DNA from: Escherichia coli | GTDB lineage: Bacteria; Pseudomonadota; Gammaproteobacteria; Enterobacterales; Enterobacteriaceae | Assembly (NCBI RefSeq): GCF_044647545.1 | Contig: NZ_CP172818.1 | Strand: one strand, 5' to 3' | DNA: 64,000 bases | In this document: piece after piece, positions 1 to 64,000 of the stretch | How the letters are laid out: every line of letters begins with the position of its first letter | Position numbering within the stretch: the first letter of the stretch is position 1 | Notes under the pieces: generated by a model | Told to the model about the DNA's origin: nothing | The model's input: the letters and a program-made list of their open reading frames with translations, nothing else | The model's database searches: none | Made by a program: the position numbers and the translations under genes

Positions 1-774
1 CCGGTGACCGGTGATGAATATAACGCTAAAAACGCCATCTTCACCGTTTCGGAAGCAATGGAGCACTTCTCCTATTTGCCGACCGGATTGTACGTATTTG
101 CGTATAAAAAAGACGTTTATTTTCAGGTATGTACATTGATTATTTTCTTTGCCGCATTGGTGGCAGTGATATCGGGTGCCAGTTGCCTCTATCTGGTACG
201 CAGAGTGATTAATCGTGGTATTGTGGAGAAAGAAGCCATTATTAATAACCATTTTGAACGCGTCCTGGATGGCGGGCTTTTCTTTTCGGCTGCCGATGTC
301 AAAAAACTCTACAGTATGTATAACTCGGCATTCCTGGACGATCTGACCAAAGCAATGGGCAGAAAATCCTTTGATGAAGATTTAAAAGCCCTGCCGGAAA
401 AAGGCGGCTATTTGTGCCTGTTTGACGTCGATAAATTCAAAAACATTAACGACACCTTCGGTCATTTGCTGGGCGATGAAGTGTTGATGAAAGTGGTGAA
501 AATCCTTAAATCACAGATCCCGGTAGATAAAGGTAAAGTCTACCGCTTCGGCGGTGACGAATTTGCGGTGATTTATACTGGCGGCACGCTGGAAGAGTTG
601 CTATCGATTCTAAAAGAAATCGTTCATTTCCAGGTGGGAAGCATTAATTTAAGTACCAGTATCGGTGTAGCGCATTCAAATGAATGTCCTACCGTCGAAC
701 GCTTGAAAATGCTGGCGGATGAGCGGCTGTATAAGAGTAAGAAAAACGGCAGGGCACAGATTAGCTGGCAGTAA
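1..774 (+). CDS. dgcI: Diguanylate cyclase DgcI (YliF), C-terminal GGDEF part; 5' end lies outside the window
   Basis: ORF 4..774 runs in from the window edge; translation contains GGDEF-type motifs (RFGGDEF) and matches YliF C-terminus as recalled; synteny upstream of rimO. Confidence 0.8.
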
Positions 775-1704
775 TTAGAATATTATACCCCTTAATCAAG
801 GGTACTAATGAATTGGTAAATCATTTCAAACATTTTACTTTGCAAAAACTTCCGGCCCTTTTATTCCAATGTATTCAAAAAACGCAATGCCGGCCCCTTC
901 TTTTTTTTTCTTTTCCTCCCCTTTTCTAAAACTTTTTTTTTTAAATTCCCTTTTGTTCCAAAACCGGGTGGATGCCCCGTCCGGCGGGCCTTTTTCTCTT
1001 CTCCCCCCTTTGTTTTTGTTTTGCTTATGGGCCGCACTCTCGGGTTTGTGACTTAAGGGGAAGGACAAACTTCCAAACAACAAACAGACCCACATTTCTT
1101 TCCTTTCTTTTCAATTTAATTTTTTTTTTTTTCTCCCAAAAAAAAAACAAATTCAAAAAAAATCTTTTTTTATTGCTAAAGGCCAGAAATGCATTTGCCA
1201 TTTTTTTGTAGGCCGCCAGTTCATCATCTTCGATTTCTTTGGTTCCTTTACTACTTAGACCACTCTTGGACCAACCATCATAAAAAAACACATGATTTGC
1301 TGATTTAAAAAAAATAATTTTTTTGCCTCCCCCTCTTTCTTTTTGAGGGGGAAATTTTTTTTAAGAACACCCCAACCTAAATCACCCTCCCATATGCCCT
1401 CCATCACTTCTCCAGCGCAAGCCATAAAAATTTTATATTAAAAACCAAGTTTTTTTTGTTTTGCGGAATCTTTCCCTTATACACACCCATACACCCATCT
1501 TTTGTTATTGTTTATATTATAAAAATTATTCTTTTTTAAAAAAAATTGAAAAAAAAAATTTATTTTGGAAAAAAAAAGGAGGGTTGCCCGAAGGTTTTTT
1601 TTTTTTTGATTTATGGGGGGGATTTTTGGGAAGGAAAGGAAAGGGGGGAGGGAAGGAGAGGAAGAAAAAAAAAAAATTAATTTAGATTTCTGCCTTAAGA
1701 TTAA
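775..1704. other. Compositionally aberrant low-complexity intergenic block (homopolymer runs, CT/GA-skewed tracts); no credible ORF
   Basis: Seen directly: T and A runs of 10 or more, tracts such as ggaaggaaaggaaaggggggagggaaggagaggaag; overlapping ORFs translate to poly-F/K/G/L peptides. Confidence 0.6.
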
Positions 1705-3030
1705 TTAAACCCGGCTACCCCACAAATCGTACTCATCGGCGTGCTCGACTTTCACACGCAGGATATCACCCGGCTTAACGTTGGTTTCACCATTGAGATA
1801 AACCGCGCCGTCGATTTCCGGTGCATCTGCCATGCTGCGACCAATCGCACCTTCTTCGTCCACTTCGTCGATAATCACCAGAATTTCACGGCCCACTTTC
1901 TCTTGCAGGCGCTCGGCGGAAATCTGCTGCTGCAACTGCATGAAACGGTTCCAGCGTTCTTCTTTCACTTCTTCCGGAACCTGGTCAGGCAGGGCATTGG
2001 CGTCTGCACCTTCAACCGGGCTGTATTTAAAGCAGCCAACGCGATCCAGACGTGCTTCTTTCAGGAAGTCGAGTAGCATCTGGAAATCTTCTTCCGTCTC
2101 GCCAGGGAAACCGACAATAAAGGTTGAGCGTAGGGTCAGTTCCGGGCAGATTTCGCGCCACTGTTTGATGCGCGCCAGTTGGCGATCTACAGAACCCGGA
2201 CGCTTCATCAGTTTGAGAATGCGCGGGCTGGCGTGCTGCAACGGAATGTCCAGATACGGCAGGATTTTGCCTTCTGCCATCAGTGGGATGACGTCGTCCA
2301 CATGCGGATAAGGGTAAACGTAGTGCAGACGTGTCCAGATCCCCAGTTTCGATAACTGTTCGCACAGGCTGACCATGCTGGTTTTTACCGGCTCGCCGTT
2401 GTGGAAGCCAGTACGATGTTTAACATCAACGCCATAGGCGGAAGTATCCTGCGAGATCACCAGAATCTCTTTAACGCCCGCATCAACCAGACGTTTCGCT
2501 TCACTTAACACTTCGCCAATAGGACGGCTCACCAGGTCGCCGCGCATAGACGGAATAATGCAGAAGGTGCAGCGGTGATTACAGCCTTCAGAAATTTTCA
2601 GATAGGCATAATGACGCGGCGTCAGTTTCACGCCTTGTTCTGGCACCAGGCTCAGGAATGGGTTGTGTTTCGGTTTTGGCACGTAGTGATGAACGTGCTC
2701 CAGAACCTGCTCATAGCTATGAGGCCCGGTGATTTCCAGCACTTTCGGGTGGACTTCGCGGATCTGATCTTCTTTTGCCCCCAGACAACCGGTCACAATT
2801 ACCTTGCCGTTTTCATTCAACGCTTCACCAATGGCTTCCAGTGATTCTTGTACCGCGCTGTCAATAAAGCCGCAGGTGTTGACGATCACCATGTCCGCAT
2901 CGTCATAGCTCGGTACCACGTCATAACCTTCAGTGCGTAGTTCGGTGAGAATACGCTCTGAATCGACAAGGTTTTTCGGACAGCCAAGGGAAACAAAGCC
3001 GATTTTCGGCTGGGGAGTTACTTTGCTCAT
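1705..3030 (-). CDS. rimO: Ribosomal protein S12 methylthiotransferase RimO (radical SAM, MiaB family)
   Basis: 441 aa ORF, CxxxCxxC radical-SAM motif (CNHRCTFC), length and sequence match RimO/YliG. Confidence 0.93.
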
Positions 3031-3242
3031 AGCTTAAAAAATATTCAGTTACAGGAAAGGTCAGGGCAGGGATTCTACAGAGTTCTGGATAAAATTTGTA
3101 TCGCAATCTCATACGCTGGCGGAGGCGAAGGAAATGTAAATTTTGTTAATTCGGCGTGAAGAATTGATCCTGGACAGCATTTTGCTCAAAAAATAGCCAT
3201 ACTATTTAATTGCAACAAGGCTGGAAAGAGGAGGATCGAAGT

Positions 3243-3626
3243 ATGTTCGTTGACAGACAGCGAATCGATCTGCTGAACCGGTTGATCGACGCACGCGTTG
3301 ACCTCGCCGCATACGTGCAACTGAGGAAGGCAAAAGGATACATGTCCGTCAGCGAAAGCAATCATCTACGAGATAACTTTTTTAAACTGAATCGCGAACT
3401 GCACGATAAATCGCTGCGGTTGAATCTTCATCTGGATCAGGAAGAGTGGAGTGCTCTTCATCATGCTGAAGAAGCATTAGCGACAGCCGCAGTATGTTTG
3501 ATGAGTGGGCACCATGATTGCCCGACTGTTATTACCGTCAACGCCGATAAGCTTGAAAATTGTCTGATGAGCTTAACGCTGAGTATCCAGAGCCTGCAGA
3601 AGCACGCCATGCTTGAGAAGGCCTGA
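3243..3626 (+). CDS. bssR: Biofilm regulator BssR
   Basis: 127 aa from ATG 3243 (MFVDRQRIDLL...), RBS gaggag upstream; ORF-track start 3210 is an upstream in-frame extension. Confidence 0.88.
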   Translation: MFVDRQRIDLLNRLIDARVDLAAYVQLRKAKGYMSVSESNHLRDNFFKLNRELHDKSLRLNLHLDQEEWSALHHAEEALATAAVCLMSGHHDCPTVITVNADKLENCLMSLTLSIQSLQKHAMLEKA

Positions 3627-3631
3627 AAACT

Positions 3632-3670
3632 AAGGGGGAGAAAGCGTCTCCCCCTTCATGTTTAAGTTTT
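3632..3670 (+). terminator. Putative rho-independent terminator after bssR
   Basis: Hairpin gggggag-aaagcgt-ctccccc followed by T-rich tract. Confidence 0.55.
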
Positions 3671-3736
3671 TGTAAAAATGAATTTGTTCTCTCCTCCACT
3701 GACTACGCTTTAAGCCAGAGTCAATCCGGAGGCGTT

Positions 3737-4852
3737 ATGCATCGACAATTCTTTTTCCTTGTGCCCCTTATTTGTCTTTCTTCCGCTCTCTGGGCGGCTC
3801 CTGCAACGGTAAATGTCGAAGTACTGCAAGACAAACTCGACCATCCCTGGGCGCTGGCCTTTTTACCCGACAATCACGGTATGTTAATCACTCTGCGCGG
3901 CGGCGAGTTGCGTCACTGGCAAGCAGGAAAAGGATTATCTGCGCCGCTTTCCGGAGTGCCGGACGTTTGGGCGCACGGGCAGGGCGGCCTGCTGGACGTG
4001 GTTTTAGCGCCTGATTTTGCTCAGTCTCGCCGCATCTGGTTAAGTTATTCCGAAGTAGGCGATGATGGCAAAGCCGGAACTGCTGTGGGTTATGGCCGCT
4101 TAAGTGATGATCTCTCAAAAGTGACCGACTTCCGCACCGTCTTTCGTCAGATGCCAAAACTGTCTACCGGCAACCATTTTGGCGGGCGGATGGTATTCGA
4201 CGGTAAAGGTTATCTTTTGATTGCTCTGGGCGAAAACAATCAGCGCCCGACGGCGCAGGATCTGGATAAATTACAGGGCAAACTGGTGCGTCTGACCGAC
4301 CAGGGCGAAATCCCGGATGATAATCCTTTTATAAAGGAATCCGGTGCACGCGCCGAGATCTGGTCTTATGGCATTCGTAATCCACAAGGAATGGCGATGA
4401 ATCCGTGGAGTAAAGCACTATGGCTGAATGAACATGGCCCGCGCGGTGGTGATGAAATTAATATCCCGCAAAAAGGCAAAAACTACGGCTGGCCGCTGGC
4501 AACCTGGGGAATCAACTATTCGGGCTTTAAGATACCGGAAGCGAAAGGGAAGATCGTCGCCGGGACCGAGCAACCTGTTTTTTACTGGAAAGATTCGCCC
4601 GCCGTGAGCGGCATGGCCTTCTATAACAGCGATAAATTCCCCCAGTGGCAGCAAAAATTATTTATTGGCGCGCTGAAAGATAAAGATGTCATTGTGATGA
4701 GCGTCAACGGCGACAAAGTGACAGAAGATGGCCGTATTTTAACGGACAGAGGGCAGCGAATTCGTGATGTTCGCACTGGACCCGACGGTTATTTATACGT
4801 TCTCACCGACGAGTCCAGTGGGGAATTACTTAAAGTTAGCCCACGCAATTAG
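3737..4852 (+). CDS. yliI: Soluble aldose sugar dehydrogenase YliI (PQQ-dependent, signal peptide)
   Basis: 371 aa ORF with N-terminal signal peptide; matches YliI. Confidence 0.9.
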
Positions 4853-5475
4853 CTAACGGGAATCATCACCACTTTGCGCACTGCGGGGCGTTCAGTGAGT
4901 TGCTGATACCAGCGTTGCAGATTTGGACGCGGTGTCCAGGTCAGGCCAACATTAAACAAATTGTAGATGAACGGTGCGATAGCGATATCGCCCACACCAA
5001 ACTCGTCGCCGGAGAACCATTTTACTTTTGCCAGTTCCGCATCGAGCAGGGCAAACAGGGCGTCGCACTCTTTACAACTGGCATCAATGGCGGCCTGATC
5101 GCGCTCTTCCGGTGGTGTTCTGACTAATCCCATCAGGATCCCGCGATGGGCATTACTGAGCGTCTGGTTTGCCCAGTCCATCCATTTTTCTGCTTCCGCA
5201 CGACGTGCCGGTGAGTCGATCCACAGGCGTTTTTGCCCGTACTGTGCCGCCAGATAGCGGACAATGGCGTTTGATTCCCAAAGAATGAGATCACTTTCGT
5301 CGTCACGCAACAATGGCACCAGCCCGTTAGGGTTCATCGCCAGAAAATCAGCATCGTGATTTATCCCAAACTCACGGCCCGCGAGAATTTGCTCATAAGG
5401 TAGTTCCAGTTCTTCGAGCGTCAGCAATACTTTTTTTACGTTGGTTGAATTATTCCGACCCCACAGCGTAATCAT
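4849..5475 (-). CDS. gstB: Glutathione S-transferase GstB (YliJ)
   Basis: 208 aa from ATG ([13 protein letters not shown]...); 4-bp convergent stop overlap with yliI. Confidence 0.9.
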
Positions 5476-5721
5476 ACTCACCCCTTTTCCGACAGGCAGC
5501 CACAGGCTGAACAGGACTTTGATGGTGAAGTAAAGTTAACTTTTAAGCAACAGCTGGCAAAAAAATGACAACAGAAGCAGCGAAGCGGCAGGATATTGCA
5601 TAAACTTTAAAAACTTTACCAACTTACGGTTTCTTTAAGTTTGTGTGTGCGTTATTAATCACCGAACTTATCATACGGCGATATAACGTATTTTTTTTGA
5701 ATGGATACTCGGGTGGCATTT

Positions 5722-6924
5722 ATGACGCAATACTCCTCTCTCCTTCGTGGTCTTGCAGCGGGTTCTGCATTTTTATTCCTTTTTGCCCCAACGGCATTCG
5801 CGGCCGAACAAACCGTTGAAGCGCCGAGCGTGGATGCGCGTGCATGGATTTTAATGGATTACGCCAGCGGTAAAGTGCTGGCAGAAGGCAATGCGGATGA
5901 GAAACTGGATCCCGCGAGCCTGACTAAAATCATGACCAGCTATGTGGTTGGGCAGGCGCTTAAGGCCGATAAGATTAAACTCACCGATATGGTGACGGTC
6001 GGTAAAGATGCCTGGGCGACGGGAAATCCGGCACTGCGTGGTTCATCGGTAATGTTCCTCAAACCGGGCGATCAGGTTTCGGTGGCAGACTTGAACAAAG
6101 GTGTGATTATCCAGTCCGGTAATGACGCCTGTATTGCGCTGGCCGATTACGTTGCCGGGAGCCAGGAGTCATTTATTGGTTTGATGAATGGTTATGCCAA
6201 AAAACTGGGTCTGACCAACACTACCTTCCAGACGGTGCACGGTCTGGATGCGCCGGGGCAGTTCAGTACCGCGCGCGATATGGCATTGCTGGGTAAAGCA
6301 TTAATCCACGATGTGCCGGAAGAGTATGCCATTCATAAAGAGAAAGAGTTCACCTTCAACAAAATTCGTCAGCCTAACCGTAACCGTCTGCTGTGGAGCA
6401 GCAATCTGAATGTTGATGGCATGAAGACAGGAACCACTGCAGGCGCGGGATATAATCTGGTTGCTTCGGCTACCCAGGGTGATATGCGTTTAATCTCCGT
6501 AGTGCTGGGGGCGAAAACTGACCGTATCCGTTTTAATGAGTCTGAGAAATTATTGACCTGGGGTTTCCGCTTCTTTGAAACCGTGACGCCAATTAAACCT
6601 GATGCCACCTTTGTGACTCAGCGCGTCTGGTTTGGTGATAAGAGCGAAGTGAATCTCGGGGCAGGCGAAGCGGGCTCAGTGACCATACCGCGTGGGCAGC
6701 TGAAAAACCTGAAAGCGAGCTACACGTTAACGGAACCGCAGCTTACCGCACCGCTGAAAAAAGGTCAGGTTGTCGGGACCATTGATTTCCAGCTTAACGG
6801 TAAATCCATTGAGCAGCGTCCGCTGATCGTGATGGAAAATGTGGAAGAGGGCGGATTCTTTGGTCGGATGTGGGATTTCGTGATGATGAAATTCCATCAG
6901 TGGTTCGGCAGCTGGTTCTCTTAA
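5722..6924 (+). CDS. dacC: D-alanyl-D-alanine carboxypeptidase DacC (PBP6)
   Basis: 400 aa, signal peptide, SxxK motif (SLTK), SGN motif; matches DacC. Confidence 0.92.
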
Positions 6925-6931
6925 TTTTGTG

Positions 6932-6964
6932 ATAACCGGATGGCGCGAAACGTCATCCGGTTAT
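6932..6964. terminator. Bidirectional hairpin between convergent dacC and deoR
   Basis: 11-bp inverted repeat ataaccggatg / catccggttat with 11-nt loop. Confidence 0.55.
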
Positions 6965-6970
6965 ACGTCA

Positions 6971-7729
6971 TTAATACATCAACTTAATACGCTGCGTCTG
7001 CGCGTACTTCACATACTCATCTTCCGGGCAACAATCGCTCACTACAATATCAAAGCGTTTCAGGTCACCCATGCGTGCCGGACGCACCTTGCCAAATTTA
7101 CTGTGGTCGACAACCAGCACATGCTTTTGCGCCATCGACATGGCCCAGTGTTTTACCGGCAACTCTTCAAGATTAAAACAGGTAGCGCCCTTACTGACAT
7201 GCACCCCCGCCGCGGAATAAAAAGCGATATCCGGGCAAAAATTATTCAGCGTTTGCTGAAAATCGATGGGTTTGAAAATGGCGTTGCTGGCGTGAAATTC
7301 ACCACCGCAAAGAAACGCGCGGCAATGAGGTTTCTCTTTCAGTGCCAGAAAGGTATTTAGCGAATAACAAACGGCGGTGAAAGGGATTTCATTATCAATC
7401 GCTTCAATAATCCACGGTGTGGTGGTGCCACAGTCAAAAAAGAGGGTCTGATCGGGTTCTACCAGCGTCGCAGCCAGTTTTGCCGCCCGGCGTTTTTCTT
7501 CCACCAGGCGGGATTTTTGATCGCTTAGCAGGTAATGGCTGGCGCTGCGCGGTTCCAGAACAATATAGCCGCCGAGCAAAACGACGGGCGCACTGTGGTT
7601 GTTCAGATCGCGACGAATCGTCATCTCCGAAACCCCAAGCAGGGCGGCGGCGTCTTTAAGATGTAACTTATCGCTGCGTTTTAATTCTTGCAGCAGCTGC
7701 CCGATACGCTCTTCGCGACGTGTTTCCAT
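6971..7729 (-). CDS. deoR: DNA-binding transcriptional repressor DeoR
   Basis: 252 aa, N-terminal HTH, DeoR-family C-terminal domain; matches DeoR. Confidence 0.92.
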   Translation of the reverse strand: METRREERIGQLLQELKRSDKLHLKDAAALLGVSEMTIRRDLNNHSAPVVLLGGYIVLEPRSASHYLLSDQKSRLVEEKRRAAKLAATLVEPDQTLFFDCGTTTPWIIEAIDNEIPFTAVCYSLNTFLALKEKPHCRAFLCGGEFHASNAIFKPIDFQQTLNNFCPDIAFYSAAGVHVSKGATCFNLEELPVKHWAMSMAQKHVLVVDHSKFGKVRPARMGDLKRFDIVVSDCCPEDEYVKYAQTQRIKLMY

Positions 7730-7786
7730 AATCCCTCTGAATAGTTATTGAAGCGAGCCGCTCAATACTACACTTTTTAGCAGAGA

Positions 7787-8383
7787 TCAGTCACGCACCC
7801 AGCCTTTGCGGATCGGTAATGCAAAACAGAAGCGATACCACGATTGCAGACGTTGATAGAGTTTATGCCCCATCGCTTGCCAGATAATCTGGGCGCTAAG
7901 GCAGCCAATCATACCTGCCAGCAATCCACCGAGCATATCCAGCGGCCAGTGGACGCCAAGATAAACGCGCGACCAGGCAATGACGACGGCCAGCACCATT
8001 AAAAGTGAGCCGGACCACAGGCGATGCCAGCATAAAAATGCCAGTGCAAAGGTGAAAATCACCGTACCGTGATCGCTCGGGAATGAGTCATCCGCCGCAT
8101 GATGCAGGAAGTTATAGCCGATATTTTCGACAAAGGGTCGGTCGTGCGGAAAAAGATGTCCCATCGTCCAGGACACCAACAGGCTGACCGCCAGCGCGAT
8201 AGCGATTTTTATCACCAGTTGCCGTTGTGCTGTAAGCCCCCACAACCAAAGTACCGCGGCCAGCAGCGGCACCACGGTAATCAAATCTTTAGCAATAAAA
8301 ATCGCCAACGAGATCATCCACGGCGCAGAGTCTGGCGTCGCGTTAATAAGAGAGAATAGAGAGAGATTCAAATTTTCCAGCAT
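7787..8383 (-). CDS. ybjG: Undecaprenyl-pyrophosphate phosphatase YbjG (PAP2 family)
   Basis: 198 aa from ATG 8383 (MLENLNLSLF...), multi-TM PAP2 motifs. Confidence 0.88.
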   Translation of the reverse strand: MLENLNLSLFSLINATPDSAPWMISLAIFIAKDLITVVPLLAAVLWLWGLTAQRQLVIKIAIALAVSLLVSWTMGHLFPHDRPFVENIGYNFLHHAADDSFPSDHGTVIFTFALAFLCWHRLWSGSLLMVLAVVIAWSRVYLGVHWPLDMLGGLLAGMIGCLSAQIIWQAMGHKLYQRLQSWYRFCFALPIRKGWVRD

Positions 8384-8667
8384 AACTTCCCGACGCAAAG
8401 TGATTAAAAGGGAGCCAATACAGGCAAGTCGTTGAGAATAAAGTGCAGGTTAAACTGGGTAAAGCGGCATCGTCTTATTTCCCTCAAGCGGCCTGTTTAC
8501 GGTGGGTGATTGTAACGGGCATAGGTTAAATAAAACTTAAAGAAAGCGTAGCTATACTCGCAATAATGTAAGAATGTGCTTAACCGTGGTTTCAGCTACA
8601 AAATTTGCTTTCTCGTTAGCTGCGCTTTTATTAAACTTTGCGCGATTATTATTGGCGAAGAAATTGC

Positions 8668-9900
8668 ATGCAAAATAAATTAGCTTCCGGTGCCAGGCTT
8701 GGACGTCAGGCGTTACTTTTCCCTCTCTGTCTGGTGCTTTACGAATTTTCAACCTATATCGGCAACGATATGATTCAACCCGGTATGTTGGCGGTGGTGG
8801 AACAATATCAGGCGGGCATTGATTGGGTTCCTACTTCGATGACCGCGTATCTGGCGGGCGGGATGTTTTTACAATGGCTCCTGGGGCCGCTGTCGGATCG
8901 TATTGGCCGCCGTCCGGTGATGCTGGCGGGAGTGGTGTGGTTTATCGTCACCTGTCTGGCAATATTACTGGCGCAAAACATTGAACAATTCACCCTGTTG
9001 CGCTTCTTGCAGGGCATAAGCCTCTGTTTCATTGGCGCTGTGGGATACGCCGCAATTCAGGAATCCTTCGAAGAGGCGGTTTGTATCAAGATCACCGCGC
9101 TGATGGCGAACGTGGCGCTGATTGCTCCGCTACTTGGTCCGCTGGTGGGCGCGGCGTGGATCCATGTGCTGCCCTGGGAGGGGATGTTTGTCTTGTTTGC
9201 CGCATTGGCAGCGATCTCCTTTTTCGGTCTGCAACGAGCCATGCCTGAAACCGCCACGCGTATAGGCGAGAAACTGTCGCTGAAAGAACTCGGTCGTGAC
9301 TATAAGCTGGTGCTGAAGAACGGTCGCTTTGTGGCGGGGGCGCTGGCGCTGGGATTCGTTAGCCTGCCGTTGTTGGCGTGGATCGCCCAGTCGCCGATTA
9401 TCATTATTACCGGTGAGCAGTTGAGCAGCTATGAATATGGCTTGCTGCAAGTGCCTATTTTTGGGGCGTTAATTGCGGGTAACTTGCTGTTAGCGCGTCT
9501 GACCTCGCGCCGCACCGTACGTTCGCTGATTATTATGGGCGGCTGGCCGATTATGATTGGTCTGTTGGTCGCTGCTGCGGCAACGGTTATCTCATCGCAC
9601 GCGTATTTATGGATGACCGCCGGGTTAAGTATTTATGCTTTCGGTATTGGTCTGGCGAATGCGGGACTGGTGCGATTAACCCTGTTTGCCAGCGATATGA
9701 GTAAAGGTACGGTTTCTGCGGCGATGGGGATGCTGCAAATGCTGATCTTTACCGTCGGTATTGAAATCAGCAAACATGCCTGGCTGAACGGGGGCAACGG
9801 ACTGTTTAATCTCTTCAACCTTGTCAACGGCATTTTGTGGCTGTTGCTGATGGTTATCTTTTTAAAAGATAAACAGATGGGAAATTCGCACGAAGGGTAA
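8668..9900 (+). CDS. mdfA: Multidrug efflux MFS transporter MdfA (Cmr)
   Basis: 410 aa from ATG 8668 ([14 protein letters not shown]...), 12-TM MFS; matches MdfA. Confidence 0.93.
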
Positions 9901-9937
9901 AAAAATGCCTGATTGCTTTGTGCGATCAGGCATTCTC
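9901..9937 (+). terminator. Putative terminator after mdfA
   Basis: 10-bp inverted repeat aatgcctgat / atcaggcatt flanked by A-run and followed by ttctc. Confidence 0.55.
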
Positions 9938-9940
9938 AAA

Positions 9941-10225
9941 TTAATGGTGATGGTCGTCAATCTGGTGTTCGATAACCATCCCTTCACCTACGCTGGCAAG
10001 ATGGCGAACATAAGGATGCGGGCGGTAAGCCGGAGCTGGCGCAGGAGCCACATAGACGGTTTGCGGCACAGTCGCGACGCTGACCGCTTGTGGAACACTG
10101 ACTGAATCAGGAACCACAACCACTTTGTATCCACTCGGCACATCGACGGTGACACTTTGCGCCATCGCCACACCAGTAAAGCCCATTAAAAGCGCGCCCA
10201 ACAGTAGACAATTTTTCATAATCAT
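9941..10225 (-). CDS. ybjH: Uncharacterised secreted protein YbjH (DUF1471-like)
   Basis: 94 aa ORF with signal peptide; synteny between mdfA and ybjI. Confidence 0.8.
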   Translation of the reverse strand: MIMKNCLLLGALLMGFTGVAMAQSVTVDVPSGYKVVVVPDSVSVPQAVSVATVPQTVYVAPAPAPAYRPHPYVRHLASVGEGMVIEHQIDDHHH

Positions 10226-10310
10226 TTCGCCTGAAATAATGCAGCGGGTTAATTTCCGCGAATTATGCAGCCTTCATTCAGGCATTGTGTTGCCGGGCGT
10301 GCTGCCGTTT

Positions 10311-11126
10311 TTATTGGTTAAATGGCGCTTCGTGTTTAAGAACTTTATCGATCACATCCAGTACGCCTTCACGGTTATTGGAGCCTGCCCGGTATTTTGC
10401 TGCTGCGACGACCGCGCTGCCGGCATTTTCCATTGCAAAACTAAAGCCTGCCTGACGCAGCATCTCAATATCGTTACCGCCATCGCCAAAGACCACCACT
10501 TCGCTGTCGTCTATTCCCCATAATTTCTGCAGTTGGCGAAGGCCATTGGCTTTATGTACGCCGGGGATAATCAGATCGATGCTGCCGTTGCCGGTGTGGA
10601 CCGGCACCATAATATCGCCGATGGCCTCATGTAATGCTTTTTGTACTTGTGGAATCAGTTCATCAGAAAGATTCAGGCCAAACTTAAAGAAGATATCTTC
10701 TAAGTTGTCAAAGTTATCGACGTATTCCAGACGGTGATAATACATTTCCGCCACCGTTTTCATGGCATCGTCATATTTTTTGAGGGTATAGGCGCTATTT
10801 TTTCCGCAGGCAATAATTTCCACTTCCGGGCGCGTCAGCAAATGTTCCACGACAGTAGCAAACGCATCTTTCGACAGCTCGCCATTAAAAACATCTTTGC
10901 CTTCGCTCACTACCCAGCCGCCGTTTTCAGCCACAAAGGCAATTTCATTAGCAATTTCAGGGAAGAAAGAGATCAACTGATAATATTGATTCCCGCTGGC
11001 GACCACAAAGCGAATGCCTTGTGCTTTCATTTGCTGATACTGAGCCATAAACCGCTCACGGTTATAGGTTTTTTGATCGCTTAAGAAAGTACCATCCATG
11101 TCTACCGCAATTAATTTAATGCTCAT
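10311..11126 (-). CDS. ybjI: HAD-family phosphatase YbjI (FMN/5-amino-6-ribitylamino-uracil phosphate phosphatase)
   Basis: 271 aa ([15 protein letters not shown]...), HAD motif DxDGT; start overlaps ybjJ stop. Confidence 0.9.
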   Translation of the reverse strand: MSIKLIAVDMDGTFLSDQKTYNRERFMAQYQQMKAQGIRFVVASGNQYYQLISFFPEIANEIAFVAENGGWVVSEGKDVFNGELSKDAFATVVEHLLTRPEVEIIACGKNSAYTLKKYDDAMKTVAEMYYHRLEYVDNFDNLEDIFFKFGLNLSDELIPQVQKALHEAIGDIMVPVHTGNGSIDLIIPGVHKANGLRQLQKLWGIDDSEVVVFGDGGNDIEMLRQAGFSFAMENAGSAVVAAAKYRAGSNNREGVLDVIDKVLKHEAPFNQ

Positions 11127-12334
11127 CAACTATTCTCCATCGCCGTCTGCGTTTTGGTATCGGGTTTGGCGACGGCTTTCGCGACAATAGCCGCGAGAAT
11201 AACCAGCGCCAGTACAACCATCATTGCACTACGTAATCCATAATGTTCGCCGAGATAGCCCAGCAGCGGCGGCCCGACGAGGAAAGCCAGATAACCGGTC
11301 GTAGCTACCACGCTGACGCGGGTTGGTGCATCGGGGCCGGTATCGCTGGCGGCAGAAATGGTCAGAGGGAAGCCCAGCGAGGCACCCAGTCCCCAAAGTA
11401 CAACAGACACCCCAGCGACCCAGGCGCTATCGACAAAAATAATCAGGCCAATACCCAACGCTCCCATTAGTGCACTGGCCCGAACCACGGCAACGCGACT
11501 GTAACGGTCGATGAACCAACCGCCGGTAAAGCGTCCAACAGTCATCCCCAGGGTAAAACCGGCATAAATCAGCGAGCCGGAAGTAGGGCTAAAACCGTGA
11601 CCGTCAACCATTAATAAGGGTAACCAGTCGTTGGCAGAACCTTCGGCAAAGGCCATCGCCAGCACCACAACACCAATCAGCAGCAACTGGATATCCCGAT
11701 AAAAAGGTACGCCTTTTTCACCATGCTGGGTGCCATCGGCAGCATTTTTGCCCGTACCGTCAGGGATTGCCTGAATGGCGATATAAATAGGCGCGATGCC
11801 TACCAGCGCCGCCAATAAAATGTGCACCGTTGCCGGAACGCCAAAGGCCGTCAGTGCCATCCCGACACCAGCGCCTGCCAGCGTGCCCAGGCTATAAAAA
11901 CCGTGCATCATCGGCAAAACCGTCTTATTCATTTCTCGCTCAACGGCAGCACCTTCAACGTTTATCGCCACTTCCGCAGAACCAAAACTTGCCCCAAAGA
12001 CGCCGAGACCAACCGCGAAGAGCAGGGGCGATGTCAGCCAGAGTGCCAGGCTTAGTATCATCATCCCAATCAATGCGCAGGACATCGTCACAAGGATGAC
12101 ATTACGCGTCCCAAAGCGTTTCACTAACCACGCCGAGCAGAGAATACCGCTCATCGAACCGATCGACAGACCAAAGAGAACACCGCCCATTTCAGCGATC
12201 GAGACAGAGAGAATATCGCGGATAGCAGGCGTACGGGTTGCCCAGGACGCCATTAACAGGCCTGGCAAAAAGAAGAACATAAACAGCGCCCAGGTTCGGC
12301 GTTTCAATGCATTACGTGAAGAATTTACGGTCAT
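11126..12334 (-). CDS. ybjJ: MFS transporter YbjJ
   Basis: 402 aa from ATG 12334 ([13 protein letters not shown]...), multi-TM. Confidence 0.88.
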
Positions 12335-12417
12335 AGACCACGTCAAAATAAGAAGAGGGAAGACAACATTAGCAAGATTGTGTACATTTGTACACAATTG
12401 TAGAGAGAGGAAATGAC

Positions 12418-12954
12418 ATGCGTCGCGCTAACGATCCGCAACGGCGAGAAAAAATTATCCAGGCCACGCTGGAGGCGGTGAAACTTTATGGAATACATGC
12501 TGTTACACACCGCAAAATTGCTACCCTTGCCGGGGTACCGTTGGGATCGATGACTTACTATTTTTCAGGAATTGATGAGTTGTTGCTGGAGGCGTTCAGC
12601 CGTTTTACTGAGATCATGTCCCGGCAATATCAGGCATTTTTTAGCGATGTTAGTGATGCTCCGGGCGCATGCCAGGCTATCACCGATATGATCTACAGCT
12701 CACAGGTTGCAACGCCGGATAACATGGAGCTGATGTACCAGCTCTACGCGCTGGCTAGCCGAAAACCGCTATTAAAAACGGTAATGCAAAACTGGATGCA
12801 GCGCAGTCAGCAAACGCTCGAACAATGGTTTGAACCCGGAACCGCCCGCGCGCTTGATGCGTTTATTGAGGGGATGACGCTGCATTTTGTCACCGACCGT
12901 AAGCCGCTATCGCGCGAGGAGATTTTGAGGATGGTTGAGAGGGTTGCAGGGTAG
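12418..12954 (+). CDS. rcdA: TetR-family regulator RcdA (YbjK)
   Basis: 178 aa from ATG 12418 ([13 protein letters not shown]...), N-terminal TetR HTH. Confidence 0.9.
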
Positions 12955-12973
12955 TAGATAAATTTCAGGCAAC

Positions 12974-13052
12974 AAAAAACCCACCAACCTTGAACCGAAA
13001 TGGCGGGGTTGATGGGCTCCACAAAATGGGGACATCAAAGAAAAGCAGTGGC
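12974..13052 (-). ncRNA. rybB: sigmaE-dependent small RNA RybB
   Basis: Minus-strand sequence GCCACTGCTTTTCTTTGATGTCCCCATTTTGTGGAGCCCATCAACCCCGCCATTTCGGTTCAAGGTTGGTGGGTTTTTT matches RybB as recalled, with 3' terminator hairpin and U-run; rcdA-ybjL intergenic location. Confidence 0.85.
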
Positions 13053-13128
13053 ACTAATTAAGACTGATGCCCTGCGGAAAAGTTCTGCGGTTGTGCAAAA
13101 AAATTTCATTTTCAGGGCAACTTCAGTT

Positions 13129-14814
13129 TTATCCTAATCCTGGCCATACCATGACGATGATTGTCCCTGCTAGCGTCAGCAGGACGTTGGCGATTGCATA
13201 GGTGCCCGCATAGCCCAGCGCCGGGATGTTACTGCGAGCTGTATCACTGATGATCTCCATTGCCGGCGCGCAGGTGCGTGCGCCCATCATTGCGCCGAAC
13301 AACAGTGCGCGGTTCATTCGCAATACATAAGCACCGAACAAGAAGCAGATAACCACTGGCACCAGACTGACAATCAATCCGGCAATCAACATTTGACCGC
13401 CAATCGCGCCCAGGCCGTTATTAATACCGCTACCGGCGCTCAGACCAACGCCTGCCATAAACACCATCAAGCCGAACTCTTTCACCATGCTTAATGCACC
13501 TTGCGGAATGTAACCGAAGGTCGGGTGGTTAGCACGCATAAAGCCCAGCATAATTCCGGCGAATAACAACCCGGCAGCGTTCCCCATGCCGAAACTGAAT
13601 GTGCTGAACTGGAAGGTGATCATCCCGATCATCAGCCCAATAACAAAGAAGGCGCAGAATGCCAGCAAGTCAGTGACCTGGCTGTGAATCGAGATAAAGC
13701 CGATGCGATCGGCGATGGTTTTTACGCGACGGGCATCGCCGCTGACTTGTAAAACGTCACCTTTGTTAAGCACGACGTTGTCATCAATCGGCATCTCAAT
13801 CTGGCTACGAATGACGCGGTTAAGGAAGCAACCGTGATCGGTCAACTTCAGTTGTGCGAGACGTTTGCCTACAGCGTTATGGTTTTTAACGACCACTTCT
13901 TCAGTGACGATACGCATGTCGAGAAGGTCACGATCGAAAACTTCTTTGCCATTACGGAAACTGGGATCGAGTCGGGCGTGGGCGTCGGGGTAGCCTACCA
14001 ACGCTATTTCATCGCCCATTTGTAGCACGGCATCACCGTCTGGATTTGCCAGAATCCCGTTACGCCGAATACGTTCAATGTAACAGCCAGTTTGTCGATA
14101 AATACCCAGTTCACGCAGATTTTTGCCGTCGGTCCAGGCCACCAGCTCCGGGCCGACGCGGTAGGCGCGGATCACCGGTAAATAAACCTTACGGTTGGCA
14201 TCAGTGTCCAGGCCACGTTCGCGGGCGATTTGCTGGGCGCTGGTCTGTAAGTCCTGATGCTGCAATTTCGGCAAGTAACGCGCACCAACAATCAAACTCA
14301 CCAGACCGATTAAATAGGTTAAGGCATATCCGAGGCTCAGATTATCCAGCGCCAGTGAGAGCTGCCTGCTTTCCATACCGGAATGACGCAGTGTATCGCC
14401 AGCACCGACCAAAACCGGTGTTGACGTCATAGAGCCTGCTAACATACCGGCCGTCAGGCCAATATCCCAGCCAAACAGCTTACCTAACCCTAAGGCGATG
14501 ACCAGCGCACTGCCAACCATCACCAGTGCTAACATTAGGTAATTTTTCCCATCGCGAAAAAAAATGGAAAAAAAGTTCGGTCCGGCTTCGACCCCGACGC
14601 AGAAAATAAACAGCATAAAGCCAAGATTAAGCGCGTCGGTGTTAATGCTGAAATGTTGTTGGCCTAATAACAGCGATACGACTAAAACGCCAATGGAATT
14701 ACCCAGTTGGATCGAACCAAGTCGTAATTTCCCGAGACATAGCCCAAGCGCGAGGACCACAAATAATAACAGAATGTAATTCCCATTTAACAATTCGGCG
14801 ACGTTTATATTCAC
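13129..14814 (-). CDS. ybjL: Putative transporter YbjL (AAE family, two TrkA-C domains)
   Basis: 561 aa multi-TM ORF; matches YbjL. Confidence 0.9.
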
Positions 14815-15083
14815 GGAGGCTAACTTCTTGTTTACTAGTAAGCTGTTGAAAGAAATGGTAATTTACGATAATGTTTTTTACCAGAATTCAGGGCGCAGAT
14901 TCATTCAGCGCACCTAAACGATAGTAAAGTAACAATATATTTTACTAGTGTAATCACATTAGGTATCAACGGCTATATGAATTGCGTTGGCCTATATTAG
15001 CATGGAATGCGAAGCGGCTTTATCTTACTGAACGCCACACTGGCGAAAAATGTGTTCGATAGACGCAGTGTCAGGAGGAACGA

Positions 15084-15461
15084 GTGAAACATAAACAACG
15101 TTGGGCGGGGGCAATCTGCTGTTTTGTCCTCTTCATTGTGGTGTGCCTTTTTCTGGCGACGCACATGAAAGGCGCTTTTCGGGCTGCCGGGCATCCTGAA
15201 ATCGGCTTGCTGTTTTTCATTCTTCCTGGAGCAGTTGCCAGCTTCTTTTCACAGCGTAGAGAAGTCCTGAAACCTCTGTTTGGCGCAATGCTGGCGGCAC
15301 CCTGTTCAATGCTTATTATGCGGCTGTTTTTTTCACCGACGCGCTCATTCTGGCAAGAGCTGGCATGGTTATTAAGTGCGGTGTTCTGGTGTGCGCTGGG
15401 GGCACTGTGTTTCTTATTTATCAGTAGTTTGTTTAAACCACAGCACAGAAAAAATCAATAA
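15084..15461 (+). CDS. ybjM: Inner membrane protein YbjM
   Basis: 125 aa, 4 predicted TM segments. Confidence 0.85.
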   Translation: MKHKQRWAGAICCFVLFIVVCLFLATHMKGAFRAAGHPEIGLLFFILPGAVASFFSQRREVLKPLFGAMLAAPCSMLIMRLFFSPTRSFWQELAWLLSAVFWCALGALCFLFISSLFKPQHRKNQ

Positions 15462-15484
15462 AGCCCTCAACGCGAGGGCTTGTC
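15462..15484. terminator. Bidirectional hairpin between convergent ybjM and grxA
   Basis: Inverted repeat agccctc / gagggct with 5-nt loop. Confidence 0.5.
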
Positions 15485-15490
15485 AGACGA

Positions 15491-15748
15491 TCAGGCGTCC
15501 AGATTCTCTTTCACCCATGCAGCAAAATCGGTATAGCCGCCGATATGTTGCTGATCGACAAAAATCTGCGGCACGGTTTCTACGGGTTTACCTGCCTTTT
15601 GTTGTAGATCTTCTTTAGTGATCCCTTCCGCACGAATATCTACATACTGATACTGAAAATCATCGCGTTCATTGCTCAATTTCTCAGCCAGATCTTTTGC
15701 ACGCACACAGTAAGGGCAACCCGGACGACCAAAAATAACGGTTTGCAT
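15491..15748 (-). CDS. grxA: Glutaredoxin 1
   Basis: 85 aa from ATG 15748 (MQTVIFGRPGCPYCVRAK...), CPYC active site. Confidence 0.93.
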   Translation of the reverse strand: MQTVIFGRPGCPYCVRAKDLAEKLSNERDDFQYQYVDIRAEGITKEDLQQKAGKPVETVPQIFVDQQHIGGYTDFAAWVKENLDA

Positions 15749-15907
15749 TATTTCTCTCCTCATAGATTTATGCCTGTAATGATCACGCTAAAATGTATTC
15801 GCTGAAAGTAGGTTTAACCTGTTGCATTAATTGCTAAAAGCTATAACTGTTAAACACAATACGGTGAAAAGTTTTAGACTGAAGGCTCATTTTGCAGAGG
15901 GAAGCGT

Positions 15908-16195
15908 ATGCGCGCGATCGGTAAATTGCCTAAAAGCGTGTTGATACTGGAATTTATCGGAATGATGTTGCTGGCGGTGGCGCTGCTGTCGGTAAGCGGC
16001 TCCCTGTCGCTGCCTGAGCCATTTTCTCGGCCAGAAGTGCAGATTCTGATGATTTTTCTCGGTGTTTTGCTCATGCTTCCCGCTGCGGTGGTGGTTATTC
16101 TTCAGGTGGCAAAACGTCTTGCCCCACAGCTGATGAACCGCCCAACGCAATATTCACGTTCAGAAAGAGAAAAAGATAATGACGCCAACCATTGA
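15908..16195 (+). CDS. ybjC: Small membrane protein YbjC
   Basis: 95 aa, 2 TM; overlaps nfsA start (operon ybjC-nfsA-rimK-ybjN). Confidence 0.85.
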   Translation: MRAIGKLPKSVLILEFIGMMLLAVALLSVSGSLSLPEPFSRPEVQILMIFLGVLLMLPAAVVVILQVAKRLAPQLMNRPTQYSRSEREKDNDANH

Positions 16196-16901
16196 ACTTA
16201 TTTGTGGCCATCGCTCCATTCGCCATTTCACTGATGAACCCATTTCCGAAGCGCAGCGTGAGGCGATTATTAACAGCGCCCGTGCGACGTCCAGTTCCAG
16301 TTTTTTGCAGTGTAGTAGCATTATTCGCATTACCGACAAAGCATTACGTGAAGAACTGGTGACGCTGACCGGCGGGCAAAAACACGTAGCGCAAGCGGCG
16401 GAGTTCTGGGTGTTCTGTGCCGACTTTAACCGCCATTTACAGATCTGTCCGGATGCTCAGCTCGGCCTGGCGGAACAGCTGTTGCTCGGTGTCGTTGATA
16501 CGGCAATGATGGCGCAGAATGCATTAACCGCAGCGGAATCGCTGGGATTGGGCGGGGTATATATCGGCGGCCTGCGCAATAATATTGAAGCGGTGACGGA
16601 GCTGCTGAAATTACCGCGGCATGTTCTGCCGCTGTTTGGGCTGTGCCTTGGCTGGCCTGCGGATAATCCGGATCTTAAGCCGCGTTTACCGGCCTCCATT
16701 TTGGTGCATGAAAACAGCTATCAACCGCTGGATAAAGACGCACTGGCGCAGTATGACGAACAACTGGCGGAATATTACCTCACCCGTGGCAGCAATAATC
16801 GCCGGGATACCTGGAGCGATCATATCCGCCGAACAATCATTAAAGAAAGCCGCCCATTTATTCTGGATTATTTGCACAAACAGGGTTGGGCGACGCGCTA
16901 A
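16179..16901 (+). CDS. nfsA: Oxygen-insensitive NADPH nitroreductase NfsA
   Basis: 240 aa (MTPTIELICGHRSIRHFTDEPI...), matches NfsA. Confidence 0.93.
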   Translation: MTPTIELICGHRSIRHFTDEPISEAQREAIINSARATSSSSFLQCSSIIRITDKALREELVTLTGGQKHVAQAAEFWVFCADFNRHLQICPDAQLGLAEQLLLGVVDTAMMAQNALTAAESLGLGGVYIGGLRNNIEAVTELLKLPRHVLPLFGLCLGWPADNPDLKPRLPASILVHENSYQPLDKDALAQYDEQLAEYYLTRGSNNRRDTWSDHIRRTIIKESRPFILDYLHKQGWATR

Positions 16902-16961
16902 AACCGCCACGTCGATGTATGATACGCGGGCTTTTGACCAGGTCTGAAAGAGAGGTGCAGG

Positions 16962-17864
16962 GTGAAAATTGCCATATTGTCCCGGGATGGAACGCTCTAT
17001 TCGTGTAAGCGGCTGCGTGAAGCCGCTATACAGCGTGGTCACCTGGTTGAAATTCTTGATCCGCTTTCTTGCTACATGAACATAAATCCTGCGGCGTCTT
17101 CTATTCACTACAAAGGCCGCAAGTTACCCCATTTTGACGCTGTGATCCCGCGTATTGGTACCGCCATTACCTTTTATGGGACGGCGGCACTGCGCCAGTT
17201 CGAGATGCTGGGGAGCTATCCGCTCAATGAGTCGGTCGCCATTGCCCGGGCGCGTGACAAATTGCGTTCCATGCAACTGCTGGCGCGTCAGGGCATCGAC
17301 CTGCCTGTCACGGGCATTGCGCATTCGCCGGATGATACCAGCGATTTAATCGACATGGTCGGTGGTGCGCCGCTGGTGGTTAAGCTGGTTGAAGGTACGC
17401 AGGGAATTGGTGTCGTGCTGGCGGAGACGCGTCAGGCGGCCGAAAGCGTGATTGACGCTTTCCGCGGTCTGAACGCGCATATTCTGGTGCAGGAATATAT
17501 CAAAGAGGCGCAAGGGTGCGATATCCGCTGTCTGGTTGTTGGCGATGAAGTGGTCGCTGCGATTGAACGGCGGGCGAAAGAGGGCGATTTTCGTTCCAAT
17601 TTGCATCGTGGCGGCGCGGCAAGCGTCGCCAGTATCACACCACAGGAGCGTGAAATCGCGATAAAAGCCGCGCGAACGATGGCGCTGGACGTTGCTGGTG
17701 TAGATATTTTGCGTGCTAATCGCGGGCCATTGGTGATGGAAGTGAATGCGTCGCCGGGGCTGGAAGGAATAGAAAAAACCACCGGTATCGACATCGCGGG
17801 TAAAATGATCCGCTGGATCGAACGCCACGCAACGACGGAATATTGCCTGAAAACGGGTGGTTAG
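16962..17864 (+). CDS. rimK: Ribosomal protein S6 glutamate ligase RimK (ATP-grasp)
   Basis: 300 aa ([18 protein letters not shown]...), ATP-grasp fold. Confidence 0.93.
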
Positions 17865-17951
17865 TCGCAATCACATTACTGATCATGGTTTTGCCTGCGC
17901 TTTTTGCGTAAGCTGTGCCGGTCTTTTTATCGAAAGAGGTTGTACAAAATT

Positions 17952-18428
17952 ATGACATCGCTGGTCGTTCCTGGTCTGGATACGTTGCGTCAATGGCTCG
18001 ATGACCTGGGGATGAGTTTTTTTGAATGTGATAACTGTCAGGCTCTGCATCTGCCCCATATGCAGAATTTCGACGGTGTCTTTGATGCCAAAATCGATCT
18101 GATCGATAACACGATCCTGTTTTCTGCCATGGCGGAAGTCCGACCTTCAGCCGTATTGCCGCTGGCGGCGGATTTATCTGCCATCAATGCCAGTTCGCTG
18201 ACCGTGAAAGCATTTCTTGATATGCAGGATGATAATCTGCCAAAGCTGGTGGTTTGCCAGTCTTTATCCGTTATGCAGGGCGTAACCTATGAGCAGTTTG
18301 CATGGTTCGTGCGTCAGAGCGAAGAGCAGATTTCGATGGTCATTCTTGAAGCTAATGCCCATCAACTGCTGTTACCGACTGACGATGAAGGGCAAAACAA
18401 CGTTACTGAAAACTATTTCCTCCACTGA
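17952..18428 (+). CDS. ybjN: YbjN (putative sensory transduction regulator family)
   Basis: 158 aa from ATG 17952 (MTSLVVPGLDTLRQW...). Confidence 0.87.
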   Translation: MTSLVVPGLDTLRQWLDDLGMSFFECDNCQALHLPHMQNFDGVFDAKIDLIDNTILFSAMAEVRPSAVLPLAADLSAINASSLTVKAFLDMQDDNLPKLVVCQSLSVMQGVTYEQFAWFVRQSEEQISMVILEANAHQLLLPTDDEGQNNVTENYFLH

Positions 18429-18778
18429 TAACTCCTTTCGAGCACGCAGTCACTGCGGCAGCGACTGCGTGCTGCAAAATTATCTGCTGTTTTTAACCTT
18501 TTCTTAAAGATTGTTTCACTTCTCTTGTGCCGATTTGGCTTTATCACATAGAGCAAATACGCATAAAAATTTGTTAAATACCGTTTTTTAATCCGAGCTA
18601 TAGTCTCAAACCCTGGCTAAAGTTATTCTTGCGATGCTTTTATATAGCGAGCAGTGCTGGCCGGGAGAGAGTTCTCTTTTCTTACACCGCGCCGATAAAA
18701 AATATGCACGTTTATTGCATATCTTTCAGTGTGACAACTTTTGTTCGTTTGTTAACGAACTTTCAGAAGGAAAGAGAT

Positions 18779-19891
18779 ATGACCGCCTTAAATAAAAAAT
18801 GGCTATCGGGTCTGGTTGCGGGTGCTCTGATGGCCGTCTCTGTCGGCACGCTCGCGGCTGAACAAAAAACACTCCACATTTATAACTGGTCTGATTATAT
18901 CGCCCCGGACACGGTGGCCAATTTTGAAAAAGAAACCGGTATTAAAGTCGTCTACGATGTTTTCGACTCTAACGAAGTACTGGAAGGCAAATTAATGGCG
19001 GGTAGCACCGGCTTTGACCTGGTGGTGCCGTCAGCAAGCTTTCTTGAACGCCAGTTGACTGCGGGAGTTTTCCAGCCGCTGGACAAAAGCAAATTGCCGG
19101 AGTGGAAGAATCTCGACCCGGAGCTGCTGAAGCTGGTCGCCAAACACGATCCCGACAATAAATTTGCTATGCCCTATATGTGGGCGACGACCGGGATTGG
19201 CTATAACGTCGATAAAGTCAAAGCGGTGCTGGGCGAAAACGCGCCCGTCGATAGCTGGGACTTGATCCTCAAACCTGAAAATCTGGAAAAACTGAAAAGC
19301 TGCGGCGTCTCTTTCCTTGATGCACCGGAAGAAGTGTTTGCTACCGTGCTGAATTATCTCGGTAAAGATCCCAACAGCACTAAAGCAGATGATTACACCG
19401 GACCGGCAACCGATCTGCTGTTAAAGCTGCGCCCGAACATTCGTTATTTCCATTCATCTCAATACATTAACGACCTGGCAAACGGCGATATCTGCGTCGC
19501 TATTGGCTGGGCGGGCGATGTCTGGCAGGCGTCAAACCGCGCGAAGGAAGCGAAGAATGGCGTTAATGTCTCGTTCTCGATTCCGAAAGAAGGGGCGATG
19601 GCGTTCTTTGATGTCTTCGCCATGCCTGCGGATGCCAAAAATAAAGACGAAGCCTATCAGTTCCTGAATTACCTGCTGCGCCCGGATGTGGTGGCGCATA
19701 TTTCCGACCATGTGTTCTATGCCAACGCGAACAAAGAAGCTACGCCGCTGGTAAGCGCGGAAGTGCGTGATAATCCAGGGATTTATCCTCCGGCGGACGT
19801 TCGTGCGAAGTTGTTCACTCTGAAAGTGCAGGATCCAAAAATAGACCGTGTGCGCACCCGCGCGTGGACCAAAGTGAAGAGCGGAAAATAA
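18779..19891 (+). CDS. potF: Putrescine ABC transporter periplasmic binding protein PotF
   Basis: 370 aa from ATG 18779 (MTALNKKWLSGLVAG...), signal peptide. Confidence 0.93.
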   Translation: MTALNKKWLSGLVAGALMAVSVGTLAAEQKTLHIYNWSDYIAPDTVANFEKETGIKVVYDVFDSNEVLEGKLMAGSTGFDLVVPSASFLERQLTAGVFQPLDKSKLPEWKNLDPELLKLVAKHDPDNKFAMPYMWATTGIGYNVDKVKAVLGENAPVDSWDLILKPENLEKLKSCGVSFLDAPEEVFATVLNYLGKDPNSTKADDYTGPATDLLLKLRPNIRYFHSSQYINDLANGDICVAIGWAGDVWQASNRAKEAKNGVNVSFSIPKEGAMAFFDVFAMPADAKNKDEAYQFLNYLLRPDVVAHISDHVFYANANKEATPLVSAEVRDNPGIYPPADVRAKLFTLKVQDPKIDRVRTRAWTKVKSGK

Positions 19892-19985
19892 TCCGCAGTC
19901 GTAGATGCCGGACGGGCGCACCACACCCGCCGGCAATTCGCACCATTATGGTGCGCTTGCACACATTCAATGCCGGAGAGCAGCC

Positions 19986-21119
19986 GTGAATGACGCTATC
20001 CCTCGCCCGCAGGCGAAAACCCGTAAGGCGCTGACGCCGCTATTAGAAATCCGCAACCTCACCAAATCCTACGATGGTCAACATGCGGTGGATGATGTCA
20101 GCCTGACCATCTACAAAGGTGAAATCTTCGCGCTGCTGGGCGCATCCGGCTGTGGCAAGTCCACGCTGCTGCGTATGCTGGCAGGTTTCGAACAACCTTC
20201 TGCCGGACAGATAATGCTTGATGGCGTCGATTTGTCACAGGTGCCGCCTTACCTGCGCCCCATCAATATGATGTTTCAGTCTTATGCGCTGTTTCCGCAT
20301 ATGACCGTGGAACAGAACATCGCTTTTGGCCTGAAACAGGACAAACTACCGAAAGCGGAAATTGCCAGCCGGGTCAATGAGATGCTCGGCCTGGTGCATA
20401 TGCAGGAGTTCGCCAAACGCAAACCGCATCAGCTTTCCGGTGGTCAGCGACAGCGTGTGGCCCTGGCCCGAAGCCTTGCCAAGCGCCCGAAACTATTACT
20501 GCTCGATGAGCCGATGGGCGCGCTGGATAAAAAGCTGCGTGACCGGATGCAGCTTGAAGTGGTGGATATTCTGGAGCGCGTCGGTGTGACCTGCGTGATG
20601 GTTACTCACGATCAGGAAGAGGCGATGACCATGGCGGGGCGTATCGCCATTATGAATCGTGGGAAATTTGTCCAGATTGGCGAACCGGAAGAGATCTATG
20701 AGCATCCGACCACCCGCTATAGCGCTGAATTTATCGGTTCGGTTAATGTCTTTGAAGGTGTACTCAAAGAGCGTCAGGAAGATGGTCTGGTACTTTATTC
20801 GCCGGGACTGGTGCATCCACTGAAAGTCGATGCGGATGCTTCAGTGGTCGATAACGTGCCGGTGCATGTGGCGCTTCGCCCGGAAAAAATCATGCTTTGC
20901 GAGGAACCGCCCGCCAATGGTTGTAACTTCGCGGTGGGGGAGGTGATACACATTGCCTATCTCGGCGATCTTTCGGTGTATCACGTTCGTCTGAAAAGTG
21001 GGCAGATGATCAGCGCCCAGCTACAAAACGCCCATCGTCATCGTAAAGGGTTACCGACCTGGGGCGATGAAGTGCGTTTGTGCTGGGAAGTGGACAGCTG
21101 TGTGGTGCTGACGGTTTAA
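19986..21119 (+). CDS. potG: Putrescine ABC transporter ATPase PotG
   Basis: 377 aa from GTG 19986; Walker A GASGCGKST, signature LSGGQRQR, Walker B LLLLDEP. Confidence 0.9.
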   Translation: MNDAIPRPQAKTRKALTPLLEIRNLTKSYDGQHAVDDVSLTIYKGEIFALLGASGCGKSTLLRMLAGFEQPSAGQIMLDGVDLSQVPPYLRPINMMFQSYALFPHMTVEQNIAFGLKQDKLPKAEIASRVNEMLGLVHMQEFAKRKPHQLSGGQRQRVALARSLAKRPKLLLLDEPMGALDKKLRDRMQLEVVDILERVGVTCVMVTHDQEEAMTMAGRIAIMNRGKFVQIGEPEEIYEHPTTRYSAEFIGSVNVFEGVLKERQEDGLVLYSPGLVHPLKVDADASVVDNVPVHVALRPEKIMLCEEPPANGCNFAVGEVIHIAYLGDLSVYHVRLKSGQMISAQLQNAHRHRKGLPTWGDEVRLCWEVDSCVVLTV

Positions 21120-21128
21120 GGAGCAAAA

Positions 21129-22082
21129 ATGAGTACACTTGAACCTGCTGCCCAGTCGAAACCGCCGGGCGGATTTAAGCTGTGGTTGTCGCAGCTGCAA
21201 ATGAAGCATGGGCGCAAACTGGTGATTGCGCTGCCGTATATCTGGCTAATCCTGCTGTTTCTGCTGCCATTTCTGATTGTCTTTAAAATAAGCCTGGCGG
21301 AGATGGCGCGCGCTATTCCACCTTATACCGAACTGATGGAGTGGGCTGACGGGCAACTTTCCATCACTCTTAATCTCGGTAATTTTCTGCAACTGACTGA
21401 CGATCCGCTCTATTTCGATGCTTATCTCCAGTCGTTACAGGTGGCGGCGATTTCGACTATTTGCTGTTTACTGATCGGCTATCCGCTGGCGTGGGCGGTG
21501 GCGCACAGTAAGCCTTCGACCCGTAATATCTTATTGCTACTGGTGATCCTGCCGTCGTGGACCTCGTTTCTGATTCGCGTTTATGCCTGGATGGGAATAT
21601 TAAAAAATAACGGCGTACTGAATAATTTTCTGCTGTGGCTGGGGGTTATCGACCAGCCGCTGACCATTCTGCATACCAATCTGGCCGTTTATATCGGCAT
21701 TGTTTATGCCTACGTGCCGTTTATGGTACTGCCGATTTATACCGCGTTGATTCGTATTGATTATTCGCTGGTGGAAGCGGCACTGGATCTCGGTGCACGA
21801 CCGCTGAAAACGTTCTTTACTGTGATCGTGCCGCTGACCAAAGGCGGGATTATTGCCGGATCGATGCTGGTGTTTATCCCGGCTGTGGGCGAGTTTGTGA
21901 TCCCTGAACTGCTCGGTGGCCCGGACAGCATCATGATCGGGCGCGTGCTGTGGCAGGAGTTCTTTAACAACCGCGACTGGCCGGTGGCCTCAGCGGTAGC
22001 GATCATCATGTTGCTGCTGCTAATTGTGCCGATAATGTGGTTCCACAAGCATCAGCAAAAAAGCGTGGGAGAACACGGATGA
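21129..22082 (+). CDS. potH: Putrescine ABC transporter permease PotH
   Basis: 317 aa multi-TM permease. Confidence 0.92.
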   Translation: MSTLEPAAQSKPPGGFKLWLSQLQMKHGRKLVIALPYIWLILLFLLPFLIVFKISLAEMARAIPPYTELMEWADGQLSITLNLGNFLQLTDDPLYFDAYLQSLQVAAISTICCLLIGYPLAWAVAHSKPSTRNILLLLVILPSWTSFLIRVYAWMGILKNNGVLNNFLLWLGVIDQPLTILHTNLAVYIGIVYAYVPFMVLPIYTALIRIDYSLVEAALDLGARPLKTFFTVIVPLTKGGIIAGSMLVFIPAVGEFVIPELLGGPDSIMIGRVLWQEFFNNRDWPVASAVAIIMLLLLIVPIMWFHKHQQKSVGEHG

Positions 22083-22924
22083 ATAATTTACCGGTAGTTC
22101 GTTCGCCCTGGCGGATTGTGATTTTGCTGCTGGGCTTCACCTTTCTCTACGCGCCAATGCTGATGCTGGTGATCTATTCATTCAACAGCTCGAAGCTGGT
22201 GACGGTGTGGGCCGGCTGGTCAACGCGCTGGTATGGCGAATTATTGCGCGATGACGCGATGATGAGTGCGGTTGGTTTAAGCCTGACAATTGCGGCCGGT
22301 GCGGCGACGGCGGCGGCGATCCTCGGGACGATTGCGGCGGTCGTGCTGGTGCGCTTTGGCAGGTTTCGCGGATCAAATGGTTTTGCCTTTATGATCACCG
22401 CGCCGCTGGTGATGCCAGATGTCATCACGGGCTTGTCGCTATTGTTGCTATTCGTCGCGCTTGCTCATGCCATTGGCTGGCCTGCGGACCGCGGTATGCT
22501 CACCATCTGGCTGGCGCATGTCACTTTCTGTACGGCTTATGTGGCGGTCGTTATTTCTTCAAGATTGCGGGAGCTGGACCGTTCCATTGAAGAAGCCGCG
22601 ATGGATCTTGGTGCGACGCCACTGAAAGTGTTTTTCGTCATTACGCTACCGATGATCATGCCCGCGATCATTTCTGGCTGGTTACTGGCTTTTACTTTGT
22701 CGCTTGATGATCTGGTGATCGCCAGCTTTGTTTCCGGGCCGGGAGCCACCACGTTACCGATGCTGGTCTTTTCTAGCGTGCGGATGGGAGTGAATCCGGA
22801 AATCAACGCCCTGGCAACATTGATCCTCGGTGCGGTCGGAATTGTCGGATTTATCGCCTGGTATCTGATGGCGCGCGCAGAAAAACAGCGGATACGCGAT
22901 ATCCAGCGTGCAAGACGTGGCTGA
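22079..22924 (+). CDS. potI: Putrescine ABC transporter permease PotI
   Basis: 281 aa from ATG 22079 (MNNLPVVRSP...), ATGA overlap with potH stop. Confidence 0.92.
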   Translation: MNNLPVVRSPWRIVILLLGFTFLYAPMLMLVIYSFNSSKLVTVWAGWSTRWYGELLRDDAMMSAVGLSLTIAAGAATAAAILGTIAAVVLVRFGRFRGSNGFAFMITAPLVMPDVITGLSLLLLFVALAHAIGWPADRGMLTIWLAHVTFCTAYVAVVISSRLRELDRSIEEAAMDLGATPLKVFFVITLPMIMPAIISGWLLAFTLSLDDLVIASFVSGPGATTLPMLVFSSVRMGVNPEINALATLILGAVGIVGFIAWYLMARAEKQRIRDIQRARRG

Positions 22925-22983
22925 AGACACTAAAATTTGCCAACCTGGCTACATAATGCCGCGCATGTCGCGGCATTGTTTTC

Positions 22984-23472
22984 ATGGAAGACGAAACGTT
23001 GGGATTTTTTAAGAAAACATCTTCATCTCATGCTCGCCTGAATGTGCCTGCGCTGGTGCAGGTAGCGGCGCTCGCCATTATTATGATCCGTGGCCTCGAC
23101 GTGCTGATGATTTTCAATACGCTGGGCGTGCGCGGTATTGGCGAGTTCATTCATCGCAGCGTACAAACCTGGAGTTTAACGCTGGTCTTTTTAAGCAGTC
23201 TGGTGCTGGTTTTCATTGAGATCTGGTGTGCGTTTTCACTGGTGAAAGGGCGTCGCTGGGCGCGCTGGCTGTATCTGTTGACACAAATCACGGCCGCAAG
23301 TTACTTGTGGGCGGCTTCGCTGGGGTATGGTTATCCGGAGCTGTTCAGCATTCCCGGTGAATCAAAACGTGAAATCTTCCATAGCCTGATGCTGCAGAAG
23401 CTGCCGGATATGCTCATCCTGATGCTGCTGTTCGTTCCCTCGACCAGTCGGCGGTTCTTCCAGTTGCAATAA
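22984..23472 (+). CDS. ybjO: Inner membrane protein YbjO
   Basis: 162 aa, predicted TM protein. Confidence 0.85.
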   Translation: MEDETLGFFKKTSSSHARLNVPALVQVAALAIIMIRGLDVLMIFNTLGVRGIGEFIHRSVQTWSLTLVFLSSLVLVFIEIWCAFSLVKGRRWARWLYLLTQITAASYLWAASLGYGYPELFSIPGESKREIFHSLMLQKLPDMLILMLLFVPSTSRRFFQLQ

Positions 23473-23512
23473 TGTGTATAATCGTCGCCCCTGATGATGT
23501 GAAGGTCAATGT

Positions 23513-24640
23513 ATGCAGTGCGCACTTTACGACGCGGGTCGCTGTCGTTCCTGTCAGTGGATAACGCAGCCGATTCCAGAGCAACTCTCCGCTAAAACCG
23601 CCGATCTTAAAAATCTGCTCGCCGACTTTCCGGTTGAGGAATGGTGCGCGCCGGTGTCAGGCCCGGAACAAGGGTTTCGTAATAAAGCCAAAATGGTGGT
23701 GAGTGGTAGCGTTGAAAAACCACTGCTCGGTATGCTGCATCGAGATGGTACACCGGAAGACCTTTGTGACTGCCCGCTTTATCCAGCCTCATTTGCGCCC
23801 GTTTTTGCGGCGCTAAAACCCTTCATCGCCCGTGCGGGTTTAACACCTTACAACGTGGCGCGTAAACGTGGTGAACTGAAATACATTCTGCTGACTGAAA
23901 GCCAGAGCGATGGCGGCATGATGCTGCGTTTTGTACTGCGTTCTGATACCAAACTGGCGCAACTGCGTAAGGCGCTGCCGTGGTTACAGGAACAATTACC
24001 GCAGCTGAAAGTTATTACCGTCAATATTCAGCCGGTACATATGGCGATTATGGAAGGGGAGACGGAGATCTACCTGACCGAACAACAGGCGCTGGCAGAG
24101 CGTTTTAATGACGTACCGCTGTGGATCCGTCCGCAAAGTTTCTTCCAGACTAATCCGGCGGTCGCCAGCCAGCTTTACGCCACCGCGCGCGACTGGGTAC
24201 GACAGCTGCCGGTTAAACATATGTGGGATCTGTTCTGCGGTGTGGGGGGCTTTGGTTTACACTGCGCGACGCCTGACATGCAGTTAACCGGGATCGAAAT
24301 TGCGCCAGAGGCCATTGCCTGTGCAAAGCAGTCAGCCGCTGAACTGGGCTTAACGCGTTTGCAATTTCAGGCGCTGGACTCCACGCAGTTTGCCACTGCT
24401 CAGGGGGAGGTGCCGGAGCTGGTGCTGGTTAACCCGCCGCGCCGCGGCATTGGTAAACCGCTGTGTGATTATCTCTCAACGATGGCACCGCGTTTTATTA
24501 TCTACTCCAGCTGTAACGCCCAAACCATGGCGAAAGATATCCGCGAACTGCCAGGTTACCGCATCGAACGGGTACAGCTTTTTGATATGTTCCCGCACAC
24601 CGCGCACTATGAAGTGCTGACGCTGCTGGTGAAGCAATAA
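23513..24640 (+). CDS. rlmC: 23S rRNA (uracil747-C5)-methyltransferase RlmC (RumB)
   Basis: 375 aa, N-terminal Cys cluster (CxxCxxC), C-terminal SAM-MTase. Confidence 0.92.
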
Positions 24641-24668
24641 AAAAGCCGCAGGTGCGGCTTTCTGAATC

Positions 24669-25400
24669 TTACTGTGGGAACCACTGGTCATTGATTTTCT
24701 GATATGTACCGTCAGCTTTAATTGCTGCCAGCGCATTATTCAGTTTTTCCAGCAGAGCTTTGTTATCCGGACGTACAGCGATACCTAGGCCGGTGCCGAA
24801 GTATTGCGGATCGGTCACTTTTTCAGTCGCAACGCCCAGTTGCGGATTGGTTTTCAGCCATTCGTTTACCACTGCGGTGTCACCAAATACGCCATCAATA
24901 CGGCCATTTTTCAGATCGATAAAGGCATTCTGATAACTGTCATAGGAGACAGTTTTCACTTCCGGGTGCTGATCCTGAATATATTTCTGGTGCGTGGTGC
25001 CGTTTTCCATCCCAATACGTTTGCCTTTCAGATCGGCAAACGTTTTGTAGGTATCTTTTTTGGCAATCACGACGGCTGAGTTTTCGTAGTAGGGCGTGGT
25101 AAACGATACCTGTTTGCTACGCTCCGGCGTGATATCCATTCCGGAGATTACGGCGTCATATTTTCTGAATTTCAGTGACGGGATCAGGCTGTCGAACGCG
25201 TGATTCGTAAAAGTACATTCTGCCTGCATTTGTTTGCACAAGGCTTTTGCCAGATCGATATCAAAGCCGACAATCTCATTATTAGCACCTATAGATTCAA
25301 AGGGTGGATAGGTGGCTGAAACGCCAAAATTGATTTTCTCTGCGGCAGAAGCACCGAAAGTAAAAGAAGCAAGTAAAGCGGCAAGAACTAACTTTTTCAT
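24669..25400 (-). CDS. artJ: Arginine ABC transporter periplasmic binding protein ArtJ
   Basis: 243 aa from ATG 25400 (MKKLVLAALLASFTFGASAAEKINF...). Confidence 0.92.
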   Translation of the reverse strand: MKKLVLAALLASFTFGASAAEKINFGVSATYPPFESIGANNEIVGFDIDLAKALCKQMQAECTFTNHAFDSLIPSLKFRKYDAVISGMDITPERSKQVSFTTPYYENSAVVIAKKDTYKTFADLKGKRIGMENGTTHQKYIQDQHPEVKTVSYDSYQNAFIDLKNGRIDGVFGDTAVVNEWLKTNPQLGVATEKVTDPQYFGTGLGIAVRPDNKALLEKLNNALAAIKADGTYQKINDQWFPQ

Positions 25401-25574
25401 GATGGAACTCCCGTCTGTCAATCTTATGATTTTTGGCCGTGTCTGCGGCATGGGATAACAATGCCATCAAGTGAATTTATATGCAATAAATATGATTAAA
25501 TAATTTAAATGAAATAAAAAAAGACGGACAGCTTAGTGAGTTGCCCGTCTTCATTATAAGAATTTATGCACTAT

Positions 25575-25610
25575 GTAGGCCGGATAAGGCGTCCACGCCG
25601 CATCCGGCAT
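25575..25610. repeat. REP (repetitive extragenic palindromic) element
   Basis: gtaggccggataaggcgtccacgccgcatccggca matches the canonical E. coli REP palindrome; artM-artJ intergenic. Confidence 0.75.
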
Positions 25611-25624
25611 CAGACGCAGCCAAA

Positions 25625-26293
25625 TTAATTCCTTCGCTCAAACGCCAGTGCTTTACGCTCGATCAGACGCATCATCAGCGTCAGCAGACCGTTAACAATC
25701 AGGTAAATAATCCCTGCCGCACCGAACACCATGACATCGTAGGTGCGTCCGTACAACAACTGGCTGTATCCCATCACTTCCATCAGCGTAATGGTGTAAG
25801 CCAGAGAAGTACTTTTGAACACCAGCACCACTTCGTTGGAATAAGAAGAGAGCGAGCGTTTAAACGCGTACGGCAGCAGGATCGCCAGCGTATCTTTTTT
25901 GCTCATTCCCAGGGCGCTACAGGACTGCCACTGACCTTCCGGGATCGCGCGAATGGCACCGTAAAACAGCTGCGTGGTATACGCTGCACTGTTCAGCGAC
26001 AACGCAATCAGCGCACATAACCACGGTTCTGACAACAGATGCCACAGTGCCGGATACTCCTGCAACGTCGGGAACTGACCCGGTCCGTAATAAATCAGGA
26101 AGATCTGCACCAGCAGCGGCGTACCGGTAAACAGCGTGATATAGCCCCGCACCAGCCACACCAGCACCGGCGTTTTCAGCGTCAGGATGATGGTAAAAAT
26201 CAATGCCAGAATCAGTGCCACAATCAGCGAGGCAACGGTTAGCGTCAGGCTGGTGTGCAGCCCTTTCATCAGTTCGGGTAAATACTCAAACAT
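25625..26293 (-). CDS. artM: Arginine ABC transporter permease ArtM
   Basis: 222 aa multi-TM permease. Confidence 0.92.
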   Translation of the reverse strand: MFEYLPELMKGLHTSLTLTVASLIVALILALIFTIILTLKTPVLVWLVRGYITLFTGTPLLVQIFLIYYGPGQFPTLQEYPALWHLLSEPWLCALIALSLNSAAYTTQLFYGAIRAIPEGQWQSCSALGMSKKDTLAILLPYAFKRSLSSYSNEVVLVFKSTSLAYTITLMEVMGYSQLLYGRTYDVMVFGAAGIIYLIVNGLLTLMMRLIERKALAFERRN

Positions 26294-27009
26294 TAGCTGG
26301 GCCTCCGCTCAAAACGTGTCGCGCGCAGGTCAATGCGTTTGAGAATGTACTGACTGAGCAGGGTGATCACCAGGTAAATCGCCGCCGCCACAATGTACCA
26401 GGTAAACGGTTCCTGGGTACGGGTAGCGATGCTTTTGGTTTGTAGCATTAAATCATTCACGCTTATCAAACTGACCAGCGCGGTATCTTTCAGCAGCACC
26501 AGCCACTGGTTACCGAGACCAGGCAGCGCATGACGCCACATCTGCGGCATCACCAGACGGAAAAAGATAGCCGATTTCGACAGCCCCAGCGCCTGTCCGG
26601 ATTCCCACTGGCCCACCGGCACCGCTTTCAACGCGCCGCGCAGCGTTTGCGAGGCATAGGCGGCATACAGCAGCGACAGAGCGATGACACCACAAAGGAA
26701 CGGGCTAACGTCGAAGTTCTCAATGTCCATCTGCACCGGGATCTGCACGAACCCAAGATTGATAGTGAAGCCATCCGAAAGCGTCAGCAGCAGCTGCGAG
26801 GAGCCAAAATAGATAAACAGCACCACCAGAATTTCTGGCAGGCCGCGCAGAACCGTCACCAACGCTGAACCTGCCCACGCGACGGGACGCCATTTTGCAG
26901 ACTCCCATACCGCAAAGAACATCGCCAGCGCCAGCCCGACAATCAATGCACAAACGGCAAGGCCGACGGTCATCCCGGCGGCGCTTGCTAAAGGAAAAAA
27001 TTCATTCAT
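26293..27009 (-). CDS. artQ: Arginine ABC transporter permease ArtQ
   Basis: 238 aa multi-TM permease; start overlaps artM region. Confidence 0.92.
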
Positions 27010-27015
27010 CAGGAA

Positions 27016-27747
27016 TTACTTCTGGAACCATTTGTTGTAGATGGTTTCGTAAGTGCCATCTTTCTTCACTTTTTCCAGCGCAGTGTTGAGTTTCTGCTGC
27101 AGTTCAGTGTTGCCCTGACGTACCGCGATGCCGAGACCAGTACCGAAGTAATCTTTATCGGTCACTTTATCGCCCACTGCCGCCAGTTTCGGGTTGTCTT
27201 TCAGCCACTCGGTGACCACTGCGGTGTCACCGAATACGCTGTCGATACGACCGTTTTGCAGATCCAGTTTTGCGTTCTGGTAGCTGTCATACGGAACGGT
27301 GGTGATTTCCGGGTGCTTATCCATAATGAACTTCTGGTGTGTCGTCCCGTTCTGAACGCCGACTTTTTTGCCTTTCAGCTGATCAACACTGGTGTATTTA
27401 CCCTGCTGACCCACAAACAGGGCAGAGTTGTCATAGTAAGGGGTGGTAAACAGCACCTGCTTTTCACGTTCTGGGGTGATATCCATCCCGGCCATCACCG
27501 CTTCCACGCGACGGAATTTCAGGCTTGGGATCAGGCTGTCAAATGCCTGGTTGGAGAAAGTGCAGGTTGCATCAATCTCTTTACACAGCGCTTGTGCCAG
27601 GTCGACGTCAAAACCAACGATCTGGTTGTTTGCATCAATCGATTCAAACGGAGGATAGGAGGCTTCGGTAGCAAAACGAATAGTTTCGGCAGCTGTGGCG
27701 GAAAGACTAAAACCTGCAATTAACGCGGCAATCAGAACTTTTTTCAT
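27016..27747 (-). CDS. artI: Arginine ABC transporter periplasmic binding protein ArtI
   Basis: 243 aa (MKKVLIAALIAGFSLSATAAETIRF...). Confidence 0.92.
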   Translation of the reverse strand: MKKVLIAALIAGFSLSATAAETIRFATEASYPPFESIDANNQIVGFDVDLAQALCKEIDATCTFSNQAFDSLIPSLKFRRVEAVMAGMDITPEREKQVLFTTPYYDNSALFVGQQGKYTSVDQLKGKKVGVQNGTTHQKFIMDKHPEITTVPYDSYQNAKLDLQNGRIDSVFGDTAVVTEWLKDNPKLAAVGDKVTDKDYFGTGLGIAVRQGNTELQQKLNTALEKVKKDGTYETIYNKWFQK

Positions 27748-27764
27748 TGTTGTTATCCCGAATA

Positions 27765-28493
27765 TTAGTGAGAGAGATAGTTTTTAAATGCTTCGGTTTG
27801 CGGCTCGGTAAAGCAGCTCGCGTCGCCTTGTTCTACGATATGACCGTTTTCCATATACACCACTCGGCTGGCGGTTTTACGCGCCACTTCAACTTCGTGG
27901 GTGACGATCACCTGGGTAATATTCGTTTCTGCCAACTCACGAATGATGCTGACGATTTGTGCCGTAATTTCCGGGTCCAGTGCGGCGGTCGGTTCATCGA
28001 ACAGCAGTACCTGCGGTTCCATCATCAACGCACGGGCAATAGCAACACGCTGCTGCTGACCACCAGAAAGATGCAGCGGGTAACGATCGCTATAAGGTTT
28101 GAGACGCAGACGTTCCAGCAGTTTTTCTGCACGGGCCAGCGCCTGATCTTTGCTCAACCCCAGTACACGGCAGGGCGCTTCAATCAGGTTTTGCTGCACG
28201 GTCAGATGCGGCCACAGGTTGTATTGCTGAAACACCATGCCAACGTTACGACGCAAATCGCGAATCGCTTTGTCAGAGGGTGTTTTGGTGAAATCGAAAT
28301 GGTTGCCTGCAATGTTGAGCGTACCGGAGCGCGGCATCTCAAGCAGATTGAGTACACGCAGCAGCGAGCTTTTCCCCGCGCCGCTGGGGCCAAGTAACAC
28401 CAGCGTTTCGCCCTGTGGGCAATCCAGCGTGATATCGAACAGCGCCTGATGCGCGCCGTAGAAGCAATTAATGCCGTTTAATTGAATACTCAT
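27765..28493 (-). CDS. artP: Arginine ABC transporter ATPase ArtP
   Basis: 242 aa from ATG 28493 ([13 protein letters not shown]...); Walker [10 protein letters not shown], signature LSGGQQQR. Confidence 0.92.
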
Positions 28494-28710
28494 TGACACT
28501 CGTATACTGGCAGTCTGATAGCTATTGAGGTCGAAGATAGTACCTTTGACAGAATAATTATGCAATATTTCTGCTTTAAAAGTTAAAAGCAAAGCGCATT
28601 ATTCAATAAACATAGCACAAAATAACGGGGGCGGTGGTCGGCGAGCATAAATGTCGGCATTCCTCACGAAATGCCGGACAATTTACGGGGTTTATTGGTT
28701 GATCAAGGCG

Positions 28711-29226
28711 TTAGCGATTCTCGATGGACTGACGGAGCGTACCCGCTGTGGCATGAACGCTACCGCCTAAGTAGCGCACATCGTCGATGACCCAACACTG
28801 GCCTTCCTGAATCATTAACACTTCATCCTGCCAGCCCTGGTCACCCTGTTTGAGATCCACGCGCAATGGAATGTTACGGGCATCACGATTAGGGATAGTC
28901 GATGCACTGGCAACGTGGGCGCTGTCTGGCAAGGTGGTTCGACTGGAGAACGGATCGCTGCTTAACAATTCACGATGACTATTATCGCGGCTGGCATCGC
29001 TAAGTAGGGTTGCCAGTTTGTCACTCAAATAGGGGCGCAGGGCGGTAATGTCATTGCTACGATGTTGAATGCGGTAGTCATAGAATTGTTGAGCCACGCT
29101 GTCAGGGCCACCCTGGACACAGGAACCGGTGCGGGGGCCGTTATCTTTATAAGCTGGCGTGACGGTGGTACAGGCACTCAGCAGCAGTGCACATGGAATA
29201 AGTAGAGATAGTGAACGGTAGCGCAT
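28711..29226 (-). CDS. ybjP: Lipoprotein YbjP
   Basis: 171 aa from ATG 29226, lipobox LLSAC. Confidence 0.87.
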   Translation of the reverse strand: MRYRSLSLLIPCALLLSACTTVTPAYKDNGPRTGSCVQGGPDSVAQQFYDYRIQHRSNDITALRPYLSDKLATLLSDASRDNSHRELLSSDPFSSRTTLPDSAHVASASTIPNRDARNIPLRVDLKQGDQGWQDEVLMIQEGQCWVIDDVRYLGGSVHATAGTLRQSIENR

Positions 29227-29305
29227 AATCATTTCCTTATTAGCTTGTTCTGAAAAATGGCGTTATACGATAATAGATGATATCCTTTCAATACCATCTT
29301 AAAAG

Positions 29306-29570
29306 CACAAAACAATACTTTATATTATAATAATAAAAATATATACTAATAATTAAAAAAATTAACATATACAACACATAATAAAAAAAAATAATAATTT
29401 AATATAAAAAAATAATTAAAAATTCTAAAAAACTTTAAATAATTTTAATAACAATCAAAATTATTAAATATTAAATCAAAAAAAAAAATTTTTAAAATAA
29501 AAAAAAAACAAATAAAAAAAATAATAATAAAACTATTAAATTATAAAAAAAAACAAATAATATTAAAAAT
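29306..29570. other. Extreme AT block with zero G over ~265 bp; non-enterobacterial composition
   Basis: Counted directly: no G and about 13 C between 29306 and 29570; A/T homopolymers and (aat)n-like tracts. Confidence 0.6.
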
Positions 29571-29629
29571 GGCATATCAGTCCGATAATGCTTTAGAGAT
29601 CGAAGGCTTAACAAACAAGGAGATCGATC

Positions 29630-29953
29630 ATGCAATTTTCTACAACCCCAACTCTGGAAGGCCAGACCATCGTCGAATATTGCGGTGTGGTGACCGGCGA
29701 AGCGATTTTAGGTGCCAATATTTTCCGTGATTTCTTTGCTGGTATCCGCGATATCGTTGGCGGACGCTCCGGGGCTTATGAAAAAGAATTGCGTAAAGCG
29801 CGGGAGATCGCCTTTGAGGAGCTCGGCGATCAGGCCCGGGCGCTGGGGGCCGATGCCGTAGTCGGTATTGATATCGACTATGAAACGGTCGGGCAAAACG
29901 GCAGTATGCTGATGGTTAGCGTCAGCGGTACGGCGGTGAAAACGCGTCGATGA
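29630..29953 (+). CDS. ybjQ: YbjQ (UPF0145 family)
   Basis: 107 aa, RBS aaggag upstream; 4-bp overlap with amiD. Confidence 0.9.
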
Positions 29954-30780
29954 GAAGAGTCTTCTGGCTGGTCGCCGCCGCTCTGTTACTGGCAGGGTGT
30001 GCCGGCGAAAAGGGCATTGTCGAGAAAGAGGGATATCAGCTTGATACCCGACGCCAGGCGCAGGCGGCGTATCCGCGCATTAAAGTGCTGGTGATCCACT
30101 ACACCGCAGATGATTTTGATAGCTCGCTGGCGACACTGACCGATAAGCAGGTCAGCTCGCATTATCTGGTCCCTGCGGTACCACCGCGATACAACGGTAA
30201 ACCGCGCATCTGGCAACTGGTGCCGGAACAGGAACTGGCCTGGCATGCGGGGATTAGCGCCTGGCGCGGGGCAACGCGCCTTAACGACACCTCTATTGGC
30301 ATTGAGCTGGAAAACCGTGGCTGGCAGAAATCAGCCGGAGTGAAATATTTTGCCCCGTTTGAACCGGCACAGATTCAGGCGCTTATTCCACTGGCGAAAG
30401 ATATTATTGCCCGTTATCACATCAAGCCGGAAAACGTAGTGGCACATGCGGATATCGCCCCGCAGCGCAAAGACGATCCGGGGCCATTATTTCCCTGGCA
30501 GCAACTGGCGCAGCAGGGGATTGGTGCCTGGCCGGATGCGCAGCGGGTGAACTTTTACCTTGCCGGGCGCGCGCCGCACACACCGGTAGATACCGCGTCA
30601 TTGCTGGAGCTTTTGGCGCGCTACGGTTATGACGTTAAACCTGATATGACACCGCGCGAGCAGCGGCGCGTGATTATGGCGTTCCAGATGCATTTCCGCC
30701 CGACGTTATACAACGGCGAAGCGGATGCAGAAACTCAGGCGATTGCCGAAGCGTTGCTGGAGAAATACGGGCAGGATTAG
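29950..30780 (+). CDS. amiD: N-acetylmuramoyl-L-alanine amidase AmiD (lipoprotein, amidase_2 family)
   Basis: 276 aa, lipobox LLAGC. Confidence 0.92.
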
Positions 30781-31790
30781 CGCGGCAGTTTTCCGTGGTC
30801 GCGTAGCCAGGCGGCAGTTTTCTCGATACCTTCATCCAGGGTGAGGACTGGTTGATAACCTAACTCTTCCTGCGCACGCGTAATATCTAGCGTAAAGTCA
30901 AAATTCAACTTGGAGACGCCGTAGTGGGTCAGCGGCGGCTCTTTTGCTGACTTGCGGCCTAAACGCTCCATGCTGCGGGCGATCATATCCAGCATCGGGT
31001 AGGGGACGGAACGAATACGACAGTCAATATTCAATTCGTCGATCAGCTTCTGCACGATGCTGCGCAGTGTGCGATGTTCGCCGTTGGTGATGTTGTACAC
31101 ACGCCCGGAAGGTAGCTTATCGCAGGCTTCCTGGCTTGCCAGCCACATGGCGTGCACGGCATTTTCATAGTAGGTCATATCCACCAGCGCACTGCCGCCG
31201 TGCGGTAACAGAATGCTGCCATAGTGGTGCATCATATGCGCCAGACGGGGAATAAAGACTTTATCGTGCGGTCCGAACAGACTTTGTGGGCGCAGAATAG
31301 TAAAGCGCGTTTGTGGATTCGCCTGCGAAAGCATATTGATCACCTCTTCGCTGGCTGCTTTGCTGCGGGCAAACTCGTTGGCGAAGCGGTGAGGGCGAAA
31401 ATCTTCTTTAATATCGCGATGGTGGTGATAATCGAAGTACAGGGAGGGGGAAGAGATATGAATAAAGTTACGCACACCCCAGGCGACAGCCCATTCACCC
31501 AGGCGGCGAGTGGCGCGAACGTTAGCCAGATCGAAAGCCTGTTGTGTCCCCCAGGGCGAGGTAAAGCTGGAGCAGTGCCACAGCGTATCAATGCCCGCGA
31601 GCATCACTTTAGCTTGTGATGAGACCAGCTCGGTCAGATCCGCCGGAACAAACTCTGCGCCCATTTTTTCCAGCAATTTACCCATTGCCTCGTTGCGACC
31701 GGTCGCTCGCACGCTGATGCCTTTCTGGCATAAAAACTCTACCGCGTTTCGACCTAAGCCGCTGGTGGCGCCGGTAACCAGTACCTTCAT
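30777..31790 (-). CDS. ybjS: NAD-dependent epimerase/dehydratase family protein YbjS
   Basis: 337 aa from ATG 31790 ([13 protein letters not shown]...), Rossmann GxxGxxG. Confidence 0.87.
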
Positions 31791-31888
31791 ATCAATCCAC
31801 TGTTGTTGAGAAAATGACGTGCGCATTCTTCCGTGATTTCCCCCATGATGCAATGGGAAACATGAAAGAATAACGCAGGTTTTGTCGA

Positions 31889-33319
31889 TTAATCTGTGCT
31901 TTGTTCTGCCAGTCTGGCGATTTGTTTTGCCATTCCGCGAAAAATAAACAGATGCGCGGGGATCATCAATAACCAGTAAAACAGCCCCGGCATACCGTGC
32001 GGATGCCAGAATGCGCGAACATCGATAGTACGATAGTCGCCTTTATCTTCCAGGGTAAAACACAGTCGTCCCAGCCCCGGCGCTTTCATGCCAAATAACA
32101 GCGTAAGTTGTTTTTCCGGTTCAACGACAATCACTTTCCAGCTATCCACCGCATCGCCGGTCTGCAAATATTCACGCTCCGGGCGGCCTTTCGCCAGCTT
32201 ATGACCGATCGCGCGGTCCATCAACGCCCGGGTTTGCCACAAAATGTTGCCAAAGAAATAACGCTCTTTACCGCCGATTTGATTCACCACCTGCCATAAA
32301 GCCGCAAGACTGGCGGACGTTTTAACGGTAAACCCCGCCTGTTTGGCGAAATAACCGTACTCCGGTCGCCAGCGGGCAAAGGCCTGAGCGTCGTAGCCCC
32401 AGTCGCTGGAGTTGACCAGCTTTTCTTCTTCTTTCAGGGTGCGACGTACCGCGTCATCGAAAGCAATCAGCCGTTGTGGGATGAGTGCACGTAACGCGGT
32501 GTCATCTGCCAGCAGATCGTGTTTCAGCCCCTGAATCAACGCTTTGGCGGTGGTGGGCGGTACGGAAGTAATCACATTGAGAAACCACACCGAAATCCAG
32601 CGGGTCGGAAAGGGGATGGGGATCAACCAGCGGCGCTTACCGCTCACCGCCATAAAATGTTCAAACTGTTGCTGATAACTGAGCACTTCTGGTCCGGCGG
32701 CTTCGAAGATGCGATGTTCGCTGGCCGGATGATCTAACAGCGCCACCAGATAGTGCAGCAAGTTTTCCAGCGCGATGGGCGTGGTGCGTGAACGAACCCA
32801 GCGTGGCGGCGTTAACACTGGCAGGTTGTAGACCATATCGCGCATGACTTCGAACGCCGCTGAACCTGCACCAACGATTATTCCGGCACGCAATTCGGTC
32901 ACCGGGACACCCGCTTCACGAAGAATATCCGCCGTAGCCTGACGGGCGCGCAGATGGTCAGACTGCTCATGTGCCGGGGCCTGCAACGAACTGAGAAAGA
33001 TTAATTGCTTAACTGGGACTTCACGTAGCGCATCGCGGACGTTGAGAGCCACCTGGCGCTCCTGAGCGATAAAATCGCCGCCTTCGCCCATGCTGTGCAC
33101 CAGAAAATAGACCGTATCGATATCCTGCAACAGGGCCGGAAGGTTATCCGGCCAGCTGAGATCGACTTTATGGCAACTGACGTTTGCCAGTTGCAGCTTT
33201 GCAAGCCTGTCGACATGACGTGCCGCCGCCAGGATCTGATGCCCTTGCTGGCTGAGTGTGTGCACCAGATGCTGACCAATATAGCCACTGGCACCGAGAA
33301 CTAAAATGCGTTGCGGCAC
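31889..33319 (-). CDS. ybjT: NAD(P)-binding membrane-associated protein YbjT
   Basis: 476 aa from putative GTG 33319 ([14 protein letters not shown]...), Rossmann motif. Confidence 0.8.
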
Positions 33320-33329
33320 GTCTCCCTCC

Positions 33330-34331
33330 TTAACGCGCCAGGAATGCGCGCCAGTGGGCGGCGACTTCCGCCAGCTGAGCGCGCGAGACGTCAAGATGCG
33401 TCACCAGGCGGACAATCGGCGAGGCGTTAATCAGCACGTTTCTCGCTTTCATGTATTCGCCTAACGCGGCAGCATTTTCTTCCCCGACGCGAACAAACAG
33501 CATATTGGTGTCCTGACGCATCACATCCGCGCCTGCTTCACGCAGCTGCTCCGCCATCCAGGCAGCGTTGTCGTGGTCTTCCTGCAAGCGCGCAACGTTA
33601 TTTTTCAGGGCATATATTCCGGCGGCAGCCAGAATGCCGGACTGGCGCATCCCACCGCCGGTCATTTTCCGCCAGCGAATGGCACGTTTAATGTAATCAC
33701 GATTACCGACGAGTAATGAACCGACTGGCGTCCCAAGACCTTTCGACAGGCAAATGGTGAACGAATCACAATATTGTGTGATCTCTTTCAGTTCGCAGCC
33801 GTAAGCCACCACAGCATTAAAGATGCGCGCACCGTCCACATGCAGCGCCAGATTGCGCTCGCGGGTAAATTCCCATGCTTCTTTGAGGTATTCACGCGGC
33901 AGCACTTTGCCGTTGTGAGTGTTTTCCAGACTGAGTAATTTGGTGCGGGCGAAATGGATATCGTCGGGTTTGATTTTCATCGCCACTTTATCCAGCGGTA
34001 GCGTGCCGTCGGCAGCCGCGTCGATGGGTTGCGGTTGAATACTGCCCAGCACCGCCGCGCCACCGGCTTCAAACAGATAGTTATGCGCGGCCTGACCGAC
34101 AATATACTCTTCGCCGCGTTCACAGTGACTGAGCAGAGCGACCAGGTTGGCCTGAGTGCCGGTAGGCAGAAAAATGGCGGCTTCTTTACCGGAAAGCTCT
34201 GCTGCATAGTCCTGCAGAGCATTAACGGTAGGGTCGTCTCCGTAAACGTCGTCCCCAACCGGGGCGGCCATCATCGCTTCGAGCATGGCGCGGCTCGGTC
34301 GGGTAACGGTATCACTGCGTAAATCAATCAT
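33330..34331 (-). CDS. ltaE: Low-specificity L-threonine aldolase LtaE
   Basis: 333 aa ([17 protein letters not shown]...), PLP-dependent aldolase. Confidence 0.93.
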
Positions 34332-34367
34332 GGCATGTCCTTATTATGACGGGAAATGCCACCCTTT

Positions 34368-36086
34368 TTACCTTAGCCAGTTCGTTTTCGCCAGTTCGAT
34401 CACTTCATCACCGCGTCCGCTGATGATTGCGCGCAACATATACAAGCTAAATCCTTTGGCCTGTTCAAGTTTGATCTGCGGTGGAATGGCTAACTCTTCT
34501 TTGGCTACTACCACATCCACCAACACCGGACCGTCGATGGAAAAGGCGCGTTGCAGGGCTTCATCGACTTCAGAGGCTTTTTCCACGCGAATACCCGTAA
34601 TTCCGCACGCTTCGGCAATGCGGGCAAAGTTGGTGTCGTGCAGCTCAGTACCGTCTGTCAGGTAGCCTCCGGCTTTCATCTCCATCGCCACAAAGCCCAG
34701 CACGCTGTTATTAAAGACGATAATTTTCACTGGCAATTTCATCTGCATTACTGAGAGGAAATCGCCCATCAACATACTGAAACCGCCATCGCCGCACATG
34801 GCGACCACCTGACGTTCCGGCTCGGTTGCCTGCGCACCCAGCGCCTGCGGCATGGCGTTAGCCATCGAACCGTGGTTAAACGAACCTAACAGACGACGCT
34901 TGCCGTTCATTTTCAGATAACGCGCTGCCCATACTGTCGGCGTACCAACGTCACAGGTGAAAATAGCGTCATCGGCGGCAAAATGACTAATTTGCTGCGC
35001 CAGATATTGCGGGTGAATGGCTTTCTCGCTCGGTTTAGCTAAATCGTCCAGCCCTTTGCGGGCATCGCGGTAATCTTCCAGCGCTTTATCCAGAAACTTG
35101 CGATCGGTTTTTTCTTCCACCAATGGCAGCAATGCACGCAGAGTCGACTTGATATCGCCGACCAGTGCCATATCTACCTTGCTGTGCGCACCAATGCTAG
35201 CTGGATTAATATCAATCTGAATAATTTTTGCATCGGTCGGGTAGAAAGCACGGTAGGGAAATTGCGTGCCGAGCAGCACTAACGTGTCGGCGTTCATCAT
35301 GGTATGGAAACCTGACGAGAAGCCGATTAATCCCGTCATTCCGACATCATACGGATTATCGTATTCGACATGTTCTTTACCGCGCAGGGCATGAACAATA
35401 GGCGCTTTAATTTTCCCGGCAAACTCAACTAACTCTTTATGCGCCCCCGCGCAGCCGCTGCCACACATCAGGGCGATATTGCTGGAATAACGCAGCAGTT
35501 GCGCCAGTTTGCGTAACTCTTCTTCTTCCGGCGTCACGACTGGTTGTGGCGCATGATACCAGTGCGTGGTTGCCCCTTCTGGCGCAGGTTTTAACGCCAC
35601 GTCGCCCGGTAACACGACAACGGAAACGCCACGGTTTAGCACCGCTTTGCGCATGGCAATCGCCAGCACTTGTGGGATTTGCTCCGGGCTGGAAACCAGC
35701 TCGCAATAGTGACTACATTCGCGGAATAACTCTTGTGGGTGGGTTTCCTGGAAATAGCCGCTGCCAATTTCGCTGGAGGGAATATGAGCGGCAATCGCCA
35801 GTACCGGAACGTGATTGCGGTGGCAATCGAACAGGCCGTTGATTAAGTGCAGGTTACCGGGACCGCACGATCCGGCACAGACCGCCAGTTCTCCGCTAAG
35901 TTGTGCTTCAGCGCCAGCGGCAAACGCCGCCACTTCTTCATGCCGGGTGGACATCCACTCGATGGTGCCCATGCGATTAAGACTGTCACTAAGACCGTTC
36001 AGAGAGTCGCCCGTGACTCCCCAGATGCGTTTCACTCCTGCCGATTCGAGTGTTTTGGCGATATAAGCTGCAACCGTTTGTTTCAT
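34368..36086 (-). CDS. poxB: Pyruvate oxidase (ubiquinone) PoxB, TPP/FAD enzyme
   Basis: 572 aa ([32 protein letters not shown]...). Confidence 0.95.
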
Positions 36087-36184
36087 GGTTCTCCATCTCC
36101 TGAATGTGATAACGGTAACAAGTTTAGTTCATCTGACGGAGGGGGAAGGGATGGGAGAAAAAGGAGGCACTAACGGTTAAATAG

Positions 36185-36209
36185 CCCGATGAAAGGAATA
36201 TCATCGGGC
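36185..36209 (-). terminator. Putative terminator downstream of hcp-hcr
   Basis: Inverted repeat gcccgatga / tcatcgggc with 7-nt loop between hcr stop and poxB start. Confidence 0.45.
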
Positions 36210-36218
36210 ATAAGGCGA

Positions 36219-37187
36219 TTATGCGAGAACCAAATCCCCCTGCGGATGGCAGGAGCAGGCCAGTACGTAACCTTCAGCGATTTCGGCGTCGGTCAGCGTC
36301 ATTGTGCTGCTCACCGTATATTCACCGGAAACCACTTTCGTCTTACAGCAGCCGCAAACACCTGCGCGGCAGGCGGCGACAACCGGAACGTTATTGCTTT
36401 CCAGCGCCTCCAGTAGCGTGGTGCCAACCGGGGCGTAAAATTCTCGTGCCGGTTGCAGTTTGGTGAATTTCAGACCGCTGGTCGCCGCTTCCGCTACTGG
36501 GGTGAAGAATTTCTCTTTAAAGAAACGCGTCACGCCGAGCGCTTTCACTTCCTGCTCTACCCAATCCATATATGGAGCAGGGCCACAGGTCATCACGGTA
36601 CGTGAGGCTAAATCAGGGACACCTGCCAGCAGTTCGCGAGTGAGACGACCAGCGATAAAGCCTTCGGTAACGTTATTTTCCGCCACCAGCGTTACCGGAT
36701 AGTTACGCCACTCATCGGCGAAAATCACATCCTGCGGCGTACGCACGTTGTAGATCACCTGCACATCGGCCTGTGGACGGTTCTTCGCCAGCCAGCGACG
36801 CATCGACATAATCGGCGTAACGCCGCAGCCTGCCGCCAGCAACAGGAATTTATCTTCTGCTTTATCGTCGCAGGTAAATTCCCCCATCGCGTCCGAAAGC
36901 CAGAGATAATCACCGCGTTTTACATCGCGCGTCAGCCACCGGGAGCCGACACCGTCATCAATCCGCCGCACAGTCAGGGTGATGTATTCACTCACGCCTG
37001 GCGTGGAGGAAATGGTGTAAGCACGCAGCGTTTCCGCTGAGTTACGCACGCTGACCAGTGCATATTGCCCGGCGCGATATGGGTAGTAATCGTGGCAAAT
37101 CAGGGAAATCGTCCACACATCCGGCGTTTCTTGCGTAATGTGATGAACCTGCATCCGCCACGGGCATTGATTCGTTGGCATCGTCAT
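36219..37187 (-). CDS. hcr: NADH oxidoreductase Hcr (FAD/NAD-binding, 2Fe-2S)
   Basis: 322 aa from ATG 37187; C-terminal Cys cluster CRAGVCGCCK. Confidence 0.92.
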   Translation of the reverse strand: MTMPTNQCPWRMQVHHITQETPDVWTISLICHDYYPYRAGQYALVSVRNSAETLRAYTISSTPGVSEYITLTVRRIDDGVGSRWLTRDVKRGDYLWLSDAMGEFTCDDKAEDKFLLLAAGCGVTPIMSMRRWLAKNRPQADVQVIYNVRTPQDVIFADEWRNYPVTLVAENNVTEGFIAGRLTRELLAGVPDLASRTVMTCGPAPYMDWVEQEVKALGVTRFFKEKFFTPVAEAATSGLKFTKLQPAREFYAPVGTTLLEALESNNVPVVAACRAGVCGCCKTKVVSGEYTVSSTMTLTDAEIAEGYVLACSCHPQGDLVLA

Positions 37188-37198
37188 CGACAAACTCC

Positions 37199-38851
37199 TT
37201 ACGCGCTCAACAGTTGCTTCATGTCTTCTTCAACAGTGGTGATAGAACGCAGGCCGAATTTCTCGTTCAGCACCGCCAGCAGGTCTGGTGTCAGGAAACC
37301 AGGTGCAGTCGGGCCGGTGACGATATTTTTCACACCCAGAGAAAGCAGCGTCAGCAGAATGACAATCGCTTTCTGTTCAAACCAGGAGAGCACCAGCGAC
37401 AGCGGCAGATCGTTGACTCCGCAGCCCAGTTTCTCTGCCAGCGTTACCGCCAGAATAATTGCTGAGTAAGCATCGTTACACTGACCAGCATCTACCAGAC
37501 GCGGCAGACCTTCGATATCGCCAAACTCAAGTTTATTAAAGCGATATTTACCGCAAGCGAGGGTCAGGATCAGGCAGTCATCCGGCACGCTGGTGGCGAA
37601 ATCGGTGAAGTAGTGACGCTCGCCGCGTGCGCCGTCACAGCCGCCAAGCAGGAAGATATGACGCAGTTTTTCACGGCTCACCAGATCAATCAGCGTATCG
37701 GCTGCGCCAAGCAGTGTCTGGCGACCAAAGCCCACGGTGATCAGGTGCGGAATTTCGCTGTACGGGAAGCCCGCCATCTGTTGCGCCTGGGCGATGACCG
37801 CAGAGAAATCTTCGCCATCCAGATGACGCACACCCGGCCAGCCAACGATGCTGCGGGTCCAGATACGATCGTCATAAGCGCCTACGGTTGGGTCGATGAT
37901 GCAGTTCGAGGTCATCACGATGGGGCCAGGGAAACGAGCGAACTCCACTTGCTGATTCTGCCAGCCGCTGCCGTAGTTACCGACCAGATGCTTGAATTTA
38001 CGCAGCTCCGGGTAGCCATGCGCAGGCAGCATTTCACCGTGGGTGTAGACATTAACGCCCGTGCCTTCGGTCTGTTCCAGCAGGTTGTAGAGATCTTTGA
38101 GATCGTGACCGGAAATCAGAATGCATTTACCTGCCGTCGCTTTGACGTTGACCTGGGTTGGCGTCGGGTGACCGTATTTACTGGTTTCGCCTGCATCCAG
38201 AATGCTCATCACTTTGAAGTTCATCTGGCCGATTTCCATTGAACACTCAAGAAGCGCGTTCATATCGGCAGGCCAGGTCCCCAGCCACGCCATGATTTTA
38301 TGGTACTGGGCATAAATATCGTTGTCGTATTGACCGAGAACATGCGCGTGTTCCATATAGGCCGCCGCACCTTTCAGGCCATACAGGCACAGCAGACGCA
38401 GGCCGAGAATGTTTTCGCCAATCGCCGCTTTATCTTTGTTAGGGGTAAATTCTGCTGCCTGACGTTGCAGCTCGCCGAGATCGTCGCTCACCAGTTGCAG
38501 GTCAGCCATCGGGTTATCGACGTGCGCGTTGGCATCTACAGCCAGGCATTGTGCTTTCAGCGCCTCGCGCAGGACAATCGCTTCACGAGCGTAGCCGACA
38601 ATTCGCGGAGAATCGAAGTTAACGTTGGTCAGGGTTGAGAAAAAGGCACGTGGCGCAAAGCTGTCTACATCGTGGTTGATGATGCCGTATTCACGTGCTT
38701 TCACTGCCCAGGCCGAAAGCCCTTGCAGCGTCGCGATGAGTAAATCCTGAAGGTCAGAGGTTTCCGCCGTTTTACCACACATCCCCTGCGCGTATGAGCA
38801 GCCGTTTCCTGCCGGAGTACGGATAGTTTGTTCACATTGCACACAAAACAT
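37199..38851 (-). CDS. hcp: Hybrid-cluster protein (hydroxylamine reductase) Hcp
   Basis: 550 aa from ATG 38851 ([20 protein letters not shown]...), N-terminal Cys motif. Confidence 0.93.
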
Positions 38852-38946
38852 GATCACACCTTTAAAGTTATATTTAATATGCATGTTTAAGGTTAAGACG
38901 CTTAACGCGGGGATAAAAGGGATTTTTCATGCAACTTTAAGGGAGA

Positions 38947-38960
38947 TTGATTTAGCGCAA
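38947..38960 (-). promoter_or_regulatory. Candidate FNR box upstream of hcp
   Basis: Minus-strand TTGCGCTAAATCAA resembles FNR consensus TTGAT-N4-ATCAA, about 100 bp upstream of hcp start; hcp is known to be anaerobically induced. Confidence 0.5.
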
Positions 38961-38993
38961 TTTTGGCGGCAGGGATCTACCGCCAGAGAGGTA

Positions 38994-39893
38994 TTATGCA
39001 GAGAAAAAGGCGATGAGAATCGGCACTAACAGACTAAGAATAAAACCGTGAACAATCGCCGCCGGGACCATATCCAGCCCGCCAGTACGTTGAAGAACGG
39101 GCAGGGTGAAATCCATCGATGTGGCACCGCATAAGCCCAGTGCAGTAGAGCGGCTGCGGCGAATCAGCCCAGGGATCAACATAATAGCAATCAGCTCACG
39201 GGCCAGATCATTAAAAAACGCCGCGCTCCCGATTACCGGACCAAAAGATTCGGTCAATAAAATACCGGAAAGAGAATACCAGCCGAAACCGGAGGCCATT
39301 GCCAGCGCGGTATTGATGGGAAGATCAAGAATAAAGGCGTTAATTAAACCACCAATTAATGAACTGGCAACCACCACCACGGCGACAATCATTCCCCGGC
39401 GATTAAGGACAATCTGCTTTAAGGTCATGCCATTATTGCGCAACTGAATACCGACGAGGAAAAGTAGCAGAATTAAGGTGTATTCACTGGCTTCGGTCGC
39501 GTGTTGTAAGAAAGCCAGTCCACTCAGGCCAATGGCAAAACCAATCACTACTACGCCGCACAGTTTTAGCGACTCCAGCGCCATCGCAATACGCGATGGG
39601 AGTTTTTCTTGCTGGTGGTAGTTGCGCCACGGCAGACCGCGCTCCAGCCACATCAGGGCGGCAATATTACACAGTAAAATAACGGTAATACTGACAGCAG
39701 AATAATGCAGAATCGCCAACAGGTTACTGGCGAGGTTATCGAGAAACGCCAGACTGATACCCATAAAAAAGAGAATGAGGTAAACCATCCAACTTAATAG
39801 CTGATTAATAACTTTTAATGCAGCTTTTTGGCGAAGCGGAATGAGGTAACCCAAAATCAGGGGAACCAGAATGATTAACAGCCCAGAAAACAT
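38994..39893 (-). CDS. lysO: Lysine exporter LysO (YbjE)
   Basis: 299 aa from ATG 39893 (MFSGLLIILVPL...), multi-TM. Confidence 0.88.
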   Translation of the reverse strand: MFSGLLIILVPLILGYLIPLRQKAALKVINQLLSWMVYLILFFMGISLAFLDNLASNLLAILHYSAVSITVILLCNIAALMWLERGLPWRNYHQQEKLPSRIAMALESLKLCGVVVIGFAIGLSGLAFLQHATEASEYTLILLLFLVGIQLRNNGMTLKQIVLNRRGMIVAVVVVASSLIGGLINAFILDLPINTALAMASGFGWYSLSGILLTESFGPVIGSAAFFNDLARELIAIMLIPGLIRRSRSTALGLCGATSMDFTLPVLQRTGGLDMVPAAIVHGFILSLLVPILIAFFSA

Positions 39894-40297
39894 GAAAACC
39901 CAGTCCTTGCAAAGATGAAGTCGAAATGCGCGATGACACACTACTGAAAGCGGAAGGACGAGTAAAGTTGCAATTAAAAGGAAATGTTATGCATCAGGAG
40001 CAGGGGATTTTTATTATGTTGCATTGTTGTGGTCTCTTCCATGTGCATTAAGCCACTGGCGAGGAGCGCAAATCGCCGATCGTTTCCTGTAGGCCGGGGC
40101 AGCCCACATAATGTGGGCTGAGGGCGCGTTTTACAGGGATCAAACTTACCGGTCGCGCGAGAAGTCCAACTTCAGCCCGAGGTTCATGTGGCTTCCTGGC
40201 CTTCGGGAACCGCTTCAGCGTATTGACGCCACCAAGACCCGTGGTTCGGTAACGTCGAAGATAAAACAACCAGGGCAGATAAAGTGCCAATGCTTAA

Positions 40298-40993
40298 TTA
40301 ATTACGTTTTTCCAGTAGAGTCCGGTAAATCAGACCACCGATAATACCGCCGACAATTGGCACCACCCAGAAGAACCACAATTGTTCTAACGCCCAGCCG
40401 CCCTGGAAGATAGCAACCGCGGTGCTGCGCGCCGGGTTAACAGAAGTGTTAGTCACCGGAATACTGATTAAGTGAATCAGGGTTAAGGCCAGACCAATAG
40501 CGATCGGCGCAAAACCTGCCGGAGCGAATTTGTCGGTTGCGCCGTGGATCACCAGCAGGAAACCTGCACTCAATACCAGTTCAACTACCAGCGCGGAAAG
40601 CATGGAATAACCGCCTGGCGAATGCTCGCCATAACCGTTAGAAGCAAAACCGCTGGCTGCCGCGTCAAAACCTGTTTTACCACTGGCAATTAAATACAGC
40701 AGCGCCGCCGCAACAATACCGCCGACAACCTGGGCAATTACGTAGCCAACGACTTCTTTTGCCGGAAAACGTCCGCCAGCCCATAAACCAATAGTGACCG
40801 CCGGGTTAAAATGACCACCAGAAATATGACCAACAGCGAAGGCCATCGTCAGAACGGTCAGACCGAATGCCAGCGCCACGCCGGCAAAACCAATGCCTAA
40901 TTCCGGGAAGCCTGCGGCCAGTACGGCACTACCACAGCCACCAAAAACAAGCCAGAAAGTACCAAAACATTCAGCTGCTAATTTTCTGAACAT
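40298..40993 (-). CDS. aqpZ: Aquaporin Z
   Basis: 231 aa from ATG 40993; two NPA motifs (HFNPAV, SVNPAR). Confidence 0.95.
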
Positions 40994-41418
40994 ATCCACC
41001 TCAATTAAAAATTGACCCTGTGAAAAATATGGTCGTTTTATAGGGTCGTCGTAAAAAAGTGACGACGGAAATAATGCGCGGCTATTTTAAAAACGAAGGC
41101 GAGTCATTCACCAGATAAATAAATCCAGTAAATTTGATTTAGGGCAACAGCGGGTTGCCCCATATAGTCATTTGTCTGATTGACAGTGTAGTGCAAGCAA
41201 AAGATTTAATCCTTTAGGCGTAATAAAAAATAATTTATCATGCTAATTATTTGATTTTGTTGTTTTTGCAGGCTTATCAGCAAGAGGGAGTATAACGCGA
41301 TTATTCGCTCATTTTTCAGACATTTGCCATGCTTAAATGTGATGTCATCACGTATTAGCAAGGCCTTTCCCGTTATACTGCCAGCGTAAAGGATAAGTCA
41401 CATATTTCTGGAGGGGAT

Positions 41419-43077
41419 ATGATTCTTGAGCGCGTTGAAATTGTGGGTTTTCGCGGTATCAACCGTTTGTCGTTGATGCTGGAACAAAACAACGTCCTGA
41501 TTGGGGAGAACGCGTGGGGTAAATCCAGCTTGCTGGACGCCTTAACCCTGCTGCTATCGCCAGAATCAGATCTCTACCATTTTGAGCGCGACGATTTCTG
41601 GTTCCCGCCGGGAGATATCAACGGGCGAGAACATCATCTGCATATTATTTTGACCTTCCGCGAATCGCTGCCAGGCCGACATCGGGTTCGCCGCTATCGA
41701 CCGCTGGAAGCGTGCTGGACGCCATGCACCGATGGCTATCACCGTATTTTTTATCGTCTGGAAGGGGAGAGTGCGGAAGACGGCAGCGTGATGACACTCC
41801 GCAGTTTTCTCGATAAAGACGGACATCCGATTGATGTCGAGGATATTAACGATCAGGCACGCCATCTGGTGCGTTTAATGCCGGTGCTGCGCTTGCGTGA
41901 TGCCCGTTTTATGCGCCGTATTCGTAACGGCACGGTGCCAAATGTCCCTAATGTGGAAGTCACCGCGCGCCAGCTCGATTTCCTCGCCCGTGAGTTATCC
42001 TCACATCCGCAAAATCTCTCTGATGGGCAGATTCGTCAGGGACTTTCCGCAATGGTACAGCTGCTTGAGCATTATTTCTCTGAGCAGGGGGCCGGACAGG
42101 CGCGATATCGTTTAATGCGGCGGCGAGCCAGCAATGAGCAACGAAGTTGGCGCTATCTGGATATCATCAACCGGATGATTGACCGACCTGGAGGGCGCTC
42201 GTATCGGGTTATTTTGCTCGGCCTGTTTGCTACTTTGTTGCAGGCAAAAGGCACATTGCGACTGGATAAAGACGCCCGTCCATTGTTGCTGATCGAAGAT
42301 CCAGAAACCCGTTTACACCCCATTATGCTTTCAGTTGCCTGGCATCTGTTGAATCTTCTGCCATTGCAGCGCATTGCCACCACCAACTCTGGCGAGCTGC
42401 TTTCGTTAACGCCGGTAGAGCATGTTTGCCGACTGGTACGTGAGTCCTCGCGCGTTGCCGCCTGGCGTCTGGGGCCGAGTGGTTTGAGTACCGAAGATAG
42501 CCGACGCATATCCTTTCACATTCGTTTTAACCGTCCGTCATCGCTGTTTGCACGCTGCTGGCTGCTGGTGGAAGGGGAAACGGAAACCTGGGTTATCAAT
42601 GAACTGGCGCGTCAGTGCGGACATCATTTTGATGCTGAAGGGATCAAGGTCATTGAGTTTGCCCAGTCCGGGCTAAAGCCACTGGTTAAATTTGCCCGGC
42701 GAATGGGGATTGAATGGCATGTACTGGTCGATGGCGATGAAGCAGGGAAGAAATATGCCGCTACGGTACGCAGCCTGTTGAATAACGATCGGGAAGCCGA
42801 ACGAGAACATTTAACGGCGTTACCGGCGCTGGATATGGAACATTTTATGTATCGCCAGGGATTTTCCGATGTGTTCCACCGCGTGGCGCAAATCCCGGAA
42901 AATGTACCGATGAATCTGCGCAAAATTATCTCGAAAGCGATCCATCGCTCTTCCAAACCCGATCTTGCCATTGAAGTGGCAATGGAGGCCGGACGTCGTG
43001 GTGTGGACTCCGTACCGACGCTGCTGAAAAAAATGTTCTCACGCGTGCTGTGGCTGGCGCGCGGTCGCGCGGATTAA
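41419..43077 (+). CDS. ybjD: OLD-family ATPase/TOPRIM nuclease homologue YbjD
   Basis: 552 aa; N-terminal Walker A (GENAWGKSS), C-terminal TOPRIM-like acidic motifs (LLVEGETE, LVDGDEAG). Confidence 0.88.
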   Translation: MILERVEIVGFRGINRLSLMLEQNNVLIGENAWGKSSLLDALTLLLSPESDLYHFERDDFWFPPGDINGREHHLHIILTFRESLPGRHRVRRYRPLEACWTPCTDGYHRIFYRLEGESAEDGSVMTLRSFLDKDGHPIDVEDINDQARHLVRLMPVLRLRDARFMRRIRNGTVPNVPNVEVTARQLDFLARELSSHPQNLSDGQIRQGLSAMVQLLEHYFSEQGAGQARYRLMRRRASNEQRSWRYLDIINRMIDRPGGRSYRVILLGLFATLLQAKGTLRLDKDARPLLLIEDPETRLHPIMLSVAWHLLNLLPLQRIATTNSGELLSLTPVEHVCRLVRESSRVAAWRLGPSGLSTEDSRRISFHIRFNRPSSLFARCWLLVEGETETWVINELARQCGHHFDAEGIKVIEFAQSGLKPLVKFARRMGIEWHVLVDGDEAGKKYAATVRSLLNNDREAEREHLTALPALDMEHFMYRQGFSDVFHRVAQIPENVPMNLRKIISKAIHRSSKPDLAIEVAMEAGRRGVDSVPTLLKKMFSRVLWLARGRAD

Positions 43078-44066
43078 CCGCGAAACATCGTGGCCATTTG
43101 TGGCTGAATAGCGTCGAGCATCTCATAGCGCCGACGGTATTCAGCCCGTTTTTTACTGGCGATTTCGGCAATCTCTTTTCGTGCTATCTGTGCTGGAAGG
43201 CGGTAATGGCGTTCAGCATCACATACGCCGCCAACCGACTCCCAGAACGCGTTGTAATCGGCATGGATCTTGCCTTCTTTATCACGATAACGCAGGCTGC
43301 GGTAAATATGCGTTTCATTGCTGACGGCAATAATCTGCTCTACCTGCAAACGTTGGGCAAACAGACAGGCCGCTTCCATCACGAGGCGTTTGGGAAATAG
43401 CCCGTGGCAGGCTTTCGTCGCATTCTGGATTTCCTGGTGTGGAATTTCCCATTTTGCGCCTTGCAGTCCGCCAATAAACATCGTCCTTTTCCCCTGATAT
43501 TCACACAGGGTAAACGTGAGCTCTGCCAGAGGAATACCTTCGCTGTTGCGGAACAGGATGGTGCTGTCACCTTCTTTATCCATTGAGATCATCATGGTCA
43601 GCTCAAGCGTGAACTGCTCGCCGTTTTTGCCTTCCAGCTTCGCCAGTTGCAGCCCGGGGGTATTCAAATATAAGCTGAATTCTTCCGCCGACATACACCC
43701 GCGGAGTAACGCATAATGGTAACGTAACGCCTCCAGCAATTGCTTACGGCTAAGATTCGCCGCAAGGTAAGGGCGATGTAGACGTACAGGCAGTCGCGGC
43801 TGGCGCGTTAACAACACATTGAGATTAGGCCAGTGGGAAAGTTCGTTCATCCACTCAACGCTTAAACGCGGCATAATCAACGAGCGCAGCAAAAATTTCT
43901 GGCGAAAACTACGGCGATGCCAGAATTTACCCGGCCGACACTGTCCACGTGCCAGACTAAGAAAAAGTGACAGGCTGCTGAGAGATTCAGATGGCGTAAA
44001 GGTCCGTTCAGTTAGCTGCGACATATTCATGAAATCAATGATTATACATGACGTCGATTTCACCAT
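43074..44066 (-). CDS. ybjX: VirK/DUF535-family protein YbjX
   Basis: 330 aa; convergent 4-bp overlap with ybjD. Confidence 0.85.
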   Translation of the reverse strand: MVKSTSCIIIDFMNMSQLTERTFTPSESLSSLSLFLSLARGQCRPGKFWHRRSFRQKFLLRSLIMPRLSVEWMNELSHWPNLNVLLTRQPRLPVRLHRPYLAANLSRKQLLEALRYHYALLRGCMSAEEFSLYLNTPGLQLAKLEGKNGEQFTLELTMMISMDKEGDSTILFRNSEGIPLAELTFTLCEYQGKRTMFIGGLQGAKWEIPHQEIQNATKACHGLFPKRLVMEAACLFAQRLQVEQIIAVSNETHIYRSLRYRDKEGKIHADYNAFWESVGGVCDAERHYRLPAQIARKEIAEIASKKRAEYRRRYEMLDAIQPQMATMFRG

Positions 44067-44180
44067 TGCGTATCTTAACCAAACATCAATAGTGTGATTA
44101 CTAACGTAAATTTTAGGGTTTTGTTGATATTTCGTTGAAGTTAATGACCCGGATTGGCATATGGAGTATTCAGAATATTT

Positions 44181-45296
44181 ATGAAAAAGCGGAAAACCGT
44201 GAAGAAGCGTTACGTTATTGCGCTGGTGATAGTCATCGCCGGACTGATTACGTTATGGAGAATTCTTAACGCACCCGTTCCGACTTATCAGACGCTGATT
44301 GTGCGCCCCGGTGATTTACAGCAAAGCGTGCTGGCGACCGGAAAGCTGGACGCGCTGCGTAAGGTTGACGTGGGCGCGCAGGTCAGCGGTCAGTTGAAAA
44401 CGCTGTCGGTGGCGATTGGCGATAAAGTAAAAAAAGACCAGCTTTTAGGGGTTATTGATCCTGAACAGGCTGAAAACCAGATCAAGGAGGTGGAAGCAAC
44501 GCTGATGGAGCTACGCGCGCAGCGGCAGCAGGCGGAAGCGGAGCTGAAACTGGCGCGGGTGACGTATTCCCGTCAGCAACGTCTTGCACAAACGCAAGCG
44601 GTTTCACAGCAGGATCTCGATACCGCCGCGACGGAGATGGCTGTGAAACAGGCGCAAATTGGCACCATTGACGCGCAAATCAAGCGCAATCAGGCCTCAC
44701 TCGATACGGCTAAAACCAATCTCGATTACACCCGCATCGTTGCCCCGATGGCCGGGGAAGTCACGCAAATCACCACTCTGCAAGGCCAGACGGTGATTGC
44801 CGCACAACAAGCACCGAACATTCTGACGCTGGCAGATATGAGCACCATGCTGGTAAAAGCGCAGGTTTCTGAAGCGGATGTAATCCACCTGAAGCCGGGG
44901 CAAAAAGCCTGGTTTACGGTGCTTGGCGATCCGCTGACGCGCTATGAGGGGCAAATCAAGGATGTGCTACCGACGCCGGAAAAGGTTAACGACGCTATTT
45001 TCTATTACGCCCGTTTTGAAGTCCCCAACCCCAATGGTTTGCTGCGGCTGGATATGACCGCGCAAGTGCATATTCAGCTCACCGATGTGAAAAATGTGCT
45101 GACGATCCCTCTGTCGGCGTTAGGCGATCCGGTTGGCGATAATCGTTATAAAGTCAAATTGTTGCGTAATGGTGAAACACGCGAGCGTGAAGTGACGATT
45201 GGCGCACGTAACGATACCGATGTTGAGATTGTCAAAGGGCTGGAAGCTGGCGATGAAGTGGTGATTGGTGAGGCCAAACCAGGAGCTGCGCAATGA
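44181..45296 (+). CDS. macA: Macrolide efflux membrane fusion protein MacA
   Basis: 371 aa from ATG 44181 ([16 protein letters not shown]...), coiled-coil periplasmic adaptor. Confidence 0.92.
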
Positions 45297-47239
45297 CACC
45301 CTTGCTCGAATTAAAGGATATTCGTCGCAGCTATCCTGCCGGTGATGAGCAGGTTGAGGTGCTGAAGGGCATCAGCCTCGATATTTATGCCGGTGAGATG
45401 GTGGCGATTGTCGGCGCTTCAGGTTCCGGTAAATCGACCCTGATGAATATTCTCGGCTGCCTGGATAAGGCCACCAGCGGCACCTATCGCGTCGCCGGTC
45501 AGGATGTTGCCACGCTGGACGCCGATGCGCTGGCGCAACTACGCCGCGAGCATTTCGGCTTTATTTTCCAGCGTTACCATTTGCTTTCGCATTTAACCGC
45601 CGAGCAGAACGTTGAAGTACCCGCCGTCTATGCTGGTCTTGAGCGGAAACAGCGGCTGCTTCGCGCCCAGGAGTTGCTGCAACGACTGGGGCTGGAAGAC
45701 CGTACAGAGTATTATCCGGCACAGCTTTCGGGTGGTCAGCAACAGCGTGTCAGCATCGCGCGGGCATTGATGAACGGCGGTCAGGTAATTCTTGCCGATG
45801 AACCAACCGGCGCACTGGACAGCCATTCTGGCGAAGAGGTGATGGCGATCCTGCATCAGCTGCGCGATCGCGGGCATACGGTGATTATCGTTACCCACGA
45901 TCCGCAGGTCGCTGCTCAGGCCGAGCGGGTGATCGAAATTCGCGACGGCGAAATTGTGAGCAATCCTCCCGCCATTGAAAAAGTGAATGTTGCTGGCGGG
46001 ACGGAACCTGTTGTCAACACGGCGTCTGGCTGGCGGCAGTTTGCCAGCGGTTTTAACGAGGCGCTGACGATGGCATGGCGGGCGCTGGCAGCGAATAAAA
46101 TGCGTACTTTACTGACCATGCTGGGGATTATTATCGGTATTGCGTCGGTGGTTTCAATTGTCGTGGTGGGCGACGCCGCCAAACAAATGGTGCTGGCGGA
46201 TATTCGTTCTATTGGTACGAATACTATTGATGTCTATCCCGGAAAAGATTTTGGCGATGACGATCCGCAATATCAGCAGGCGCTGAAGTACGACGACTTA
46301 ATCGCCATCCAAAAACAACCGTGGGTCGCCTCAGCCACACCTGCCGTCTCGCAAAACCTGCGCCTGCGTTATAACAATGTTGATGTGGCTGCCAGTGCCA
46401 ATGGCGTGAGCGGCGATTATTTTAATGTCTATGGCATGACCTTCAGTGAAGGGAACACCTTTAATCAGGAGCAGCTGAACGGTCGTGCGCAGGTCGTAGT
46501 TCTCGACAGTAATACTCGCCGCCAGCTTTTCCCCCATAAAGCCGATGTGGTTGGCGAGGTGATTCTGGTCGGCAATATGCCCGCCAGAGTCATTGGTGTG
46601 GCGGAAGAAAAACAGTCGATGTTTGGTAGCAGTAAAGTGCTGCGTGTCTGGCTACCTTACAGCACGATGTCCGGGCGAGTTATGGGCCAGTCGTGGCTCA
46701 ACTCCATTACTGTCAGGGTGAAAGAAGGATTTGACAGCGCCGAGGCGGAACAGCAACTCACGCGTTTACTTTCACTGCGCCACGGTAAGAAGGATTTCTT
46801 TACCTGGAACATGGACGGCGTCTTGAAAACCGTTGAAAAGACCACACGTACTTTACAACTGTTTCTGACGCTGGTGGCGGTGATTTCGCTAGTGGTGGGC
46901 GGTATTGGTGTAATGAATATTATGCTGGTGTCAGTGACCGAGCGGACGCGGGAAATTGGCATTCGCATGGCTGTAGGTGCGCGAGCAAGCGATGTTTTGC
47001 AACAGTTCCTGATCGAAGCCGTACTGGTTTGCCTGGTCGGTGGCGCGTTGGGAATAACACTGTCACTGTTAATTGCTTTCACCTTGCAGCTTTTCTTACC
47101 TGGCTGGGAGATTGGTTTTTCACCGTTGGCGCTGCTGCTGGCGTTTCTCTGCTCGACGGTCACCGGGATTTTATTTGGCTGGTTACCCGCACGAAATGCG
47201 GCACGACTGGATCCAGTAGATGCTCTGGCACGAGAGTAA
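45293..47239 (+). CDS. macB: Macrolide ABC exporter MacB (ATPase + permease)
   Basis: 648 aa; Walker [10 protein letters not shown], signature LSGGQQQR; ATGA overlap with macA. Confidence 0.93.
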
Positions 47240-47249
47240 TTTTTGAGAT

Positions 47250-47280
47250 AAAAATGCCAGCCGATCGGGCTGGCATTTTG
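47250..47280. terminator. Bidirectional terminator between convergent macB and cspD
   Basis: Inverted repeat atgccagcc / gggctggcat flanked by A-run and T-run. Confidence 0.65.
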
Positions 47281-47311
47281 CCTTTAGGATGTACACAATG
47301 AGACAGAAGAG

Positions 47312-47536
47312 CTATGCGACTGCCGCTTCTACTTCGACGGGCACAATAACACTGGCGTGATTGCCTTTTGGCCCCTGGTGGACATCAAACTGAACGGATT
47401 GTCCAGCTTTTAGCGTTCTGTAACCATCCATCTGAATGGTGGAATAATGAGCGAAAATATCTTCGCCGCCGCCTTCAGGGCAGATGAAACCAAACCCTTT
47501 GGCATTGTTGAACCACTTAACAGTACCCTTTTCCAT
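47312..47536 (-). CDS. cspD: Cold-shock-domain protein CspD (stationary-phase replication inhibitor)
   Basis: 74 aa from ATG 47536 (MEKGTVKWFNNAKGFGFI...), CSD RNP motifs. Confidence 0.93.
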   Translation of the reverse strand: MEKGTVKWFNNAKGFGFICPEGGGEDIFAHYSTIQMDGYRTLKAGQSVQFDVHQGPKGNHASVIVPVEVEAAVA

Positions 47537-47858
47537 GCTTCGACATCCTTCGCAAATCTTATACAAGTAAGATGGAATAAACCGGGGTCAGAGAGGGGGC
47601 TGTTCAAAACCTCGCCAACTCTAGAAATACAATTTAGAGAATTAGGGCGAGCCGTCAAGCATTTGACAGGGGCCAGGGGGCAGGTATGAATCAAAAATTT
47701 GAAGCAGTTAACGCTATTGACAGGAATGTGACAGATGTCGCTGATGCCAACGATAGATGATAGTTATCTATCATGTGGAGTAGATTGGTCAGGCAAATAA
47801 GCTCTTGTCAGCGGCAGGGCGTTCTGCCGATAACCGTAACCGAAGATGATAACTGACA

Positions 47859-48179
47859 ATGGGTAAAACGAACGACTGGCTGGACTTTGATCAACTGGCG
47901 GAAGAAAAAGTTCGCGACGCGCTAAAACCGCCATCTATGTATAAAGTGATATTAGTCAATGATGATTACACTCCGATGGAGTTTGTTATTGACGTGTTAC
48001 AAAAATTCTTTTCTTATGATGTAGAACGTGCAACGCAATTGATGCTCGCTGTTCACTACCAGGGGAAGGCCATTTGCGGAGTCTTTACCGCCGAGGTTGC
48101 AGAAACCAAAGTGGCGATGGTGAACAAGTACGCGAGGGAGAATGAGCATCCATTGCTGTGTACGCTAGAAAAAGCCTGA
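47859..48179 (+). CDS. clpS: ClpA adaptor ClpS
   Basis: 106 aa ([17 protein letters not shown]...). Confidence 0.95.
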
Positions 48180-48209
48180 ATGCAGGCATAAAAATTGGGG
48201 GAGGTGCCT

Positions 48210-50486
48210 ATGCTCAATCAAGAACTGGAACTCAGTTTAAATATGGCTTTCGCCAGAGCGCGCGAGCACCGTCATGAGTTTATGACCGTCGAGCACTTGT
48301 TACTGGCGCTGCTCAGTAACCCATCTGCCCGGGAGGCGCTGGAAGCGTGTTCTGTGGATTTGGTTGCGCTCCGTCAGGAACTGGAAGCCTTTATTGAACA
48401 AACCACACCCGTTCTGCCTGCCAGTGAAGAGGAGCGCGACACACAGCCGACGCTGAGTTTTCAGCGTGTACTGCAACGTGCGGTCTTCCATGTCCAGTCC
48501 TCCGGTCGCAATGAGGTTACCGGTGCAAACGTTCTGGTCGCTATCTTTAGCGAACAGGAGTCGCAGGCGGCATATCTGTTGCGTAAACATGAAGTCAGCC
48601 GTCTCGATGTGGTGAACTTTATCTCTCATGGCACGCGTAAAGACGAGCCGACACAGTCTTCTGATCCTGGCAGCCAGCCAAACAGCGAAGAACAAGCTGG
48701 TGGGGAGGAACGTATGGAGAATTTCACGACGAACCTGAATCAGCTTGCGCGCGTGGGCGGAATCGACCCACTGATTGGTCGTGAGAAGGAGCTGGAACGT
48801 GCTATTCAGGTTCTCTGCCGTCGCCGTAAAAACAACCCGCTGCTGGTGGGGGAATCTGGTGTCGGTAAAACCGCGATTGCGGAAGGTCTTGCCTGGCGAA
48901 TTGTTCAGGGCGATGTGCCGGAAGTGATGGCTGACTGTACGATTTACTCTCTCGATATCGGTTCTCTGTTAGCGGGCACAAAATATCGCGGCGACTTTGA
49001 AAAACGTTTTAAAGCGTTGCTCAAGCAGCTGGAGCAGGACACTAACAGCATCCTGTTTATTGATGAGATCCACACCATTATCGGTGCGGGGGCAGCGTCT
49101 GGTGGTCAGGTTGATGCGGCTAACCTAATCAAACCGTTGCTCTCCAGCGGTAAAATTCGCGTAATTGGTTCGACAACCTATCAGGAGTTCAGCAACATTT
49201 TCGAGAAAGACCGTGCTCTGGCGCGTCGCTTCCAGAAAATTGATATTACTGAACCTTCGATCGAAGAAACTGTTCAAATCATCAATGGCCTGAAACCGAA
49301 GTACGAAGCGCACCATGACGTGCGTTATACCGCAAAAGCGGTGCGTGCAGCGGTAGAGCTGGCGGTGAAATACATTAACGATCGTCATCTGCCGGATAAA
49401 GCCATTGACGTTATCGACGAAGCGGGCGCTCGCGCACGCCTGATGCCGGTAAGCAAACGCAAGAAAACCGTTAATGTGGCGGATATTGAGTCTGTGGTGG
49501 CCCGTATTGCGCGCATTCCAGAGAAGAGTGTTTCGCAGAGTGACCGCGATACCCTGAAAAACCTCGGCGATCGCCTGAAAATGCTGGTCTTCGGTCAGGA
49601 TAAAGCCATTGAGGCGCTGACTGAAGCCATTAAGATGGCGCGTGCAGGTTTAGGTCACGAACATAAACCGGTCGGTTCGTTCCTGTTTGCCGGTCCTACC
49701 GGGGTCGGGAAAACAGAGGTGACGGTACAGCTTTCGAAAGCTTTGGGCATTGAGCTTCTGCGCTTTGATATGTCCGAGTATATGGAACGCCATACCGTCA
49801 GCCGTCTGATTGGTGCGCCTCCGGGATACGTTGGTTTTGATCAGGGGGGGCTGCTGACCGATGCGGTAATCAAGCATCCGCACGCGGTACTGCTGCTGGA
49901 CGAAATCGAGAAAGCGCATCCGGACGTGTTCAATATTCTGTTGCAGGTGATGGACAACGGTACGCTGACCGATAACAACGGACGCAAAGCGGACTTCCGT
50001 AACGTGGTATTGGTGATGACCACCAACGCCGGGGTACGAGAAACTGAGCGTAAATCGATTGGTCTTATCCACCAGGATAACAGCACCGATGCGATGGAAG
50101 AGATCAAGAAGATCTTTACACCGGAATTCCGTAACCGTCTCGACAACATTATCTGGTTTGATCATCTGTCAACCGACGTGATCCATCAGGTGGTGGATAA
50201 ATTCATCGTCGAGTTGCAGGTTCAGCTGGATCAGAAAGGTGTTTCTCTGGAAGTGAGCCAGGAAGCGCGTAACTGGCTGGCCGAGAAAGGTTACGACCGG
50301 GCAATGGGCGCTCGTCCGATGGCGCGTGTCATCCAGGACAACCTGAAAAAACCGCTCGCCAACGAACTGCTGTTTGGTTCGCTGGTGGACGGCGGTCAGG
50401 TCACCGTCGCGCTGGATAAAGAGAAAAATGAGCTGACTTACGGATTCCAGAGTGCACAAAAGCACAAGGCGGAAGCAGCGCATTAA
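48210..50486 (+). CDS. clpA: ATP-dependent Clp protease ATPase subunit ClpA
   Basis: 758 aa from ATG 48210 ([19 protein letters not shown]...); two AAA+ modules ([16 protein letters not shown]). Confidence 0.95.
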
Positions 50487-50509
50487 TCTGATTGTCAGGT
50501 AGGTTGGTC

Positions 50510-50545
50510 AAGTCCGTAATCTCGAAAGAGGTTGCGGACTTTTTA
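50510..50545 (+). terminator. Rho-independent terminator after clpA
   Basis: Stem gtccgtaatctc / gaggttgcggac with gaaa loop followed by ttttt. Confidence 0.65.
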
Positions 50546-50738
50546 TTTATGGGGTGGAACGGTGAAAACCCTATTTTTGGAGGTGAAGGTAAGTTGTTGA
50601 TAATTAGTGCTGCTGGAAAAGGTAAGGATAAAAAAGGGTGACAGCAGGAAAATGAGATGGTTTTGCTTTATTAACAACGGACTAAACGTGTAGTATTTGA
50701 TTCACTCCGACAATAAAAGAAAATCAAAGTTGAAATGG

Positions 50739-50826
50739 GTTCACTGCCGTACAGGCAGCTTAGAAATTCACTGGTAACATACTCCACCCGCCCACCATGT
50801 TCACTGCCGTACAGGCAGATAAAATG
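50739..50826 (+). CRISPR. Vestigial type I-F CRISPR array: 2 repeats (second degenerate at 3' end), 1 spacer of 32 bp; no cas genes nearby
   Basis: Repeat 1 at 50739-50766 GTTCACTGCCGTACAGGCAGCTTAGAAA (the I-F / Ypest-type repeat); spacer 50767-50798; repeat 2 at 50799-50826 GTTCACTGCCGTACAGGCAGataaaatg; AT-rich leader upstream; clpA-infA location is the known I-F CRISPR site in E. coli. Confidence 0.85.
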
Positions 50827-50832
50827 CGAAAA

Positions 50833-50866
50833 AAAAAGCTCGCACTTTCGTACGAGCTCTTCTTTA
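50833..50866 (-). terminator. Putative terminator downstream of serW
   Basis: Minus-strand hairpin agctcg-N-cgagct followed by U-run (plus-strand A8 at 50829-50836). Confidence 0.55.
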
Positions 50867-50870
50867 AATA

Positions 50871-50958
50871 TGGCGGTGAGGGGGGGATTCGAACCCCCGA
50901 TACGTTGCCGTATACACACTTTCCAGGCGTGCTCCTTCAGCCACTCGGACACCTCACC
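50871..50958 (-). tRNA. serW: tRNA-Ser (anticodon GGA)
   Basis: Minus-strand 88-nt sequence GGTGAGGTGTCCGAGTGGCTGAAGGAGCACGCCTGGAAAGTG...GGGGTTCGAATCCCCCCCTCACCGCCA with cloverleaf features, long variable arm, 3' CCA. Confidence 0.93.
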
Positions 50959-51140
50959 AAATTGTTTTGCTACCAAACCTCATGGGTGGCAACGGGGCGC
51001 TACTATAGGGAGTTGGAGTAAAACGGTCAAGAAGAATTTTAATGATAATTATTGTTTGCTCATACTGTAAACAAGTTGTGCAGTATATCTACATCGAGAC
51101 AAGTTATGGACTTATACTTCCAAAGTACTTCATACATATC

Positions 51141-51172
51141 ACAAAATAAAAAGGCCGGTTAAACCGACCTTT
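51141..51172 (-). terminator. Putative terminator downstream of infA
   Basis: Minus-strand hairpin aggucgguu / aaccggccu followed by UUUUUAUUUU. Confidence 0.55.
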
Positions 51173-51211
51173 TACTCGTTCTTTCTCTTCGCCCATCAGG
51201 CGGTAAAACAA

Positions 51212-51433
<222 letters not shown>

Positions 51434-51714
51434 ATCCTCTGGGGTATCACTACCGTAATTTGAACCGGCAAGATAATGCCGAAGTTCTGTAAATAAGTAA
51501 AGATTTGCGCGCTAAATCGCAACAAACAGGTTCGGCACATTACTCCGAAAACACACGGCTAAGCCGCACCAAAAGCGCAACGTATAAGGGAGCGGTGAGA
51601 TAAACGATGGGCGTTACCTGACGCGAAAAATTCCTTATCGGCAGCGGGGTAATGAGCGTAACCAACTCTGCGACCGCAATTATAACACTCTGGGGAGAAA
51701 TGTGCCGAAAACAT

Positions 51715-52419
51715 TCATTCTTGTGGTGAAAACAAGCACCGTGGTACCCAGAATTTATTCGGCAATCGTCCGAGGCGCATTTGATTGAGATAATTGAGGT
51801 AATCCCGGCGGGGAATTTCGCAGGCACCAAGCGACGCTGTGTGATCGTTAAGGACCTGGCAGTCGATAAGTTTACCGCCATGACCGATAAATTCCTCACA
51901 GAATACCAGAAGCGCCGTTTTAGACGCATTTTCCATCCGGCTGAACATGGACTCGCCACAAAATAGTGTTCCCTGGGCCACACCGTACATACCGCCAACA
52001 AGCTCATCTTCACACCAGACTTCGATGGAGTGGGCATGACCGAGTTCGTGAAGACGATGGTAGGCTTCGACCACGCCACGCGTGATCCAGGTTCCTTCTT
52101 CGCGATCGCTGGCACAGCCTTCAATGACCTGACCAAAGGCGTAATTCATCGTGACACGATAGGGCGAGCGTTTATGAAATCGTTTCATACTACGGCTGAT
52201 ATGCAATGATTCAGGCCATAGTACCGCGCGAGGATCGGGCGACCACCAGAGGATGGGGTCGCCTGGAGAAAACCACGGGAAAATACCACGCTGATAAGCC
52301 ATTAACAGGCGCGCAGGGCTAAGATCGCCCCCCAGTGCCAGCAGGCCGTTAGGCTCACGTAATGCGCCTTCCGGGGAAGGGAAGGCTATTGAATGGCGAG
52401 AAAGCTGAACCAGGCGCAT
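51715..52419 (-). CDS. aat: Leucyl/phenylalanyl-tRNA-protein transferase
   Basis: 234 aa ([35 protein letters not shown]...). Confidence 0.93.
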
Positions 52420-52460
52420 GACCGCAAAACTCCACGCAAGTCGGATCGTTCAATAATAGC

Positions 52461-54182
52461 TTACAAACCCTGCTTAAACTGGTAATAACGCCCCTGTCTG
52501 GCAAGCAGTTCTGCGTGAGTACCTTGCTCAATAATTTGCCCGTTGTCCATCACTATTATTTGTTGGAAACGAGAGAGTCCGCGAAGTCGATGGGTGACCA
52601 TTAACACCGTTTTCTCGCACATCATTTCTGCAAGCAATTCAAGGATCTGACTTTCGGTTGTGGCATCTAAGCCTTCTGTAGGTTCATCCAGCAATACCAG
52701 CGGCGCATCATGTAACAGCGCACGGGCGATAGCCAGACGGCGCAGTTCACCACCGGAGAGCTGGCGTCCGCCTTCACCTAACCAACTGTTGAGACCTGCA
52801 TCCTCGAGCAGCTTCTCCAGACCAACGCGACGTAAGATCTCCGCCAGAGCCTCATCACTACTGCCAGGTGAGGCGAGTAACAGATTATCACGCAGCGTGG
52901 CGCTAAACAGATGCACTCGCTGTGGCACAACGCTGATGGTCTGTCGTAGAGTCGCTTCATTCAGGCTGGCTATGGGGCTATCGTTAAGCAAAATCTCGCC
53001 CTGTTGCGGGTCCCATGCGCGGGTCAGCAGTTGTAACAATGTTGATTTGCCGCATCCGGTTCGCCCGAGAATCGCTATATGTTCTCCGGCGTTTACCTGA
53101 AGAGAAATCCCTTTAAGTGCCTGTTGGGATTGCTCCGGATAAGTGAACTGAACATCCCGTAACGTCAGCGAAACGCGATCGGCAACACGAGTTTGGGTAT
53201 CAGGGAAAGTGACCTCCGGTTTTTGATCCGTTAAGTCAGTGATCCGTACGGCAGAGGCAATGACTTGCCCCAGATGCTGAAATGCACCCGTTACTGGTGC
53301 CAGTGCTTCAAACGCGGCTAACGCGCAGAAGACAAACAGGGCAATTAACGCGCCGGGTTGAGCATTGCCGCCAACGCCGCCAGACGCCATCCACAGCATC
53401 AGGATCACCGCTAACGCGCCAATGAGCAGCATTATCGCTTGTGACAATGCGGTGAGTTCAGATTGACGACGTTGCGCTTCCAGCCACTGAATTTCGGTAT
53501 TCTCTAACTGCGTGCGATAACGATCGCTGGCACCAAAAATGGTCAGCTCAGCTTGCCCTTGCAGCCAGGCCGTCAGTTGTTGGCGATACTGCCCGCGAAG
53601 ATGAGTCAGATTTTGCCCGGTGCTTTTTCCCGCACGATAAAACAGTGGTGGCATAAGGAAAAGCGTCAGTAACATAATGCCGCCCAGCGTAAAGGCGAGG
53701 GTGAAATCAAGGAAACTTAACCCGATTGTCACCACCATAATCACCACAAAAGCGCCTACCAGCGGTGAGATAACGCGCAGGTAAAGATGATCGAGCGTAT
53801 CAACATCCGCCACCACGCGGTTGAGTAATTCGCCCTGACGATAGCGCGCCAGTCCGGCAGGGGAGAGGGGCAGTAATTTGCTGAAGGTGTAAATGCGCAG
53901 ATGCTGCAACACGCGGAAAGTCGCGTCGTGACTTACCAGACGTTCAAAATAGCGCCCGGCAGTACGGGTGATTGCTGCGCCACGCACGCCCGCAGCGGGT
54001 AGCATATAGTTGAAGCTGTACAGTCCGGCAACCCCCGCTACCGCTGAGGCGGAGAGGAACCAGCCGGAAAGTGTCAACAGACCGATACTGGCGAGCAGCG
54101 TGACAATTGCCAGCACAATACCAAGACTTAACATCCATTTATGACGTTTATACAGTGCCAGATAGGGTAGCAAAGCGCGCAT
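52461..54182 (-). CDS. cydC: Glutathione/cysteine ABC exporter CydC (permease-ATPase)
   Basis: 573 aa; N-terminal TM domain, Walker A GRTGCGKST. Confidence 0.92.
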   Translation of the reverse strand: MRALLPYLALYKRHKWMLSLGIVLAIVTLLASIGLLTLSGWFLSASAVAGVAGLYSFNYMLPAAGVRGAAITRTAGRYFERLVSHDATFRVLQHLRIYTFSKLLPLSPAGLARYRQGELLNRVVADVDTLDHLYLRVISPLVGAFVVIMVVTIGLSFLDFTLAFTLGGIMLLTLFLMPPLFYRAGKSTGQNLTHLRGQYRQQLTAWLQGQAELTIFGASDRYRTQLENTEIQWLEAQRRQSELTALSQAIMLLIGALAVILMLWMASGGVGGNAQPGALIALFVFCALAAFEALAPVTGAFQHLGQVIASAVRITDLTDQKPEVTFPDTQTRVADRVSLTLRDVQFTYPEQSQQALKGISLQVNAGEHIAILGRTGCGKSTLLQLLTRAWDPQQGEILLNDSPIASLNEATLRQTISVVPQRVHLFSATLRDNLLLASPGSSDEALAEILRRVGLEKLLEDAGLNSWLGEGGRQLSGGELRRLAIARALLHDAPLVLLDEPTEGLDATTESQILELLAEMMCEKTVLMVTHRLRGLSRFQQIIVMDNGQIIEQGTHAELLARQGRYYQFKQGL

Positions 54183-55949
54183 TTAAATCTCCTCCTGACG
54201 ATGGGCCAGCAATGTGGCGAAAGGACCACCAGCCACGCTTAATTCCGCGTAACGTCCTTGCTCAATAATCTGACCATCCTGCATTACCCAAATGACATCC
54301 CAGTCAGCAAGATCTTCTAACTGGTGGGTGACCATTAACGTTGTCTGGCGCAGAGAGGCGGCATTAAGCGCCTCCATTACGCGCTGTTCACTGTGAGCAT
54401 CAAGGCTGGCAGCGGGTTCATCCAACAGTAATAGCGAACAGGGATTTAGTAATGCTCGGGCCACCGCCACGCGCTGTGCCTGCCCCACGGAAAGACGGGC
54501 AGCCTGGTCACCAACAGGCGTATCAATGCCTTGCGGCAGGAGCGGTAGAAACTCACTGACCCAGGCGTTATCCAGCGCTGTTTGTAACTCTTGTTCGCTG
54601 GCATCAGGTCGCGCCAGTAGTACGTTATCCCGTAATGTTGCTGCCGGTAATTGTGGGTTTTGCCCAACCCAGGAGAGATGTTTACGCCATGATTCCGGTG
54701 ATAAATCGCGTAATTCTATCCCGTTGATTCGTAGCGATCCCTGATATGAGAGAAAACCAGAAAGCGCGTTCAGCAGTGAGCTTTTACCTGAACCGCTGCG
54801 ACCAACCAACACTGCACGTTGGCCTGCTGGCAAAGTAAAGTTCAGCGGTCCAGCCAGCGTTTTACCTTCTGGTGATGTAATAAACAGATCCTCGGCTTCA
54901 ATGGTCACCGGATCGGTTGATGCTAATTCCGCCTCACCACGTTGCGGATGGGCGAGCGGGGTTTCCATAAACGTTTTCAGACTGTCAGCTGCGCCAACAG
55001 CCTGGGCTTTAGCATGATAAAACGTACCGAGATCGCGTAATGGCTGGAAAAACTCCGGCGCAAGGATCAGGGCCAGAAAACCCGCAGCCAGCGTCACGCC
55101 AGTATCGTAGTGACCAAAATCCAGCTCGCCGAGATAGGAAAAACCAAAGTAGACCGCCACCAGCGCAATTGACAGCGAGGTAAAAAATTCGAGAATGCCG
55201 GAGGATAAAAACGCCAGCCGTAGTACTTCCATTGTCCGTTGGCGGAAATCTTCCGAAGCAGAACGAATACTTTCAATTTCAGCTTCACCACGACCAAAAA
55301 TACGCAGTGTTTCCATGCCGCGCAGGCGATCGAGGAAATGCCCACTTAAGCGAGCAAGAGCGAGAAAGTTACGTCGGTTAGCATCGGCAGCCCCCATTCC
55401 AACCAGCGCCATAAACAACGGAATTAACGGTGCTGTGCCCAGCAGAATGAGCGCCGCAGCCCAGTTAGAGGGGAAGATCGCCACCACAATCAGCAACGGC
55501 ACCGACACTGCCAGCGCCATTTGCGGCAGGTAGCGTGCATAGTAATCATGCATATCGTCAATTTGCTCGAGTACCAGCGTCGCCCAGCTCCCCGCCGGTT
55601 TACCCTGAATCCACGCTGGCCCTGCTTGTTGCAGACGGTCGAGAACCTGACGGCGGATGGCAAAGCGGATATGCTGCCCGGCGTGATAACCCACCCGTTC
55701 GCGTAACCAGACCACCCATGCGCGCAGTACAAAGGTCAGAACCAGTAACGTAAAGGGAAGCAGCAGGGCTTCACGGGGAATATTCTCCATAATCATATGT
55801 TGCAGAATTCGCGCCATGAACCAGGCCTGGGCAATGATCAATATGCCGCTCACAAAGCCCAGCAGACGAGAAATATTCAGCCAACGTTGGGAGATGACGC
55901 TTTGCTGTTTTAACCAGCGGGTTAACTCTTTTTGACGGGATTTATTCAT
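54183..55949 (-). CDS. cydD: Glutathione/cysteine ABC exporter CydD (permease-ATPase)
   Basis: 588 aa; Walker A GRSGSGKSS; directly abuts cydC. Confidence 0.92.
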   Translation of the reverse strand: MNKSRQKELTRWLKQQSVISQRWLNISRLLGFVSGILIIAQAWFMARILQHMIMENIPREALLLPFTLLVLTFVLRAWVVWLRERVGYHAGQHIRFAIRRQVLDRLQQAGPAWIQGKPAGSWATLVLEQIDDMHDYYARYLPQMALAVSVPLLIVVAIFPSNWAAALILLGTAPLIPLFMALVGMGAADANRRNFLALARLSGHFLDRLRGMETLRIFGRGEAEIESIRSASEDFRQRTMEVLRLAFLSSGILEFFTSLSIALVAVYFGFSYLGELDFGHYDTGVTLAAGFLALILAPEFFQPLRDLGTFYHAKAQAVGAADSLKTFMETPLAHPQRGEAELASTDPVTIEAEDLFITSPEGKTLAGPLNFTLPAGQRAVLVGRSGSGKSSLLNALSGFLSYQGSLRINGIELRDLSPESWRKHLSWVGQNPQLPAATLRDNVLLARPDASEQELQTALDNAWVSEFLPLLPQGIDTPVGDQAARLSVGQAQRVAVARALLNPCSLLLLDEPAASLDAHSEQRVMEALNAASLRQTTLMVTHQLEDLADWDVIWVMQDGQIIEQGRYAELSVAGGPFATLLAHRQEEI

Positions 55950-56071
55950 TGCACGCTTAGCAGGTGAGTTATCAGAATTATTTGCAGAGCAATGTTACAA
56001 CGAGGAAAAAATAAAGGCGACCCATAGTCGCATGGTGTCGCCTTCTTTACTTTTGTTACTGATTTGTAAAA

Positions 56072-57154
<1,083 letters not shown>

Positions 57155-57580
57155 TCAAATTCTCCCGTCATTATCACCTCTGCTACTTAAATTTCCCGCT
57201 TTATAAGCCGATTAAATGATGAATAAACGCCCCTGTTAATGAATATCTGGCATGTTGTACTAAAAATCGATGTTTTGCTTTGACAATCCCCTGGTGTTTT
57301 GCGAAAACATTCGAGGAAGAAAAAAACAGTATTCTTATATGCGCATAACCATGCATGTAAATACCATGTTTACCGTGCTAGTGAAATCTACGTATGGCGT
57401 GGACAGACGCCATTCGTGATGTCGATAGCTGCCACAAGGCAACGGTCTTCTCACCGTAGACCCAGGCATTGCGCGCCGTGAATCTTCATGATTTCGGTCT
57501 ATCGTGACGGGTAGCGACTCTGAACAGTGATGTTTCAGGGTCAGACAGGAGTAGGGAAGGAATACAGAGAGACAATAATA

Positions 57581-58075
57581 ATGGTAGATAGCAAGAAGCG
57601 CCCTGGCAAAGATCTCGACCGTATCGATCGTAACATTCTTAATGAGTTGCAAAAGGATGGGCGTATTTCTAACGTCGAGCTTTCTAAACGTGTGGGACTT
57701 TCCCCAACGCCGTGCCTTGAGCGTGTGCGTCGGCTGGAAAGACAAGGGTTTATTCAGGGCTATACGGCGCTGCTGAACCCCCATTATCTGGATGCATCAC
57801 TTCTGGTATTCGTTGAGATTACTCTGAATCGTGGCGCACCGGATGTGTTTGAACAATTCAATACCGCTGTACAAAAACTTGAAGAAATTCAGGAGTGTCA
57901 TTTAGTATCCGGTGATTTCGACTACCTGTTGAAAACACGCGTGCCGGATATGTCAGCTTACCGTAAGTTGTTGGGGGAAACCCTGCTGCGTCTGCCTGGC
58001 GTCAATGACACACGGACATACGTTGTTATGGAAGAAGTCAAGCAGAGTAATCGTCTGGTTATTAAGACGCGCTAA
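57581..58075 (+). CDS. lrp: Leucine-responsive regulatory protein Lrp
   Basis: 164 aa from ATG 57581 (MVDSKKRPGKDLDRIDRNILNELQKDGRISNVELSKRVGLS...). Confidence 0.96.
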   Translation: MVDSKKRPGKDLDRIDRNILNELQKDGRISNVELSKRVGLSPTPCLERVRRLERQGFIQGYTALLNPHYLDASLLVFVEITLNRGAPDVFEQFNTAVQKLEEIQECHLVSGDFDYLLKTRVPDMSAYRKLLGETLLRLPGVNDTRTYVVMEEVKQSNRLVIKTR

Positions 58076-58115
58076 CACGGAACAGGTGCAAAATCGGCGT
58101 ATTTTGATTACACTC

Positions 58116-58131
58116 CTGTTAATCCATACAG
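58116..58131 (+). promoter_or_regulatory. Candidate LexA (SOS) box upstream of ftsK (dinH promoter region)
   Basis: CTGTtaatccatACAG fits CTGT-N8-ACAG; about 80 bp upstream of ftsK start; ftsK is known to have an SOS-inducible promoter. Confidence 0.6.
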
Positions 58132-58169
58132 CAACAGTACTGGGGTAACCTGGTACTGTTGTCCGTTTT
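58132..58169 (+). terminator. Putative lrp terminator hairpin
   Basis: Inverted repeat caacagtac / gtactgttg followed by tccgtttt. Confidence 0.5.
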
Positions 58170-58209
58170 AGCATCGGGCAGGAAAAGCCTGTAACCTGGA
58201 GAGCCTTTC

Positions 58210-61200
58210 TTGAGCCAGGAATACACTGAAGACAAAGAAGTCACATTGACAAAGTTAAGTAGCGGCCGCCGCCTTCTGGAGGCGTTGCTGATCCTTATTG
58301 TCCTGTTTGCCGTCTGGTTGATGGCTGCCTTACTAAGCTTTAACCCTTCGGACCCCAGCTGGTCGCAAACGGCCTGGCATGAACCTATCCATAATTTAGG
58401 TGGGATGCCCGGTGCATGGCTGGCAGATACGCTGTTCTTTATTTTTGGCGTGATGGCTTACACCATTCCCGTCATTATTGTCGGCGGTTGTTGGTTTGCC
58501 TGGCGTCATCAGTCCAGCGACGAATACATTGATTATTTTGCCGTTTCGCTACGCATCATTGGCGTTTTGGCGCTCATCCTTACCTCCTGTGGTCTGGCGG
58601 CAATCAACGCTGACGATATCTGGTATTTTGCCTCCGGTGGCGTCATTGGCAGCTTACTGAGCACTACGCTACAACCACTGCTACACAGTAGCGGGGGAAC
58701 TATTGCACTGCTCTGCGTTTGGGCAGCGGGCCTGACGCTGTTCACCGGTTGGTCATGGGTGACCATTGCTGAAAAACTCGGCGGCTGGATTTTAAATATT
58801 CTTACCTTCGCCAGTAATCGTACCCGTCGCGATGATACCTGGGTCGATGAAGATGAGTATGAAGACGACGAAGAATATGAAGAAGATGAAAGTCACGGCA
58901 AACAGCATGAATCACGCCGTGCCCGTATTCTTCGCGGCGCGCTAGCGCGTCGTAAACGGTTGGCGGAAAAATTCATTAATCCGATGGGGCGGCAAACAGA
59001 CGCTGCGTTGTTCTCCGGTAAGCGGATGGATGATGACGAAGAGATTACCTACACTGCACGCGGTGTGGCTGCCGACCCTGACGACGTCCTCTTTTCGGGC
59101 AATCGTGCAACGCAGCCAGAATATGACGAGTACGATCCATTATTAAACGGTGCGCCAATTACCGAACCTGTTGCTGTAGCAGCTGCTGCTACCACGGCGA
59201 CACAAAGCTGGGCTGCACCGGTTGAACCTGTGACTCAGACGCCGCCAGTTGCCTCTGTTGATGTTCCACCTACGCAACCTACAGTAGCCTGGCAGCCTGT
59301 ACCGGGGCCGCAAACAGGAGAACCGGTTATTGCACCTGCACCGGAAGGTTACCCACAGCAGTCACAATATGCGCAGCCTGCAGTGCAATATAATGAGCCG
59401 CTGCAACAACCTGTACAGCCACAGCAGCCGTATTATGCGCCTGCAGCGGAACAGCCTGTGCAACAACCTTACTACGCTCCTGCGCCGGAACAGTCTGCGC
59501 AACAGCCGTATTACGCCCCTGCGCCAGAACAATCGGTGGCAGGTAACGCCTGGCAAGCCGAAGAGCAGCAATCCACTTTTGCTCCACAGTCTACATACCA
59601 GACTGAGCAAACTTATCAGCAGCCAGCCGCTCAGGAGCCGTTGTACCAACAGCCGCAACCCGTTGAACAGCAGCCTGTTGTGGAGCCTGAACCCGTTGTA
59701 GAAGAGACAAAACCCGCGCGTCCGCCGCTTTACTATTTTGAAGAAGTGGAAGAGAAGCGTGCCCGTGAACGTGAACAACTTGCGGCCTGGTATCAACCGA
59801 TTCCTGAACCGGTTAAAGAACCAGAACCGATCAAATCTTCGCTGAAAGCACCTTCTGTTGCAGCAGTACCTCCAGTGGAAGCCGCTGCCGCTGTTTCCCC
59901 TCTGGCATCTGGCGTGAAAAAAGCGACACTGGCGACGGGGGCTGCCGCAACCGTTGCCGCGCCAGTCTTCAGTCTGGCAAATAGCGCTGGACCGCGTCCG
60001 CAGGTCAAAGAGGGGATTGGCCCGCAGTTGCCACGACCGAAACGCATCCGCGTGCCAACTCGTCGTGAACTGGCGTCTTACGGTATTAAGCTGCCCTCAC
60101 AGCGTGCGGCAGAAGAAAAAGCCCGTGAAGCTCAGCGCAATCAGTACGATTCCGGCGATCAGTATAACGATGATGAAATCGATGCGATGCAGCAGGATGA
60201 ACTGGCACGTCAGTTCGCCCAGACACAGCAGCAACGCTATGGCGAACAGTATCAACATGATGTGCCCGTGAACGCAGAAGATGCAGATGCTGCGGCAGAG
60301 GCTGAACTGGCTCGTCAGTTTGCTCAAACTCAACAACAACGTTATTCCGGCGAACAACCTGCTGGGGCGAATCCGTTCACTCTGGATGATTTTGAATTTT
60401 CGCCAATGAAAGCGTTGCTGGATGATGGTCCACACGAACCGCTGTTTACGCCAATTGTTGAACCTGTACAGCAGCCGCAACAACCGAAAGTTGCACCGCA
60501 GCAGCAATATCAGCAGCCGCAACAGCCGGTTGCACCACAGCCGCAATATCAGCAGCCGCAACAGCCGGTTGCGCCGCAGCCGCAGTATCAGCAGCCACAA
60601 CAACCGGTTGCGCCGCAGCCGCAATATCAGCAGCCACAACAGCCAGTTGCGCCGCAGCCGCAGTATCAGCAGCCACAACAGCCAGTTGCGCCACAGCCGC
60701 AGGATACCCTGCTTCATCCGCTGTTGATGCGTAATGGCGACAGCCGTCCGTTGCATAAACCGACGACGCCGCTGCCTTCTCTGGATTTGTTGACGCCGCC
60801 GCCGAGCGAAGTGGAGCCGGTAGATACCTTTGCTCTTGAACAAATGGCGCGTCTGGTGGAAGCGCGTCTGGCTGATTTCCGTATTAAAGCCGATGTCGTC
60901 AATTATTCTCCGGGGCCGGTTATCACTCGCTTTGAATTGAACCTGGCACCGGGCGTAAAAGCGGCGCGTATTTCTAACTTGTCACGTGACCTTGCCCGTT
61001 CACTTTCGACGGTGGCGGTGCGTGTCGTTGAAGTTATTCCTGGCAAACCCTATGTAGGTCTGGAGTTACCGAATAAAAAACGACAAACCGTTTATCTGCG
61101 TGAAGTTTTGGATAACGCCAAATTCCGCGATAATCCGTCGCCATTAACCGTGGTGCTGGGTAAAGATATCGCCGGTGAGCCGGTGGTTGCCGATCTGGCG

Positions 61201-62244
61201 AAAATGCCGCACTTGTTGGTTGCGGGGACTACCGGTTCCGGTAAGTCTGTCGGTGTGAACGCGATGATCCTGAGCATGCTTTATAAAGCACAGCCAGAAG
61301 ATGTTCGTTTCATCATGATCGACCCGAAAATGCTGGAGCTTTCGGTTTATGAAGGCATTCCACACCTGTTAACGGAAGTCGTTACTGATATGAAAGATGC
61401 CGCCAACGCGCTGCGCTGGTGTGTTAACGAGATGGAGCGTCGTTATAAACTGATGTCTGCGCTGGGTGTGCGTAATCTGGCGGGTTATAACGAAAAAATT
61501 GCTGAAGCCGATAGGATGATGCGTCCGATTCCAGACCCGTACTGGAAGCCGGGTGACAGTATGGATGCCCAGCATCCGGTGCTGAAAAAAGAACCGTACA
61601 TTGTGGTGTTGGTGGACGAATTTGCCGACCTGATGATGACGGTAGGTAAAAAAGTGGAAGAGCTGATAGCACGTCTGGCGCAAAAAGCCCGTGCCGCGGG
61701 TATCCACCTCGTACTGGCAACGCAGCGTCCATCGGTTGATGTTATTACTGGTCTGATTAAAGCGAATATTCCGACCCGTATCGCCTTTACCGTATCCAGT
61801 AAGATTGACTCACGTACCATTCTTGATCAGGCTGGCGCGGAATCACTGCTGGGTATGGGGGATATGCTTTACTCTGGGCCGAACTCCACGTTGCCGGTAC
61901 GTGTTCATGGTGCTTTTGTTCGCGATCAGGAAGTTCATGCCGTGGTGCAGGACTGGAAAGCGCGTGGCCGCCCACAGTATGTTGATGGCATCACCTCCGA
62001 CAGTGAAAGCGAAGGTGGCGCGGGCGGTTTCGATGGCGCTGAAGAACTGGATCCGTTGTTCGATCAGGCGGTACAGTTTGTCACTGAAAAACGCAAAGCA
62101 TCAATTTCTGGCGTACAGCGTCAGTTCCGCATTGGTTATAACCGTGCAGCGCGTATTATCGAACAGATGGAAGCGCAGGGGATTGTCAGCGAACAGGGGC
62201 ACAACGGTAATCGTGAAGTGCTGGCCCCACCGCCGTTTGACTAA
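58210..62244 (+). CDS. ftsK: DNA translocase FtsK (N-terminal membrane domain, Pro/Gln-rich linker, C-terminal AAA+ motor and gamma domain)
   Basis: 1344 aa from TTG 58210 ([23 protein letters not shown]...); Walker A GTTGSGKS; linker with tandem repeats. Confidence 0.94.
60487..60700 (+). repeat. In-frame 39-bp tandem repeat (about 5.5 copies) encoding [13 protein letters not shown] within the ftsK linker
   Basis: Direct reading: cagtatcagcagccacaacagccagttgcgccgcagccg-type units repeated with synonymous variation. Confidence 0.85.
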
Positions 62245-62254
62245 TTAATGCATC

Positions 62255-62292
62255 GTATGCCGGAAAAGGCGCGGTAGCGTCGCATCCGGCAC
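62255..62292. repeat. REP-like palindromic element in ftsK-lolA spacer
   Basis: tgccggaaaaggcgcggtagcgtcgcatccggca; reverse complement contains GCCGGATGCGACGCT REP motif. Confidence 0.55.
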
Positions 62293-62402
62293 TCTATCAA
62301 CTGAAAATTCAGTATTTTCTTCTTTCCTCAAGCTGATTATTAGCCTGGAATAGAGAGTAGAGGGAGCTCCCGGTCGGGAGTGACGTAATTTGAGGAATAA
62401 TG

Positions 62403-63014
62403 ATGAAAAAAATTGCTATCACCTGTGCATTACTCTCAAGCTTAGTAGCAAGCAGCGTTTGGGCTGATGCCGCAAGCGATCTGAAAAGCCGCCTGGATAA
62501 AGTCAGCAGCTTCCACGCCAGCTTCACACAAAAAGTGACTGACGGTAGCGGCGCGGCGGTGCAGGAAGGTCAGGGCGATCTGTGGGTCAAACGTCCAAAC
62601 TTATTCAACTGGCATATGACTCAACCTGACGAAAGCATTCTGGTTTCTGACGGTAAAACACTGTGGTTCTATAACCCGTTCGTTGAGCAAGCTACGGCAA
62701 CCTGGCTGAAAGATGCCACCGGTAATACGCCGTTTATGCTGATTGCCCGCAACCAGTCCAGCGACTGGCAGCAGTACAATATCAAACAGAATGGCGATGA
62801 CTTTGTCCTGACGCCGAAAGCCAGCAATGGCAATCTGAAGCAGTTCACCATTAACGTGGGACGTGATGGCACAATCCATCAGTTTAGCGCGGTGGAGCAG
62901 GACGATCAGCGCAGCAGTTATCAGCTGAAATCCCAGCAAAATGGGGCTGTGGATGCAGCGAAATTTACCTTCACCCCGCCGCAAGGCGTCACGGTAGATG
63001 ATCAACGTAAGTAG
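62403..63014 (+). CDS. lolA: Outer-membrane lipoprotein carrier protein LolA
   Basis: 203 aa from ATG 62403 ([21 protein letters not shown]...), signal peptide. Confidence 0.94.
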
Positions 63015-63024
63015 AGGCACCTGA

Positions 63025-64000
63025 GTGAGCAATCTGTCGCTCGATTTTTCGGATAATACTTTTCAACCTCTGGCCGCGCGTATGCGGCCAGAAAATTTAG
63101 CACAGTATATCGGCCAGCAACATTTGCTGGCTGCGGGGAAGCCGTTGCCGCGCGCTATCGAAGCCGGGCATTTGCATTCTATGATCCTCTGGGGGCCACC
63201 GGGTACCGGCAAAACAACCCTCGCTGAAGTGATTGCCCGCTATGCGAACGCTGATGTGGAACGTATTTCTGCTGTCACCTCTGGCGTGAAAGAGATTCGC
63301 GAGGCGATTGAGCGCGCTCGGCAAAACCGCAATGCAGGTCGCCGCACTATTCTTTTTGTTGACGAAGTTCACCGTTTCAACAAAAGCCAGCAGGATGCGT
63401 TTCTGCCACATATTGAAGACGGCACCATCACTTTTATTGGTGCAACCACTGAAAACCCGTCATTTGAGCTTAATTCGGCACTGCTTTCCCGTGCCCGTGT
63501 CTATCTGCTGAAATCCCTCAGTACAAAGGATATTGAGCAAGTACTGACTCAGGCGATGGAAGACAAAACTCGTGGCTATGGTGGTCAGGATATAGTTCTG
63601 CCAGATGAAACACGACGCGCCATTGCTGAACTGGTGAATGGCGACGCGCGCCGGGCGTTAAATACGCTGGAAATGATGGCGGATATGGCCGAAGTCGATG
63701 ATAGCGGTAAGCGGGTCCTGAAGCCTGAATTACTGACCGAAATCGCCGGTGAACGTAGCGCCCGCTTTGATAACAAAGGCGATCGCTTTTACGATCTCAT
63801 TTCCGCACTGCATAAGTCGGTACGTGGTAGCGCACCCGATGCGGCGCTGTACTGGTATGCGCGAATTATTACTGCCGGAGGCGATCCGTTATATGTCGCG
63901 CGTCGCTGTCTGGCGATTGCGTCTGAAGATGTGGGTAATGCTGATCCACGAGCGATGCAGGTGGCAATTGCGGCCTGGGATTGCTTTACTCGCGTTGGCC
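63025..64000 (+). CDS. rarA: Replication-associated recombination protein RarA (MgsA/YcaJ), 5' part; 3' end lies outside the window
   Basis: GTG start, [25 protein letters not shown]..., Walker [10 protein letters not shown]; open frame continues to window end. Confidence 0.9.

What the first reader, a model, noticed from the sequence alone, without database searches (positions are those of the whole stretch)
775..1704. 930-bp low-complexity, homopolymer-rich spacer between dgcI and rimO that does not look like enterobacterial DNA
Every other spacer in the window is 30-550 bp of ordinary-complexity sequence with recognisable terminators, REPs or promoters. This spacer is ~930 bp and is dominated by A/T homopolymers of 10 or more, CT-rich tracts (ccccttctttttttttcttttcctcccc) and purine-only tracts (ggaaggaaaggaaaggggggagggaaggagaggaag). 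The six-frame ORFs across it (835..1095, 869..1051, 972..1211, 1461..1685) translate to poly-F/K/G/L peptides. There are no terminal inverted repeats, target-site duplications, or transposase or integrase genes. The flanking genes are intact, so the block sits cleanly in intergenic space. Candidate explanations: foreign or synthetic filler insertion, assembly or consensus artefact, or in silico alteration. I cannot tell which from sequence alone. A CCCCCTC-N9-GAGGGGG hairpin plus T-run (1329-1362) is the only structured element I see.
Basis: seen in the sequence. Interest (0 to 1): 0.7.

Follow-up and report, generated by a model that had tools for sequence, protein, structure and literature searches.

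The report
Garbled copy of toxin-antitoxin island
The odd homopolymer-rich spacer is a badly reconstructed copy of an ordinary 1-kb toxin-antitoxin gene pair that many E. coli carry at this exact site, so it is a consensus error in a deposited assembly and not foreign or unusual DNA.

Summary
Window 775-1688 is extremely homopolymer-rich, 7-9 SD above the rest of the window. It is not foreign DNA. It aligns end to end, at 75.8% identity, with a 1,000-bp island that sits between dgcI and rimO in 1,129 of 5,426 complete E. coli genomes. That island encodes a RelE-family toxin (PF06296) and an HTH antitoxin.

The window's nearest relatives are ST648-type genomes. They match the flanking DNA almost perfectly, with 3 differences in 27.5 kb, and all carry the clean island.

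The differences are not mutational. ts/tv is 0.45, against 3.05 in flanking DNA. There are 79 deletions and 9 insertions. 81% of substitutions copy an adjacent base. Fidelity decays left to right and resets abruptly.

The same garbling, with the same wrong bases, occurs in RefSeq genome BS-01. A garbled ORF from the window is RefSeq protein WP_400165219.1, so the error is in the deposited record.

Four more aberrant sites in the window all lie where relatives carry sequence that K-12 lacks. The reset point is exactly where the K-12 spacer aligns best to the island. Simulated left-justified stacking of unaligned insertions reproduces the homopolymers, the GC drop and the decay profile.

Verdict: a reference-guided consensus artefact, not a real feature.

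The parts
4..774 (+). 3' part of dgcI (diguanylate cyclase), intact. It is identical to ST648-type relatives up to base 773. The stop codon reads TAA, as in K-12 and BS-01, where the relatives have TAG.
   Evidence: ORF 4..774; first difference from CLSC36 at window 774; annotation.
775..895 (-). Start of the garbled island, lightly damaged with mostly single-base deletions. It corresponds to the island's left spacer, including a 12-nt inverted repeat, and to the antitoxin 3' end. The last 9 codons, IKGPEVFAK, are still readable.
   Evidence: Alignment A1; identity 0.82-0.95 per 40-nt bin; inverted repeat I3 in the clean island; ORF 835..1095(-) ends in ...IKGPEVFAK, matching the clean antitoxin.
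896..1169 (-). Heavily garbled stretch, 33-70% identical to the clean island. It corresponds to most of the HTH antitoxin gene and the 3' end of the toxin gene. No reading frame survives.
   Evidence: clean CDS positions.
1170..1312 (-). Core of 143 nt identical to the clean island. It encodes toxin residues 70-110. Its first base is exactly where the K-12-type dgcI-rimO spacer aligns best to the island, and this is the register reset point in both the window and BS-01.
   Evidence: 143-nt perfect run; residues 70-110 identical; best spacer alignment at island 450-480, core start at 450.
1313..1688 (-). Second garbled stretch, with fidelity falling from about 0.9 to about 0.6 towards the right. 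It corresponds to the 5' half of the toxin gene and its upstream region. It includes the spurious hairpin at 1329-1362 and the purine-only tract.
1689..3030 (-). 16 clean spacer bases followed by rimO (441 aa), intact and identical to relatives.
29248..29570 (.). Second artefact of the same kind. A K-12-type 46-bp ybjP-ybjQ spacer is retained (39 of 45 bases match), followed by about 271 bp of A/T-only garbage. ST648-type relatives have a 2,543-bp AT-rich island here.
40013..40300 (.). Chimeric lysO-aqpZ repeat spacer found in no complete E. coli genome. One part is in K-12 orientation and sequence (67 of 71 match), followed by a blurred copy of the relatives' sequence.
50739..50775 (.). A 60-bp type I-F CRISPR repeat-plus-spacer unit, present in relatives and absent from K-12, is rendered as a blurred stretch of about 38 nt.
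60480..60492 (+). A 39-bp PQ-repeat unit of ftsK, present in relatives and absent from K-12, is collapsed to 3 nt. The change is in frame and the ftsK ORF stays open. This could also be natural repeat-number variation.

Best explanation
Window 775-1688 is a corrupted rendering of a known 1,000-bp type II toxin-antitoxin island. The island encodes a RelE-family toxin of 128 aa and an HTH antitoxin of 109 aa, both on the - strand. The strain almost certainly carries it intact.

The corruption arose during consensus building in the deposited assembly. The inferred mechanism is as follows. Long reads from an ST648-type isolate were turned into a consensus on a backbone that has the short K-12-type spacer at this site. 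Against that backbone each read shows two long insertions, of about 447 and 520 nt, separated by a short forced match of the backbone spacer to island positions 450-480. The inserted bases were stacked from the left anchor without being realigned to one another. Small indel errors in the reads therefore shifted their registers progressively, and a per-column majority vote returned the locally commonest base. That process produces homopolymers, neighbour-copying substitutions, net shortening, a drop in GC, left-to-right decay and an abrupt return to perfect sequence at each anchor.

Shown here: homology to the island, clean relatives, a non-biological error spectrum, deterministic errors shared with BS-01, co-location of all anomalies with sequence absent from K-12, coincidence of the reset point with the best spacer match, and a simulation that reproduces the features.

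Inferred: the actual software, the read type and the identity of the backbone. The confidence of 0.85 is for 'artefactual rendering of the real TA island'. For the specific stacking-on-a-K-12-type-backbone mechanism I would say about 0.6.
For: - **Homology.** The spacer aligns over all 930 nt to the dgcI|rimO island, at 75.8% identity. The island is present in 1,129 of 5,426 complete genomes, and those copies are at least 98.5% identical to one another. The clean toxin matches Pfam RelE PF06296 over its full length (E = 8e-33). The clean antitoxin matches HTH_3.
- **Flanks.** Window 1705-29247 differs at 3 positions from CLSC36. Several ST648-type genomes match at 100.0%, and all of them carry the clean island.
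- **Error spectrum.** There are 145 mismatches, 79 deletions and 9 insertions. ts/tv is 0.45, against 3.05 for CLSC36 versus K-12 flanking DNA. 81% of substitutions equal an immediate neighbour base; the null mean is 55% and the maximum in 1,000 trials is 66%.
- **Deterministic errors.** In BS-01, a different strain background, 126 columns are wrong in both sequences where 47 would be expected. 82% of those carry the same wrong base, against 33% expected. The profile and reset point are the same.
- **Deposited as such.** ORF 835..1095(-) is WP_400165219.1, on a 4,499,902-bp contig. Its accession number lies close to those of BS-01's novel proteins.
- **Other anomalies.** All other aberrant sites in the window lie where relatives carry sequence not alignable to K-12. 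Deletions relative to K-12 are clean. A K-12-type spacer is retained at 29248-29293, where the relatives lack it.
- **Reset point.** Under minimap2-like scoring and three other schemes, the best alignment of the K-12 spacer to the island is at 450-480, and the core starts at 450.
- **Simulation.** Left-justified stacking reproduces the decay profile in both halves (r = 0.71-0.85). Right-justified stacking gives r = -0.26 to -0.60. At a depth of about 10 reads it gives an adjacent-identity fraction of 0.48-0.49, 18-22 runs of 7 or more, and GC 0.36-0.39. The observed values are 0.51, 18 and 0.34; the clean island has 0.31, 2 and 0.41.
- **BS-01 elsewhere.** BS-01 has further garbage at other variable loci.
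Against: - No reads, assembly-method record or publication could be consulted, so the pipeline is inferred.
- The similarity between the K-12 spacer and the island is not significant on its own (20-32 of 300 shuffles reach it; under a stricter gap penalty the best hit moves to island 568-579).
- One 39-nt insertion relative to K-12, at window 59464-59504, is rendered correctly, so only the longer insertions fail.
- The simulated consensus is not clearly closer to the observed bases than the true island is. The simulated sequences are also longer than the observed one (966-995 against 931 nt).
- The two-letter garbage in BS-01 (A/C-only and G-rich) looks more like the output of a neural polisher than a plain majority vote.
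- The attempt to prove an MG1655 backbone for BS-01 from IS186 and IS1 sites failed. Those sites are shared by 672 and 560 genomes respectively.
Confidence: 0.85

Rival explanations
1. This is a de novo assembly artefact with no reference backbone. The island was bridged or filled with one or a few poor long reads, or left unpolished because of local coverage loss.
For: The sequence behaves like noisy, deletion-biased long-read data. A depth of about 10 reads fits the simulation best.
Against: - Damage does not follow GC. The worst stretch has GC 0.47-0.55, so AT-related coverage loss is not the cause.
- Errors are shared base for base with a second genome.
- The reset point coincides with the best K-12 spacer match.
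- K-12-type sequence appears at 29248-29293, where relatives lack it.
- Even a 60-bp CRISPR unit is garbled between perfect flanks.
Confidence: 0.1
2. This is a real, heavily decayed toxin-antitoxin pseudogene island that was hypermutated or eroded by slippage in this strain.
For: Both genes are disrupted and only toxin residues 70-110 survive. Toxin-antitoxin loci do decay in nature.
Against: - There is 24% divergence inside the island against about 0.01% in 27 kb of flanking DNA.
- ts/tv is 0.45, substitutions copy neighbour bases, and deletions outnumber insertions 79 to 9.
- All 1,129 full-length copies in complete genomes are at least 98.5% identical to one another.
- The same wrong bases occur in an unrelated strain background, yet the two copies are only 80% identical to each other.
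- Four other garbled sites lie in the same window.
Confidence: 0.02
3. This is a foreign or synthetic filler insertion, or the window was edited in silico after deposition.
For: The sequence has low complexity. It has no mobile-element features, and no identical copy exists in 5,426 complete genomes.
Against: It is collinear with the native island along its whole length. It contains a 143-nt exact core. A garbled ORF from it is already a RefSeq protein. A RefSeq genome shows the same phenomenon.
Confidence: 0.02
4. A physical property of the DNA at accessory islands, such as dense modification or structure, makes base calling fail there reproducibly.
For: The failure is reproducible at the same positions in two genomes. 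It affects horizontally acquired segments.
Against: - 1,128 other assemblies, many of them presumably long-read based, read the island cleanly.
- The damage is directional, with abrupt right edges, which is unexpected when both strands are read.
- It also hits a 60-bp CRISPR unit and a REP spacer.
- Backbone-type sequence is retained.
Confidence: 0.02

Closest known systems
dgcI|rimO type II toxin-antitoxin island of E. coli (RelE-family toxin WP_000539521.1 with HTH antitoxin WP_001280945.1), as in strains IMT16316, CLSC36, ST648 and O157:H7
   Same: It sits at the same chromosomal site and has the same end points. It is collinear over all 930 nt. A 143-nt stretch is identical, and toxin residues 70-110 and the last 9 antitoxin residues are still encoded.
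   Different: The window copy is 70 nt shorter and only 75.8% identical. It is homopolymer-rich and encodes neither protein.
Garbled dgcI|rimO island in RefSeq genome E. coli BS-01 (NZ_CP172816.1)
   Same: It shows the same kind of damage, the same position-dependent profile and the same reset base. Where both are wrong, 82% of the wrong bases are identical. Its RefSeq protein accession numbers are close to that of the window's garbled ORF.
   Different: It has a different strain background, 98.5-99.4% identical to K-12. It is more heavily damaged, at 869 nt. PGAP still calls a truncated 'toxin' there.
Reference-guided consensus, or polishing of a foreign draft, with long reads. This is a known class of assembly error in which insertions absent from the draft are mis-built. 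Stated from general knowledge of consensus tools, not from a cited source.
   Same: Sequence homologous to the backbone is perfect and carries the strain's own SNPs. Deletions are clean. Long insertions are blurred or collapsed. Backbone sequence shows through.
   Different: The tool and the backbone are not identified. Some garbage in BS-01 uses only two letters, which a plain majority vote does not predict.

Membership tests
Type II toxin-antitoxin system (RelE/ParE-family toxin with HTH antitoxin) | Intact toxin ORF with a RelE-fold domain (Pfam PF06296) | tested here: not met
   The clean relative's toxin matches PF06296 at 1-124 of 128 residues (E = 8e-33). In the window only residues 70-110 are encoded, inside an 88-aa ORF with a junk tail.
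Type II toxin-antitoxin system (RelE/ParE-family toxin with HTH antitoxin) | Intact adjacent antitoxin ORF with a DNA-binding HTH domain | tested here: not met
   The clean antitoxin has HTH_3 (E = 3e-9). The window keeps only the C-terminal IKGPEVFAK, and the rest of ORF 835..1095(-) is junk.
Type II toxin-antitoxin system (RelE/ParE-family toxin with HTH antitoxin) | Two small overlapping genes on one strand, in the conserved genomic position of the family member | tested here: met
   The position (dgcI|rimO) and collinearity with the two-gene island are kept. The underlying locus is a member; the sequence as written is not functional.
Consensus or assembly artefact on a foreign backbone | Flanks identical to close relatives, with divergence confined to a sharply bounded block | tested here: met
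   There are 3 differences in 27.5 kb, against 24% inside 774-1688.
Consensus or assembly artefact on a foreign backbone | An error spectrum that mutation does not produce | tested here: met
   ts/tv is 0.45 against 3.05. 81% of substitutions copy a neighbour base. There are 79 deletions and 9 insertions. The same wrong bases occur in an unrelated strain.
Consensus or assembly artefact on a foreign backbone | Anomalies only where the sample has sequence the backbone lacks, with backbone sequence showing through | tested here: met
   Five of six insertions of 39 nt or more relative to K-12 are aberrant, and deletions are clean. The K-12-type ybjP-ybjQ spacer is retained. The reset point coincides with the best K-12 spacer match.
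Consensus or assembly artefact on a foreign backbone | Raw reads contradict the deposited sequence | not testable with these tools
   No read data or assembly-method record is reachable. The look-up of encoding contigs has no entry and no paper was found.
Mobile element or foreign insertion (IS, transposon, integrative island) | Terminal inverted repeats, target-site duplication, and a transposase or integrase gene | tested here: not met
   No such ORFs exist in the window copy. The clean island shows only three short inverted repeats and no direct repeats, and its two genes are a toxin and an antitoxin.

The most novel reading that the evidence does not exclude
The garbling might reflect a real, reproducible physical property of the DNA of horizontally acquired segments in these isolates, such as dense modification, that defeats base calling. 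It would then be more than a purely computational consensus error.
Probability: 0.02. Interest if true: 0.5.

Novelty: not a real feature. Interest (0 to 1): 0.07.

Why it matters
The finding has no biological significance in itself. The strain most likely carries a common, already annotated toxin-antitoxin pair.

The practical value is for data hygiene. At least two deposited E. coli chromosomes of about 4.5 Mb appear to have blurred or collapsed accessory DNA: BS-01 and the source of this window. These records add spurious 'hypothetical proteins' such as WP_400165219.1 to RefSeq. They would also mislead pangenome, defence-system and pseudogene surveys.

The signature seen here could be used to screen public assemblies for the same fault. 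It consists of homopolymer enrichment, substitutions that copy neighbour bases, left-to-right decay with abrupt resets, and perfect flanks.

Tried and rejected
- **AT-rich coverage loss.** Rejected. The worst-damaged stretch has the highest GC, 0.47-0.55.
- **Core kept because it is repeated elsewhere in the genome.** Rejected. Only 8 extra places were found in 1,138 records, and those are split islands.
- **Core kept because it is the most conserved part of the toxin gene.** It does overlap the part conserved in Providencia and Moellerella plasmids. At 68-70% identity that cannot restore an exact sequence. The spacer-anchor explanation fits better.
- **Long inverted repeats in the island as a cause of read failure.** None were found, only three short ones.
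- **Proving an MG1655 backbone for BS-01 from IS186A and IS1A sites and the thrL start.** Not diagnostic. The junctions occur in 672 and 560 genomes, including natural isolates.
- **K-12 spacer anchor under a stricter gap penalty.** The best hit moves to island 568-579 and is not significant.
- **Base-level match of the simulation to the observed sequence.** No clear gain over the true island. Only the profile and the composition statistics match.
- **Finding the source record or a paper.** The look-up of encoding contigs has no entry. Searches for Sukabumi broiler genomes and for CP172816 found nothing useful.
- **Rfam scan of 600-1900.** Only a chance-level hit.
- **NCBIfam search on the toxin.** No family found.

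Full report
**Observation.** dgcI ends at 774 and rimO (- strand) ends at 1705. The 930 bp between them hold 18 homopolymer runs of 7 or more, against 25 in the other 63 kb. The fraction of adjacent identical bases is 0.43-0.61, against 0.264 +/- 0.036 elsewhere, which is 4.6-9.5 SD. GC falls to 0.27-0.43. Rfam finds nothing. The claim that every other spacer is ordinary is wrong: 29248-29570 is a second low-complexity block, made only of A and T.

**What it is.** A megablast search of 500-2000 against 5,426 complete E. coli genomes showed that 1,129 of them carry about 1 kb between dgcI and rimO. That DNA is annotated as a RelE/ParE-family toxin plus an HTH protein. The clean island is 1,000 bp, and its copies are at least 98.5% identical across those genomes. 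The window's spacer aligns to it end to end at 75.8% identity. The clean toxin (128 aa) matches Pfam RelE PF06296 over its full length (E = 8e-33). The antitoxin (109 aa) has an HTH_3 domain and a weak MqsA-like match. In the window neither gene survives. Only toxin residues 70-110 and the last nine antitoxin residues are still encoded.

**The divergence is not evolutionary.** The DNA next to the block (1705-26000) is 100.0% identical to several ST648-type genomes: CLSC36, AH50, 1428, EC488, ST648 and others. All of them carry the clean island. Against CLSC36 there are 3 differences in window 1705-29247. Inside 774-1688 there are 145 mismatches, 79 deleted bases and 9 inserted bases. ts/tv is 0.45, against 3.05 for natural divergence in flanking DNA. 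81% of substitutions change a base into its immediate neighbour, where the null mean is 55% and the maximum of 1,000 trials is 66%. 97% of them copy a base within two positions. The clean sequence at that point is toxin coding sequence.

**The error pattern is deterministic and directional.** Fidelity is high for about 120 nt after dgcI. It then decays to 33-60% over the antitoxin gene, which is the highest-GC part, so AT-related coverage loss is excluded. It snaps back to 100% at window 1170 for 143 nt. It then decays again up to an abrupt edge 16 nt before rimO. RefSeq genome BS-01 (NZ_CP172816.1) is a different strain background, and the same island is garbled there with the same profile and the same reset base. 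Both copies are wrong at 126 columns where 47 would be expected, and 82% of those carry the same wrong base. Even so, the two garbled copies are only 80% identical to each other. They are therefore two blurs of one true sequence and not a shared allele.

**The error is in the public record.** The 86-aa junk ORF at 835..1095(-) is RefSeq protein WP_400165219.1, seen on one contig of 4,499,902 bp. Its accession number lies close to those of BS-01's novel proteins, WP_400168413.1 and WP_400168500.1. BS-01's chromosome is 4,493,816 bp. A chromosome of about 4.5 Mb is small beside the ST648-type relatives listed here, which are about 4.9-5.3 Mb. That suggests accessory DNA has been lost or collapsed. 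The same submitter and pipeline is an inference from these points. The source genome is not in the complete-genome collection, and its contig could not be retrieved.

**The other anomalies point to a backbone.** Comparing the window, CLSC36 and K-12 MG1655 shows that every aberrant stretch lies where the relatives carry sequence not alignable to K-12.
- The 1,000-bp TA island becomes 930 bp of blur.
- The 2,543-bp ybjP-ybjQ island becomes a retained K-12-type 46-bp spacer (39 of 45 match, against a best score of 13 anywhere in the relatives' island) followed by about 271 bp of A/T garbage.
- The lysO-aqpZ repeat spacer is a chimera found in no complete genome.
- One extra I-F CRISPR repeat-plus-spacer unit of 60 bp becomes a 38-nt blur.
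- A 39-bp ftsK repeat unit becomes 3 nt. This change is in frame and could be natural.

Deletions relative to K-12 are rendered cleanly. One 39-nt insertion, at window 59464-59504, is rendered correctly.

**Mechanism.** A DP aligner forced to place the K-12 dgcI-rimO spacer somewhere along the 1-kb island would put it at island positions 450-480. This holds under minimap2-like scoring and three other schemes. The perfect core starts at island position 450. That similarity is not significant on its own, and under a stricter gap penalty the best hit moves. An aligner does not need significance, though, and the chance that the best placement coincides with the reset point is of the order of 1%.

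Reads would then show two long insertions, each anchored on its left. I simulated stacking the inserted bases from the left anchor without realigning them, followed by a majority vote. With read indel rates of about 1.5-3% the simulation gave these results.
- The decay profile is reproduced in both halves (r = 0.71-0.85). Right-anchored stacking gives r = -0.26 to -0.60.
- At a depth of about 10 reads the adjacent-identity fraction is 0.48-0.49, there are 18-22 runs of 7 or more, and GC is 0.36-0.39. The observed values are 0.51, 18 and 0.34. The clean island has 0.31, 2 and 0.41.
- Base-level agreement with the observed sequence is no better than that of the true island, and the simulated sequences are somewhat longer than the observed one.

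The model explains the statistics and the geometry, but not every base. BS-01 also has A/C-only and G-rich garbage next to asnT, and a broken CP4-44/flu region. That suggests a neural polisher working on poor pile-ups rather than a plain vote. The software, the read type and the exact backbone remain inferred.

**Rivals.**
- A de novo assembly with poor gap fill (confidence about 0.1) does not explain the retained K-12-type spacer, the reset coincidence, or a garbled 60-bp unit between perfect flanks.
- Real decay (about 0.02) is excluded by the error spectrum, by the contrast of flanks with island, and by the wrong bases shared across strains.
- Foreign or synthetic filler, or later editing (about 0.02), is excluded by end-to-end collinearity and by the RefSeq protein.
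- DNA that is physically hard to read (about 0.02) is unlikely, because 1,128 other assemblies read the island cleanly.

**Dead ends.**
- The IS186A and IS1A junctions and the thrL start in BS-01 are not diagnostic of an MG1655 backbone. The junctions occur in 672 and 560 genomes.
- Literature searches found nothing on BS-01.
- The conservation of the core in Providencia and Moellerella plasmid homologues is probably coincidental.

**Verdict.** This is not a real feature. It is a consensus artefact that overlies a common, already annotated toxin-antitoxin island. Interest is low, apart from its use as a flag for faulty public assemblies.

Noticed in passing
window 29248-29570: This is a second low-complexity block, made only of A and T, between ybjP and ybjQ. 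Its first ~46 nt resemble the common short K-12-type spacer. ST648-type relatives have a 2,543-bp AT-rich island here with a pentapeptide-repeat pseudogene. No complete E. coli genome has the window's version.
   Followed up: yes
window 40013-40300: The lysO-aqpZ repeat (REP-like) spacer is a chimera. One part has K-12 orientation and sequence, followed by a blurred copy of the relatives' version. It is found in none of 5,426 complete genomes.
   Followed up: partly
window 50739-50830: A small orphan type I-F CRISPR array (repeat GTTCACTGCCGTACAGGCAGCTTAGAAA) lies between clpA and serW. Relatives have one more repeat-plus-spacer unit than K-12. In the window that extra unit is blurred to about 38 nt.
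   Followed up: partly
window 60480-60492 (ftsK linker): A 39-bp PQ-repeat unit present in CLSC36 is replaced by 3 nt (AAA), in frame. It could be the same artefact or natural repeat-number variation.
   Followed up: partly
L011 (BS-01 NZ_CP172816.1, 1975001-2025000) 12100-12600 and 13250-13370: There is A/C-only garbage directly after tRNA-Asn (asnT) and a G-rich garbage block where K-12 has yeeJ. The CP4-44/flu region downstream is a run of frameshifted and partial pseudogenes. BS-01 is therefore affected at several variable loci.
   Followed up: partly
L001 776-1775 (clean island) across the E. coli genome collection: The TA island is present in 1,138 of 5,426 complete genomes, including O157:H7 and O55:H7. 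In 8 genomes it is split into two places, presumably by an insertion. The central part of the toxin gene has homologues at about 68-70% identity on Providencia, Moellerella, Proteus and Xenorhabdus plasmids.
   Followed up: no
window 772-774: The dgcI stop codon reads TAA, as in K-12 and BS-01. The otherwise identical ST648-type relatives have TAG followed by two extra bases. This may be a small trace of the backbone.
   Followed up: no
L003 33773-34001 and L006 4828-7176: pdeI, just upstream of dgcI, is annotated as a pseudogene both in CLSC36 (frameshifted) and in BS-01 (internal stop).
   Followed up: no

Follow-up and report, generated by a model that had tools for sequence, protein, structure and literature searches.

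The window, a stretch of 64,000 nucleotides of an Escherichia coli contig (NZ_CP172818.1), carries between dgcI and rimO a block of roughly 930 nt in which the remnants of a toxin gene and of an antitoxin gene can be traced (Table 1). A three-way alignment of the window with the intact locus of strain CFSAN061771 and with the genome of strain BS-01 shows that the block is collinear with an intact toxin-antitoxin island. The dgcI-rimO locus of CFSAN061771 (NZ_CP042896.1 3112336-3113335) was used as the reference, and positions in it are given below in L001 numbering. In K-12, merely a 46-nt spacer separates the two flanking genes.

Table 1. Features of the dgcI-rimO locus in the window and in the intact reference (L001, strain CFSAN061771).
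Feature	Coordinates	Strand	Basis or remark
dgcI	4..774	+	left neighbour of the island
Garbled toxin-antitoxin island, ~1 kb	775..1704	.	three-way alignment: window, CFSAN061771, BS-01
HTH_3 antitoxin gene remnant, heavily garbled	835..1128	-	mapped from the intact CDS, L001 745..1074
Flagged 88-aa ORF, chimera	1025..1291	-	ORF list and BLASTP
PF06296 toxin gene remnant, frameshifted and substituted	1121..1490	-	mapped from the intact CDS, L001 1064..1450
Preserved pocket, toxin residues F63-N109	1170..1312	-	longest exact stretch in the island
rimO	1705..3030	-	right neighbour of the island
Intact toxin, 128 aa, WP_000539521.1	L001 1064..1450	-	CFSAN061771 annotation
Intact HTH antitoxin, 109 aa, WP_001280945.1	L001 745..1074	-	CFSAN061771 annotation

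The intact island is common. When positions 600-1900 of the window were compared by megablast with 5426 complete E. coli genomes, about 1130 genomes were found to hold most of the query. Their annotation places two genes between dgcI and rimO, one for a "type II toxin-antitoxin system RelE/ParE family toxin" and one for a helix-turn-helix protein. A shorter query spanning the preserved pocket (1150-1330) gave matches in 1137 of the 5426 genomes at 95-99% identity, always under the RelE/ParE family toxin gene. The island of about 1 kb is intact and at least 98.6% identical at the same site in these 1137 genomes, that is, in about one fifth (21%) of complete E. coli genomes. In CFSAN061771 the antitoxin gene lies downstream of the toxin gene on the same strand, with an overlap of 11 nt. 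In a large protein collection the exact toxin and antitoxin sequences are each found on at least 1000 contigs, under the names "Addiction module toxin RelE" and "transcriptional regulator", respectively.

The intact toxin matches the profile HMM of PF06296 with 113.8 bits (gathering cutoff 27; E=6.9e-33), its residues 1-124 aligning to model positions 1-120 of 120. The intact orthologue is matched by the full model of this "RelE" family, which comprises ribosome-dependent mRNA endonucleases of the Vibrio cholerae HigB-2 type and belongs to the RelE/ParE BECR-fold superfamily. PF06296 has been listed as the HigB2/RelE family, in which the toxin gene precedes the antitoxin gene and the activity is ribosome-dependent mRNA degradation; the prototypical K-12 RelE sits in another Pfam family, PF05016 (PMC11980606 Table 1). 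The intact E. coli locus has the order typical of PF06296, a bicistronic layout in which a small DNA-binding antitoxin follows the toxin. The intact antitoxin matches HTH_3 in Pfam (E=1.9e-9) and shows sub-threshold matches to MqsA (Xre/MqsA-C-terminal) and NadS. When PDB sequences were searched by phmmer (E<=1) with the intact toxin as query, no matches were obtained, so no solved structure is detectable by sequence. By analogy with the family, the HTH antitoxin would bind and neutralise the toxin and repress its own operon, and free toxin would cleave translated mRNA on the ribosome.

The remnants in the window occupy the same genomic site as the WP_000539521.1/WP_001280945.1 island, on the same strand and in the same gene order, toxin then antitoxin. 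Unlike in that island, both genes are unreadable in the window outside the pocket, where the consensus is garbled. The window does not hold an intact, translatable toxin gene: the remnant can be traced in all three minus-strand frames, with substitutions and indels outside 1170-1312. Frame 1 keeps MGVYKGKIPQNKKNL, corresponding to residues 1 to ~28; frame 0 keeps MACAGEVMEGIWEGDLGWGVLKK, residues ~24-58; frame 2 keeps IIFFKSANHVFFYDG. Of the antitoxin, the C-terminal ...IKGPEVFAK alone is readable, and the ORF 835..1095 on the minus strand terminates in EYIGIKGPEVFAK. The pocket (L001 1122-1264) is identical to the intact locus of CFSAN061771 at 143 of 143 nt and is the longest exact match in the island. 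Four successive 30-nt bins there have an identity of 1.0, and BS-01 preserves this stretch as well.

The minus-strand ORF flagged by the original prediction overlaps this pocket. It is present as described, with 88 aa and a GTG start in the ORF list, where its translation opens MFFYDGWSKSGLSSKGTKEIEDDELAAYKKMANAFLAFSNKKRFFLNLFFFWEKKKK; after the opening MFFYDGWSKSGLSSKGTKEIEDDELAAYKKMANAFLAFSNKK it turns into K/F-rich low complexity. The normal-looking peptide at its beginning had been placed at about 1190-1291. Its 42 residues (3 x 42 nt) in fact span 1166-1291, so the end at 1291 stands and the peptide is slightly longer than was thought. The suggestion that it might be a fragment of a real small gene proved correct. 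By blastp (E=8e-28), it aligns with residues 70-111 of WP_000539521.1, the annotated toxin, with 40 identities in 42 residues, and both differences lie at the ends: Val70 is taken as an initiator because its codon is GTG, and Q111 is replaced by K where the garbling resumes. The pocket stretch is kept in 21% of complete E. coli genomes, the opposite of the lack of homologues and conservation that was expected of a chance ORF. Two other parts of the original prediction have to be given up. The peptide is no N-terminus: it comes from the middle-to-C-terminal part of the toxin, which is 128 aa long. Nor is it native intergenic sequence. Pfam and NCBIfam searches of the 42-aa and 88-aa sequences alone gave no matches (Pfam E<=0.01), and the family was therefore assigned through near-identity to the full-length member. 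The source of the peptide is thus an already known, catalogued type II toxin-antitoxin locus of the PF06296/HigB2 type.

The ORF could also be read as a genuine small gene that is expressed from the GTG and gives either a truncated toxin or a small protein of a new kind. It does offer 88 open codons, and its first 42 residues are compositionally normal. We give this reading a vanishingly small probability. The GTG is the Val70 codon of the parent gene, and the 21 nt upstream of it (TTTTTTAAATCAGCAAATCAT), in which a ribosome binding site was to be looked for, contain no Shine-Dalgarno motif, as fits an internal codon and not a start codon. Codons 1-42 (1166-1291) correspond to toxin residues 70-111. 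The remaining codons, 43-88, read through scrambled DNA of the toxin C-terminus and of the start of the antitoxin gene, and the residues they encode are garbage with no counterpart in any homologue. Neither a Pfam match nor, among 153 billion gene positions, any record of the exact 88-aa product was found. Compared with WP_000539521.1, the ORF has an internal-codon start and a garbage end; it is an accident of the scrambling that begins at the Val70 codon, and not a gene.

The original prediction had also described a low-complexity block around the peptide, and the fraction of bases identical to their predecessor bears this out: between 801 and 1800 it is 0.45-0.60, compared with 0.27 (SD 0.046) for the window on average. 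In two lobes, identity to the intact locus drops to 0.53-0.73 when calculated in bins of 30 nt. The damage follows a definite pattern. Among 144 substitutions, 117 (81%) copy an adjacent true base, compared with 42% expected, and transversions are as common as transitions. True bases survive according to the length of the run in which they stand: 59% when isolated, 86% in doublets and 94-100% in runs of three or more. The indels of the block amount to 79 nt deleted and 9 inserted. At either end, the block stops no more than ~10 nt from the place where homology to K-12 breaks off or restarts.

The surrounding DNA is clean. To the right of the block, the alignment with K-12 has 0 gaps in 22,961 aligned nt. 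If the garbled sites are left aside, the window differs from CFSAN061771 over its first ~47 kb by 132 mismatches (0.29%) and 1 indel, and 150 of the 152 gap positions in that part fall inside garbled blocks. In the remaining 17 kb, gaps against CFSAN061771 occur only at 50700-50738 and at one 36-nt length difference in ftsK. In the undamaged part of the window, which is essentially indel-free, identity to CFSAN061771 amounts to 99.7%. AT-richness, or a short-read coverage bias linked to it, was considered as the cause of the damage and discarded: the GC content is 47-57% in the worst-garbled part of the block (L001 871-1050), and AT-rich stretches elsewhere in the window are clean.

Four sites in the window are garbled: 775-1704, 29294-29568, ~39995-40295 and 50700-50738. 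Compared with the K-12 layout, each of the four is an insertion or a replacement, and indels of 1-2 nt against K-12 in the same regions are cleanly called.

The second low-complexity block, at 29294-29568, lies in the spacer between ybjP and ybjQ and consists of a 275-nt A-rich smear, of which none of the 5426 complete E. coli genomes contains a version that can be aligned. CFSAN061771 has at this place a 2.5-kb island of ~31% GC with a pentapeptide-repeat pseudogene; when the true sequence of the smear was sought there, no convincing alignment with that island was found. The 46 nt to the left of the smear (29248-29293) resemble the island-less, K-12-type spacer and are missing in CFSAN061771. 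They could be the K-12 backbone "showing through", or else a real allele. The smear is probably the same artefact on a longer insertion.

The third site is the REP-rich lysO-aqpZ spacer at ~39995-40295, in which K-12-like and CFSAN061771-like pieces form a mosaic, with small substitutions and indels scattered through it. The maximum coverage of 39950-40450 by any genome is 68%. This spacer looks like a case of milder garbling at a structurally variable site.

The fourth site belongs to a remnant CRISPR array of type I-F, located at 50700-50830 between clpA and tRNA-Ser/infA; its repeat GTTCACTGCCGTACAGGCAGCTTAGAAA we take to be a type I-F CRISPR repeat. The first repeat-spacer unit measures 60 nt in CFSAN061771 and is absent from K-12. 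The window has 38 nt of it (50700-50738), with isolated bases lost, and the next repeat and spacer are perfect.

It could be argued that the block is real DNA, an island decayed by natural pseudogenisation or hypermutation of which the peptide is the last intact piece. The frames of toxin and antitoxin are broken throughout 775-1704, and toxin-antitoxin loci are often degraded in bacterial genomes. However, divergence of ~25-45% is limited to 930 nt, and the flanks are 0.29% from the closest relative without indels. In each of the 1137 other carriers, the island keeps at least 98.6% identity. The spectrum is not a mutational one, given the 81% of neighbour copies, the dependence of survival on run length and the equal frequency of transversions and transitions. 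Three further spots in the window, including a CRISPR repeat-spacer unit, are equally damaged, and the read-stacking simulation described below reproduces the pattern. Taken together, the spectrum of errors, the cleanness of the flanks and the presence of further garbled sites leave practically no room for natural decay, and we regard it as extremely improbable. We judge the broken toxin gene of the window to be an assembly artefact and not a property of the strain, and the living strain very probably carries an intact operon. Overall, it is highly likely that two things hold together, namely that the peptide is a fragment of a known toxin and that it lies inside a consensus or assembly artefact; this artefact is read from the pattern of the sequence itself.

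The same island is scrambled in a second genome. E. coli BS-01 (RefSeq NZ_CP172816.1) shows the same style of garbling and the same clean pocket, and its identity profile correlates with that of the window (r=0.79). BS-01 is a different strain, its flanks being ~97% identical to those of the window (about 3% diverged). In BS-01 the clean pocket extends further, to about L001 1380, and the lobes are garbled differently in detail. At NZ_CP172816.1 853816-854184, RefSeq annotates WP_400168500.1, a 122-aa "RelE/ParE family toxin". The N-terminal IRKKNCFSVKIF and C-terminal KKKNFFLIFFFFFFEKKRKNKKYF parts of this protein are translated garbage, and the antitoxin of the garbled island is not called in the annotation. 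WP_400168500.1 is a spurious entry that arose from the same kind of artefact. A literature search on the sequencing method of the BS-01 genome project gave nothing relevant.

We hypothesize that the genome was built or polished on a backbone without the island, so that the island entered as long insertions which were not realigned; we find this account reasonably probable. Noisy reads would then be stacked out of register, and taking the majority base in each column would yield neighbour-copied bases and the loss of isolated ones. The pocket would have stayed correct where the 46-nt spacer of the backbone aligns best, holding the reads in register. A simulation was made with 40 noisy copies of the left lobe of the island, left-justified and not realigned, from which the majority base of each column was taken. 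It gave a neighbour-copy fraction of 0.76-0.86 (0.77 observed in the left lobe), an isolated-base survival of 0.45-0.50 (0.56 observed) and an identity that runs along the lobe from 0.94 to 0.58 (0.84/0.98 to 0.58 observed). To the eye, the simulated sequence is like the real block.

Within the island, the K-12 spacer aligns best to two segments of the pocket, L001 1154-1167 and 1239-1250, which would serve as register anchors for reads piled on an island-less backbone. The position of the anchor varies with gap costs, and one parameter set placed it at L001 1286-1316, just outside the pocket. The model is incomplete. A left-justified pile-up predicts the worst sequence just before the anchor; contrary to this strict prediction, the pocket reaches ~118 nt to the left of the best anchor. 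An intrinsic robustness of the pocket to smoothing was considered and set aside: isolated-base content correlates with identity at -0.41, and the isolated-base fraction of the pocket is unremarkable. We infer that the backbone reasoning accounts for the garbling in BS-01 too.

The recurrence of the damage in two strains invites a different explanation, in which a physical cause at the locus, such as dense modification or structure, defeats nanopore base-calling and no island-less backbone is involved. The window and BS-01, ~3% apart, are garbled at the same locus with correlated profiles and a common clean pocket. Poor nanopore signal also loses isolated bases and keeps runs, so the loss of isolated bases and the survival of runs would be expected here as well. 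If this were true, the recurrence would report a real property of the DNA. Against it, the garbled sites are unrelated (a toxin-antitoxin island, an A-rich insert, a REP-rich spacer and a CRISPR unit), and the sole trait common to the four is that they are insertions relative to the K-12 layout. The block edges match the island boundaries within ~10 nt, the worst-garbled part has an ordinary composition (47-57% GC), and 1136 other assemblies read the island normally. The common pocket, moreover, would be explained by the position at which the backbone spacer aligns. We consider a physical cause very unlikely and favour the island-less backbone.

The biological weight of the finding is small, as the toxin is already catalogued in the RelE/ParE superfamily and is found in more than 1000 complete E. 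coli genomes. Its interest is for quality control. Scrambled blocks stand at insertions relative to a K-12-type layout both in the window and in at least one "complete genome" of RefSeq (BS-01), and annotation pipelines convert such blocks into spurious proteins, WP_400168500.1 being an example. Where an otherwise clean assembly contains low-complexity blocks of this sort, they should be taken for consensus artefacts that mark real accessory DNA, and not for novel elements.

The length difference in ftsK is of another kind. At ~60487 the window differs from CFSAN061771 by a clean 36 nt within an internally repeated segment (secondary matches at 60469-60705), which is probably genuine variation in repeat number in the FtsK linker and not garbling.

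Follow-up and report, generated by a model that had tools for sequence, protein, structure and literature searches.

Four-nucleotide stop codon overlaps at three tail-to-tail gene pairs of Escherichia coli and candidate 3′-end hairpins in the partner coding sequences

When two converging genes interlock their stop codons, does the overlap itself serve a function, and where do the two transcripts end? We addressed this question in a 64,000 nt stretch of DNA (the window), which is part of the E. coli chromosome and collinear with K-12 MG1655 from ~875 to 939 kb. Pieces of the window of kb size match strains such as FDAARGOS_497 at 100% identity. An earlier note on this DNA had named yliI/gstB and ybjD/ybjX as convergent pairs overlapping by 4 bp at their 3′ ends. 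Both pairs were named correctly, but a third with the same geometry, amiD/ybjS, had been overlooked.

Three convergent pairs with interlocked stop codons

The coding sequences and their common tetramers are located in the window as follows.

3737–4852, plus strand: yliI CDS, PQQ-dependent aldose sugar dehydrogenase; stop TAG at 4850–4852 (ORF list and annotation)
4849–5475, minus strand: gstB CDS, glutathione S-transferase; stop TAA, the reverse complement of 4849–4851 (ORF list and annotation)
4849–4852, both strands: TTAG tetramer common to yliI and gstB, in which the stop codons interlock (direct reading)
29950–30780, plus strand: amiD CDS; stop TAG at 30778–30780 (ORF and annotation)
30777–31790, minus strand: ybjS CDS; stop TAA, the reverse complement of 30777–30779
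30777–30780, both strands: TTAG tetramer common to amiD and ybjS (direct reading)
41419–43077, plus strand: ybjD CDS, class 1 OLD-family ATPase/Toprim protein (PMC13261556); stop TAA at 43075–43077
43074–44030, minus strand: ybjX CDS, VirK/YbjX, DUF535; stop TAA, the reverse complement of 43074–43076
43074–43077, both strands: TTAA tetramer common to ybjD and ybjX (direct reading)

Stop positions were checked by direct reading, mechanical ORF lists, and two independent annotations, i.e. PGAP of strain FDAARGOS_497 and RefSeq of K-12 MG1655; the latter starts ybjX at 44066 instead of 44030. The ORF lists, PGAP, and RefSeq all agree on the 4-bp overlaps of yliI/gstB and ybjD/ybjX. Reannotated stops that separate the genes would have removed the overlaps, and both annotations retain them. 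All three pairs face each other with their 3′ ends and overlap by exactly 4 nt, the tetramers being TTAG, TTAG, and TTAA, with CTAA in the B2 allele of ybjD/ybjX. [quoted passage not shown] The geometry is identical, and the three window pairs are individual members of this class without substantive difference. The overlaps are already known from public annotation, their class from 2007, and the pairs from a catalogue of 2025.

Such an overlap would be false if one ORF of each pair were unreal or wrongly ended. However, the YliI, GstB, YbjD, and YbjX proteins are conserved in full length with the same ends across the Enterobacteriaceae, and Pfam domains are on record for YbjX, YbjD, AmiD, and YbjS; the conservation of AmiD and YbjS was checked within Escherichia and one Citrobacter group. 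The two independent annotations concur on the ends of the pairs, and the stops are fixed by the sequence. Both ORFs of each pair are real conserved genes, whose orthologues in other genera end alike. The chance of an annotation artefact is negligible, and this reading is refuted for practical purposes.

The three junctions very probably belong to the ordinary YTAR class of tail-to-tail overlaps of 4 nt, with transcripts that end within the partner gene. Where a pyrimidine at the end of the final sense codon is followed by the stop TAA or TAG, the opposite strand reads TAA or TAG at the same place. The overlap itself would then be without function, as the closest approach that converging frames get for free, and it would arise and drift by stop-codon mutation during genome compaction.

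Conservation and frequency of the overlaps

The junctions had been thought native and unperturbed, which agrees with their near-universal presence in E. coli genomes and with the occurrence of both arrangements in other genera. They are found in ~5,400 of the 5,426 complete genomes, and a 50-mer spanning the yliI/gstB junction is 100% identical in 5,233 of them. The ybjD/ybjX region, found in 5,424 E. coli genomes, exists as two alleles, each of which retains the overlap of 4 nt: TTAA, as in the window (4,297 genomes), and CTAA (1,062 B2-type genomes including UTI89). CTAA lies in a cluster of six substitutions, all synonymous in ybjD, by which the two C-terminal residues of YbjX become CS instead of RG. 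At amiD/ybjS, a single substitution in one E. coli assembly (L092) turns TTAG into TTTG and abolishes both stops, so that AmiD is longer (301 instead of 276 residues), YbjS likewise (351 instead of 337 residues), and the CDS overlap grows from 4 to 121 nt.

We compared the gstB/yliI junction in one scan of species-representative genomes, in which 57 of the 80 loci had the convergent neighbor. Among these 57 Enterobacteriaceae sequences, the stop-to-stop gap is −4 in 6, 0 in 21, 1–5 in 21, 8–20 in 6, and 65–68 in 3. The gap of −4 occurs in Escherichia species, Salmonella enterica arizonae, Citrobacter koseri, and one uncultured lineage, and that of 0 in Enterobacter, Lelliottia, and Trabulsiella, among others. 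Tight packing is thus ancestral for this pair, with −4 as one state of a drifting junction.

At ybjD/ybjX, by contrast with gstB/yliI, the −4 state persists in S. enterica, Citrobacter freundii, an Enterobacter, Kluyvera, and another Escherichia, with TTAG or TTAA as the tetramer in the other genera. In Kluyvera, it is found at the second of two tandem ybjX copies. YbjX identity in the genera keeping the overlap is 54–68%, and the C-terminus of YbjD, V[LV]WLARG[RK]AD, is nearly invariant. The simplest reason for the conservation of −4 is thus that the codon GAY of the C-terminal Asp, together with TAA or TAG, forces the ybjX stop. The strict −4 despite 54–58% identity of YbjX could also reflect selection on the arrangement, and not the YbjD C-terminus alone. 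The amiD/ybjS overlap of −4 is also kept in the Citrobacter amalonaticus group, in a cross-genus comparison that reached as far as Citrobacter, its list of homologues being saturated by E. coli sequences.

As a control for frequency, we used the annotation of four arbitrary 50-kb K-12 stretches at 1.50, 2.50, 3.50, and 4.20 Mb. An overlap of exactly 4 nt is present at 3 of their 32 CDS-CDS convergent junctions (~9%; pptA/yddH, yfeH/ypeB, and zraR/purD), a larger overlap at 2, and a gap of 0–2 nt at 3. Compared with this rate, the three overlaps among 9 junctions (K-12 stretch) or 11 junctions (window) give P = 0.045–0.077 in a post hoc test, and their clustering is not significant. Of the 47 other gene ends of the window, 17 (36%) already read YTAR, and a gene end of this kind supplies the antisense stop for free. 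The overlaps are no more than chance would give and represent an ordinary arrangement.

These data also bear on whether the 4-nt overlap itself is selected, either for compaction or by locking the genes together so that no indels between them are possible. Three −4 junctions lie within 38 kb, as compared with about one per 67 kb in the control stretches, and the ybjD/ybjX and amiD/ybjS overlaps are retained in other genera. However, the local excess is marginal and post hoc (the P range given above), the gstB/yliI gap ranges from −4 to +20 in related genera with neither gene lost, and the members of the pairs are functionally unrelated. Common stops are moreover costly, as one substitution ruins both, which is what happened in L092. 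We regard selection on the overlap as very improbable.

Transcript ends within the partner genes

Since no intergenic DNA is left at these junctions, each mRNA must end in the coding region of its partner; terminators of convergently overlapping genes in general must sit within the partner coding sequence (PMC2174442). The earlier note had stated that no terminator lies between the genes. This is right in that there is no intergenic DNA to hold one, but Rho regions and hairpins sit inside the partner CDS. Regions of Rho termination sensitive to bicyclomycin were mapped by Adams et al., 2021 (PMC7815308 supplementary file 2), and the following fall into the three pairs.

Window 4401 (K-12 879406), minus strand: Rho region antisense to yliI, score 3.76, P = 1.4e-6, 448 nt past the gstB stop (PMC7815308)
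Window ~30126 (K-12 905089), minus strand: Rho region antisense to amiD, score 3.9, 651 nt past the ybjS stop (PMC7815308)
Window ~31155 (K-12 906118), plus strand: Rho region antisense to ybjS, score 4.3, 375 nt past the amiD stop (PMC7815308)
Window 42192 (K-12 917246), minus strand: Rho region antisense to ybjD, score 15.9, 882 nt past the ybjX stop (PMC7815308)

For four of the six transcript directions, a published Rho region thus lies 375–880 nt inside the partner, at a position resolved by the method to hundreds of nt. In untreated cells, 299 reads upstream of the region antisense to ybjD compare with 18 downstream (PMC7815308). The three minus-strand 3′UTRs are C-rich, with C/G of 1.18–1.23. 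In the Term-seq tables examined, none of the six genes has a mapped steady-state 3′ end, and neither ybjX nor ybjD has an entry in the Term-seq or SMRT-Cappable tables examined; ybjD is apparently weakly expressed, judging only from its low read counts in the Rho table. In the whole window, Rfam at gathering thresholds matched only RybB, one tRNA, and one CRISPR repeat, none at a junction. A promoter/terminator pattern scan found terminator-like sites without excess, and near the junctions only the inner ybjD stem.

Folding of the first 120 nt past each stop placed a strong hairpin in the coding end of the partner gene at each of the two junctions named earlier.

4774–4820, minus strand: hairpin of 15 bp, −25.5 kcal/mol, without U tract, 29–75 nt past the gstB stop and within 16 yliI codons
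43100–43154, plus strand: hairpin of 15 bp at 43100–43147, −26.5 kcal/mol, then G-UUUUUU, 23–77 nt past the ybjD stop and inside ybjX codons

Downstream of the gstB-side hairpin follows CGAACAUCAC, again with no U tract. C/G on this side is 1.62 at 100–200 nt past the stop and 1.23 on average over 1 kb, which is a weak signal given that the antisense of most genes is C-rich. The ungapped alignment of 57 sequences revealed two alternative hairpins past gstB, H2 (4774–4820) and H1, which is nearer the stop. One of the two is present in Escherichia, Citrobacter, Salmonella, and Klebsiella and the other in the Enterobacter clade; each is paired in ~75% of the alignment cells, and compensatory changes are modest. 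The 3′ ends of Rho-dependent mRNAs lie at stable stem-loops that lack a U tract and are directly followed by the rut site (Dar & Sorek, 2018; PMC6061677). Like those ends, gstB has a stable U-less hairpin, a C-rich 100 nt after it, and a bicyclomycin-sensitive region beyond. Unlike them, the gstB candidate lies wholly within the CDS of another gene, and the tables examined list no steady-state 3′ end at its base. The hairpin at 4774–4820 is a candidate 3′-end-protecting stem-loop of a Rho-terminated gstB mRNA.

The ybjD-side element has the structure of an intrinsic terminator, a G+C-containing stem-loop directly before a U tract. Among orthologous loci, the hairpin is found in Escherichia only. 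The U run, in contrast, is conserved simply as the antisense strand of two conserved Lys codons of YbjX (Lys-Lys), and other genera still have excess structure within the 120 nt that follow the ybjD stop. This element probably acts as an intrinsic-terminator-like 3′ end for ybjD, as judged from its predicted fold. Ju et al. reportedly found by SEnd-seq in 2019 that overlapping bidirectional intrinsic terminators lie between convergent genes. The window pairs are similar to these in that transcripts of convergent genes end in common sequence. However, each terminator of that study is one intergenic hairpin acting on both strands, with an A tract on one side and a U tract on the other. We rejected a bidirectional intrinsic terminator for the window pairs: intergenic DNA is absent, each direction has a hairpin of its own, the U tract occurs only at ybjD, and no A tract is located upstream of the ybjD hairpin.

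To evaluate structure in protein-coding segments, we adopted a null of synonymous-codon permutation within each 40-codon segment, calibrated on 47 other gene ends of the window (mean z = −0.14, sd 0.98). The ends of ybjX (z = −3.44), yliI (−3.13, to −3.3), and gstB (−2.21) rank 1, 2, and 3 of 53 window gene ends, and that of ybjD (−1.61) ranks 9; the four together differ from the background gene ends with Mann-Whitney P = 7e-5. At amiD/ybjS, there is no excess of structure (z = −0.24 and +0.12 by codon permutation). Across species, which are related in all of these family-wide tests, the antisense of the last 40 codons of yliI has a mean z of −1.96 and is negative in 25 of 28 species, as compared with −0.36 and −0.09 for two upstream controls. 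The last 40 codons of gstB give a mean z of −0.75 (controls, −0.15 and −0.19), and the ends of ybjD and ybjX −1.56 and −1.73 (7 sequences each; internal controls, −0.02 to −0.38). In the control stretches of K-12, all six genes of the three other −4 junctions have negative z (mean −1.2). The signature of coding-end hairpins is thus observed at the two junctions named earlier, across the Enterobacteriaceae, and more weakly at three other K-12 junctions.

Two other nulls were set aside. Dinucleotide shuffling gave z = −3.4 and −2.4 for the two hairpins, but this significance is inflated, as the encoded protein sequence itself favors pairing. Under a window-wide null that draws codons by usage, the E. 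coli hairpins were not significant (P = 0.15 and 0.07). This null was replaced because its shuffles are more G+C-rich than the real segments; across species, the family-wide pattern is the same as with the permutation null.

Strong hairpins in synonymous sites of the last ~40 codons of the partner appear at both junctions, and they probably act as 3′-end elements. The one past gstB would protect the 3′ end as a stem-loop without U tract, with a Rho site downstream, and the one past ybjD would work as an intrinsic terminator made of hairpin and U6.

Antisense transcription and consequences at the paired gene ends

The overlap of antisense 3′UTRs, as proposed in the earlier note, is unavoidable when both genes of a pair are transcribed, and the strand-specific RNA-seq analysis suggested there has in effect already been published. 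ExcludonFinder in 2025 listed yliI-gstB, amiD-ybjS, and ybjD-ybjX among 165 convergent excludons of MG1655 (PMC12288877 Table 1), based on transcripts that overlap in 50% or more of the 58 RNA-seq samples from this strain. The call is nearly automatic for pairs with overlapping CDS and shows co-transcription, not antagonism. The transcriptional interference that the earlier note had also deduced does not follow from the geometry alone.

It is nevertheless conceivable that these pairs are selected excludons, in which transcription of one gene represses the other via collision of RNA polymerases or cleavage of sense-antisense RNA by RNase III. All three pairs belong to the convergent excludome of MG1655 (PMC12288877), but there they are named by transcript coverage, a rule met almost by construction, while the defining property of an excludon is mutually exclusive expression via interference or RNase III. 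The gstB/yliI gap is not conserved. In addition, yliI, gstB, ybjD, and ybjX are apparently weak in LB (tens to a few hundred reads per 800 nt, judged from the Rho table only), so that collisions would be rare. We consider this explanation unlikely.

The best candidate for such a relation is PhoP-induced ybjX, with a transcript reaching ~880 nt antisense into ybjD. In support, the Rho-dependent antisense signal over the ybjD 3′ end is very strong, with a score of 15.9 (PMC7815308), the OLD-family product YbjD is cytotoxic when over-expressed (PMC13261556), and ybjX is under PhoP control in Salmonella and Shigella (PMC3335776, PMC12562796). The −4 overlap is also retained in Salmonella, C. freundii, Enterobacter, Kluyvera, and both E. 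coli alleles though YbjX is 54–58% identical, but the invariant C-terminus of YbjD accounts for this conservation. Even this best case is a long shot. If it were true, ybjX induced by PhoP and stopped by Rho ~880 nt into ybjD might silence a toxic OLD-family defense protein, an outcome to which we give a low probability. It is similarly doubtful that coding-end hairpins may have replaced lost intergenic terminators and that ybjX antisense RNA might also hold down toxic YbjD.

Read as ordinary YTAR overlaps with transcripts ending within the partner, the junctions are of small overall importance, and they have several practical consequences. Junctions with common stops serve well to mark DNA as native and unrearranged. 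One substitution within the common TA is enough to destroy both stops, and deleting or tagging the 3′ end of one gene alters the stop codon and the 3′-end hairpin of its neighbor; Keio deletions of ybjD or yliI may thus affect ybjX or gstB. Synonymous sites at these gene ends seem to be constrained by the RNA of the neighboring gene, which is relevant to recoding projects.

A third convergent overlap and its variation

The earlier note had listed two tail-to-tail CDS overlaps of 4 nt, yliI/gstB (4849-4852) and ybjD/ybjX (43074-43077). Both were recovered, but the list was incomplete, as amiD/ybjS forms an overlap of the same kind and was absent from it.

29950-30780, + strand, amiD CDS
30777-31790, - strand, ybjS CDS
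30777-30780, convergent 4-nt amiD/ybjS overlap, TTAG

This 4-nt overlap is also found in Citrobacter, and the amiD-ybjS pair appears among catalogued excludons, in which neighboring genes on opposite strands have overlapping transcripts. An E. coli assembly (GCA_902843985.1; L092, 3286-3406) carries TTTG in place of TTAG, a single substitution that abolishes the stops of both genes, extending amiD by 25 codons and ybjS by 14 codons and resulting in an overlap of 121 nt. TTTG is probably a natural variant of the junction, though a sequencing error in this assembly may account for it.

Three co-directional gene pairs in the window share 4-nt ATGA overlaps.

~22079-22082, potH/potI
29950-29953, ybjQ/amiD
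45293-45296, macA/macB

YbjQ-AmiD fusion proteins of 378-383 aa are present in some assemblies (P0122 and P0135).

Atypical spacers, a CRISPR repeat and a prophage

775-1704, dgcI-rimO spacer, 930 bp, homopolymer-rich, without ORFs
~29290-29570, near-pure A/T block of ~275 bp between ybjP and ybjQ
50739-50766, + strand, single CRISPR-DR4 (type I-F) repeat in the clpA-infA interval, above the Rfam gathering threshold
50874-50958, - strand, tRNA adjoining the repeat

An intact HTH/RelE toxin-antitoxin pair is carried by 1,138 E. coli genomes, and the dgcI-rimO spacer resembles it (at best 82% identity over 77%), with close similarity confined to ~1170-1300 of the window. By appearance it would be a degraded copy of this pair. 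The version in the window was found in no complete E. coli genome, and its appearance suggests an artefact or sequence corruption. The ybjP-ybjQ block had no match among 5,426 E. coli genomes; the K-12 spacer lacks it and spans 126 bp, and strain FDAARGOS_497 harbors 2.6 kb at this site, including a truncated pentapeptide-repeat gene. A P2-like prophage of ~34 kb adjoins ybjL in strains that elsewhere match parts of the window with 100% identity (FDAARGOS_497; L097, 1-20200); both the window and K-12 are devoid of it. In some E. coli, the clpA-infA interval houses the type I-F CRISPR arrays, and the lone CRISPR-DR4 repeat is therefore probably a remnant.

The gstB-yliI and ybjD/ybjX junctions in relatives

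The gstB and yliI stops are separated by 65-68 nt in three Citrobacter species (L014, L016 and L023; ~3628-3695), where the spacer contains the perfect G+C-rich palindrome GGGTTAGTCTGTGAGCCACAGGCTAACCC, apparently an intergenic hairpin re-created by an inserted element. GstB is ~70% identical in Halomonas and Vreelandella, and none of these loci (L062, L066, L070, L074-L076, L078 and L081) has yliI beside gstB. The Enterobacteriaceae-type gstB-yliI pair in a record labelled Chryseobacterium sp. 18061 (L072) suggests contamination or mislabelling.

At ybjD/ybjX, six substitutions within ~14 bp distinguish window positions 43062-43084 from UTI89 (L084), and this cluster is carried by 1,062 B2-type genomes. 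All six are synonymous in ybjD. In the B2-type allele, YbjX ends in CS instead of RG, and the tetramer reads CTAA rather than TTAA. In a Kluyvera locus (L086), ybjX is tandemly duplicated (3001-3954 and 4129-5085), and the 4-nt overlap is retained solely by the copy adjoining ybjD.

Follow-up and report, generated by a model that had tools for sequence, protein, structure and literature searches.

The rybB gene and its predicted sigma-E promoter in the rcdA-ybjL spacer of Escherichia coli

RybB has a central part in the response to envelope stress that sigma-E directs. Near-perfect sigma-E boxes are conserved upstream of rybB, promoter activity is near background in a delta-rpoE strain, and the RNA accelerates the decay of omp mRNAs; sigma-E activity is higher when RybB is lost, which completes a feedback loop (PMC1804206). 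The rybB promoter is also among the sigma-E promoters that have been assayed, where it was active and was called a strong competitor for polymerase, and UP elements in the form of A/T tracts contribute strongly to the strength of sigma-E promoters (PMC3326320). Target recognition has been assigned to nucleotides 1-16 of RybB (references listed in PMC4911921), Hfq binds the U-tail of class I sRNAs (PMC4911921), and a conserved seed-pairing domain directs sRNA-mediated envelope-stress resistance in enterobacteria (PMC6694218). In addition, rybB is an integration hotspot, one used by Felsduovirus prophages only (PMC10121019).

The window analyzed here is a 64-kb (64,000-nt) stretch of an E. coli chromosome, in which a spacer appearing empty on the open reading frame track separates rcdA from ybjL. 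A sequence-only reading had proposed that this spacer holds, on the minus strand, the 79-nt RNA RybB preceded by a pair of boxes resembling a sigma-E -35 and -10, and had labeled it a known element. We compared the locus with the Rfam model, with the curated gene of E. coli K-12 MG1655 and with orthologous loci across the Enterobacterales.

Identity and setting of the gene

The minus strand from 13052 (the +1 G) down to 12974 (the last U) reads GCCACTGCTTTTCTTTGATGTCCCCATTTTGTGGAGCCCATCAACCCCGCCATTTCGGTTCAAGGTTGGTGGGTTTTTT, a 79-nt sequence whose 3' end consists, as had been described, of a hairpin followed by six T residues. When the whole window was scanned with Rfam 15 at gathering thresholds, this sequence matched RF00110 (RybB) with a score of 104.1 bits against a gathering score of 40 (E = 2.5e-20), untruncated and over model positions 1-79 of 79. 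The coordinates of the Rfam match, 12971-13049 on the minus strand, are shifted by 3 nt at both ends because the model begins at nucleotide 4 of the RNA and extends 3 nt beyond the U-tract. In MG1655, the curated record places rybB (b4417) at 887979-888057 on the minus strand, as a 79-nt ncRNA flanked by rcdA and ybjL. When aligned with MG1655, the window was identical from the ybjL stop codon through the promoter and the RNA, bar a single mismatch, A69G (window position 12984), which leaves the seed untouched and the terminator unbroken. A 117-nt query comprising the promoter and the RNA was recovered from 5418 of the 5426 complete E. coli genomes, with at least 99% identity in 5260 of them. 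The identification of the RNA as RybB, and its description as a known element, were thus both borne out.

The setting is also that of MG1655, the gene lying between rcdA (ybjK) and ybjL on the ybjL strand; the same context is found in Salmonella (PMC1804206). The rcdA gene, for a TetR-family regulator, occupies 12418..12954 on the plus strand. It was recognized as an open reading frame and takes its name from RefSeq, at a site 100% identical over 301 nt spanning the spacer; against NCBIfam, the reading frame gave TetR-family matches only, none of which was an equivalog above cutoff. It is convergent with rybB, and 19 nt separate its stop codon from the RybB 3' end. The ybjL gene (13129..14814, minus strand; aspartate:alanine antiporter family) was identified by the NCBIfam equivalog NF003440 at 1178 bits over residues 1-561 of 561, with which the annotation concurs. 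It lies upstream of rybB on the same strand, its stop codon 76 nt from rybB. The reading frame ends at 12954 (plus) and 13129 (minus) delimit a spacer of 174 bp (12955..13128), the size that had been reported, and this spacer is accounted for by rybB and its promoter.

In the automated RefSeq (PGAP) E. coli records that were inspected, no feature is placed over rybB; the curated MG1655 record alone marks the ncRNA. A scan based on open reading frames or on such annotation would therefore miss the gene. The importance of this observation is a matter of bookkeeping only, in that rybB explains a spacer that is empty on the open reading frame track; an intact copy is expected in any E. coli, and its presence opens no new question. 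RybB here is intact and ordinary, in its usual locus, as a common intraspecific allele of a gene that is already known.

Promoter footprint and RNA structure

The promoter string quoted in the sequence-only reading, gcaGAACTTttccgcagggcatcaGTCTtaa, is found exactly at 13088..13058 on the minus strand. In order to examine its conservation, RybB nucleotides 1-20 were used as a search pattern against one genome per species, which returned at least 120 loci; the genera among the matches listed include Escherichia, Salmonella, Citrobacter, Klebsiella, Enterobacter, Kluyvera, Serratia, Yersinia, Hafnia, Proteus, Providencia, Xenorhabdus and others. The 116 loci of other Enterobacterales genomes that had enough flanking sequence yielded 115 distinct sequences, which were anchored gap-free on the RNA start, and information was computed for each position.

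Conserved upstream positions formed three blocks only, nearly all others being close to random. The putative -35 element, GAACTTT (13079..13085, minus strand; -33..-27), was 98-100% conserved at each position. The putative sigma-E-type -10 element, AGTCTTAA (13058..13065, minus strand; -13..-6), begins with an AGTC block at -13..-10 that was 93-100% conserved, with G-12, T-11 and C-10 invariant and A-13 at 93%; A-7 and A-6 followed at 100% and 95%. Closer to the start, T-4, A-3 and T-1 were conserved in 93-100% of the sequences. The spacer between the boxes (-25..-14) carried only 0.07-0.64 bits per position, against 1.9-2.0 bits in the boxes. The remaining block is an A/T tract, AAATTTTTTT (13097..13106, minus strand; -54..-45), in which a run of A and then a run of T stand at a fixed distance from the start, with T at -48..-46 in 84-90% of the sequences; it is a candidate UP element. 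At each strongly conserved promoter position the window has the consensus base. Further upstream the flanks are unrelated, and in many taxa (Serratia, Yersinia, Xenorhabdus) they are unlike the end of ybjL. Judged by this conservation, the three blocks form the footprint of a sigma-E promoter and its UP element, the latter being the probable function of the A/T tract.

The boxes themselves fit published descriptions of such promoters, namely a GGAACTT-type -35 and a GTCAAA-like -10 about 6 nt before the start, both conserved around a spacer that is free to vary. At -34..-26 the window reads aGAACTTTT, one mismatch from the GGAACTTTT consensus (PMC1804206), the first G being A here. At -12..-7 it reads GTCTTA, two mismatches from GTCAAA (PMC1804206), both at positions that also vary among the orthologues. 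The 14 nt from GAACTTT to the G of GTCT are equivalent to 16 nt when counted from GAACTT to TCT, and the start G (+1, 13052) falls 6 nt after the A at -7. The resemblance to a sigma-E promoter is accordingly supported both by the phylogenetic footprint and by the published experiments on orthologous promoters (PMC1804206, PMC3326320). Sigma-E dependence of rybB in this strain would be expected from the identity of the whole promoter to that of MG1655.

The occurrence of the motif, taken by itself, is weaker evidence. In the 64 kb there was a single match, which was exact, but with one mismatch allowed 0.72 matches are expected by chance, no rarer than chance for a window of this size; the promoter call rests instead on position and conservation. 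A generic consensus scan detected no sigma-70-like promoter ahead of rybB, consistent with a promoter of the sigma-E type. The generic terminator scan permits loops of 3-8 nt only, and the RybB terminator, whose outer stem encloses a 17-nt loop, was missed by it; the plus-strand match that it gave at 12935-12964 is no more than chance would give, with 2 found against 3.5 expected.

The position of rybB, on the same strand as ybjL and 76 nt beyond its stop codon, allows another reading, in which the hairpin and U-tract serve ybjL as its intrinsic terminator and the RNA of about 80 nt is a processed fragment of the ybjL 3'-UTR, with no gene of its own. Nothing resembling a terminator was detected by the consensus scan from the ybjL stop codon to the rybB promoter (13053-13128), and the RybB terminator therefore probably ends ybjL transcripts too, which would read through the rybB promoter to reach it. 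Such double duty is compatible with an independent rybB gene. Against a pure 3'-UTR fragment, the -35 and -10 boxes keep a constant distance from the RNA start without any gap, whereas the stretches that separate and precede them are nearly random; both the boxes and the RNA are retained in Serratia, Yersinia, Xenorhabdus, Proteus and Providencia, in which the flanks are unlike the end of ybjL; and published rybB promoter fusions are sigma-E dependent (PMC1804206). We rejected this reading, which we regard as very unlikely, on the grounds that the promoter boxes are kept where the upstream flank is unrelated.

A long GC-rich stem followed by a U-tract at the 3' end was found, as in other members of the family: the Rho-independent terminator hairpin (nucleotides 35-75; 12978..13018, minus strand) comprises a 12-pair outer stem and a 3-pair inner stem in both the minimum-free-energy fold and the Rfam consensus structure, and the U6 tract (nucleotides 74-79; 12974..12979, minus strand) that forms its tail is near-invariant across species. 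Folded alone, the hairpin has a predicted energy of -21.8 kcal/mol (z = -4.4), which none of 200 shuffled sequences equaled. To assess covariation, 57 distinct RybB sequences were aligned and pairs were counted on the structure predicted for the window RNA. In the terminator stem, 7 of the 12 pairs were changed on both sides, with compensatory changes such as A-U to G-C and C-G to U-A, and 96.9% of cells were paired. Over the entire structure, the observed covariation was not reached in any of 500 column shuffles, and pairing fell from 95.5% to 20-48% when the partner was slid by 1-3 columns.

At the extreme 5' end stands the target-recognition region, or seed, GCCACUGCUUUUCUUU (nucleotides 1-16; 13037..13052, minus strand), which is identical to that of MG1655. 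It is the same in all retrieved orthologues, but by design of the search, since nucleotides 1-20 were the search pattern and their invariance across species was forced; it is not taken as evidence. Nucleotides 21-25, which lie outside the pattern, are likewise invariant. The minimum-free-energy fold contains a 5' helix between nucleotides 2-5 and 31-34, which was not accepted as conserved; it showed no compensatory change, and its A-U pair was broken in 20 of the 57 sequences. For these reasons the 5' end is treated as single-stranded, and the broken helix is consistent with the free 5' end expected of a seed.

That the spacer instead encodes a small protein is very unlikely and was rejected on the pattern of indels and covariation: overlapping reading frames do exist mechanically (12907-13038, minus strand, 43 aa; 12807-13022, minus strand, 71 aa; 13000-13137, plus strand, 45 aa), but two of the three start with TTG or GTG and one runs antisense through rcdA, the variation tracks base-pair covariation and not codon periodicity, and the orthologous RNAs, 77-83 nt long, differ in the loop and linker by indels of 1 and 2 nt that would shift any frame.

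No evidence contradicting the RybB explanation was found. Together these data establish, at the level of sequence, the identity of the RNA, an intact seed and terminator, covariation in the terminator and a footprint of promoter boxes at a fixed distance from the start. The spacer is almost certainly the gene for RybB, a 79-nt Hfq-dependent sRNA, with a sigma-E promoter of its own.

Variation and a prophage attachment site at the 3' end

The one difference from MG1655 within the RNA, G69 in place of A (12984, minus strand), falls on the 3' side of the terminator stem and was recognized by alignment with both MG1655 and E. coli B. It converts the U41-A69 pair to a U41-G69 wobble; the predicted fold is unchanged, with an energy of -21.8 compared with -22.4 kcal/mol, so that G69 is predicted to weaken the terminator slightly, by 0.6 kcal/mol. 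In order to count the allele, a 41-nt query was built such that every 28-nt exact word must include the G. It was present in 738 of the 5426 complete E. coli genomes and is therefore a common natural allele; G69 was absent from the loci of other species among the matches listed.

The same end of the gene coincides with the attachment core of P2-like (Felsduovirus) prophages (ATGGGTTTTTTGTTGCCTGAAATTTAT, its first two bases being GT in the window), which maps to 12958..12984 on the minus strand by means of the duplication at the prophage junctions of E. coli B. The core overlaps the last 11 nt of RybB and continues for about 16 nt beyond; in the window it is empty. In E. coli B (NZ_CP115178.1, locus L124, 9068-33400), a P2-like prophage of about 24 kb sits between rcdA and rybB, with genes for an integrase, CI, a replication endonuclease, tail proteins, ogr, and a retron St85-family reverse transcriptase and effector, and about 27 nt are imperfectly duplicated at its two junctions. 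Among the 5422 E. coli genomes that have the 301-nt site spanning the spacer, it is split in 219.

Compared with MG1655, four substitutions were observed within 9 nt (12962-12970) immediately beyond the RybB 3' end; there the window reads GTTGCCTGAAATT and MG1655 reads GTTATCTAAAACT. The sequence around this cluster, which sits inside the attachment core, is otherwise identical, and G69 is found at the core's inner edge. The version of the flank found in the window is that of the rybB-proximal junction of E. coli B, and it is also that of E. albertii and E. whittamii. Past P2-like (Felsduovirus) phage traffic may have left its footprint at the 3' end of rybB, although we consider this improbable; the same flank in E. 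albertii and E. whittamii makes simple ancestry a more economical explanation than a phage scar. Were such a footprint real, variants of the attachment core could alter which phages integrate or, slightly, the termination and stability of RybB.

Elsewhere in the window, a minimal type I-F CRISPR array was observed at 50739-50826 on the plus strand, consisting of two repeats (GTTCACTGCCGTACAGGCAG...) placed 60 nt apart around one 32-nt spacer. The first repeat scores 50.1 bits with the Rfam model CRISPR-DR4, and the second is degenerate at its 3' end. This remnant adjoins a tRNA-Ser gene (50874-50958, minus strand), and for a 601-nt stretch containing it the best full-length matches in complete E. 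coli genomes are just 96.5% identical.

Proposed mechanism and comparison with known systems

By orthology, the transcription start, sigma-E dependence and Hfq binding would be expected to apply in this strain, and the following sequence of events can be proposed. As unfolded outer-membrane proteins build up, sigma-E would be freed from RseA, and RNA polymerase carrying sigma-E would read the GAACTTT (-35) and GTCTTAA (-10) boxes, aided by the A/T tract, to begin at the G at 13052; transcription would stop at the 12-pair hairpin and U6, at 12974. The unstructured 5' end would then pair with many omp and other envelope mRNAs and, with Hfq on the 3' U-tail, this pairing would block translation and hasten mRNA decay. 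With less porin made, sigma-E activity would be damped, a feedback. By analogy with class I sRNAs, the U6 tract would be the contact for the proximal face of Hfq. The literature is the source for the dependence on sigma-E, the binding of Hfq, the set of targets and the feedback loop, all of which would carry over to this copy. None of the RybB targets known to us is encoded in this chromosomal region.

Among described systems, the closest is RybB of E. coli K-12 MG1655 (b4417; RF00110), with which the window shares the 79-nt length, the flanking genes and their orientation, and an identical promoter, seed, linker and loop; one base of the RNA differs (A69G), and the four substitutions lie 4-12 nt beyond the 3' end (12970, 12969, 12966 and 12962). 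RybB of Salmonella enterica is the best studied experimentally (PMC1804206). The Salmonella RNA retrieved here is the same as that of MG1655 and differs from the window at nucleotide 69 only; its gene has the same promoter architecture, with a -10 of GTCATA compared with GTCTTA in the window. Target sets of RybB are partly species-specific, ompD in Salmonella being an example.

More distant are the sRNAs MicA and MicL (PMC1804206, PMC4102768), which share with RybB the logic of a sigma-E promoter, dependence on Hfq, and relief of envelope stress through the repression of mRNAs for abundant outer-membrane proteins. They are, however, unrelated to RybB in sequence and are encoded at other loci, micA between luxS and gshA and micL inside cutC, with different seeds and targets. 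MicV and VrrA of Vibrio (PMC6694218) are functional analogues of RybB; they fall outside RF00110 and are not homologous to it over their whole length.

Follow-up and report, generated by a model that had tools for sequence, protein, structure and literature searches.

A G-free A/T/C block between ybjP and ybjQ in an Escherichia coli genome record stands in for a gene-bearing island and is probably not real DNA

The stretch of DNA analysed here (64,000 nts, referred to as the window) is ordinary E. coli sequence running from dgcI to ftsK. Between ybjP and ybjQ, the latter followed by amiD, it holds a run of 265 nts without a single G. Over positions 17001-42000, which include this locus, the window matches strain 1428 (NZ_CP023366.1) and relatives of this strain at 99.9 % identity. 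The locus is made up as follows; K-12-type and island-type designate the two states in which the ybjP-ybjQ spacer exists in E. coli.

28711-29226, minus strand: ybjP, lipoprotein gene, intact in the list of open reading frames (ORFs), product identical to WP_001270657.1 of strain 1428
29227-29248: native sequence upstream of ybjP, the last part identical to strain 1428 and other island-type genomes
29249-29293: lead-in resembling the K-12-type and not the island-type spacer; its core, 29260-29293, is identical to the K-12 type at 32 of 34 positions
29294-29305: 12-nt transition, ccatcttaaaag, which contains the last G before the block and opens a 275-nt segment (29294-29568)
29306-29570, plus strand: G-free run of 265 nts with memoryless statistics, from direct counting and shuffles
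29569-29629, plus strand: native upstream region of ybjQ with its ribosome binding site (RBS); at 29569 the match to strain 1428 sets in again without transition and has no mismatch from there on
29630-29953, plus strand: ybjQ, intact according to the ORF list and the alignment with strain 1428
29950-30780, plus strand: amiD, intact on the same two grounds

The spacer measures 403 bp (29227-29629), in agreement with the ~400 bp given in the first-pass annotation of this DNA. The flanks, which that annotation had judged native in appearance, are indeed 100 % identical to strain 1428 over ~2.9 kb directly to the left and to the right of the block, with 0 mismatches in 2,932 nts on the right-hand side. 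The RBS of ybjQ (aaggag) lies at 29617-29622 and its ATG at 29630. On the left, homology of the window to all relatives stops at about 29248-29252. In the neighbouring artP-ybjP spacer, a sub-threshold Rfam match to CRISPR-DR53 was noted at 28645-28681, with 25.9 bits where the gathering score is 45 (E = 0.033); a hairpin or terminator has probably been matched there by chance.

Farther from the block, positions 3001-17000 are 100.0 % identical, in a single piece, to CLSC36, EC488, AH50 and Z226-7, and positions 42001-64000 are 99.8 % identical, again in a single piece, to strain 142. Apart from the anomalous places, the ORF list shows every gene at its full length. Since the window shows this identity to strain 1428 and others and its genes are full length, the backbone is authentic and of high quality. 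An origin in an Escherichia other than E. coli, raised by a first search that ranked matches of ~94 % identity, is ruled out by the 99.9-100 % identity to strain 1428 and others, and a generally poor, unpolished assembly by the intact genes and the 14-kb stretch at 100.0 % identity.

Direct counting of 29306-29570 on the plus strand gives 173 A (65 %), 75 T (28 %), 17 C (6 %) and no G, the nearest bounding G bases being at 29305 and 29571. The absence of G and the longest A run of 11 had both been reported correctly in the first-pass annotation, while its figure of ~13 C was slightly low; of the (aat)n-like tracts that it described, only a weak period-3 ATA array with 76 % matches is found (29327-29353, Tandem Repeats Finder). 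With the base and G frequencies of the window, such a run is expected ~8e-31 times per 64 kb. The second-longest G-free run of the window has only 87 nts and lies within another anomalous stretch at 772-1688. All 17 G+C bases of the run are on one strand (P = 1.5e-5), and the number of C per fifth of its length falls from 5 through 4, 4 and 2 to 2. In comparison, ten natural AT-rich islands from the ybjP-ybjQ locus never go beyond 42 nts without G or without C. A scan of local complexity over the 64 kb returned three outliers only, 801-1740, 29261-29620 and 60461-60720. The last of these falls within the ftsK ORF (58210-62244, 1344 aa), where it presumably reflects the repetitive linker that FtsK naturally contains; the length of FtsK varies from 1329 to 1368 aa in relatives.

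Beyond its composition the block shows no organisation. Compared with composition-matched shuffles, its homopolymer fraction (0.523 against 0.509±0.026), its trinucleotide entropy (3.463 against 3.457±0.022) and its longest A run (11 against 11.5±2.7) all deviate by less than one standard deviation, and a memoryless random process with the same base composition would yield a sequence indistinguishable from the block. Tandem Repeats Finder detects no consistent unit, only overlapping low-score arrays with 63-79 % matches, and a microsatellite or tandem-repeat expansion is ruled out since no defined high-identity unit exists. There are no terminal inverted repeats, merely weak internal AT-rich echoes, the two junctions (caata|ccatc and taaaa|atggc) share no target-site duplication, and no further copy was found in the same genome, in other genomes, in plasmids or phages, or in metagenome or viral contigs. 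A transposable element, whether an insertion sequence or a MITE, is thus ruled out. RNA folding does not exceed what the composition predicts (z = -0.31 for the plus and -0.11 for the minus strand), and Rfam has no match inside the block, which together rule out a structured non-coding RNA. Because every start codon contains a G, no ORF can start on the plus strand within the block; the minus strand has only junk ORFs of 28-47 aa. A horizontally acquired genomic island would carry genes and have homologues elsewhere; neither was found in the block or in the searches described below. The sole mild deviation is an enrichment of promoter-like hexamer pairs (7 against 3.6±1.6).

Among 5,426 complete E. 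coli genomes, the ybjP-ybjQ spacer is found in two states. About 4,296 genomes have the K-12-type spacer of 125 bp, and about 1,130 combine a divergent allele of the 5' part of ybjP with a spacer of ~2.63 kb that holds an AT-rich island. The window has the ybjP allele that is linked to the island in all other genomes: in the wider public assemblies, the exact YbjP protein of the window occurs in ten further distinct contexts, and the island is present in 10 out of 10. In island genomes, homology to the window is lost at about 29252 and regained at 29569, with ~2,539 bp in between as opposed to 316 bp in the window. The missing element is the following.

Strain 1428 locus L002, 12239-14794 (loci L004 to L013, about 1365-4000): island of ~2.54 kb and ~33 % G+C, encoding a ~600-aa protein

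The similarity of this protein to Pentapeptide_4 is only faint; most relatives have an intact copy of the pentapeptide-repeat gene, which is a pseudogene in strain 1428. In the latter strain the island falls within 3194-3197 kb of NZ_CP023366.1. For the comparison with the reference spacer proposed in the first-pass annotation, the short K-12 spacer is the wrong comparator since clonal relatives carry the 2.5-kb island. For the same reason the view that the block had been placed without disrupting genes does not hold, as it replaces a gene-bearing island. Relocation of the island to another place in the window was searched for and ruled out. Judging from these comparisons, the 2.5-kb island almost certainly lies between ybjP and ybjQ in the real chromosome, which is that of a clonal relative of strain 1428. 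None of the 5,426 complete genomes covers the version of the locus seen in the window.

The 316 nts that stand in for the island are not derived from it. Against 11 island variants (strain 1428 and ten others) the similarity of the block is z = -0.2 to -1.5, whereas the positive control, the stretch 772-1688 aligned with its own template, gives z = 21-27; a smeared, collapsed or degraded island remnant is thereby ruled out. In local alignments the lead-in (29249-29293) scores z = 12.4 against the K-12-type spacer and z = -0.3 against the island, and manual alignment identifies the 275-nt segment 29294-29568 as extra relative to the K-12 type, its deletion yielding a collinear K-12-like spacer (...CCTTTCAATA|ATGGCATATCAG...). 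The locus is consequently a mosaic of island-type flanks, a K-12-like fragment and 275 nts of A/T/C. A simple insertion into a K-12-type spacer is an incomplete account, since the ybjP allele of the window is always linked to the 2.5-kb island.

The exact version of the lead-in is absent from the 5,426 complete genomes and from metagenome contigs, the junction patterns do not occur in the same complete genomes, and exact junction and interior patterns gave 0 hits in ~300 Gb of GTDB species-representative genomes, in the metagenome collection and in viral contigs. The BLAST search for a plasmid source suggested in the first-pass annotation was carried out and returned no match among 72,556 plasmids, nor did a search of phages, the low-complexity filter limiting both searches. 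The filter restricts BLAST searches for copies in this way but leaves the exact-pattern scans unaffected.

The block could in principle be a real insertion private to this strain, ~275 bp of A-rich DNA of foreign or untemplated origin, acquired for instance when a break that had taken out the island was repaired. Such an event would be clean with respect to the K-12-type spacer, as shown by the collinearity restored upon removal of 29294-29568; the site is naturally polymorphic, and promoter-like hexamer pairs are somewhat enriched. However, a natural origin would call for three events in a single clone, without any imported flanking K-12 polymorphism: the island would have to be lost, a micro-patch of foreign spacer gained and an insert without precedent acquired. 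The missing target duplication, terminal repeats, homologue and ORF, the memoryless statistics and the presence in the same record of a demonstrably non-natural patch (772-1688, see below) also speak against it, and we consider a strain-private insertion unlikely. A particular form of this idea, that the island was lost in one clone and the break sealed with ~275 nts of untemplated A-rich DNA by a template-independent polymerase or a defence-type reverse transcriptase, is very unlikely; it would represent the first chromosomal “fossil” of such synthesis in E. coli. If real, the insert would place 275 bp of 94 % A+T DNA 61 bp upstream of the ybjQ start, ahead of ybjQ-amiD. Such a tract would be a strong H-NS target, but the analysis lends no support to any of this as biology.

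Two further readings would also take the block as genuine DNA. The first-pass annotation had envisaged a curved or UP-like element upstream of ybjQ, i.e., a regulatory element evolved in place. The block is indeed rich in A-tracts and lies upstream of a gene, but the A-tracts lack helical phasing (at 10-11.25 bp their power is 1.55, where shuffles average 0.94 and have a 95th percentile of 1.99). Its 265 nts compare with ~20 nts for UP elements, it is statistically random, and it is absent from 5,426 genomes including clonal relatives, so that this proposal is effectively refuted. Alternatively, ybjQ-amiD might have been given an engineered upstream spacer, G-less or AT-rich, in a laboratory construct. 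G-less transcription cassettes are designed to exclude one base completely from one strand, but the junctions are devoid of cloning scars, restriction sites, markers and remnants of recombination sites, and DNA of 94 % A+T with long A runs would be hard to synthesise or clone. The plasmid search offers no counterpart either, although the BLAST low-complexity filter may mask this query. Engineering would moreover leave the two other anomalous stretches of the record unexplained, and this reading is very unlikely.

The block is not the only damaged place in the window. Two sister patches were identified, which we number by position, the ybjP-ybjQ block being the second of the three.

772-1688: patch 1, corrupted locus of an HTH antitoxin and a RelE/ParE toxin, collinear with strain 1428
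39998-40294: patch 3, rewritten lysO-aqpZ spacer of normal composition, collinear with relatives but unique in sequence

Patch 1 had been noticed in the first-pass annotation as a block that likewise spares genes; it is actually a corrupted copy of the RelE/ParE-HTH toxin-antitoxin pair, base-for-base collinear with the intact locus of strain 1428, which lies within 3224.0-3225.0 kb of NZ_CP023366.1. Relative to this locus it has 221 substitutions, 70 deleted nts and 0 insertions, and in 82 % of the substitutions the new base is that of a neighbour. Its homopolymer fraction of 0.52 equals that of the G-free block, compared to 0.30 in the true locus and 0.27 in the window. The changes fall into two runs, 772-1169 and 1313-1688, around 143 error-free nts (1170-1312). 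In the first run the error density rises from ~1 to 27 per 25 nts and halts abruptly at 1169; the second also ends abruptly. Sub-stretches exclude A, C, G and T in turn, and the very first change turns the dgcI stop codon from TAG into TAA. Judged against its identical flanks, patch 1 cannot be natural divergence.

Patch 3 escaped the first-pass annotation because its composition is normal. It contains 86 substitutions, 56 deleted nts and 3 insertions, making it ~30-40 % different from relatives and 53 nts shorter than the spacer in clonal relatives, and no genome of the 5,426 covers more than 40 % of it. The deletions are of 8-15 nts, and a new perfect 9-bp hairpin, AGCCCACAT-A-ATGTGGGCT, has appeared at 40101-40119. 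A ctgtaggccgg motif in this patch is REP-like. The polarity is the opposite of that of patch 1, with an abrupt start and a gradual recovery. In strain 1428 (L002, 25704-26729) an IS110-family transposase gene is found between lysO and aqpZ; it is absent from the window and from most close relatives and is ordinary strain variation.

A candidate fourth patch, private differences at 50681-50738, was ruled out: these positions form the natural leader of an orphan CRISPR array with two repeats (50739-50826), located between clpA and tRNA-Ser (50871-50958, minus strand). The array consists of the repeat GTTCACTGCCGTACAGGCAGCTTAGAAA at 50739-50766 (Rfam CRISPR-DR4, 50.1 bits), a 32-nt spacer and a degenerate repeat copy at 50799-50826, with no cas genes nearby. 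In relatives this site also holds integrated phage-like elements (loci L023, L026 and L028).

Every sign of an artefact that was looked for was found, namely absence from relatives that are identical in the flanks, other corrupted stretches in the same record and a noise-like structure. Taking the computational and the wet-lab or assembly readings together, we consider it roughly 85 % likely that the block does not represent real DNA. The first-pass annotation had held an inserted or artefactual origin to be at least as likely as a natural one; the artefactual half of this statement is supported by the absence from relatives, the sister patches and the statistics. Absence from relatives, replacement of the island, random statistics and two sister patches are direct observations.

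As to the kind of process that wrote the block, we infer it from its products only. At about even odds, this was a computational generation or imputation step of the autoregressive genome-language-model kind. Such a step would have rewritten three non-core stretches of an otherwise authentic sequence. The island would have been replaced by 316 nts that open as an approximate recall of the commonest, K-12-type spacer before degenerating into a string of A>T>>C composition without memory; once dropped from the local context, G would never return, and C would be lost in turn in a self-reinforcing manner, until the true sequence resumes abruptly at 29569. Drawing on the majority allele would fit the mosaic of a K-12-like lead-in within island-type flanks, and the progressive loss of first G and then C would be accounted for. 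Likewise, patch 3 is plausible-looking yet matches nothing, all three patches are in non-core, less “memorable” DNA, and the errors in patch 1 ramp up on a collinear template and then stop dead. Among the documented failures of autoregressive genome generation is a low-complexity collapse that produces homopolymer runs (bioRxiv 10.64898/2026.01.17.700093), which we regard as a lead for the generator and not as a test of it. The published collapse, however, yields multi-kb homopolymers after hundreds of kb rather than 265 nts of A/T/C noise. Moreover, the return of patch 1 to perfect in-register sequence at 1170-1312 is not obvious for a free-running generator, and absence from databases would equally be expected of a strain-private insertion. 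Since patch 3 has a polarity opposite to that of patch 1, left-to-right decay becomes a flexible rather than a strictly predictive notion, and the argument from directional decay is no more than suggestive.

A wet-lab or assembly artefact is possible, though clearly short of even odds. Here, the island, the toxin-antitoxin locus and the lysO-aqpZ spacer would have been poorly covered and then bridged by low-quality base calls or consensus beyond repair by polishing, junk calling having collapsed the island. This would agree with patch 1, where collinearity, deletions without insertions and 82 % neighbour-copying are what base calling on broad or smeared signals produces; AT-rich accessory DNA underlies two of the three patches, and coding sequence elsewhere is perfect, as after successful polishing. 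Nevertheless, read errors cannot make a K-12-type fragment that is absent from the strain. The eight-fold collapse from 2,539 to 316 nts has left no residual collinearity (z ~-1), unlike patch 1, and the normal composition, the 8-15 nt deletions and the new 9-bp hairpin of patch 3 do not resemble base-calling noise.

Whichever process was at work, the block is almost certainly an artefact of the record and no new biological element. It would be remarkable if real, but the evidence is strongly opposed. The record holds at least three fabricated or corrupted stretches (772-1688, 29249-29568 and 39998-40294, ~1.5 kb in all), which mask or destroy a toxin-antitoxin pair, the island with its 600-aa pentapeptide-repeat gene and an intergenic spacer. 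The value of the finding is one of quality control, as scans for unusual sequence will go on flagging such patches. They can be recognised by base exclusion, a homopolymer fraction of ~0.5, uniqueness with respect to clonal relatives and perfect flanks.

Several known systems resemble the block in part. With A-tract curved DNA and UP elements it shares A-rich tracts upstream of a gene but differs in having no helical phasing, no conservation and more than ten times the length of UP elements, which are ~20 nts long. Like a G-less cassette, it extends over a few hundred bases with total exclusion of G from one strand; classical cassettes of this type, however, are mixed C/T/A sequences in plasmid reporters, whereas the block is 94 % A+T, has neither promoter nor reporter context and gave no match in the filter-limited BLAST search of plasmids. 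The A-rich tails of retroelements and the poly-dA-rich products of defence reverse transcriptases are similarly strand-asymmetric and dominated by A, with T and C interruptions, but the block lacks an element body, a target duplication and a nearby reverse-transcriptase gene, and we know of no chromosomal integration of such defence products. Stretches of low-quality base calls or consensus provide a good likeness for patch 1, which is collinear, deletion-biased and neighbour-copying beside error-free sequence; the block itself differs in showing no collinearity and about an eighth of the expected length, and the spacer allele ahead of it is foreign to the strain. The collapse of genome language models is similar in the drift from majority-like sequence to a low-entropy composition, in the approximate recall of motifs and in the non-core location of the damage. 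In the published case (bioRxiv 10.64898/2026.01.17.700093), collapse sets in after ~300-400 kb and produces multi-kb runs of a single base, whereas the patches described here are 300-400 nts long, lie inside perfect real sequence and rejoin it in register.

Follow-up and report, generated by a model that had tools for sequence, protein, structure and literature searches.

The lysO-aqpZ Spacer and Its Alleles

The analyzed window is a stretch of 64,000 nucleotides (64 kb) from an Escherichia coli genome (NCBI RefSeq assembly GCF_044647545.1, contig NZ_CP172818.1), in which the genes lysO and aqpZ, both on the minus strand, are separated by a spacer of 404 bp (39894-40297), as described earlier. 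The gene order hcp, lysO, aqpZ, ybjD is that of E. coli, and the 20 kb around the site are 99.9% identical to FDAARGOS_497, ECONIH1 and N-01, the sole break being the spacer itself. The spacer is polymorphic in length: 494 bp in K-12, 457 bp in N-01, 414 bp in TUM9975 and 320 bp in 09-02E, compared to 404 bp in the window. Only approximately 104 bp adjoining lysO (39894-39997) are conserved across these alleles; the variable part is a GC-rich repeat, which has opposite orientations in K-12 and N-01 and carries internal deletions in TUM9975 and 09-02E. The features of the spacer are collected in Table 1.

Several searches of the spacer gave little. The two short open reading frames that a sequence-only reading of this DNA had pointed out (40048..40290 minus, 40111..40344 plus) do exist, and no significant Pfam family was found for either of them. 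The Rfam search of the window spacer returned nothing but a chance match to HOTAIR_3, and no repeat features are listed in the RefSeq annotation of K-12. The lysO gene is regulated by ArgP; the position of the lysO promoter or of the ArgP site was not found in the literature consulted.

Table 1. Features of the lysO-aqpZ spacer and its flanks (window coordinates), and second inverted TRIP1-like copies at other loci.
Feature	Location	Strand	Remarks
lysO	38994-39893	minus	
Upstream leader and promoter region of lysO	39894..39997	minus	Identical in N-01 and K-12; nearly invariant among the five structural alleles; left of 39998, no change relative to N-01
Hyper-divergent tract: TRIP1a relic and immediate flanks	39998..40294	.	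297 bp
Decayed 3' tail of reverse-oriented TRIP1a	40021..40069	minus	Aligns to the N-01 tail with many substitutions and indels; tail stem GCGCTCC...GGAGCGC broken
Partial profile match 1	40050-40140	+	nhmmer E = 1.1e-20; model positions 49-145 of 340
Forward partial TRIP1 copy, 71 bp	40070..40140	+	P1 5' arm, hairpin 1, hairpin 2 5' arm and loop; 3' half missing
12-mer previously called REP-like, cctgtaggccgg	40086..40097	+	Part of TRIP1 P1b/P2 stems; aligned to cctgaaggccgg or cccggaaggccgg in other copies
Palindrome: TRIP1 hairpin 1 stem with mutated loop	40100..40120	+	ATGGAT/ATGAAT changed to ATAAT; GGA gone
Hairpin 2 5' arm and loop, gagggcgcgttttacagggat	40121..40140	+	3' arm absent; family alignment ends at 40140
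Degenerate reverse-oriented TRIP1 5' half	40141..40268	minus	Own ruined hairpin 1 at 40170-40195
Partial profile match 2	40268-40170	minus	nhmmer E = 4.4e-8; model positions 27-128 of 340
aqpZ-proximal flank, N-01-type allele	40269..40297	minus	About three differences from N-01 (two substitutions, one gap)
aqpZ	40298-40993	minus	
Second inverted copy, locus L057	1544-1691	minus	
Second inverted copy, locus L033	9310-9457	minus	
Second inverted copy, locus L024	6951-7099	+	
Second inverted copy, locus L020	7913-8061	+	

The Spacer Contains a Relic of TRIP1a

TRIP1 repeats were first reported by Rudd in 1999, according to Li et al. (2024, Genes 15:236, PMC10888264). In the latter study, TRIP1a is an element of 266 bp with 62-65% GC that is placed 158 bp upstream of the start of ybjE and 70 bp downstream of the aqpZ stop codon; it was found in 4703 of 6725 E. 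coli genomes (3448 in forward and 1255 in reverse orientation), and TRIP1c adjoins yohI (PMC10888264). Applied to K-12 (locus L002), the published distances lead to positions 4017-4282, i.e., a segment of 266 bp and 65% GC with CTGCACCG and GGAGCGCAAC at its two ends. This segment exactly matches the element that we had delimited; thus, the element is TRIP1a. The published polymorphism of both orientations at the locus agrees with what is seen in K-12 (forward) and N-01 (reverse). The spacer in the window occupies the orthologous position (ybjE/lysO-aqpZ), at exactly which a TRIP1a element is already known. It should be noted that an identity with RSA/BEE95 had been suspected at first and was dropped once the coordinates identified TRIP1a; RSA is 150 bp long and has 6 copies in K-12 (PMC5172473).

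To describe the state of the window copy, we used an nhmmer profile built from 48 full-length copies (340 model positions) and a covariance model of the conserved core. The profile has only two matches in the 64 kb, both partial and on opposite strands (Table 1). With the core covariance model, the window scored 33 bits (positions 21-112 of 148), compared to 120-163 bits for intact copies. The limited range of model positions covered by the two matches, together with the low covariance score, indicates a relic and not an intact member; a full TRIP1 element (146-273 bp, with the conserved "double-Y" structure) is not found in the window. The forward segment of 71 bp is 97.3% identical to the TRIP1-like copy type located between yegH and asmA and carries the diagnostic bases of that type, not those of TRIP1a. 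The best identity of the segment 40141-40297 to any complete E. coli genome is 84-86%. The decayed tail and the reverse-oriented half match the TRIP1 family weakly, i.e., the window allele is highly diverged, which counts against the identification.

The window copy and TRIP1a share the locus, the sequence family, the GC-rich hairpin architecture and the polymorphism in orientation, copy number and internal deletions. The differences are that what remains in the window is a decayed tail and a pair of truncated 5' halves pointing in opposite directions; that the central piece belongs to the yegH-asmA subtype, a type outside the five published for TRIP1; and that the GGA of the hairpin 1 loop is lost. 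Taken together, we consider it very likely that the spacer is a truncated and rearranged relic of TRIP1a and that the palindrome discussed below is the stem of its hairpin 1. The guess of a decayed repeat element made in the sequence-only reading was therefore right. The parts that have been lost are the GGA of hairpin 1, the 3' arm of hairpin 2, the 3' arm of the P1 stem and the tail stem; from the loss of these conserved parts we infer that the relic is inert in the source genome, with no function of its own, and would at most contribute a stable hairpin to an aqpZ read-through RNA.

Structure and Distribution of Intact TRIP1 Copies

Intact TRIP1 copies are approximately 266 bp long and have, from 5' to 3', the following parts: (i) a long closing stem (AAAATCGC...GCGATTTT); (ii) hairpin 1, CAGCCCRCAUGGAUGYGGGCUG, i.e., CAGCCC[A/G]CATGGATG[T/C]GGGCTG in DNA; (iii) hairpin 2, with the loop CA-N-GGA; (iv) a GC-rich hairpin; and (v) a tail stem. 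Scanning one genome per species with the pattern CAGCCCNCATGNATGNGGGCTG yielded 56 loci, mostly in Escherichia, Pseudescherichia, Pseudocitrobacter, Kluyvera, Enterobacter, Klebsiella and Raoultella, and multiple copies in a single genome were frequent. The element occupies, among others, the yohP-dusC (yohI) and yegH-asmA intergenic regions and numerous intergenic positions in Klebsiella.

Several observations on individual copies are worth recording. The yegH-asmA TRIP1-like subfamily (L003, L004 ~1480-1760), which is outside the five published TRIP1 loci, has a covarying tail stem CACGTTCAC...GTGAACG; the K-12 copy at this locus (L006 3487-3759) carries a deletion of 178 bp that removes its 5' half. 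At several loci, a second, divergent and inverted TRIP1-like copy is situated 100-200 nt from the main one and scores 43-68 bits with model R1 (Table 1); an inverted pairing, as found in the window, seems to be a recurring arrangement. The K-12 TRIP1a copy is bracketed by two inverted 13-mers with 85% complementarity (ATATTCTTGCGCT / AGCGCAACAAGAT, L002 3993-4005 and 4275-4287); the pair may be a terminal inverted repeat that serves as a substrate for local orientation flips between strains. Some copies contain a nested insertion of approximately 100 nt (L014 ~3350-3460, L053 ~8600-8700, L024 ~6650-6750) with an extra hairpin whose loop is AGGGAU (GAGGCCCAGGGAUGGGCC), which suggests a related smaller module.

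The PLSDB "plasmids" CP125156.1, NZ_CP134663.1, NZ_CP079601.1 (L008) and LR134122.1 (L009) are whole chromosomes or chromosome fragments, being non-mobilizable and having housekeeping neighbours; in these records, K. pneumoniae shows 13 places resembling TRIP1, and one E. coli shows 10. Contigs of metagenome-assembled genomes assigned to unrelated taxa (L012 Desulfacinum, L046 Sporobacter termitidis, L017 Proteobacteria) carry TRIP1 of Klebsiella or Escherichia type, which is most simply explained by contamination of the bins.

We studied covariation in 46 non-redundant cores from 7 genera; these sequences are related, and hairpin 1 is partly fixed by the search pattern. In the core, the 45 predicted pairs are 98.9% paired, and changes on both sides were found in 12 pairs. 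The covariation score was 0.195, compared to 0.087 in shuffled alignments (0 of 500 reached the observed value) and 0.02-0.045 for slid partners. The two free positions in the stem of hairpin 1 form A:U in 23 of the 46 cores and G:C in the other 23, with no other pairing. Most of the covariation is found in hairpin 2 and the P1 stems, on which the pattern did not select. G.U pairs occur in 33 cells at 9 positions and A.C in one cell; this large excess of G.U over A.C indicates that the forward strand is the folding strand.

The genes flanking the copies are convergent in 22 cases and divergent in one; between tandem genes, the copies are antisense in 11 cases and sense in 7. A check by eye of the sequences upstream of TRIP1 copies found no convincing conserved -35/-10 elements of a sigma-70 promoter. 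In general properties, TRIP1 resembles REP/BIME, ERIC/IRU, boxC and RSA: all are small, GC-rich, hairpin-forming and intergenic, and they accumulate between convergent genes but hardly occur between divergent ones. The sequences of TRIP1 and REP, however, are unrelated.

The Palindrome and Its Alternative Explanations

The sequence-only reading had drawn attention to a palindrome of 17 bp at 40102-40118. The palindrome is there, and it extends to a perfect 21 bp, CAGCCCACAT-A-ATGTGGGCTG (40100-40120), with arms of 10 bp around one base. It occurs once in the 64-kb window and in none of 100 shuffles of the window. The reading held that such a geometry cannot form an RNA hairpin. This is incorrect: a stem of 9 bp with a loop of 3 nt is predicted at -16.0 kcal/mol for the plus strand and -15.2 kcal/mol for the minus strand. 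The position of the palindrome is that of TRIP1 hairpin 1, which in intact relatives has a loop of 4-6 nt. Compared to the ATGAAT variant of the loop (PapRG, N-01), the window loop is missing one base; the perfect symmetry thus probably arose by a deletion of 1 nt in the loop (ATGAAT > ATAAT), which also removed the conserved GGA.

The search for further copies that had been proposed was run on 5,426 complete E. coli genomes, and the perfect form is absent from all of them, as well as from the JGI metagenome contigs (two scans, both empty); it is unique and unconserved, an outcome that the reading itself had named as part of what would speak against its proposal. That proposal, a site for a dimeric protein, can be phrased as an operator through which a dimeric DNA-binding regulator would control lysO or aqpZ. 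A perfect inverted repeat with two arms of 10 bp around one base is not produced by chance, and it is located approximately 210 bp upstream of lysO, both of which would suit an operator. However, the one-base spacing is private to the window, whereas homologous copies conserve pairing around an asymmetric centre of 4-6 nt (ATGGAT; AUGGAU in RNA) and are found at unrelated loci (yohP-dusC, yegH-asmA) and also in Klebsiella and Enterobacter. The arms covary in a way that retains pairing (the A:U and G:C states described above) and contain no fixed half-site. At orthologous loci, neither half-sites nor spacing are conserved: in the orthologues, the centre is 2 nt long inside a loop of 4-6 nt, or the element is deleted or inverted. 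Furthermore, the conserved part of the spacer adjacent to lysO stops at 39997, approximately 100 bp from the palindrome. We consider an operator highly improbable. A decayed REP/BIME element is, in our estimate, even less credible. It draws on the agreement of GTAGGCCGG (40089-40097) with the reverse complement of CCGGCCTAC, which we take to be the end of the REP consensus. The comparison with REP models was carried out, and apart from the chance HOTAIR_3 match, neither the REP-derived naRNA4 model nor any other had a match at E<=10 in 39500-40700, although the same type of search detects a true REP in L003 with 33 bits; an imperfect palindrome of approximately 35 bp that naRNA4 would detect, as expected for REP/BIME, was not detected there. 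The 12-mer described as REP-like, cctgtaggccgg, belongs to the closing stems of TRIP1 (cctgAaggccgg in most copies) and aligns to a variable TRIP1 position (GAAGGCCGG in most copies), and the whole stretch fits the TRIP1 profile with E = 1e-20. The palindrome is explained by a hairpin stem within a fragmented copy of a known repeat; it is very probably no new protein-binding site, and an annotation as such a site would be unwarranted.

Two further explanations leave the TRIP1a identity in place and concern the reality of the allele and its effects. Compared to N-01, the nearest relative, there are 148 mismatches and gaps, all of which are in 39998-40294, whereas the rest of the segment 38600-41550 is identical (approximately 1.3 kb on each side). 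The divergent tract contains, for example, CAGGGATCAAACTTACCGGTCGCG; the window allele has no megablast match with 80% coverage in the 5,426 E. coli genomes, and 39990-40085 has no blastn match in them. Such sharply bounded, extreme divergence in an identical background points to a problem in the assembly, or else to structured repeats undergoing ectopic conversion or template switching. The private allele could have been produced by ectopic conversion, with the yegH-asmA copy as donor, together with template switching in the quasi-palindrome; a very short import of a rare allele, or an error in the consensus or the assembly where a hairpin repeat can invert, could also account for a divergent tract of this kind. 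A sequencing or assembly artefact could explain part of the private allele, namely its mosaic orientation, its many small indels and the loss of one base from the loop; it would have arisen at a GC-rich, quasi-palindromic, multi-copy repeat that exists in two orientations, and the perfect palindrome would then be absent from the cell. The confinement of all differences to the repeat between fully identical flanks, the failure to find the variant elsewhere, and the single-base indels inside otherwise 97%-identical sequence are consistent with an artefact. Unlike random noise, however, the 71-bp segment carries approximately seven diagnostic bases of a different real subfamily (yegH-asmA), and real deletion alleles at this locus are present in finished genomes (TUM9975, 09-02E); we regard an artefact as rather unlikely. 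A role in cis on RNA is also unlikely, somewhat more so. In this case the minus-strand hairpin (-15 kcal/mol) would be a barrier to 3' exonucleases or a pause site that affects the stability of aqpZ mRNA or read-through into lysO. In spacers of the K-12 type, aqpZ is directly followed by a strong intrinsic terminator (L002 4283-4352; 12-bp stem, U7, -23.8 kcal/mol). Promoter and terminator scans found none in the window or the K-12 spacer; it should be noted that the genuine aqpZ terminator of K-12 escapes the terminator scan owing to its 9-nt loop. The N-01/window-type allele has no such terminator (window 40235-40300), and the segment 40269..40297 folds no better than shuffled sequences (z = 0.11). 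The 3' ends of aqpZ transcripts thus probably differ between E. coli lineages, and, since the window type lacks the terminator, an aqpZ read-through RNA would contain the hairpin. The absence of a terminator-like site between aqpZ and the hairpin, the stability of the hairpin on the minus strand, and the somewhat better folding of the whole minus-strand spacer compared to shuffles (z = -2.8) would fit an effect in cis. On the other side, no U-tract follows the hairpin, N-01-type relatives do without it, and the allele is private, hence there is no sign of selection.

Similarity of Intact TRIP1 to TwoAYGGAY RNAs

The TwoAYGGAY RNA motif (Rfam RF01731; Weinberg et al. 2010) has been proposed to be a CsrA-binding small RNA (Gardner and Eldai 2015, PMC4333381). 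The consensus of CsrA ligands selected by SELEX is RUACARGGAUGU, with GGA in a hairpin loop and with ACA and GGA conserved (PMC4347634). We compared TRIP1 with the TwoAYGGAY model, for which the Rfam gathering threshold is 43 bits. The K-12 TRIP1a (L002 4037-4176) scored 30.6 bits and the O157 TRIP1c 25.9 bits, both below the threshold, the reason being that the loop of hairpin 2 in E. coli TRIP1 is AGGGAU. The Kluyvera homolog (L033 9515-9676) scored 54.2 bits, above the threshold, and the Lachnospiraceae loci obtained with the same search pattern scored 72-79 bits. In the reciprocal comparison, the TRIP1 covariance model detected the Lachnospiraceae TwoAYGGAY RNAs (L045, L047, L048) with 31-44 bits. 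The TwoAYGGAY motif and the core of intact TRIP1 have a closing stem in common, together with a pair of neighbouring hairpins whose loops are A-N-GGA-Y; E. coli TRIP1 differs in having an extra GC-rich hairpin and a tail.

Hairpin 1 carries the loop motif CA-U-GGA-UG, and hairpin 2 carries CA-N-GGA-NG, which does not vary among the 46 intact cores. UGGA was found in hairpin 1 of 44 of these cores and CA-N-GGA in hairpin 2 of all 46; both loops of intact family members have, at the level of sequence, the features of a CsrA-binding hairpin. We infer that the forward strand of intact TRIP1 would fold as an RNA of the TwoAYGGAY class, whose two CA-N-GGA-NG loops would fit the CsrA consensus. The window copy is different. 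The TwoAYGGAY model has no match at E<=10 in 39500-40700; the loop of hairpin 1 is AUAAU, and hairpin 2 and P1 are both without their 3' arms. The GGA of hairpin 1 is lost (CACAUAAUGUG), and hairpin 2 keeps ACAGGGAU at ~40133-40140 in an arm without its partner.

A connection between TRIP1 and TwoAYGGAY was not found in the TRIP1 literature consulted, including the TRIP1 paper of 2024, and nothing relevant was found in the literature on CsrA with yohP or TRIP1. A wider model may be put forward tentatively, although we consider it more doubtful than probable: TRIP1 elements would be genomic copies of a TwoAYGGAY-class RNA, in which the forward strand, with two CA-N-GGA-NG hairpins approximately 25 nt apart, binds a CsrA dimer, and since copies are often inverted or deleted locally or converted ectopically, this binding would be switched on or off in adjacent transcripts. 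The window allele would then represent an inactivated state that was reached through conversion by the yegH-asmA copy. TRIP1 is a repeat of unknown function that mediates megabase inversions; by sharing the predicted TwoAYGGAY fold, it would inherit the published and testable hypothesis of a CsrA sponge.
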